Shown here one piece after another: positions 1 to 23,135 of a stretch of DNA of 23,135 nucleotides. The stretch is from Cladosporium halotolerans (lineage: Eukaryota), in assembly GCF_011745625.1 (NCBI RefSeq), contig NW_027191458.1, positions 992,001-1,015,135 on the forward strand. The letters are read 5' to 3'. How positions within the stretch are numbered: the stretch's first letter is position 1; each line of letters starts with the position of its first letter. The position numbers and the translations under genes were made by a program. Under the pieces are notes generated by a model, which saw only the letters and a program-made list of their open reading frames with translations, searched no databases and was not told the DNA's origin.

Positions 1-1064
1 CATCTCCAGAAGCTTCGGTGCCGTTTGCAGTCGAAGAAGCTCCGGACTCCGATGCTCCGTTGGAGCCAGATGGGCAAGTCAGGTCGAACAGCGGCTCGCC
101 GAGGTCTCTGCCGACGATGCCGAATGATGGCTCTGGCGCAGGCGAGGCGTTGTTGTCGCGGAGGATGTACCACCAGACATTGTAGTTGTTGAAGATATCG
201 CAGCCGACCTCATCCCAGAACGTCTTGGAGTTCTCAACGGAAGCGACGGCGTCACCCTGGGTCGGGCCAGAGACGGGCCATCCGGTCTCAGTGATCCAAA
301 GGGGCTTGTCTCCCGCAACACCTTCAACAGCACTGAGTGCATTATAGAACAAGGCGTTGCCATTCTCAACAGAGTTCTCAAGAGAGCTTTCCCAGAAAGG
401 GAAGGCTGCGTGATGTCAGTACAAAATTCTTCCACTTGCAGATGATACAAAGCTGAAACATACCGTTGAATCCGACCCAGTCAACAGCGTCCAGCACAGC
501 GCTGTTGCTTCCATTAACCCAATCATTCCATGTGTCGACGTGGCCAACGGGGGCCTCGGAAGCCGCAGTGTTGGCGATGACAGAACGTGTGCGCTGGATG
601 TAGTCGACGAGGACGTCAGGGCCTTCACCGAGCCCGCTGTCGTTCTCGATGCCCTGAACCGAGACTCTGTAGAGATCCTCGGACCCGACGGAGATACCAA
701 CGATCAGGTCAGTCAAAGCGGTACCGTACTGATCAATGGCAGCGCTGAGAGCATCGAGCTCGTTCTGGAAGACCTCGCTGCTGGCTGAAGCCCAGAGTCC
801 GAGCAACAAAGTCGTCTGCGTGTCAATGGCAGCCTGGAGAGCAGAGATGGGAGTGTTCGTCGTGCCACCTTGGATCATAGTGTATAGGCGGGCCGAAGAA
901 AACCCAGATGCATTGGGAAGACTGTTGGCACGGTTGAACTCGGCCTCAAAATCCGACTGCTGTTTCGGGGCGCCGTTGGTGAAGACATTGCCGTAGTTGA
1001 AGCCCTTGGACACGCCTTGGGCGGCGGCGGTAGCGGCCAGGGCCAACAAAGATGTGTACTGCAT
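1..1064 (-). CDS. eglC: GH17 glucan endo-1,3-beta-glucosidase (EglC/Bgl2-like cell-wall glucanase), 3' end outside window; exons 1064-464, 405-<1
   Basis: Signal peptide [15 protein letters not shown] followed by KGFNYG, ARLYT and [11 protein letters not shown]. Removing the intron 463-406 (GTATGT..CTGAC..CAG) restores the frame FNAFPFWE...WITETGWP...SFGIV...FDLTC, then a Ser/Gly-rich tail typical of GPI-anchored EglC. Confidence 0.9.
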
Positions 1065-1872
1065 ATTCGATAAACGATGGTCGGATTGGAAATCCCAGCA
1101 AACCTGCGTTTAGGACGGAGAGTTACTTTTGTAATGCCACAGCGGTACCTGCGTCATGGGTCTGGCCTAGACTTACGCATACTCCAAGCCGCGGACTCCA
1201 CGTCTACCGCTCTCAACGCGAGAGTCCCACCTTTAGGTACCTGTACTTTCCACGGCCTGGAGCGCATTCAGTCTCTGGGCCGCCGGCGGCCGCGTGGCGA
1301 GTGTGGAGGACACGACCTTAGTGTCTTGGGGAGCTCGGGGCTGCGGGTAGGTCGTTCATGATAGGCTGCAACAGGGATCAACTCTTGCTATTTCCGTCAG
1401 GTCAGGAACAAATACACAGTAATAGGCTTCGCTGGAATGTGGCGCATCCGGATGGAGATGTCATCGGCCGCGGTCCGCTGCTTGGCGGTATTCTTTCGCT
1501 GAGCACCGTCTGATCCCGGGGCATGGCTGAGCACTGCAAAATCAGCAGGCGGAGTGCCACGGGAGATTCGCCATGCCATAGCTTATACTACGCTTTTGCG
1601 CCGATGAAAAGCTATGATGACCGCGGAAGATAAACTGCTATATTCCCTATAGATGTACTTGACGTTCAGGACGTTGAGGAGTGGAGTGCGGGCGGCAGAT
1701 CTGGAGAAAAACGGCCCAGCTGTGATCGGCAGAGTGGCACACATCACATCACAGACTCTCTCGATCTAAAATTTCCACGCACGTGACTTCACAAGCCATC
1801 CGTTCTGCCGCATCCGCCGCACTCTTTGTTGGGATCAAAGAAGCTCTTGGTAGCTCAGCCAGCCGCTGTGGG

Positions 1873-2370
1873 ATGGCGGCAGATTTTCAGGCACCGTCGG
1901 GTGATCATCCAGACTACTATACCATCCTGAACCTTGCAAGTCGCAAGCAGGACCCCTCCCTGTCCCCTGCGGAGGTGAAGTCGGCCTACAAAAAAGCTCT
2001 GCTTCAGCATCATCCGGATAAGTCGACGTCAGTAGTCAAGCCTGGTTTCACCGTTGACTCCATTGCGCTGGCCTACAAAATTCTATCGTCGCCTTCTCTC
2101 AAAACAGAATACGACCTTGGCCTCCAGACTCTGCGGTCAAAGGACAGCGACAAGGTTTTCCACACTGGACTGGACACTGTTGATCTTGATGACCTAGCTT
2201 TTAACGAGTCAAAAGAAATCTGGACGAGAGGCTGCAGATGTGGCGATGACAGCGGCTTCATCGTGACGGAGGCGGAACTCGAGTCAAACGCCGAGGATGG
2301 CGAGCTGATCACCGGATGCAGAGGGTGTAGCCTGTGGCTCAGAGTGCTGTTTGGCGTGGAGGAAGGATGA
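1873..2370 (+). CDS. DPH4: Diphthamide biosynthesis protein 4 (J-domain plus CSL zinc finger)
   Basis: DYYTILNL...AYKKALLQHHPDK J-domain with HPD; VDLDDL; CRCG...GCRGCSLWLRVLF CSL finger. First ATG is at 1873 (the ORF track starts at an upstream GTG). Confidence 0.93.
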   Translation: MAADFQAPSGDHPDYYTILNLASRKQDPSLSPAEVKSAYKKALLQHHPDKSTSVVKPGFTVDSIALAYKILSSPSLKTEYDLGLQTLRSKDSDKVFHTGLDTVDLDDLAFNESKEIWTRGCRCGDDSGFIVTEAELESNAEDGELITGCRGCSLWLRVLFGVEEG

Positions 2371-2648
2371 GACAACCTCACCACTGGGGCTGCATGCCGG
2401 ATTTGACGGCATGCCCATTACGGGCTTCACCAATGTGAGGGTCAAGAGATTGAAGGGCAAAAAAATCGTTGCTCATTAGGTACCTGTGGGTATCAAGAAA
2501 ACGGAAAGCAAGCAACAAATCCAGCCGCTCAACCAGCCTAAATGTCGTCAAGAACAACCGACAACGCGATGAACGGTATCAAGCGGACCTAGCGACTGAG
2601 GCCTGCGCTGGTAATCAAATAAGAACGGCAAAGGATATCAGTCAACTC

Positions 2649-4610
2649 TCAACCGACCCGCGCCTCAGGAGGTGGCGGTGACCCCTGCCCACCCACACTC
2701 GCCTCAGCGCCAGTGACGGTACTGGGACCACCACTGTCACGAGCCTCGAACCCGTAATCTCGCTTCAATTTACCCCATTTCGCCTGCTCGAGCTGCTTCC
2801 TGTCTTTCGCATACTGCCCCAATGGGGTTTTCTCATGCGGCTCCGCCTGGCCATTGCGGAGCTCAGCCTCCAGGGCGTCTAAATCGCTCTCGTCTGAGCT
2901 CGAGATGGATCCAGACCGGCTTCCCTGGCGGTAGATGATATGATCGCCCTCCTTCTTCTTCCGCTCGCGCTGCTCCGATTTCATCTTGTTCATCTTCGCT
3001 TCGTCAGCTTGGCAATCCAAAGTCAAAATGTGAAGACCCGGCAAGTTGGCGGCAAGATATGCTTTGAGCAGAGGGAGAAGTTTCGCGTTGGGCCTGTACG
3101 TTCCGGAATCATTGTCTATGATGAGCTCGTAATGGCTGGGGTCATTTGGCGGATCTTCCTTGGGCGGACCGCCGACAACATCATCCGGCGGATGGGAAGT
3201 GTTGTCTTCGTGGTTGGGAGGGTGACTGTACGTGGTGTGCTCGGTTGGTTCGGGGGGTGGTGGCCGCTTGGGGTGTTTGAGCCGGCGGATGAAAAATTCG
3301 CCGGAAAAGGCGATGTACATAGACACATCACTATGCATGGTATGTTTGCTCAACATGTCTATGCCGAACTCTTTGCCAGTCTCAGTGAAGCGGAAGAGAG
3401 CATCGAGCGTGAGGACATAGGTGAAGATGCGAGCACCCTGATCATAGTGCACGAGATCCAGGAAATGCTTCGTGACATCCATGCCAGGGTCTTTGCCGAA
3501 GCACCCGTACACAGTAGACTTGTCGAAGTTGTACACACGGGCGTGCTGGTGGTGAAGGGCTTTGGACAGCACAAAACCCTGCAGTCCTGAATTCGTGAAC
3601 ATACGCTTCGCCCAAGGCTTGAACTCGACGTATCTGTGGTAGAGTTCAGGCGGTACAGGTCCGCGGAGCTGGAGCTGATTGGCCTGGAAGTCGTAAGGGC
3701 GTGGCTTTCTCTTGTCTTGCTGGGACTCTTGCCGCTGGCCATTACCGTTTGCGCTTCCGACACCAGCGTTGTCGTCTTCTTCGCTCGGATCATGCGTGTT
3801 CGCAATACGCCCGAGTAAAGGACTGTAATGTCTCGTCCACCACTGCGGGCCAAGAGTGTACATCCTGCCGTTCTGGCCATCTTCCGGAGTCTTCTCGAGC
3901 ACTTGTATGCTCAGGTAGAGGTCGCCGTGCATGTGCTCCGCCAATTGGAGGCATGTTGCGATAGCGCGAACCACGTACGCTCGCTTGCTTCCTGCTTTCT
4001 TCTCGATGTGGAAGTTTTTTTGCTTCATGCCCTCCCATCCAACAAGCGAGGGCACATGAACATGCACATTGCCTAGCCGGTCATCTTTGTTTGCCGGGTC
4101 CTCGTCATATACCCGTAGCTTCAACTTCAATCCTTCCGCGGGCGCGTTTGCGACGACCCAATCAGAATTCCAGACTGGATCGGTATTGCGCCTAACTGTA
4201 GGCGTGCGGAACTGCAACGGTGGGTCTTCTTTGTGTCGCATTGGTCCGTCGCTCTTGCACTCGGCGAGCACATAAGGGTCTGAAGATAGGGAGTTCACAT
4301 CGGACATGGGCAAGTTCGTTGCGCGGTGGATCGTGATCTTGATTGTGTATCCGCCCGGTCGGTGAGGTATAGGCGTGCTGTCATACCCTCCGGCCGGCTG
4401 CTTTTGCTTGCTCTCTTCGCTGTGTTCATTCATGCCACTCTCGGCGGCGCCGCCCTTTTCCGGGTCTCTGGATGTGCCATTGTGCACGGCGAACTCCTGC
4501 GCCTGCTTCTTCTCTGCCGAGATGTCGAGCGGCCGCGCAGTATGGCCCTCCTGACCCTCCCTGTCCGGCGATTCTCGCGCAGTCTGCGCGATTGCTTTGT
4601 CTGCCTCCAT
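2649..4610 (-). CDS. C2-domain-containing protein with an uncharacterised C-terminal domain
   Basis: IKITIHRATNLPMSDVNSLSSDPYV...NTDPVWN...LKLRVYDEDPANKDDRLG is a C2 domain with Asp ligands. Long uninterrupted ORF. Start at MEAD (4610) is preferred over the Arg-rich upstream extension to 4823 but is uncertain. Confidence 0.8.
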   Translation of the reverse strand: MEADKAIAQTARESPDREGQEGHTARPLDISAEKKQAQEFAVHNGTSRDPEKGGAAESGMNEHSEESKQKQPAGGYDSTPIPHRPGGYTIKITIHRATNLPMSDVNSLSSDPYVLAECKSDGPMRHKEDPPLQFRTPTVRRNTDPVWNSDWVVANAPAEGLKLKLRVYDEDPANKDDRLGNVHVHVPSLVGWEGMKQKNFHIEKKAGSKRAYVVRAIATCLQLAEHMHGDLYLSIQVLEKTPEDGQNGRMYTLGPQWWTRHYSPLLGRIANTHDPSEEDDNAGVGSANGNGQRQESQQDKRKPRPYDFQANQLQLRGPVPPELYHRYVEFKPWAKRMFTNSGLQGFVLSKALHHQHARVYNFDKSTVYGCFGKDPGMDVTKHFLDLVHYDQGARIFTYVLTLDALFRFTETGKEFGIDMLSKHTMHSDVSMYIAFSGEFFIRRLKHPKRPPPPEPTEHTTYSHPPNHEDNTSHPPDDVVGGPPKEDPPNDPSHYELIIDNDSGTYRPNAKLLPLLKAYLAANLPGLHILTLDCQADEAKMNKMKSEQRERKKKEGDHIIYRQGSRSGSISSSDESDLDALEAELRNGQAEPHEKTPLGQYAKDRKQLEQAKWGKLKRDYGFEARDSGGPSTVTGAEASVGGQGSPPPPEARVG

Positions 4611-5542
4611 GCTCTTCACGTTACATGCGCGCGAAAGCTTGCGCAAGTACCTCAGTCGCGTTGTCCGGCTTCGCGCGGGGAAAACTCGTAGTCGTTCGTA
4701 GGTGATATAGGTGTATGTACGTTGACCTACCGTGGCATAGGCGCCAAATGGTGGGAACCGGGAGCGGAACCGGCGGCGAGGACGCCTCTCTTGAGGAGGG
4801 GCAGGGACTACGTACGCCTGCATAGCGTCTTACGCGACGAATATAGACCGGGCGCCGCAGCGAGGCTACCTCACTTAAAGCGGCCAAGCGCGACGCCCGC
4901 AGAGCTTAGCAAGGCTTGTTTGCACGCGAAACAGGATTTAGCTGAACTCTGACCTCACGCGGCAGACGCGGCCACTGCGGCATCCAGGACATGTGCATAG
5001 CCGGCTGCGAGGCTGGGTGAAGCGACGCGCCAGCCTTACCAGCCTCGTGCCCTTGGTCGTCCGTGCGAGCCCTACCGTAGGGCCAATCACTCGCACGTCA
5101 AGTTATGGCCGGCGAACCACCCCACTTCGCATCGGCGCCATGGATCTGACTGCTCCGCTCTGGAGATGAGAAGCGACACACCGGCACATCTTGGCAAGGC
5201 GCGTTGTCTGCTTCACGGCATAGTCATTCCATCTTGGCCGTATTGTTACGCATGTGCGTCCTGCCGACGTTTCCGCACGCCAAGTTGGCTCATCGTCTAC
5301 GCAGGCGAACGAATTCTTGGCTTTGTTCGATGTGGAGGAGCCAACAGGGGACCAAGACTTCCAAATGAGTAATAACAATGAATTTTGAACGGCACTGAAT
5401 ACGCGCTGCCTGTACAGTAAGCAACTGAGGCTGGTCGCTATGTAAGCCACAAATCCCGATTCGCCAAGGTATCTCAATATGAAACCACTCCCGTGCTACG
5501 ATGATCCAACTCCGGTTACGCCCACTTTGATCCGTCGTCTCC

Positions 5543-8025
5543 TCAAAAGTCTTCGTCGCCCATGTCGAACTCGTCTTCACCCGCCTCGATGAAGACGAGG
5601 CGCGTGCCTTCAGCGGCAGTTTGCCAGATCTAAGAAAACAATGATTAGCCTCGCAATTTTTGTCTCGCAGAACATCAGATTGACTCACATCCAAGTTGGC
5701 GTACTCGTCAAGACATGCCTCCAGCTGTTGTACGGTAAAACCCTTGGCGAGCACTCTCTCCCTGACGCGGCGCATGTCCAACTCTCCTCTGCCTTCGCCG
5801 GTCGCAGCGGCACCGCTGTCGCGCATGCCGCGGACAAGGTTGAAGATCTTCGTGCTCGGAGACTGGTCGCCGCGACGATCGCGGTTGTCGTCGTACAGAC
5901 TGGCCTTGCTGACCTCGACCAATCTGAGTGCCTCGTCGACGTCGTCGCTGATGACTTCGTTGGCAAAGCGGAGACGCGCGAGGGCTTGGGAAAGACGCAA
6001 GATACCAAGGAGGGTACGTGGCGAAGTGTGCGTGAACGTCTTTTTGCCGGCCTCATCCCGCTTCTGCTGTTGGCGCAGTCGTACGTACGCGCCGACGAGA
6101 TAGTCGGAGATGGCCTTGGGGACGACAGGGCGGAATGTACGTGCACGTGCAACCCACTGTCGCACTTCGTTAGGGGAGAAGACAAGACCACCGCCTTGAG
6201 GTTCAGGGTGGGCGTTGTGAATGTGGACGTGCGTAACGTGGCGAGCCAGCTCCTCATCAGCATCCCTGGATGGAGTGTCTAGAATGAGGAAGAGAACGTC
6301 GAATCTACTCAGCAGAGCGGCTGGCAGGTTAATGTTTTCGACAGGTGAGATGCGAGGGTTGTAACGACCATAGAGAGGGTTTGCTGCTGCCAAAATAGAA
6401 GTTCTGGCGTTCAACGTTGTCGTAATGCCGGCTTTCGAGATAGAAATGGTCTGTTGTTCCATGACTTCGTGAATAGCTGTTCTGTCGCTGTCGTCCATCT
6501 TGTCGAATTCGTCGATGCAGCAAGTACCATTGTCGGCCAGAACCAGAGCGCCACCTTCAAGAACCATCTCGTCTGTCACAGGGTCTCTCATCACAGCAGC
6601 GGTCAAACCAACGCCACTGCTACCACGACCAGTAGTGTATACACCACGAGGAGCGACCTTAGTAATGTACTTCAAAAGCTGAGATTTGGCGACACCAGGA
6701 TCACCCATCAAGCAGACGTTGATGTCTCCACGAATCTTCATGCCATCGCCCATCTCCTTGGTCACGCCGCCAATCAACTGCAGAAGGAGCGCCTTCTTCA
6801 CGTCCAGGTGGCCAAAGATTTCCGGTGCGATTGAACGACTGAGGTACTCGTAAAGCTGTCCAGACTGCTCGAGTTCCGTCATGCGTTGGATGGTCGTAGG
6901 CGCAAGCACCATGTCGTCGTAAGCCTTCTTGTGCTGGTGCACATATTGGGCCTCCAGGTAAGTATCCGTGAGCAGACCGGCCTTGATTGCCTTGAATCCA
7001 GTGTAGGGTATGGGCAGGAAGATGCCGGCAATGTCGATCACGTCGCCAGGATTGACCTGCCTGCAAAGCTCGCCATGACATTGAACGGTAAGCTGGCGTG
7101 GGATGTGGCCCACGGGTACCTGGTCTGCCATTTCCTGGATCTTGATCTCCTGGAACGGCAAAAACCTGGAAGCGCGCGTCGAAAGGAAAAGCTGTCCCTT
7201 TGCATTGTTCGACTGACAAGCATCGGATGTACACTCGACCAGAGGTGTGAAGTTCTGCGTGGTGACAGGCTGAAAAATCTCGTGGCCGCAGCGGTCGCAA
7301 GAGTAGGCGTTGACCTGGACCGAAGGCTTGACGTCGGACACTCTTGTCGCGATACCGCGGACAGTGATCAGGTGCCCTAGATGATCGCCGCGTACATTGC
7401 GAACAGCCAGAGCTTTCTTGCTGATTTCGCTACTCGAGCCGGACGGTGTGATGGGCTTGAAGTTGAGGGTATATCTCCTCGTCAGAGCCCGGGGAAACAT
7501 GGATTCTGCGGCCGCATGCTCGTTCCCGCTAGCCTCCAATTGTTGCATGACAGTCTCATTGTACTTCGCTCGCTGGGTCATGATGATGTCCAGCACATCC
7601 TCCTTGAAGCTTGTCTCTTGTGCGGGCTGAGGGAGCAGGTTGTCCACCGCACGAGATAGGATCTCAATGTAGTGATAGGCGTTCTTCTCGATGGATGCGA
7701 CAAGTTGCAAGTTGGAGTCCTCGGGTAATGTTTTCTCGTACTCCTGGAGGTCGTCCAAGCTCACCAACACCTGATTTGTCTTCCTGTCCGCAACGCTCTG
7801 CAGCATGTCCATGTACTTCTGCTTCGTTTTTCGGCCTCTGGGGCGCGCGCCAGCAGCATCGTCCATAAAGTCATATTCGTCGCTCTCATTGTCGCCATTC
7901 AGATTAAGGTCTTCCAGTGCATCTTCCGTTGCGGTCGAGGAAGACTTGAAGTTGCGCAGGAAATCTTCGAATGCCACTTGTTGTTCTTGATAGTTGACGA
8001 GAAACTTGGTTTGAAGGAGCGCCAT
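5543..8025 (-). CDS. MCM7: DNA replication licensing factor MCM7; exons 8025-5689, 5629-5543 (~807 aa)
   Basis: Zinc finger CDRC...C..DAC, IQEMADQVPVGHIPR, Walker A GDPGVAKSQ, Walker B CCIDEFDKM, Arg finger LLSRFD. Intron 5688-5630 (GTGAGT..GCTAAT..TAG) gives the C-terminus IWQTAAEGTRLVFIEAG...DF*. Confidence 0.97.
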
Positions 8026-8128
8026 GGCTGCTGTGAACCGTGAGCCTTTGCGATTTGGTCAATTGCGAGGATGAGCGAGGATGTGATATTCGCTGTCGCA
8101 TCTAAAGCCGGGGGCTGCAGAGGTAGAA

Positions 8129-8190
8129 GCGCGAACGCGCCCGCGTTGCTAGCAGCGACGGAGCGCGTTTGAGAGCGCGTCGAACGCGAA
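8129..8190. promoter_or_regulatory. Cluster of MCB-like CGCG elements upstream of MCM7
   Basis: Six CGCG cores (8130, 8136, 8142, 8164, 8176, 8185) within 60 bp, about 105-165 bp upstream of the MCM7 ATG. Confidence 0.6.
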
Positions 8191-8431
8191 GCGGGACTTC
8201 CCGCAATTTGCGTGCCCCTCGTTCCCTCCCTTCACTCACGCCACGCCCTCTTTGAAATGCGTGGCGCAGAGAAACAGGCAAGGTAGGCGAAGTAGGGTGG
8301 TACAGTTATCCAAGCAAGTAACGTTCAGGTAAGGTGTTGGCTCGCCTGTCTCATCCAGCCTGCCCCTGGCTACGTATTCAAGATGGACTTTCTGCGTTCA
8401 AAACGCTTGATACAACTCACTCTTTCACAAC

Positions 8432-9478
8432 ATGACACTCCCAGATAGCTTGGCCAGCGCCCGGCGAAGGCCAGTCTGTGGAGGCCACATCCTTCTAGTC
8501 TGTGCTATCTTTTCTGCCGTCTGCCTGTGCATACTCGAAGCCGCTTACAGCACCCCCAGGCCTGTTCCGCCGAATGTTGCGCCCGGTACGCTGGCGGCAG
8601 GGACGCTTCGCGAGCAGCTAGCAGAAGCATGGAGACTCATAGCGTCACCACGAGTAGACAACGAGGATGTCGAAGGCCGCTACAATTTTACAACCATTGG
8701 CTCTCAGGTCGATGTGGCTCCTGTCCGCACACGAGCACGTATAGGGAAATGCACTTCATTGTACGGCTCTTACGGACAAGACTACTATCGAGCATTAGCT
8801 ACCCATATCAAGCACAATGAGGCTCATCACTACGACGCTTATGTTCTCAATCGCTCCATTTTGGACGGAATCTGGTCAAAGCAAGCAGCATTGCTGGCGG
8901 TCGTACTGGAAGAATTGGAAAAGCCCAAGGATGACCGGCTTGAGTGGCTCGCTTGGTACGATGCTGACACCATGGTTCTCAATCGGTTGGTTCCACTGGA
9001 AATATTCCTACCGCCGCCAGACTTGACTGTCGTGCAAGCTCTGGTTACCCAAGACTGGAATGGCCTGAACGCCGGGGTATTCTTACTGCGGGTATCCGAA
9101 TGGACGGTTGAGTTTCTCTCGGCTGTACTGGCTTTTCCGATTTTCAGGCCTGATGTACAGCTCACATGGTCGGAGCAGAGCGCTATGGATGTGTTACTGC
9201 GAGAAGAAAGGTTTGCGAACGGGAGCGTCATTGTACCGGCGAGATGGTTCAATGCCTATCCGGGTGGTGCTCGTGGGGAGAAGTCTCTGAAGATTCGGAA
9301 GGGAGACTTGTCTCTTCATTTCGCGGGCATTGGTGACAAAGTGGGGGCTATGCAAGAATACTTGAACGATTTGGAGGCAAATAGAACAAAGTGGGAGATA
9401 CCGCTGGAGAAGACCAATTTGACCAGCGAGGCTGCATGGTTTTGGCAGGGTTACCGGCTTAGGGTTGATTCTGATTGA
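8432..9478 (+). CDS. Glycosyltransferase family 34 (GMA12/MNN10-like), type II membrane protein
   Basis: N-terminal TM segment; GIWSK, EWLAWYDADT (DxD), QDWNGLNAGVFLLRV, EQSAM, WFNAY and LHFAG motifs. Single exon. Confidence 0.88.
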   Translation: MTLPDSLASARRRPVCGGHILLVCAIFSAVCLCILEAAYSTPRPVPPNVAPGTLAAGTLREQLAEAWRLIASPRVDNEDVEGRYNFTTIGSQVDVAPVRTRARIGKCTSLYGSYGQDYYRALATHIKHNEAHHYDAYVLNRSILDGIWSKQAALLAVVLEELEKPKDDRLEWLAWYDADTMVLNRLVPLEIFLPPPDLTVVQALVTQDWNGLNAGVFLLRVSEWTVEFLSAVLAFPIFRPDVQLTWSEQSAMDVLLREERFANGSVIVPARWFNAYPGGARGEKSLKIRKGDLSLHFAGIGDKVGAMQEYLNDLEANRTKWEIPLEKTNLTSEAAWFWQGYRLRVDSD

Positions 9479-9639
9479 TATAGCAAGACAGTATGCCACC
9501 TTCCGCCTGAGAGCGAACGTCCGCTCCGCATTGCTACCACTGCCAGACGGGCGATTGATCAACCTGCATGAAAGCAAAGAGCCTCAATAGCATAGCGCAA
9601 GCCGATATGATATCAGAAGTCCCTTTGATGTAGCTGTCA

Positions 9640-10416
9640 TCATGCCAACTCCTTCAGTGTCCTTGCTTCTTCATCGTATTCTTTATCATAGACCGCTTCA
9701 AGCGTCGCAGACAGCGCCTCCGCGTTCCCTGTCAATGCGTCTTTCAGCCAGCCCTCCATCGAGTAGATGTCATCAGTATATTCTTCGGTAAGGCGTCTTA
9801 GCTCATCTGCTTCCTTACTCTTGTGCTCCAGCTCGGTTGGGTCGTTGTCGCTGTATGCGGCGAGCTCGTGGCGGACATTCTCCCGCTCAATCTCAAGGAG
9901 GCGTTTCTTGCTCAGAAGCTCATGACGGCATTCGCCACGATCTTCTAGAGCTTCATCGTCTGCGCAGCGTTGAGACTCAGCCTCTTCGAGCTTGCGCTTG
10001 AGCTCTTCGTCCGTCTCCACGGCTTTGCCATAAGTCGCCTTCGCCGCATCCAGAGCTCTTTGCCGAGTGATCTTGTCATCAAGGACGAAGTTCCAGTACC
10101 AATTGACTGAACCAATCCTTTCGGCACGGATCTTGCTGTCATCTTGTAGCATTTGGATATAGTCTGTGGCGATCTTGTCAGCGTATTTGAGAGCATCGAG
10201 GGTGCATCGGCTGCTTTACCCTTCACTTGCATGCCATTGATCTGAGCGACAGATGGCAGCGACTTCTCTAGGTCTTTGATGGTATGGGCTACACCCGACT
10301 TTTGGAGGTACGCAAGGGCCGCGGCCAACTTGGCCGGTGTGCAGTTCGTCTTTGGCGCCTGGATGCTGTCAGATTCAGGGCACGTGATCAGTGCTCACTG
10401 GAGGCAGGCTCACCAT
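9640..10416 (-). CDS. MND1: Meiotic nuclear division protein 1; exons 10416-10414, 10358-10220, 10163-9640 (~221 aa)
   Basis: Spliced product MAPKTNC...HTIKDLEKSLPSVAQINGMQVKDYIQMLQDDSKIRAERIGSVNWYWNF, then coiled coil, YSDNDP, YTDDIYSME. Two GT-AG introns preserve the frame. Confidence 0.9.
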
Positions 10417-10803
10417 GACTGAAGCAGTTACCTATTGTGACTCCTCGAAGCGTCAATGTCTCAATTCTGGCTAGGGACAGAATCGAGAGCGATTTCGTCG
10501 GAGACAGGTGAAGTCAAGTCGACGGCAAGAGCAGGCAAGCGTGCCTGCCTCAGGATCGAGCGCATACTGCTCACTTTGACCTCGCGATCGTGGCATAGAA
10601 TCACAACACAAGAGCAGACTAGGCATACTGCAGGGGCATGAACTTCGATTGAAGTTTAGAAATATCCATAGCATGTCATTGCGTTGCATGAGATGTCTCA
10701 ATCAGGCACTATCGACCCGGTGCTTAGCAATTGAGACACATTGCCAAGTTGGCCACCATCACGTCGACAGCGTGCGCAACATGTCGAGTCGGCATCGGCA
10801 GAC

Positions 10804-12614
10804 TCAAGCAGACGTCTCCCTGGTCTCAACCTCCGGGCGCTTTTCACCAAGATCAATGGTGTCAAGTCCACCAATCTCAGCAGCAAGCTCCTTGGACTTG
10901 GCAGTAGCAGCGGCGCCACCGAGAACAGCATCCTACGCGAAGTTAGCATGGAACAGGACTTGGTCAAATAAGTGTCACTCACCTCGCCGTCGAAATGCTT
11001 CGCAATCTCTTCAAGAGGGGTGTAGCGCGTCTCGATGTAGAAGAAGTAAACCACGACAAGCTCCACGGCAATCCACACATCATAGACGATGTAGTACTTC
11101 CAGTGGATGTGATCGAGGGCGATGGGATTGACGTATTGGTTGCTGTGATTTGGTTAGCATGTCTAGCTGGTCTGGTCACAATGCTGTCATGCCGAGGCTC
11201 GCAAGGTCTTCGCCACCGTCACCGTCACCACCGCCACGCAAGAGAGAGGAAAAGACTCACAAGAACAGTGCAATATCAACCATCAGGAACATCAATGTCA
11301 TACCCTTCGCTCGGATGGAGTAAGGGAGGATCTCCGCGGAGTAACCGACGAGCAATCCTGACCACGCCATATTGTAGAACACGTAGTACAGGAAGATCAT
11401 CGCAACCACAGCGTTTGCAGAGGCCTTGCTTTTGTTGATATCGAATTGAGCGGAGCAAATGGTCCATACGATGAACGTGGCCAGCATACCGGTAGTTGCA
11501 GTGAGGAAGAGCGGACGGCGTCCAATCCTGTCGACGAAGAAGCATTGCCCGGTCGCGACAATGATGTTCAAGATCTGGAGACAGCCATTGATGATGAGCT
11601 GAGTGTTGCTGTCTGTGATGCCGATGCTGTTGAAGATGATGTTCAAGTAGTAAGAGACAAGGCCGTTGCCTGACCATTGCGAGAACAAACCGAGCGACAG
11701 AAGGATGATTAGCCTGTGGCGGTTGCCCTTTGTCTTGACCAGCTCCAACCAGCCGTTGCTCTCGAATTCCTGCTCAAGCTTGATTGTGTCCTTGATCTCT
11801 TGCAGCTCAAGGTGCACGATTTCGGAATCAAGATCACCATTGGCGTGGACCTTGGCAAGCACTTGATGCGCCTTCTCAACCTTGCCGTGAGCAATGAGGA
11901 AACGCGGAGATTCCGGCACAAACCACACGAAAGACATCTGCAAGATGGATGGTAGTGCCTGCACCAACGACGGAACACGCCAGCACCAATTGCTGTTGAT
12001 GTGGTTGGTACCAAAGGTCAGCCAAGCTGCGATGAAGGACCCGATGTACCAAGTGGTGTTGTATATAGTCGTGAAGGTGGCTCGGTGCTGAGGGTGAACA
12101 AGCTCTGTGACAAGAAGCGGCGAAGATCCATGTGCGATTGCAATGCCGAAACCGAGAAAGAAGCGAGCAGCGATGAACATCTTGAGGTTGATCGAAATCG
12201 TCTGCAGAATGACGCCGAGGACCATGATGATGCATCCAATGAAGATTCCCCACCGTCGCCCAAGTAGATCAGCAGTGTAAGGCACAACTGGTAGGGCGAC
12301 TAGAGAGCCGATGGACATGATACAGGCTAGAAGACCGAGGAGGGAACCCTTGGGGTGACCGAAATCTAGTAGGAGTCAATGAAACAAGCTCACAAATTGC
12401 CAAACCGAAGTCTATCCTGGTACTTACAGTCTTGCCAGTAGTCTAGGGATTGGAGACCATTGACCATTGAACCATCGTACCCATTGGTTGCAGAGGTAAG
12501 GACGACGAAGGCCAAGCAGATGTACGTCTTCCTCAATGCTGGGTCCTTGTACCACGTCACCTCGGGAAATTCACGTCCCGCCAGGCGAAATGTGCCTTTC
12601 GTAGGCGCCTCCAT
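10804..12614 (-). CDS. MFS sugar porter, lactose permease/cellodextrin transporter-like; exons 12614-12428, 12365-11261, 11142-10983, 10932-10804 (~526 aa)
   Basis: TSATNGYDGSM, ADLLGRR, PESPRFL, FSQWSGNG, VDRIGRR, EILPYSIRAKG, NQYVNPIAL and ETRYTPLEEI motifs. Three canonical introns give a continuous frame. Confidence 0.9.
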
Positions 12615-13934
12615 TTTGCTTCGATGTTGTAGAGAGTTGTTCGAGGAGTGAGAGGATGGCAAGGAAAAACAGGACGGTGATGGGCCGGAAAGACATCTTT
12701 ATCGGCAAGCGTAGGGGTATCATGCAATGGCTCCTGTTTAACCGGAGTGACTTGAAGGTCGCAGCCACCTATACCACCTAGCGCCAATCGAGCATATTGA
12801 CACGGCAGATAGCAAGTGCTGTCACGCTCGGAAGCAGCAGACTCCATGGGGCGACCCATTGATGCTAAGCTCTAGACCAAGATGCCAACCCGCTCGGTTG
12901 CCGCCTTGACGAGTCTTGTACGCGACTCGTCTACAGCCCCGGGCCTAGTGCACATTGGGGATAGATGCGGTCTCCCCACGCGAGACTGTCCCGTCCCCGG
13001 ATCACTAGACCTGTACCTAGACCAGTGTTTCGGGCGAGAACATGGCGACCTGAGCTCTCAGCCGAGGCTATGGCGCGCGGGCTGCAGGCTAAAAGGGCTT
13101 CAATTTATCCGCCAGCATTGATTGCGACAAGCGAGTGAGATAGCCAGAGAGAAATTCCGTGTGTTCAAATGTGATGAGTGGACGCGTTCTGGCCGTGGAC
13201 GACAAGGAAGGAGGCAGAGCAGGCTGATCGTGCTGGTGGGTCTTCGAAGAGACCATCATCCATGTGGGCCTTCCGGACCCAATTTTGTCCTTCTAGCGGA
13301 CACACCGTTCTCCAACTCCACGTGCGAGAGAAGGAAGGCCATCACACATCTTGACTTGGGCATCCATCTGTCGTATGACTGGCGCTTTAGGCTTCAAGTG
13401 CTTAGCAGAATCTTGTCATACTGGGTTACCTTTCTGAGCGTGCCGCTGCAGGCTCGCATCTCGCTTGATGAGCTTCTTCTGATGAAGCTCTCGTCGACCC
13501 AACCTAAGCAAGCAGCGTGGCTGTTCATGCGGGTAATATTCTATATTGCCGGGTTTCCAGTCCATGCTAGCCACATGAAGCTCGGAAAATTGCTGTGGCT
13601 GTCGGGCGGCACCGCCCTTTTGTGCAACCCCACCCATGCCGGGGCAGTCCGCCAGTGGCAGAGACGCGGTGGAGGTGATGGATTTTGATTCCTTATCCAA
13701 TGTTACTTTTTACATAGATGCAATGTGCTTCGCATCGGAGCTTCCTGGCCTTTTGTGTGATTCATAGAACTTTCCATTCTCCTCCCAATCTCATCAGAGG
13801 CAAATATTGTCCGGGGCCCGGCGTACGTCCCGGTCTGCTGCCATCACATATTTAGCCGCCGCATTCATGTCCACAAGCGTAACGGCAGGGCTGACTCTGG
13901 AAGGCAGCAGCAGTCCTGCAAAGTATCCGACGGC

Positions 13935-15743
13935 TCATGGGCGTCGTACGAACTCTATCTCTTGTTTCGTATCGGGTGTGTATACGAGGACATGGTTGTA
14001 CTGAGGCTCTTGCGGCTTCTGAGCATCGGGTAACTTGAGATCAAGATGAGTGATCGCATGAGCGAGCGCAGTCTTTATAACCGCAACAGCCAGGAATCGA
14101 CCGGGACAAGCATGGGATCCAGCGCCAAATTCAAGGGCTTGAGGGTTTGTCGATACACTGAGGTAGCGTGCACTCTGATCTGGCTGCTCGTTACGCTGGC
14201 GCCACCATCGGAAGCCGTCGAATGGGCGGGCTGCAGTTTCGGGGTCCGCATCGGGGTCGATCGAGGGGACACAGATGTAAGATGACGCCGGCAAGACGGT
14301 ACCGTCGCTGAGATGCAGAGGCCGCAGTGCTTTGCGGTAGACCGACAGCACATTTTGTGAGACGTGACGCGCCGATTCCTTGATGAAGCTGTCCATCTTC
14401 TCCAGTTTCGCCAGCGAGGCAACGGATAGTTCTTCTTGTTCGACCACGGATCGAGCCTGTTGCAGCTCTTCGCGCAGCTCTTGCGTGTATTCCGGGTGGA
14501 CCGCGATGTCAATGAGGGATTGCATGACCTAACAAATCAGTCGGCCTTGTCATTTTCCCCCGACGTATCTGTAGACTCACCGCAAGACCTGTGCTGCGAA
14601 TCCCTGCGAAGTTCAGCTGGATCAATGCGACCACCAGCGCGGATACATCGTCCGGACGACGACCAGCAGAAGTAGACTTTTGGATCCACCATTGAATGAA
14701 GTCCCTCGGTGGAACAAAGCTGTCTTTCCGCATACTCTCAATTCTCGTCTGGCAAGGTCAGAATGGATACTGTTGACGGTCTGCTGGCGGGGATTCTTCA
14801 TCCTACCTACCTTGACTAGAGGTCGGATTTTGTCCTCCATTCTTCGCACGTTGGCCTTCACATCACGAGGGCCTTTCATGAAATTCGCAGCGATGGGACG
14901 AAGCCAGACTGGTACACGCATAAGAGACCCGGCTACGCCGACCGAGCTCAAGCCAAGGTCAACGCAGGCCGCTTTCTACCACTCTAGTCAGCGGGCAGTT
15001 CGAAACATAGTCTAAAGGATCGAGGAATAGATATACCCATTCTGGATCCTTTGCCAGATCTTCCCCGACAAAAATACGCTGATAGAGAGAGAAACAAAGT
15101 GCGATGCAGAAGTCGTGAACGCCAACCGTAGATTTGCCTGCAACTCAGAATTAGTCAGTTGCCAGACCTGGCGTAGAGCACTTAAAACACACCATTCTCG
15201 GTGTCGGGGAGAACATGGGCTTCGAAATGGGCGGAAATGTCCTTCTGAATGGCAGGCAGATAGAAAGAAATCTGTTTCGTCAATTCTGACCGGACGTAAG
15301 CAACAACCCAGCTGTAAGGCCCATCTGATCGTCCAGACTATTAGTGAGACAAGCTCAAGAAGTTACATCGATGGAAGGCAGCACGCACCAGGATCATCGG
15401 GCGTCAGAGATCCGATGTAGGTCCATCGACCTAACAGCCGCTCTTGAAGGTCAGTGTTCGAGCTGATCTGATTATCGGGTTTCCAGACGTATTCGTTGAT
15501 GTACTTGTGTGGTAACACATATATTCTGCGGAATGGTAGGCGCAGCCGGTAGATAGTTTGCCGTACTTGAGACCATTGCTTTTTGACGACATCTTGTAGG
15601 ACTTCGGCACTTTCGCCGCCAAACTCTGGGATCTTGGATTGAGCTGGCCGTCGCCAGACCACGGCAGCGAAGGTAAGAAGCCAGATTGTAACCCCAATGG
15701 CCACATACTTTTCTGCCAGATGATCAAGGAAGATTTGGCTCAT
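13935..15743 (-). CDS. Cytochrome P450 monooxygenase, secondary-metabolism type; exons 15743-15389, 15324-15193, 15137-15037, 14975-14811, 14748-14581, 14528-13935 (~504 aa)
   Basis: N-terminal membrane anchor; RIFVGEDLAKDPEW; I-helix LNFAGIRST; KMDSFIKESAR (ExxR); FDGFRW; heme motif FGAGSHACPGRF. Five GT-AG introns; exon lengths sum to 1515 nt in frame. Confidence 0.92.
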
Positions 15744-16462
15744 GTTATCGGTGGTTGTACAGCGTATTCGTCGGTATTGCGATTACCATTGCTCACTGAA
15801 TCTACATATAATATGGAAGCCTCTAGTATTGCTCATTACCTGGCTGAAGACAAGAATCAGCTATGCTTTCAAGATCACGGACCGAAGCCTATTCGACGGA
15901 TCATGCTAGCGGAGGCGTAAGCGAGTCTCGGGGCAGAGATTGGCAGCGCTTCAGCCGCAAACTCAAGTCATCATTTCAGCTCCGCTACACTAGTGGGATC
16001 GCTCCGCTAGCACAAGCCCAATCTCAAAGTAGAGAGACGCAACTGATCTTCGCCTATAGAGCGTTGCCTGCTTGTCCGCAATGATCGGGCGTCCCATCCC
16101 GCAAACCGAATCCTTCCTGACTGTCTGGCTCTGGCGGTTGACTCATGAACTCCGCCAAATGCGCCTTGCTCAACCATTTCGTGCAGATCGTTGCAGCTCG
16201 AGTCAATCAACATGTCCGCTCGATACATTCAGCTCGCTCGCAAATGCTCGAATGCTCCCTCTGGGCAGGTCTCTGGGGATCAGCTTCTGCAGAGCTTGGG
16301 TTACATTCTCCCCACGCGCCACGGTCGTCATCCCGTCCTCGCGCTAATCGAAATCAGATTATGCTGTGGAACAGCAAAGTAGTTCTGTGCTAGTTGAAGC
16401 ACATTCTATAGACTGATACGTGTGCCATGTCTCAGCTATCTCGATGTACTCCCAAATTCTTC

Positions 16463-18100
16463 TCACGAGCTCTCAATCGAAAGACCAAAAGACGTTACCA
16501 ATTGCAAAGTAGCCACAATGCACTGAAAGACGAACTGGGGGATTGATTAGTGATAGACTAAACTTGAGCCGAGGCCAACTTACCAAGATGTTTTGATCGA
16601 ACGGTGCCTTCAGCCCGTTTAATAAGCCCCAAGACCATAAAGCGCCCGCAACAGTTGGACCGACGGCTCTGCTCGCCGAAATCGCGGCTTGTGCAAATGA
16701 CACAGTGATGCCGCGATGGTTGGGCGGAGCGGACAGCGTAAGCTTGAATAAGAAACATATTAGCAAAGATCGAGTTCTGATCTCAACAAGCGGAGCTCTC
16801 ACCAGTATTGCCACACTCGTGTAACCGATCACGACGGCCGCGATACGCATTCCGAGTAGAAGGTAGAGGCAGCTCCACTGAAGCAATGATTTGTTGGGCA
16901 GTTCAAGAACGAAGCCGAATGAGATGTATACGACCAAGAAGAGAATAGAAGATATTCTCCACAGGGTCGCGTACGTCAGCCGTTGCGAAAGCATCGGGTA
17001 GCCTACGAATTGTACAGTGAGCACAATCGGGCCGAGGAAGAGAAGAGTTCTTGCGATGTCGCTTGAGGTAAATCCCAGGCCGATAGGTAATTTGGTCGCT
17101 GCTATTGCGGGATACATCTCGTCAAAAGAGATAGCGTGGAGGGCGATGATTCTGTGATCAAGTTAGAACAGGCAGCGTCAACACCCTAAGACGTGTAACT
17201 AACGCATGGCCGCCTATAAGTAGAACGAGGCTGCGAGTACGCTTTGGTGCCGACTTCAAGGTCGCCTCATCACCTCTTGGAGCGATGAGAGGGGTCTCCT
17301 CGTCTTCAGTTCTTGCGAGCTCTCGAGACGGCTTCGATATATCCAGATTAGTCTCCTCCAAATAGGGAATGCAAAGGACTACGACAATGATGTTGTAGCA
17401 TGCACTGATAGCGCAGGGAAGTAGATATGGATATTGAGCAAAAATCCCAGCCGGCCCCGTGAAGCCGTACTTCTCTGTGGGTTGACACAGGAAGCCGCCT
17501 AGAAGAGGCCCCAAGAGGGTACCCATCGCTGTACAAAGCCCAAATATCGAGAACGCGCGACCTTGGTGGATACCATTGTTGGCTGCAAACTCTCCCACTG
17601 ACGTTCTGGAGACACCAGCGTTGCCTAGCATAAAAAGCGTTAAGCCAGGACCAGGACGATGAACTGGTATTCTCCGTACCATTGAAAAACCCACAGAGGG
17701 CTCGGGATATTATGGCCATCGTCAAGTTTCCAGAGATGCCATAAAGTACAGTACACACCGCGGAGCCGACGAGACCGAACAAGAGAACCGGCTTGCGTCC
17801 GAGGCGGTCACTGACGGCGCCATACAACGGTGCAGTAAAGACCTGGGCTACGAAGAATGCGGACGCTGTTAAGGCAGTGTCAGCCGATTCAAGTGGTGAA
17901 TGGAGGTCGTGTGGTGCTATGGTCTTACTGATAACGCCACACCAGAAGGCGACAGAGCGTTCGTTCACAGCTGGAAAATCGCGGACCATGAAGACCACAA
18001 ACGACAGAAGCATAGTCGCGGCCAATGGTTCGGCGAGCACCACCAAGCCGGTGAAAAAGAGCGCTCGCCTGACAGCGAGGCTCTGAGAATCACTCGCCAT
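16463..18100 (-). CDS. MFS transporter (drug:H+ antiporter-like, probable cluster exporter); exons 18100-17929, 17865-17680, 17624-17204, 17151-16803, 16742-16584, 16534-16463 (~452 aa)
   Basis: LAEPL, motif A GAVSDRLGRKPVLL, NGNAGV, GTLLGPLLGG (motif C-like), YPYLLPC, LEET, EETPLI and RAVGP. Many hydrophobic helices. Exon lengths sum to 1359 nt in frame. Confidence 0.88.
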
Positions 18101-18576
18101 TGCTGAAGAATATGGTCCTCTTAGCCCGACTTGTGATGGTTTGTGTATGCATCGCTGGGCGATGGCGAGATGAGCTTATATGACCACGCCAGCCATCGCT
18201 CGTCCCATCGCTTCCCAAGACTATGGGCTTCAGAAGTCATGTTGAGATGCATTCTCCGGATCGAACACAGTGGGATGGAGCAGCAATGACACGGACGTGG
18301 ACGTAAGGAATGTTGCATTCGGTAATAATAATGGTCCGTCGCACTAGCGGAGCGGAGGCGAGGGCGGACCGCCCGCATCGACTTCCCTGCTTCCACCGCA
18401 GGGGCCCACTTTTCCAATCCTTCCCCTTCGCTTCTCTACACTCGCCGTCTCTATGCATCATCGTCATCTCCGTCCGCATCTTCAGGTCCACCGCGTTAGG
18501 ACTCTTTGGCAGCCTCTACCACTATGCAGCTAGCTCCATTCCTCCAGTCAGGCGTGCAGGACCCGGACTCCCTCTC

Positions 18577-19354
18577 TCATCCCACCCAAGGCAGCGCTAG
18601 CGGCGTCTGCGTCCCACCGGCCTTCGAGATGGTTGCCTCTCCGCAGACGTCAGAGAGCTCGAATGGCAGCTCGATCTTCCGCGTGGCCTGCACGTGGCGG
18701 AGCATGCGCAACGCCTTGCGGCATTCCGCCTCTGTCTCTTCGTTGAAGCTCAGAGGTCGCGCGGTGCCCACCGCCAGAGCCCCACCCTCGCCGTCGAAGT
18801 AGCCCAGGTGGAAACGCCCTGCGTTGTCAGACAAGGAGTTCACTGTCTGGAAGACGTAATCCTCCTCGAAGAAAGGCTGCTTAGGCTTCGGCACATTGTC
18901 CCAGTTCACCATGTGTGCGTGACACTTGGTGGTTGTGCACTCAATCTTGGATGTCGTGTACTCGAACCAGTCAAATTGCTAACGCTGGTGTCAGTGAGTG
19001 AGTCTCAAAAATGGTGCTTGAGGATGACCAATTACCTCGTTGTCTGGATGGCAAGGGGTAGAGTCCGCATCTGCACTTGCCGGTAGCCACCTGAAAGAGT
19101 GAGTCTATGTCCATGGAAAGCGCCCCACTTACTCACCATCCGAAGCTGATGTATCCAGTCTGACCGAAGTAGCAGTAGAAGTTTGCTGCAGTGGCTGTGT
19201 GATTGGCTGCTTCATGGTGGCTGTAATCGGGACGCAGGATGAGCGACGTTCCGTGGAACAAAAGTTTCTGAGTCCAGTCCTCCGCAAGGGATCGCTGAGA
19301 CAAAAGTGCTAGCATCGCAACGAGCATCATCTTGGTCCTGCTGCCGATCGCCAT
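18577..19354 (-). CDS. Small secreted Cys-containing hypothetical protein, possibly lipocalin/calycin-like; exons 19354-19137, 19090-19036, 18978-18577 (~224 aa)
   Basis: Introns 19136-19091 (GTGAGT..CAG) and 19035-18979 (GTAATT..CTGAC..TAG) join three fragments into one 675-nt frame. Signal-like MMLVAMLALLSQRSLA, 6 Cys, one NHT sequon. Start could instead be the ATG at 19330. Confidence 0.75.
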
Positions 19355-19809
19355 TTCGGGTAAGTCCTGTTGCTTGTGCACGCCATTCTGTGGCCACGAA
19401 AGGAAACACATGTCTTATAGCAGTACAATTCCTCCGGGAAATGTCAATCTGGGAGCTGAAAATGCGGTCTTCGAATGGCATTGCGCCACTCCGCAAGGTG
19501 CCTCTAGCGTCGCCGCAATCTCATACCAAGCATACACGAGACGCAGGTGAATCACACTAGCGGTTCCTGCAGTGCTTACATGCGGGCTGGGGATGATGAT
19601 CATGCGGCTTTCGCCTCGCTCTCAGCTGCGGACTGAATTGGATCTTGCGGAGCAATACGACATCTCGGACCGCGCAGATCGTAGAGACAATGTCGATGAA
19701 TTGAGAGGTAAGTAAAGACGACAGGTATATCACAATGCTTCGAGATCATAAGCATCATCGTCAAAGCAAAGGTAACAGCACAGAGTCGTTCTTTTGCAAT
19801 CATTCGACT

Positions 19810-22800
19810 ATGTCTATCTCAGGAGAAGAAATCGCCATCATCGGCACGTCTTGCCGTGTTGCCGGTGCAGAAAGCCCTTCTGAGCTGTGGCGATCAATGG
19901 TAGCAGGCGAAGACTGGCAATTCAACACGAGCGCTCGATTCTCAGGGTATTACGACGAAGTAAACGGCAAGACAAAAGGTTTGACGAATGTACGCCACGC
20001 CTACCTGTTGAAAAACGGTATCGACCGCTTCGACAACTCTTTCTTCGGCATTGCTCCAATTGAAGCTGCCGCCATCGATCCTCAGCAAAGACTGCTCTTG
20101 GAGATCTGCTGGGAGGCGTTTGAAAGCGCCGGAATTCCATTGGATAAACTTCAGGGGTCAGATACCGCTGTCTTTGCGGGTCTCTTCACAAGCGACTATG
20201 GCACAAGTCTACTGCGGGATGTTGACACGACTCCAAAGTATCATTCAACGGGAACCTCAAACTCGATTGCGGCGAATCGCATCAGCTACTTCTTCAATCT
20301 CCATGGACCATCTATGGTTATTGACACTGCGTGCTCATCGACCGTGACAGCGTTGCACCAAGCGATCAACACCCTCAAAGCTGGCGAGGCGGAGCAAGCC
20401 GTGGTGTGTGGAGCGAACCTCATCCTCAACCCTGACATGTTTGTCACGATGAGCGAACTTGGGTTTCTCAGTCCTCGCGGACGTTGTCACTCCTTCGACG
20501 CTTCTGGTGACGGCTACGCTCGCGGAGAAGGTGTGATGGCGATTGTCTTGAAGCCTCTGAAGAAGGCAATCGCAGACAACGATCCCATTAGGGCGGTCAT
20601 CCGTGGCTCCAGACTCAACCAAGACGGGAGAACCAACGGCATTACACTACCTTCGGGCGAGGCACAAGAAGAGAACATCCGCAAGTTGTACGCCAGTATT
20701 GGCGTGATCCCCGATGACCTGGATTATCTGGAAGCCCATGGGACAGGAACCAAAGTAGGAGATCCGATTGAGATGAACGCTATCGAAAGGGTCTTTGCAA
20801 ACGAAAAGCGCGGGCAGAAACTAATCGCCGGTTCCGTAAAGTGCCACGTTGGCCACCTTGAAGCCTGCGCCGCTCTGATCGGCATCATCAAGACAATAGA
20901 GTGCCTGGAACGTGGCGTTGTGCCTGCTCAGCTTCACCTTTCTGAGCCGAATCCCAAGATCAACTTCGAGGAGCTCAAGATCCCAACTTCAACCATTCCT
21001 TGGCCCGCGAGGGAGGGCCGCGCACGCATGGCTGGCATTAACTCTTTCGGTTTCGGTGGAGCGAATGGTCACGTTGTTCTTCAACAATACATGCGCACAC
21101 ATGAGCCAGACACTGCGCCTCTAGTAAAGCACTTCCTCGTCAAAGTCTCTGCAGAGACTGAATCTGCTCTCACTCGAAGCAGGGAAGATCTGGCCACTTA
21201 TCTTTCAGACCCAAGCGTCCAGATCGGCGACGTGTCGTACACCTCCATCCTGCGCAGGTCACTCTTGCGAAAGTCCCAGTTCTTCGTGGCTTCATCCACC
21301 ACGGATCTGGTCCAGCAATTACGCCCGGAGACTAACACCAACCTGCCTGCTGTCATAACATCTCAAGGCACCCAAGGTCATAAACGCATTGCTTTTGTGC
21401 TCACCGGACAAGGAGCTCAATGGGCGCAGATGGGCAAGGAGCTTCTGAATCACTGCGCAAGGTTTTCATCCGTCATCGATGAGTGTGACCGCATTCTGTC
21501 CCAATTGCCAGACCCGCCGTCATGGACGCTGCGTAATGAGCTTTGTCTCTTGCCCTCCAAGTCGAACGTCAACAGCTCGCGCTACTCCCAACCACTCTGC
21601 ACGGCGTTACAGCTTGGCCTGATCAGCTTCTGGCAAATTCTGGGCATCCAACCTGTAGCGTGCGTGGGGCATTCCTCTGGCGAGATCTCTGGAGCGTATG
21701 CGGCGGGCATACTGACGCTCAAAGATGCCATCATCATCGCTTACTACCGCGGCATCTTTATGAGTGCTGCCTCAGCCGCGAAGCCGGGTGCCATGGCTGC
21801 AATTTCAATGAGCGCCGAGGAGTGCATACGAATGCTAAGCGCCTACGATGGCAAGGTAGACCTCGCGGCTGTGAATTCGCCGTCCAGTTGCACTATCTCT
21901 GGCGATGGCTCCTGCATTGACGAAATCGTGGCGAGATTCAAGGAAGAAGGCGTCTTCTGTCGCAAGCTACGTGTCGACACTGCGTTTCACTCGCATCATA
22001 TGTTGCCTCTGGCTGGGCCATACAAGAACGCGCTGGAGAAGGCCGGAGTGTCACCCATACGAACTGCGAACTCTGGGGCACACACAACCATGCACTCTTC
22101 CGTGTACGGACGCCCCGTGGATGCGGCAGAAGTGACTCCAGAGTATTGGGCAAAGAATATGACCCAGACTGTCCGATTCTGTGACGCCGTTGCAAGTCTG
22201 GCAAAGCTAGAGAATGTAGATGCTTACCTAGAGGTCGGACCACACCCCGCACTGAAAGGCCCTGCCATCGACAGTATCACCAACGCCATTGGACAAGGTA
22301 ACACGCCAGAATACTTCAGCACCTTGACCAGGGGAGTCCACGACACTTTGGCGCTGTTCTCATCAGTTGGCGCCATGATCTCAGCTCGGATACCCATGGC
22401 GATAGAAGGCGACGGTGCCGGTGCACTTGGACTGTCGCACACGAAGCATCGGGTTCTAGTCGATTATCCTTGCTACCCCTGGGATCACTCCACCGTCCAT
22501 TGGGCCGAGAGTCGTATTTCACGGACTCATCGTTTCAGACAGCATCGCCGTGATTTGATCCTTGGCTCAAGAGTACCTCACGACAACCCCCTTGCGATGT
22601 GTTGGAGGAACATTTTGAGAACCGACGAGTTGCAGTGGCTGGATAAGCGAAGCAATGCAGGTGAGTCATTGCTATCGCCATCGCTTTTCCTCCAGATCGC
22701 AATCAGAGCAAGCCTGCAAATCATAGGTGATCATGCGGACGACACACAAATCATCCAGCTCTCTGGCATACAATTCCACCAGCCGCCTCAACCAGTCTCT

Positions 22801-23109
22801 CTCAGAGTCCGAGAATGGGAGACGCAGTTCCAGCTGACTCCGATGGCCGCCTATTCTCGGTATAACTTTCGCCTCATGATTTGCGGTCCTTCTGAATCTT
22901 GGTTTACCGCTTGCGAAGGGCAACTGCTGCTTTCTACGGACATTCCCTTGCCATATGGCCTACAGAATGGCAGTGTCGAGGGGAAGGGAACAATGATTTC
23001 CCCTGCAGAGATCGATTCGCTTCAGTGTCCTCCGTCCAGAGAGTACACCGACAGTCCATTATGTTCATTATGTTCATTACGTCATGTCATGTTCATCATT
23101 CCGACATGA
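19810..23109 (+). CDS. Iterative type I reducing polyketide synthase, N-terminal part (KS-AT-degenerate DH); incomplete or disrupted at the 3' end
   Basis: KS: EIAIIG, DPQQRLLLE, DTACSS (Cys codon 20332), EAHGTGT, GHLE, NSFGFGG. AT: FVLTGQGAQW, GHSSGE (Ser codon 21673), AFHSHHM, LEVGPHPAL. Linker YPWDHS. DH-type start DLILG...WRNILR. ATG at 19810. Confidence 0.93.
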   Translation: MSISGEEIAIIGTSCRVAGAESPSELWRSMVAGEDWQFNTSARFSGYYDEVNGKTKGLTNVRHAYLLKNGIDRFDNSFFGIAPIEAAAIDPQQRLLLEICWEAFESAGIPLDKLQGSDTAVFAGLFTSDYGTSLLRDVDTTPKYHSTGTSNSIAANRISYFFNLHGPSMVIDTACSSTVTALHQAINTLKAGEAEQAVVCGANLILNPDMFVTMSELGFLSPRGRCHSFDASGDGYARGEGVMAIVLKPLKKAIADNDPIRAVIRGSRLNQDGRTNGITLPSGEAQEENIRKLYASIGVIPDDLDYLEAHGTGTKVGDPIEMNAIERVFANEKRGQKLIAGSVKCHVGHLEACAALIGIIKTIECLERGVVPAQLHLSEPNPKINFEELKIPTSTIPWPAREGRARMAGINSFGFGGANGHVVLQQYMRTHEPDTAPLVKHFLVKVSAETESALTRSREDLATYLSDPSVQIGDVSYTSILRRSLLRKSQFFVASSTTDLVQQLRPETNTNLPAVITSQGTQGHKRIAFVLTGQGAQWAQMGKELLNHCARFSSVIDECDRILSQLPDPPSWTLRNELCLLPSKSNVNSSRYSQPLCTALQLGLISFWQILGIQPVACVGHSSGEISGAYAAGILTLKDAIIIAYYRGIFMSAASAAKPGAMAAISMSAEECIRMLSAYDGKVDLAAVNSPSSCTISGDGSCIDEIVARFKEEGVFCRKLRVDTAFHSHHMLPLAGPYKNALEKAGVSPIRTANSGAHTTMHSSVYGRPVDAAEVTPEYWAKNMTQTVRFCDAVASLAKLENVDAYLEVGPHPALKGPAIDSITNAIGQGNTPEYFSTLTRGVHDTLALFSSVGAMISARIPMAIEGDGAGALGLSHTKHRVLVDYPCYPWDHSTVHWAESRISRTHRFRQHRRDLILGSRVPHDNPLAMCWRNILRTDELQWLDKRSNAGESLLSPSLFLQIAIRASLQIIGDHADDTQIIQLSGIQFHQPPQPVSLRVREWETQFQLTPMAAYSRYNFRLMICGPSESWFTACEGQLLLSTDIPLPYGLQNGSVEGKGTMISPAEIDSLQCPPSREYTDSPLCSLCSLRHVMFIIPT

Positions 23110-23135
23110 TATGAACATGGATGTCTGGGAATGAA
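23057..23135. repeat. Short direct and inverted ATGTTCAT repeats at the window end
   Basis: ATGTTCAT at 23061, 23070 and 23089; inverted copy ATGAACAT at 23111; TCATTCC (23096) and GGAATGA (23128) form an inverted pair. Confidence 0.55.

Follow-up and report, generated by a model that had tools for sequence, protein, structure and literature searches.

INTRODUCTION

Small unannotated proteins are frequent in fungal PKS-NRPS clusters, and some of them have proved to be ring-forming enzymes (e.g. PMC8642415). The xenoacremone PKS-NRPS cluster encodes the small proteins XenC, XenD and XenF, labelled ‘hypothetical’, which are needed in ring-forming steps (PMC8642415). Proteins of the type represented by Fsa2, CghA, MycB and Phm7 are beta-barrels that are encoded beside fungal PKS-NRPS genes and are reported to act without cofactors on acyl-tetramic acid precursors (PMC9701702, PMC8159843).

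The closest described system is the putative cls cluster of Cladosporium sphaerospermum SW67, which is associated with cladosin, cladosporiumin and cladosporicin. There, clsJ is placed between clsI (PKS-NRPS) and clsK (P450), with the sugar transporter gene clsL beyond and next to clsK, and its product is listed as an ‘uncharacterized protein’ for which no function is given (PMC6891565). ClsI is assigned the domains KS-AT-X-Y-KR-C-A-PCP-R, in which the two positions following AT were unassignable, and the authors propose that clsI and clsK alone appear to be needed for tetramic acid formation (PMC6891565). A literature search for clsJ together with cladosporiumin yielded this article as the only relevant one.

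Here we describe a gene of Cladosporium halotolerans, WHR41_03128, that on indirect grounds is most likely the clsJ orthologue of a cls-type tetramic-acid cluster. The gene resides in a stretch of 23,135 nucleotides (hereafter, the window). The gene, described in an earlier note on this DNA, is not new to databases: its probable orthologue clsJ already appears in the putative cluster published for SW67 (PMC6891565).

RESULTS AND DISCUSSION

A spliced and expressed gene that is head-to-head with a hybrid synthase

Joining the three minus-strand exons listed in Table 1 by script produces a coding sequence of 675 nt, comprising 224 codons plus a stop codon. The translation agrees with P0001 at every position; the NCBI name of this entry is ‘hypothetical protein WHR41_03128 [Cladosporium halotolerans]’. 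The unspliced stretch carries six in-frame stops, and for this reason only fragments of the gene are visible in an ORF track. The earlier note had called the gene hidden, which is correct in that no single ORF in the track represents it, but the same model was already available at NCBI. Intron 2 includes the sequence ACTGAC, which resembles a fungal branch site.

RNA contigs from all four metatranscriptome runs evaluated (X15-X18, with four study codes) skip both introns exactly. Read along the plus strand, both skipped segments begin with CT and finish with AC, equivalent to GT..AG on the minus strand, and the RNA joint for intron 1 at 19087/19134 becomes the tabulated intron when the stated ambiguity of +3 is used. 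The contigs reach from about 18303 to 19379, and in plus-strand orientation the X15 contig carries a loose poly-T stretch before 18303, which represents the poly(A) tail of an RNA transcribed from the minus strand. Identical variants are present in the X15-X17 contigs, which therefore may represent one source, whereas the variants of X18 differ; thus, at least two independent RNA sources are represented. Because the contigs are 95-99% alike to the window, their source is a close relative and not necessarily the window strain. Differences within the coding sequence are synonymous in six of seven cases for the X15-X17 contigs and in eight of eight for the X18 contig.

The gene is therefore real, spliced and expressed. 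Each part of the observation made in the earlier note for 18577..19354 was located in this interval, and the three-exon model proposed there, including its junctions, is the one recovered from RNA. It could be argued, given that no single ORF covers the gene, that chance ORF fragments have been linked through chance GT..AG pairs. This explanation deserves almost no credence, since it is refuted by spliced contigs with exact joints in four of four runs, and the nearly complete restriction of coding differences to synonymous changes, the 64 homologue clusters and the two confident fold models described below also stand against it.

Table 1. Features of the window, in order of position.
Feature	Positions	Strand	Details
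Sugar transporter gene, clsL-like	10698..12375	-	Pfam Sugar_tr
Cytochrome P450 gene, clsK-like	13935..15782	-	Pfam p450 2e-17 (C-terminal exon only); 5' limit approximate
MFS transporter gene, several exons	16473..18100	-	Pfam MFS_1, Sugar_tr; directly downstream of barrel gene; collinear with the MFS gene of metagenome locus L001
Barrel gene 3' UTR, poly(A) site near 18303	18303..18576	-	RNA contig ends 18303-18323
Barrel gene exon 3, 402 nt including TGA (18579-18577)	18577..18978	-	Predicted strands 4-8, C-terminal helix, disordered tail
Barrel gene intron 2, 57 nt, GTAATT..CGTTAG, ACTGAC branch-like site	18979..19035	-	Skipped in RNA contigs
Barrel gene exon 2, 55 nt	19036..19090	-	In joined coding sequence and RNA contigs
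Barrel gene intron 1, 46 nt, GTGAGT..TTTCAG	19091..19136	-	Skipped in RNA contigs
Barrel gene exon 1, 218 nt	19137..19354	-	ATG at 19354; signal-peptide-like codons 1-24 (19283-19354); predicted strands 1-3
Divergent intergenic region, 455 bp	19355..19809	.	At least 25 nt (to 19379) are barrel gene 5' UTR
PKS-NRPS gene, 5' part: KS, AT, degenerate DH	19810..23135	+	Pfam; extends past the window

The start codon of the gene (19354) faces that of a synthase gene (19810), a head-to-head layout that had been described correctly, and the 455 bp between them may hold a promoter common to both genes. The synthase start was placed by using the position of the KS domain in P0089. The KS-AT part of the window synthase is 83-84% identical to the full-length relatives P0089 and P0090, both of which carry the domains KS-AT-KR-C-A-T-R (with R matching NAD_binding_4). 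In the window itself, the DH region of the synthase scores 21.4 bits against Pfam, which is below the cut-off of 27, and neither an MT nor an ER domain has a Pfam match there. Judged by these relatives, the neighbouring enzyme is a PKS-NRPS hybrid and not the plain PKS that had been named originally. The P450, MFS, barrel and PKS-NRPS genes reside side by side, and the clsL-like sugar transporter gene probably marks the cluster edge.

A predicted barrel from an unnamed protein family

WHR41_03128 is a member of an unnamed Pezizomycotina family that has neither a Pfam entry nor a solved relative. An exhaustive HMMER search returned 64 homologue clusters, and all named clusters are from Pezizomycotina, including representatives from Aspergillus, Lasiodiplodia, Fusarium, Hypoxylon, Daldinia, Dactylellina and Wilcoxina. 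No Pfam family was matched by WHR41_03128, and PDB searches with the sequence and with a family profile returned no chain at E<=10. Likewise, ESM Atlas yielded no usable match for P0001, and the matches of the homologue P0013 are uninformative given that the Atlas’s own model of this protein is poor (pLDDT 0.35). Literature searches with the locus tags of six homologues found nothing on the family, and the accessible portion of a Verticillium PKS survey makes no mention of it (PMC9495618).

Several features suggest that the protein enters the secretory pathway as a disulfide-stabilized domain. The hydropathy of its N-terminus peaks at 2.87 in a 10-residue window (residues 9-18), and small residues occupy positions -3 and -1 before residue 25. 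On the basis of hydropathy and the -3/-1 rule, we presume that cleavage occurs after residue 24. A hydrophobic N-terminal segment is present in all 16 full-length rows of the family alignment (those with an M start and an intact N-terminus), with a lowest score of 1.73, and of the 17 rows whose N-terminal half is intact, 14 carry an N-x-S/T sequon in the loop that joins strands 1 and 2. There are six cysteines (C61, C86, C105, C110, C177 and C203), among which C105, C110 and C177 are retained in every one of the 23 rows, C203 in 22 and C86 in 19. Thus, both the signal-peptide-like segment, as judged by hydropathy, and the six cysteines reported in the earlier note are present.

Conservation also points to residues that may form a site for catalysis or binding. 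All 23 rows have W95 and E97, Y132 and Y151 are each present in 22 rows, and D153 and an Arg residue at position 164 are each present in 19, although the window protein carries Ala at the latter position.

Two AlphaFold2 models (pLDDT 86.1 and pTM 0.80 for the first; pLDDT 88.9 and pTM 0.83 for the second) both predict eight strands that are preceded by a signal helix and followed by a helix at the C-terminus. Strand 8 (residues 159-166) is followed by a helix (171-190) in precisely the segment for which a barrel strand and helix had been foreseen. Foldseek found no match in the PDB at E<=0.001, and the matches from the fold searches are all generic barrels of eight strands, lipocalins among them, with Z values of at most 8.2, which the search tool itself rates as indicating a common arrangement. 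All leading matches are eight-stranded barrels, mostly of the ligand-binding or membrane types, and many of them bind small molecules (4ge1, nitrophorins with Z ~6, YceI, TT1927b, BcnA, nitrobindin, avidins and DynF). For example, 4ge1_D, an amine-binding lipocalin from Rhodnius, aligns over 136 residues that extend through both barrel and helix (Z 7.3, rmsd 4.3; model residues 23-197). AbyU/PyrI4-type bacterial barrel cyclases, dirigent proteins and allene oxide cyclase are possible barrel analogues, and none is among the 50 matches listed for each fold search.

Because the matches are to generic barrels only, the modelled protein is calycin-like in shape and not a demonstrated lipocalin. Kernel lipocalins carry a G-x-W motif (SCR1) in their first strand. 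This motif is absent from strand 1 of the window protein (residues 31-41), and the sole GWW sequence (72-74) is in strand 3. In addition, Pfam lipocalin profiles have no match at E<=10 to P0001 or to any of the 23 members scanned, and the Z values to solved lipocalins (5.3-7.3) are tied with those to OmpA, avidins and de novo barrels. Membership of the lipocalin family, which the term lipocalin-like in the earlier note might suggest, is therefore not supported. A literature search linking lipocalin, highly reducing polyketide synthase and signal peptide also found nothing.

Gene order is conserved in distant fungi

A metagenome scan with an eight-row alignment of the family yielded five loci (L001-L005). 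Three of these (L003-L005) were dropped as unproven, since their matches are confined to 40-57 residues near the search motif, and our counts refer to L001 and L002. A PKS KS domain resides within ~4.5 kb of the full-length relative at both loci. The L001 contig is collinear with the window over the PKS, barrel, MFS and P450 genes (tblastx matches for the P450 fall at 15034-15632 of the window), with an identity of 34% for the barrel protein and of 52% for the PKS (665 aligned residues). At L002, the relative has an identity of 33%. A distance of 4.4 kb, in which a Zn2Cys6 factor is encoded, separates it from a KS domain, and there is no MFS gene in the 6.3 kb visible. The linkage of homologues to synthase genes, which had been suggested as a check, is thus observed at both of these loci.

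The gene thus belongs to a conserved four-gene module composed of genes for a PKS-NRPS, the barrel protein, an MFS transporter and a P450. The gene-context comparison covers three independent loci. In addition, a longest contig of 37241 nt is recorded for P0092, a PKS-NRPS with 81% identity, and likewise for P0005 and P0009, which are fragments from the family, and the three may therefore derive from a single contig.

A published database match also ties the window gene indirectly to clsJ. The UniProt matches listed for ClsJ include A0A2I2FWU0 (PMC6891565). This entry is P0011, a family member that matches the window protein with an E value of 1.4e-35.

Possible functions of the barrel protein

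Since distant fungi have the gene in the same surroundings, its product probably assists, in a way so far unstudied, the natural-product pathway of the adjacent PKS-NRPS. We favour, by a modest degree, the reading that the protein is a clsJ-type barrel of the secretory pathway that binds or tailors the acyl-tetramic acid made by the cluster. In the series of events that we infer for its cellular location, its ligand and any catalysis, the putative signal peptide would direct the protein into the secretory pathway, where it would adopt the predicted fold, a disulfide-stabilized, eight-stranded, up-and-down beta-barrel with the C-terminal helix as a lid. The acyl-tetramic acid would be produced by the PKS-NRPS in the cytosol, oxidized by the P450 and then moved across a membrane by the MFS transporter. 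The barrel protein would thus meet this compound in the secretory lumen or outside the cell and would accept it into the barrel cavity. There it might carry out a cofactor-free step, such as cyclization, isomerization or dehydration, or it might simply hold the compound. The choice between an enzyme and a passive carrier is nearly even, with a slight lean towards the enzyme.

Not every observation demands a link to the metabolite. The view of the SW67 authors that clsI and clsK alone appear to be needed for tetramic acid formation speaks against such a link (PMC6891565), as do the modest Z values of the fold matches and the Ala at position 164 against a pocket of the proposed kind. The small size of the protein, its cysteines, its signal-peptide-like segment, the lack of a Pfam family and a patchy range in Pezizomycotina together form the usual profile of an effector candidate, and the homologue P0010 is named ‘Ecp2 effector protein domain-containing protein’ in UniRef. 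Accordingly, the protein could be a secreted effector-like or cell-wall protein that has only the divergent promoter region in common with the synthase, an explanation to which we give perhaps a minor share of the probability. The Hce2/Ecp2 label could not be reproduced, as the Pfam profile (presumably PF14856) has no match at E<=10 among the 23 members, of which P0010 is one. Moreover, the PKS, MFS and P450 genes have kept their order between loci whose barrel proteins share the low identity noted for L001, and such an arrangement would be difficult to account for if the genes had no function in common. C-terminal [DE]L tails in 11 of 23 rows (KDEL in two of these) hint at retention within the cell, although the window protein has no such tail.

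Both in the window and at L001, the gene is immediately upstream of the MFS gene and shares its strand. This position and the putative secretory signal would also be compatible with a lumenal partner, such as a chaperone or subunit of the MFS transporter or of a membrane-bound P450, that does not bind a small molecule. We consider such a role improbable: nothing examined indicates a protein-protein contact, the neighbours of the L002 relative are a transcription factor and a KS domain, the 6.3 kb visible there including no MFS gene, and ligand-binding or membrane barrels account for most of the leading fold matches.

A more ambitious proposal, which we regard as speculative and rather unlikely, is that the family constitutes a new class of cofactor-free lumenal tailoring enzymes, built from a disulfide-bonded, single-barrel, calycin-like domain, that act on acyl-tetramic acids delivered by MFS transporters. 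If the protein is a lumenal enzyme, then it could set the spirocyclic or cyclized forms among the cladosporiumins and cladosporicins, and part of a PKS-NRPS pathway would take place beyond a membrane from the synthase. The family bears on whether such a pathway runs partly within the secretory pathway. It is also a testable candidate for cladosin-type steps that are now called ‘spontaneous’, because neither a Pfam entry nor a solved relative exists for it, and because its place beside the synthase, MFS and P450 genes has been kept over deep divergence. The finding would be an ordinary one if the protein does no more than carry a compound, or if it is secreted but has nothing to do with the pathway.

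Comparison with known systems

The cls cluster shares with the window a P450 gene and a sugar transporter gene on the far side of the barrel gene, which in the window are on the minus strand, and next to the barrel gene a PKS-NRPS of the ClsI type (KS-AT, two poorly assignable domains, KR and C-A-T-R), as judged from the relatives P0089 and P0090. The ‘TPMAAD’ motif reported for ClsI has a counterpart in the window synthase, which reads TPMAAY at the matching place (PMC6891565). One difference is the MFS gene of the window and of L001, as the SW67 table has no such gene between clsJ and clsK (PMC6891565).

With lipocalins and other calycins (4ge1, nitrophorins, HP1028 and BcnA), the protein has in common an eight-stranded up-and-down barrel, a C-terminal helix, secretion and disulfide bonds, all of which are predicted for the window protein, yet it differs from them in sequence, in Pfam matches, in its first strand and in having Z values that other barrels equal. 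DynF from the dynemicin enediyne pathway (PDB 6ubl) is likewise an eight-stranded barrel of unclear role in a polyketide cluster, and it aligns with the model over 122-127 residues (Z 5.7-5.8, within the chance range for common folds). It is bacterial and has no sequence similarity to the barrel protein. XenC, XenD and XenF provide a precedent for small unannotated cluster proteins, and their likeness to the barrel protein is one of analogy only (PMC8642415).

The Fsa2/CghA-type Diels-Alderases have no match to the barrel protein at E<=10 in PDB searches with the single sequence or with the family profile, and solved members of this type were presumably present in the set searched. These enzymes have two beta domains, no signal peptide and a length of about 380 amino acids, whereas WHR41_03128 has 224 amino acids, a signal-peptide-like segment and a single predicted barrel with one helix, a contrast in size that had been anticipated from the sequence. 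What the two have in common is that each is a barrel protein, predicted in the present case, encoded beside a fungal PKS-NRPS.

The barrel gene is spliced, expressed and correctly modelled

The six-frame ORF list contains only pieces of the minus-strand gene studied here (the 'barrel gene'), because its unspliced DNA holds six in-frame stops. Joining the three exons yields 675 nt, or 224 codons plus a stop, and the product is identical in every letter to P0001, entered in NCBI and UniRef as 'hypothetical protein WHR41_03128 [Cladosporium halotolerans]'. The three-exon model of the earlier note is correct. Its description of the gene as hidden holds for the ORF list, but the model is already present in public annotation.

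Part of the gene was found in six public RNA libraries, of which four metatranscriptome runs (X15-X18) were compared with the window. The earlier note had proposed that RNA be used to confirm the junctions, and indeed 57 nt (18979-19035) and 46 nt (19091-19136, placed by using the stated +3 joint ambiguity) are absent from the assembled RNA contigs in all four runs examined. Each skipped stretch is bounded by CT..AC when read on the plus strand, equivalent to GT..AG for a minus-strand gene. The contigs span approximately 18303 to 19351-19379, and one ends with a T run before 18303 that represents the poly(A) tail of a minus-strand transcript, so that the 3' UTR measures about 274 nt. The gene is thus real, spliced and expressed.

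Because the contigs are 95-99% similar to the window, their source is a close relative. All variants are common to X15-X17, which may represent one single source, and X18 is different; two independent RNA sources were therefore counted (X15-X17 pooled, X18 separate). Coding differences are synonymous in six of seven cases for X15-X17 and in eight of eight for X18, and two small indels both fall within the 3' UTR. The reading frame is under purifying selection. A further in-frame ATG lies at 19409-19411 (minus strand), 57 nt 5' of the annotated one; a protein begun there would be 19 residues longer, and its signal peptide would be buried. The RNA contigs end by 19379, short of this codon, and cannot fix the 5' end; the annotated start agrees with homologue starts in the family alignment.

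Features of the window, with gene content from Pfam scans of its ORFs
Feature	Position	Strand	Details
Housekeeping genes	1-10400 (left of ~10.5 kb)		DnaJ/CSL zinc-finger, C2-domain, MCM7, GMA12/MNN10-type glycosyltransferase, Mnd1 (Pfam)
Sugar transporter	10698-12375	minus	Pfam
P450	13935 to ~15782	minus	Pfam
MFS transporter	16473-18100	minus	Pfam
Barrel gene	18577-19354	minus	
Exon 3	18978-18577	minus	TGA at 18579-18577
Intron 2	19035-18979	minus	57 nt; GTAATT..CGTTAG
Exon 2	19090-19036	minus	55 nt
Intron 1	19136-19091	minus	46 nt; GTGAGT..TTTCAG
Exon 1	19354-19137	minus	ATG at 19354
Synthase	from 19810	plus	divergent from barrel gene, 455 bp apart

Gene order is conserved in a metagenome locus

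To the left, the cluster is bounded by the housekeeping genes. Between the genes for the sugar transporter and the P450, an open frame of 188 aa (13122-13688, plus strand) matches neither Pfam nor the metagenome loci L001 and L002, and may be non-coding.

One metagenome scan produced five loci, three of which (L003-L005) match over only 40-57 residues around the search motif and were set aside as unproven. The earlier note had suggested examining whether homologues lie next to PKS genes, and a PKS is present in both metagenome loci that carry a full-length barrel relative (L001 and L002). In L001, the relative is 34% identical and is encoded by a single intronless ORF head-to-head with a KS-AT gene, which shares 52% identity with the window synthase across 665 aligned residues. 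After the relative come an MFS gene and then sequence resembling the window P450, and by tblastx the whole gene order and orientation agree with the window. The L002 relative is 33% identical; a KS domain (51% identical) is found 4.4 kb away, and a Zn2Cys6 factor separates the two. The linkage sample is small, comprising three loci, with the contexts of the named homologues outside it. These distant homologues (L001:3448-4137 and L002:5352-6032, both plus strand) are unbroken ORFs, in contrast to the Cladosporium gene with its two short introns.

Probable relationship to the cls cluster

A putative cluster, clsA-clsL, has been described for cladosins, cladosporiumins and cladosporicins in Cladosporium sphaerospermum SW67 (PMC6891565). 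ClsI is a PKS-NRPS (KS-AT-X-Y-KR-C-A-PCP-R) with a 'TPMAAD' motif in an unassigned domain, where the window synthase has TPMAAY. Adjoining clsI are clsJ (an 'uncharacterized protein', with 1102 in the size column), clsK (P450) and clsL (sugar transporter), and the UniProt matches given for ClsJ are from Verticillium longisporum, Aspergillus steynii (A0A2I2FWU0) and A. campestris (PMC6891565). A0A2I2FWU0 is the barrel-family member P0011, which matches P0001 at E 1.4e-35. From this match and its position, the barrel gene is most likely the clsJ orthologue of a sister species. The cluster description gives no role to clsJ, and according to its authors no genes other than clsI and clsK appear to be needed (PMC6891565). 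In both the window and L001 the barrel and P450 genes are separated by an MFS gene, whereas the SW67 gene table places no transporter between clsJ and clsK; the MFS gene of that cluster is clsG, across clsI from clsJ and clsK (PMC6891565).

The KS-AT part of the window synthase is 99% identical to P0088, a 2794-aa fragment, and 83-84% identical to full-length proteins of two Sodiomyces species, whose architecture is KS-AT-KR-C-A-T-reductase. The neighbour that the earlier note called a PKS does carry KS-AT head-to-head with the barrel gene, but the C-A-T-reductase of its full-length relatives identifies it as a PKS-NRPS rather than a plain PKS. The genome of C. sphaerospermum strain UM843 is described as having a single PKS-NRPS (KS-AT-KR-ACP-C-A-T-R; PMC4886633). 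In the DH region (22560-23109, plus strand) there is only a sub-threshold PKS_DH_N match (21.4 bits versus a cut-off of 27), and Pfam detects no methyltransferase or enoylreductase in the synthase or in its full-length relative P0089. This picture fits the unassignable 'X-Y' domains of ClsI (PMC6891565) and a hydroxylated, little-reduced chain.

Sodiomyces belongs to the Sordariomycetes, and the adjacent barrel protein is named from Cladosporium halotolerans, one of the Dothideomycetes. Because the 83-84% synthase identity spans classes, sequence comparison suggests horizontal transfer of the cluster. Beauveria proteins are the best matches of clsG and clsH in the SW67 gene table (PMC6891565).

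A conserved family with secretory features

No Pfam match at E≤10 was found for P0001 or any of the 23 aligned members, and neither sequence nor family profile matched the PDB. Searched exhaustively with HMMER, 1.84 billion representatives yielded 64 clusters at E≤0.001, 37 of them at E≤1e-10, although many of the matches are fragmentary, the product of prokaryote-style gene calling on fungal contigs. Full-length members that carry names (about 200-250 aa) are scattered patchily across Pezizomycotina: Cladobotryum, Aspergillus steynii, Lasiodiplodia, Fusarium decemcellulare, Dactylellina, Wilcoxina, Trichophaea, Hypoxylon, Hypomontagnella and Daldinia. The family is conserved, with W95, E97, C105, C110 and C177 invariant in the 23-row alignment, Y132, Y151, G162, F197 and C203 present in 22 rows, C86 in 19 and C61 in nine.

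A hydrophobic N-terminal segment is present in every one of the 16 full-length rows with an initial M and an intact N-terminus (hydropathy 2.87 at residues 9-18 of P0001), and an N-x-S/T sequon falls between strands 1 and 2 in 14 of the 17 rows whose N-terminal half is intact. We infer that the protein would enter the secretory pathway, with probable disulfide bonds and a probable glycan in the loop between these strands. A C-terminal [DE]L in 11 of the 23 rows (SEL, GDL, GEL, SDL and two KDEL) recalls ER retention, although most of these tails depart from the classical pattern. Cladosporium-type proteins have no such tail and end in PWVG or similar.

A predicted eight-stranded barrel

An AlphaFold2 model of P0001 from a 65-row alignment (pLDDT 86.1, pTM 0.80) has a signal helix (8-18), eight strands (31-41, 53-64, 67-76, 95-99, 110-118, 128-138, 146-152 and 159-166), a helix (171-190) and a disordered tail. 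A Lasiodiplodia member, approximately 35% identical and modelled from its own 60-row alignment of mostly the same relatives, has the same build (pLDDT 88.9, pTM 0.83). The two models agree on a single eight-stranded barrel whose strand 8 runs into a C-terminal helix, as had been anticipated from sequence.

Foldseek found no PDB match at E≤0.001, and its best rows, all above that value, are eight-stranded barrels: PmSLP, VtrC, an amine-binding lipocalin, OmpA and nitrophorins. By the search tool's own note, Z below 8 possibly reflects just a common arrangement; a Foldseek-independent search gave top Z scores of 6.9 and 8.2 for de novo barrels and OmpA, with further values for lipocalins (5.3-6.8), YceI and TT1927b (5.7-6.3), DynF (5.7-5.8) and nitrobindin (5.7-6.0), and rescoring the Foldseek list placed the Rhodnius amine-binding lipocalin first (Z 7.3, rmsd 4.3, 136 residues aligned), covering barrel and helix. 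Membership of the lipocalin family, towards which the 'lipocalin-like' of the earlier note pointed, is not supported: there is no profile match, and strand 1 of P0001 contains no G-x-W motif. The predicted protein is calycin-like in shape only.

Possible functions

We consider it somewhat probable that the barrel protein handles the cluster metabolite. The acyl-tetramic acid would cross a membrane via the adjacent MFS transporter, meet the barrel protein on the side opposite the synthase and P450, and enter the barrel. Candidate chemistry would be cofactor-free (cyclisation, isomerisation or dehydration), since NAD(P)H, SAM and ATP are not expected at the far side of the membrane. With E97 and W95 invariant and Y132, Y151 and D153 almost so, these residues resemble a defined site more closely than a loose hydrophobic pocket, and for this reason we lean slightly towards an enzyme over a passive role.

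Gene order has stayed the same though the proteins have diverged to one-third identity, which argues for a shared function. That the barrel protein is instead an unrelated secreted, effector-like protein seems unlikely, and a role as a lumenal partner of the transporter or P450 is more doubtful still. The proposal that the stretch is not a gene at all, which merits almost no weight, is refuted by RNA contigs with both joints in all four runs examined.

Comparison with known systems

The barrel gene itself is not new, being annotated and having a named orthologue; what this analysis adds is confirmation of its junctions, the family's extent, a predicted fold, the secretory features and a conserved module of four genes. 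By position, the protein most likely corresponds to ClsJ, while its predicted shape is like that of calycins. Its setting is reminiscent of the lipocalin-like Diels-Alderases found in clusters for decalin-tetramic acids, but these enzymes differ from it in size and domain number and are not known to carry a signal peptide. DynF and the Xen proteins offer analogies only. We rate the barrel protein as belonging with the barrel-type accessory proteins of natural-product clusters.

Follow-up and report, generated by a model that had tools for sequence, protein, structure and literature searches.

A dehydratase-like domain without its catalytic histidine in clade Ia-alpha of the fungal PKS-NRPS hybrids

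The window, that is, the whole stretch of 23,135 nucleotides of Cladosporium halotolerans DNA analysed here, carries the 5' part of a PKS-NRPS hybrid gene whose dehydratase-like domain (DH0) has an arginine in place of the catalytic histidine, and the histidine is likewise missing from its relatives. We consider it highly probable that the gene belongs to an iterative PKS-NRPS of clade Ia-alpha with an ancestrally dead and structurally kept DH, in which beta-processing is left to the KR only, and that the copy in the window has in addition been interrupted. Fungal synthases with a dead DH domain have been described before, namely CpaS and TerB, for which reason a specialist will hardly be surprised, and the family in the window adds another case. 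For genome mining it means that callers giving either 'DH' or nothing at this place mis-predict the chemistry of a whole clade; a KR that is alone live would narrow the product to beta-oxygenated, non-polyene chains, and clade Ia-alpha becomes a defined target for heterologous expression. Enzymology gains a natural series of DH0 domains, with R, L, M, I or S at the place of the histidine, with which the architectural role of a dead DH in an iterative synthase can be probed.

Organisation of the gene and its surroundings

According to the ORF list and its translation, an open reading frame at 19735-23109 on the forward strand encodes the 5' part of the hybrid, and the window protein differs from P0002 at 9 of 1047 aligned residues. 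Judged from the sequence, the true start is likely the ATG at 19810 (Met26 of the ORF); the equivalent methionine, read directly, starts the orthologues P0003 and P0005. Of the hybrid's domains the window itself shows KS-AT-DH0 only, and about 170 N-terminal residues of the DH-like domain are covered. Contigs of the RNA-library run X15 lie over 22380-22937; such contigs do not show transcription. The features are as follows.

13948..15707, reverse strand: cytochrome P450 gene (PF00067, 2e-17, on ORF 13935-14528; blastn/tblastn synteny with the orthologous locus L002)
16237..16461, forward strand: SDR gene remnant, 75 aa (tblastn of the L002 SDR, 44% over 75 aa, E 9e-10)
16460..18175, reverse strand: MFS transporter gene (PF07690 and PF00083 on ORFs 17158-17709 and 17348-18175; synteny with L002)
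19735..23037, forward strand: PKS-NRPS hybrid gene, 5' part, KS-AT-DH0... (ORF and translation; 99% identity to P0002)
19825..20940, forward strand: ketosynthase (KS) domain, aa 31-402 (PF00109, 8e-72; PF02801, 3.4e-35)
21394..22284, forward strand: acyltransferase (AT) domain, aa 554-850 (PF00698, 2.7e-50)
22522..23037, forward strand: N-terminal part of DH0, aa ~930-1101, without catalytic residues (sub-threshold PF21089; alignment to the LovB and PsoA DH; fold model)
22549..22566, forward strand: RDLILG replacing the HPLLG-type motif, His to Asp (translation, alignment)
22636..22680, forward strand: WLDKRSNAGESLLSP replacing WLxxHxxxGxxxxP, with Arg CGA at 22648-22650 and Pro at +10 (translation, alignment)
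23037..23135, no strand assigned: foreign sequence from the end of a repeated element; it carries an in-frame stop at 23107-23109, and its boundary lies at 23036/23037 (protein alignment and run contigs)

The orthologous locus L002 (26 kb) comprises a P450, an SDR, an MFS transporter, the PKS-NRPS, a Zn-cluster regulator and a further MFS transporter. The SDR gene is whole there (192 bits on PF23441), and beyond the remnant listed above tblastn found no other trace of it in the window.

Loss of the catalytic residues

In phmmer searches against the PDB sequences the window motif, which the ORF translation places from 22636 onwards, is matched without gaps by the DH domains of LovB (7cpx, E 1.2e-14, WLDGHALQGQTVFP) and PsoA (9x2c, E 1.9e-11, WLRDHCVQGQIIVP). 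The column of the catalytic His holds the window Arg, the +4 Gly is a Gly, the +9 Pro is a Ser and the window Pro follows one residue on; further upstream, the His of the HPLL-type motif of LovB aligns with a window Asp. The initial annotation had read this much from the sequence, and the alignments agree with it: Arg (codon 22648-22650) replaces His, the Pro is displaced by one residue, and the upstream HxLLG, translated from 22549, reads RDLILG. Its span for the motifs, 22549..22712, starts correctly and runs on for 2 nt after the final motif codon, a difference of no consequence. It had also described the KS and AT catalytic residues as intact, and the KS Cys with two His motifs and the AT GHSxG can indeed be read in the translation. 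An intron within the motif (GTGAGT...CAG, 22661-22695) was considered and rejected; at 35 nt it is too short and not a multiple of three, and the orthologous proteins all read through.

The profile comparison proposed in the initial annotation points the same way as the LovB alignment. PF21089 (PKS_DH_N) reaches 18.4 bits over aa 943-1035 of the window protein, below the cut-off of 27, and stays below it in the orthologues too (16.6 bits in P0002, 17.5 bits in P0003); PF14765 has no match in the window, P0002 or P0003. In the region beyond the window break, the GYxYGPxF motif is lacking in every clade row of two alignments, whereas the rows with the His have it; the DxxxQ/H motif has an aligned Asp in the core clade (LFDW...) with the Q/H replaced, and several clade members are without the Asp. 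Another His might have taken over in the active site; in the 11-row family alignment, which speaks to conservation only, there is no conserved His within the hotdog core, and every His that is invariant or nearly so is located in the pre-domain linker. Judged by its motifs, its fold model and the precedents discussed below, the domain is not a working dehydratase.

Distribution of the loss and identity of the clade

The catalytic His is missing from 10 of the 10 relatives that cover the region, and its loss is therefore not the decay of a single copy, an outcome for which the initial annotation had named orthologues keeping the His as the sign. The residue in its place is R in P0002-P0006 and P0016, L in P0018 and P0019, and M in P0020 and P0021; P0007, a second record of Orbilia brochopaga, likewise has M. 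Arg occupies the position in 6 of 6 core-clade sequences, and the clade as a whole shows R, L, M, I and S. Among 149 representative matches from 1.84 billion proteins 17 more are without the His, and these crowd at the top of the list. The other metagenomic loci, L003, L005, L007 and L009, were considered as family members; they keep the His and fall outside the family.

KS-AT trees were made from 45 full-length rows, with all fragmentary rows left out, and are unrooted; they unite 12 of the 13 His-less rows with P0034, which carries a His shifted by one, in a single clade with a support of 100 in FastTree and 100 SH-aLRT in IQ-TREE under a mixture model. In addition to fragments, the clade comprises no fewer than 12 full-length members from five fungal classes, its named members representing five classes of Pezizomycotina. 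The loss defines this clade, and on the sequence evidence we place the replacement of the His in the ancestor of the whole enzyme family.

ROT39562, from Sodiomyces alkalinus, and EPS39320 are listed under PKS-NRPS clade Ia-alpha, for which a P450 is given as the key modification enzyme, in the available part of Minami et al. (2020, Sci Rep 10:13556, PMC7421883). They are our P0004 and P0021, both in the 13-row clade with P0002 at a support of 100, and by these two of the listed accessions, which were the ones checked, the window family is the uncharacterised clade Ia-alpha of that study. The key P450 fits, as a match by family only, the P450 that adjoins the gene both in L002 and in the window, the two loci being mutually syntenic. 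In the same available part, 16 BGCs are listed for clade Ia-alpha with no mention of a dead DH, and clade Ia as a whole groups BGCs without a Knoevenagelase gene (PMC7421883).

Fold and selective constraint

The AlphaFold model of the full domain of P0002, which is of middling confidence (pTM 0.71, pLDDT 67.8), matches PKS DH structures at a Foldseek probability of 1.0, including PsoA (E 1e-12), the CurK DH (TM 0.65) and LovB. The DH-like domain, of which the window holds the N-terminal half only, is still modelled as a PKS double hotdog. The per-domain dN/dS proposed in the initial annotation was estimated from one pair, the window and L002, and amounts to 0.25-0.33 for DH0 compared with 0.035-0.046 for KS and about 0.08 for AT; these values are rough because dS, at 1.0-1.5, is near saturation. 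P0002 is 48-58% identical to four orthologues in DH0 as against 89-93% in KS, 81-85% in AT and 78-87% in KR, which makes the DH-like domain the fastest-evolving part of the protein in this comparison. DH0 is under relaxed but purifying selection.

It is extremely unlikely that the His loss belongs to pseudogene decay in this genome, as the interruption of the window copy after codon 1101 and the reduction of the adjoining SDR gene to a remnant might suggest. The same Arg is found in P0002-P0006, which have long open frames of 2794-3852 aa, and in strains with contigs that continue past the break; the loss falls at the root of the clade, which has a support of 100, and the dN/dS of DH0 is well below 1. 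Since the window differs from P0002 at no more than the nine residues mentioned above, the insertion is recent and the loss of the His ancient.

A second alternative, that the DH-like domain has been catalytically repurposed for cyclisation, release or substrate gating by way of other residues, with the core-clade Arg as one candidate, strikes us as quite improbable, even though frame and fold are kept across five fungal classes at a dN/dS below 1 and 27 positions are invariant in a 337-aa stretch of the family alignment. The Arg of the six core sequences, taken with the Asp that aligns to the DxxxQ Asp, could hint at a retained, different chemistry. In the partly reducing PKS 6-MSAS a DH-like domain serves product release, but that domain keeps its His. 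In clade Ia-alpha, by contrast, the residue at the His place varies from member to member, the DxxxQ Asp is unconserved across the clade, the hotdog core has no conserved His, and it is DH0 that evolves fastest.

The reducing region and the predicted product

Whole orthologues have the order KS-AT-DH0-(about 550 aa, no recognisable MT/ER)-KR-ACP-C-A-T-R, and Pfam finds this PKS-NRPS architecture in one polypeptide in P0003, P0004, P0018, P0020, P0034, P0039 and P0048. MT and ER families gave no match at E<=5 in any of the six members scanned; an ER-like remnant between DH0 and KR is a by-eye impression only. The KR scores 175-200 bits in Pfam, and the family alignment shows a conservation of 90% or more at its dinucleotide-binding and Lys/Ser/Tyr/Asn columns. 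The initial annotation had regarded the loss as domain-specific. It is not limited to the His: because GYxYGPxF is gone, the Asp is no longer conserved and MT and ER are not found, the reducing region appears to be stripped down rather than hit by a single point loss.

In the mechanism that we favour, the active-site His was replaced in the ancestor of clade Ia-alpha, GYxYGPxF was lost and the Asp motif released from conservation, and DH0 would survive as a scaffold linking KS-AT, the condensing part, with the KR. The KR, going by its motifs, would be the sole live beta-processing activity, so that the polyketide part would keep a hydroxyl or keto oxygen at its beta-carbons. The chain would be coupled to an amino acid, and the terminal R/Dieckmann-type domain would then set free a product, probably of the tetramic-acid type, which may be tailored by the adjoining P450 and exported by the MFS pump. 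As to the product predicted in the initial annotation, the conserved KR motifs make retention of the beta-oxygen on the chain plausible; instead of the polyol or lactone envisaged with it, the phylogenetic neighbourhood in clade Ia points to a product of the tetramic-acid type.

That annotation had also allowed for dehydration in trans, by which a separate enzyme would complement the dead DH and the product be unsaturated after all. We regard this as very improbable on account of the neighbourhood: neither a trans-ER, which often accompanies enoyl intermediates, nor a hotdog gene was recognised in the 26-kb locus L002, and hotdog, MaoC and DH-like families are absent from the 29 L002 ORFs and 44 window ORFs scanned. 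The listed Ia-alpha BGCs are furthermore marked 'x' for trans-ER in Minami et al. (PMC7421883), a sign that the pattern of the table, in the part available, suggests means absent. In its favour, Pfam leaves several ORFs on the downstream side of the orthologue (L002 21070-23700) without a match, among which a helper enzyme might be hidden, and the window shows only ~6 kb upstream of the gene and nothing downstream.

Going beyond the scaffold reading, clade Ia-alpha might represent a 'KR-only' class of PKS-NRPS that, lacking both dehydration and enoyl reduction, iteratively builds hydroxylated chains (polyol-like or beta-hydroxyacyl) attached to an amino acid, the fossil DH being kept for a role beyond scaffolding, such as KR gating or release, in which the Arg of the Sordariomycete core would be involved. 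We deem this rather unlikely; if true, it would establish a KR-only product type so far tied to no fungal hybrid synthetase.

Comparison with known synthases

The closest precedent among hybrids is CpaS (CpaA), the cyclopiazonic acid PKS-NRPS of Aspergillus flavus/oryzae, whose DH, MT, ER and KR are, in the available part of the source, all described as lacking critical residues and which makes an unreduced acetoacetyl unit (PMC3202784). As in the window family, a fungal PKS-NRPS of major clade Ia has its DH, MT and ER defective or gone; unlike CpaS, whose KR is defective by that description, the window family has conserved KR motifs. The two DH losses are probably independent because CpaS sits, according to the clade assignment available, in a different sub-clade (Ia-C).

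TerB, which acts in the 6-hydroxymellein pathway, is in the available part of its description a protein whose DH0 is missing the H(X3)G(X4)P histidine, whose C-MeT is inactive and whose KR works, and without its DH0 no TerB-dependent products are formed (Kahlert et al. 2021, PMC8251887). TerB resembles the window family in having DH0 beside the KR; it is free-standing, however, without KS, AT or ACP, and works with a non-reducing PKS, whereas the KS and AT of the window lie in the same ORF. By the same account TerB keeps D(X3)Q and has Gln at the place of the His, where the window has Arg.

The DH domains of LovB and PsoA (7cpx, 9x29-9x2c) are the best sequence matches, rank among the top fold matches and occupy the same position in their synthases, and both show the His in the alignment column where the window family does not. 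The pyranonigrin-clade hybrids (Ia-A) form, in the available classification, a neighbouring clade within major clade Ia; one of them, PYI10942 (P0023), has the recognisable DH families PF21089 and PF14765 and matches the DH0-to-KR region of P0003 over only 7% of its length. In the literature covered, where subscription journals are thinly represented, no characterised member of the family and, beyond CpaS and TerB, no description of DH0 in such hybrids was found.

Interruption of the window copy

The protein alignment to P0002 stops at aa 1101, and contigs of runs X4 and X6 diverge from the window after 23036 and continue as an intact gene. The break is not an intron, since in near-identical strains the gene continues directly and the letters that follow 23036 are missing. 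With a repeated element breaking off the gene after codon 1101, the window copy is probably non-functional, from a cause unrelated to the His.

An assembly artefact at 23037, with the gene whole in the source strain, would remove this interruption and nothing else from our account, and we judge it unlikely. The window does stop 98 nt past the break, as contigs do at repeats, and run X1, the sole run examined by contigs that has the junction, is probably the window's own source and hence not independent. In X1, however, the junction lies inside a single 1867-nt unitig at a depth of 26.5 with zero differences from the window, and the exclusion of the intron also speaks against an artefact. Runs X2 and X3, judged by sampled words only, reach shares of 0.96 and 0.93, above what a sequence ending at 23036 could give; the shares of 0.69-0.77 in runs X5 and X7-X14 are not counted as evidence of the intact allele. 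The 98-nt tail after the break has no second copy within the window, and in run X1 a second unitig with another left flank has 23036-23065 of the window in common.

Domain organisation of the synthase

The plus strand of the window has one long open reading frame, which begins in the synthase gene:

19735-23109, plus strand: long open reading frame

It encodes a ketosynthase (KS; Pfam E 8e-72) and an acyltransferase (AT; E 2.7e-50), and among solved structures its protein is closest to LovB (E 3e-203) and PsoA (1e-186), both iterative synthases of fungi. These matches and the other relatives identified point to a filamentous ascomycete. The first ATG, at 19735, is probably not the start, because in two orthologues, P0003 and P0005, the protein starts with the Met (MS.S.E.IAIIG) equivalent to the likelier ATG at 19810. 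A PKS_DH_N match at residues 943-1035 scores 18.4 bits, under the Pfam cut-off of 27, and falls in a dehydratase-like domain termed DH0, the N-terminal part of which lies at 22522-23037.

Whole orthologues have the Pfam architecture KS-AT-DH0-(~550 aa)-KR-ACP-C-A-T-R. Their KR scores 175-200 bits; in the family alignment, conservation is at least 90% both in its glycine-rich cofactor motif and at its Lys, Ser, Tyr and Asn positions. Methyltransferase and enoylreductase families were detected with Pfam in none of the six members scanned, even at E<=5; a weak psi-KR-type match was found in the relatives P0004 (in the scan at E<=5) and P0020 (E<=0.01). In the terminal reductase-like R domain of P0003, P0018 and P0020, inspection by eye shows Tyr-x-x-x-Arg in place of the SDR-type Tyr-x-x-x-Lys, a sequence that would fit non-reductive (Dieckmann) release.

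Missing catalytic motifs

The initial annotation described a dehydratase with Arg at the position of the catalytic His, a displaced Pro and an altered upstream motif, all of which are borne out by phmmer alignments in which the DH0 stretch pairs without gaps with LovB (E 1.2e-14) and PsoA (1.9e-11). The frame reads WLDKRSNAGESLLSP from 22636, with the Arg codon CGA at 22648-22650, and RDLILG from 22549. Relative to the two solved synthases, His is replaced by Arg, Gly at +4 is kept and Pro at +9 is Ser, the Pro of the window standing one position later; the His of the HPLL-type motif of LovB pairs with Asp. Aligned with fungal synthases that bear the His, the clade has no GYxYGPxF stretch; an Asp pairs with that of DxxxQ in the core clade but is not conserved across the wider clade. 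No conserved His was found within the hotdog core across the family alignment, the invariant or near-invariant His residues all lying in the linker before the domain.

A GTGAGT...CAG stretch at 22661-22695 was considered as an intron inside the degenerate motif and rejected because it is only 35 nt long, would shift the frame and is translated in all orthologous proteins. With T at 22688 the window encodes Phe985. The near-identical protein P0002 has Ser instead, and in run X15, an RNA library, the contig has C here (Ser), a difference between strains that falls within DH0.

Distribution of the His loss

A first search, restricted to longer proteins, yielded P0002, which was called as an ORF in a public assembly and is 99% identical to the window protein, and four orthologues (two from Sodiomyces) with 53-59% identity in the DH0 region. 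All five are PKS-NRPS hybrids with Arg at the His position, and the precomputed DH family is recorded in none of them. When P0003 from DH0 to KR served as the query of a second search, five more relatives spanning the whole region were added. At the His position P0016 has R, those of Letrouitia and Pycnora have L, and those of Orbilia and Dactylellina have M, as does P0007, a further Orbilia record that came from the first search. The His is missing in all ten relatives that cover the region. Decay of a single copy, for which His retention in orthologues was the proposed check, is thus not borne out, and these sequences indicate that the absence does not reflect decay of the window copy.

Searching 1.84 billion representatives by phmmer with the 337-aa P0002 domain gave 2320 matches at E<=1e-3 and a single one, P0002 itself, at E<=1e-30. 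The motif was scored on 159 rows (10 family rows and 149 representatives): His followed by Pro about nine places on was present in 123, the site was uncovered in 8 and the motif was lacking in 28, comprising the 10 family rows and 18 representatives. One of these 18, P0082, has the His and lacks the Pro, leaving 17 His-less representatives, two of which are short, poorly aligned fragments. A further row, P0034, counted as His-bearing solely on account of a His one position later; its other DH motifs are missing.

Phylogeny and clade assignment

The tree was built on the KS-AT part so that the columns of the trait itself were unused, and comprised the 45 rows with whole KS-AT (31 with His, 13 without, and P0034), fragmentary rows being omitted. 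In the unrooted trees from FastTree and a quick IQ-TREE search (LG+C20+F+G4), 12 of the 13 His-less rows and P0034 fall on one side of one branch with support of 100. The thirteenth, P0152 from Penicillium oxalicum (2435 aa), stands elsewhere; it has Tyr at the DH His position, in WLDGYKLEGRPVLP, and is a second, independent loss in another reducing-PKS lineage that otherwise bears the His. Named clade members belong to the Sordariomycetes, Orbiliomycetes, Lecanoromycetes, Dothideomycetes and Leotiomycetes, together with one Aspergillus.

Minami et al. 2020 (PMC7421883, supplementary file 2) list two members, P0004 (ROT39562) and P0021 (EPS39320), under clade 'Ia-a'; this is the Ia-alpha of the main text, with 16 BGCs and a conserved P450. 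In the sections of that paper concerned with these clades, the authors state that products could not be predicted for most of the new clades, none is named for Ia-alpha, and no mention of a dead DH was found for it. Major clade Ia, the BGCs without a Knoevenagelase gene, is linked there to tetramic-acid type products. No characterised member of the window's synthase family was found in the literature searched, and the DH0 trait usefully defines the uncharacterised PKS-NRPS clade Ia-alpha.

Fold, selection and proposed role of DH0

The P0002 domain was modelled with AlphaFold from an 11-row family alignment (pTM 0.71, mean pLDDT 67.8). The top Foldseek matches of the model are PKS dehydratase domains, all at probability 1.0, among them PsoA (E 1e-12), RzxB, CurK (TM 0.65 on target) and LovB. 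As modelled, DH0 retains the double hotdog. No other part of the protein evolves as fast: P0002 shares 48-58% identity with four orthologues here, as against 89-93% in KS, 81-85% in AT, 78-87% in KR and 74-79% in C. For a single DNA pair, the window and the metagenome locus L002, dN/dS is 0.25-0.33 in DH0, 0.035-0.046 in KS and ~0.08 in AT, values that are rough at a dS of 1.0-1.5. Selection on DH0 is relaxed, still purifying, as would be expected of a non-catalytic yet still needed domain.

DH0 has persisted for a very long time with its fold retained and without the residues that dehydration is known to require, an Asp still aligning with that of DxxxQ in the core clade. We propose that it serves as an architectural link joining the condensing and reducing parts. 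The chain would retain its beta-oxygen because KR would be the sole beta-processing activity; an amino acid would be added by the NRPS module, and a tetramic-acid type product may be released by the terminal domain and then modified by the P450.

Dead DH domains in fungal synthases already have two precedents. In CpaS the DH, MT, ER and KR all lack critical amino acids (2009 review, PMC3202784). In TerB the His of H(X3)G(X4)P in DH0 is Gln, and DH0 and a C-MeT0 occur alongside a KR that is active. TerB-dependent products were lost when DH0 was removed, from which the authors concluded that TerB needs DH0 for its structural integrity (PMC8251887). The original observation of a dehydratase without its catalytic His was right, and its interpretation was right in kind, but the loss is wider than one residue and, given CpaS and TerB, not new in principle.

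Probable interruption of the window copy

The alignment of the window protein with P0002 ends at residue 1101 (Ser codon 23035-23037), and the ORF stop after this junction is at 23107. The window closes with the following stretch:

23037-23135: last ~98 nt, foreign to the synthase gene, with 9-nt-spaced ATGTTCATTA-like repeats and a short inverted repeat

Contigs from sequencing runs X4 (41.6 kb) and X6 (25 kb), with one difference in 737 nt from the window, match it to 23036, after which their next 30 letters encode the continuation seen in P0002. Run X1, in which a 0.99 share of the sampled words occurs and from which the window itself may derive, has the junction inside one unitig (1867 nt, depth 26.5); another unitig, with a different left flank, also has 23036-23065, and a third runs to 23135 and beyond. 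Because the left flanks differ, window sequence from 23036/23037 is present at at least two places in that genome, and 23037-23135 is part of the sequence with at least two left flanks in its de Bruijn graph. The synthase copy in the window's strain is probably broken by an insertion. Since window and P0002 differ at only 9 of 1047 residues, the insertion would be recent, and unrelated to the ancient loss of the His.

Gene neighbourhood

L002 is a 26-kb metagenome contig that encodes the orthologue P0006 along with a P450, an SDR (192 bits), an MFS, a fungal Zn-cluster regulator and a second MFS, P0006 being its PKS-NRPS. It is syntenic with the window for the P450, MFS and synthase at 72-76% DNA identity, and in the window the P450 and MFS transporter, both on the minus strand, lie beside the synthase. 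The SDR is whole in L002, between P450 and MFS; ~800 nt of the L002 equivalent are absent from the window, which holds a remnant:

16237-16461, plus strand: SDR remnant, 75 aa, 44% identity to the L002 SDR

No trans-enoylreductase or hotdog-type gene was recognised in the window or in L002, several ORFs of the latter having no family. The DNA of the P450 region is syntenic with L002 over 13948-15707; in the window P450 (13935-15782, minus strand) the Pfam match is confined to the C-terminal ORF at 13935-14528, the upstream ORFs having none. Upstream lie genes for a GH17, a DnaJ/CSL protein, a C2-domain protein, MCM7, a GT34 enzyme, Mnd1 and a sugar transporter. The left edge of the cluster is sharp, the window from 1 to ~12.4 kb consisting of housekeeping genes or the sugar transporter.
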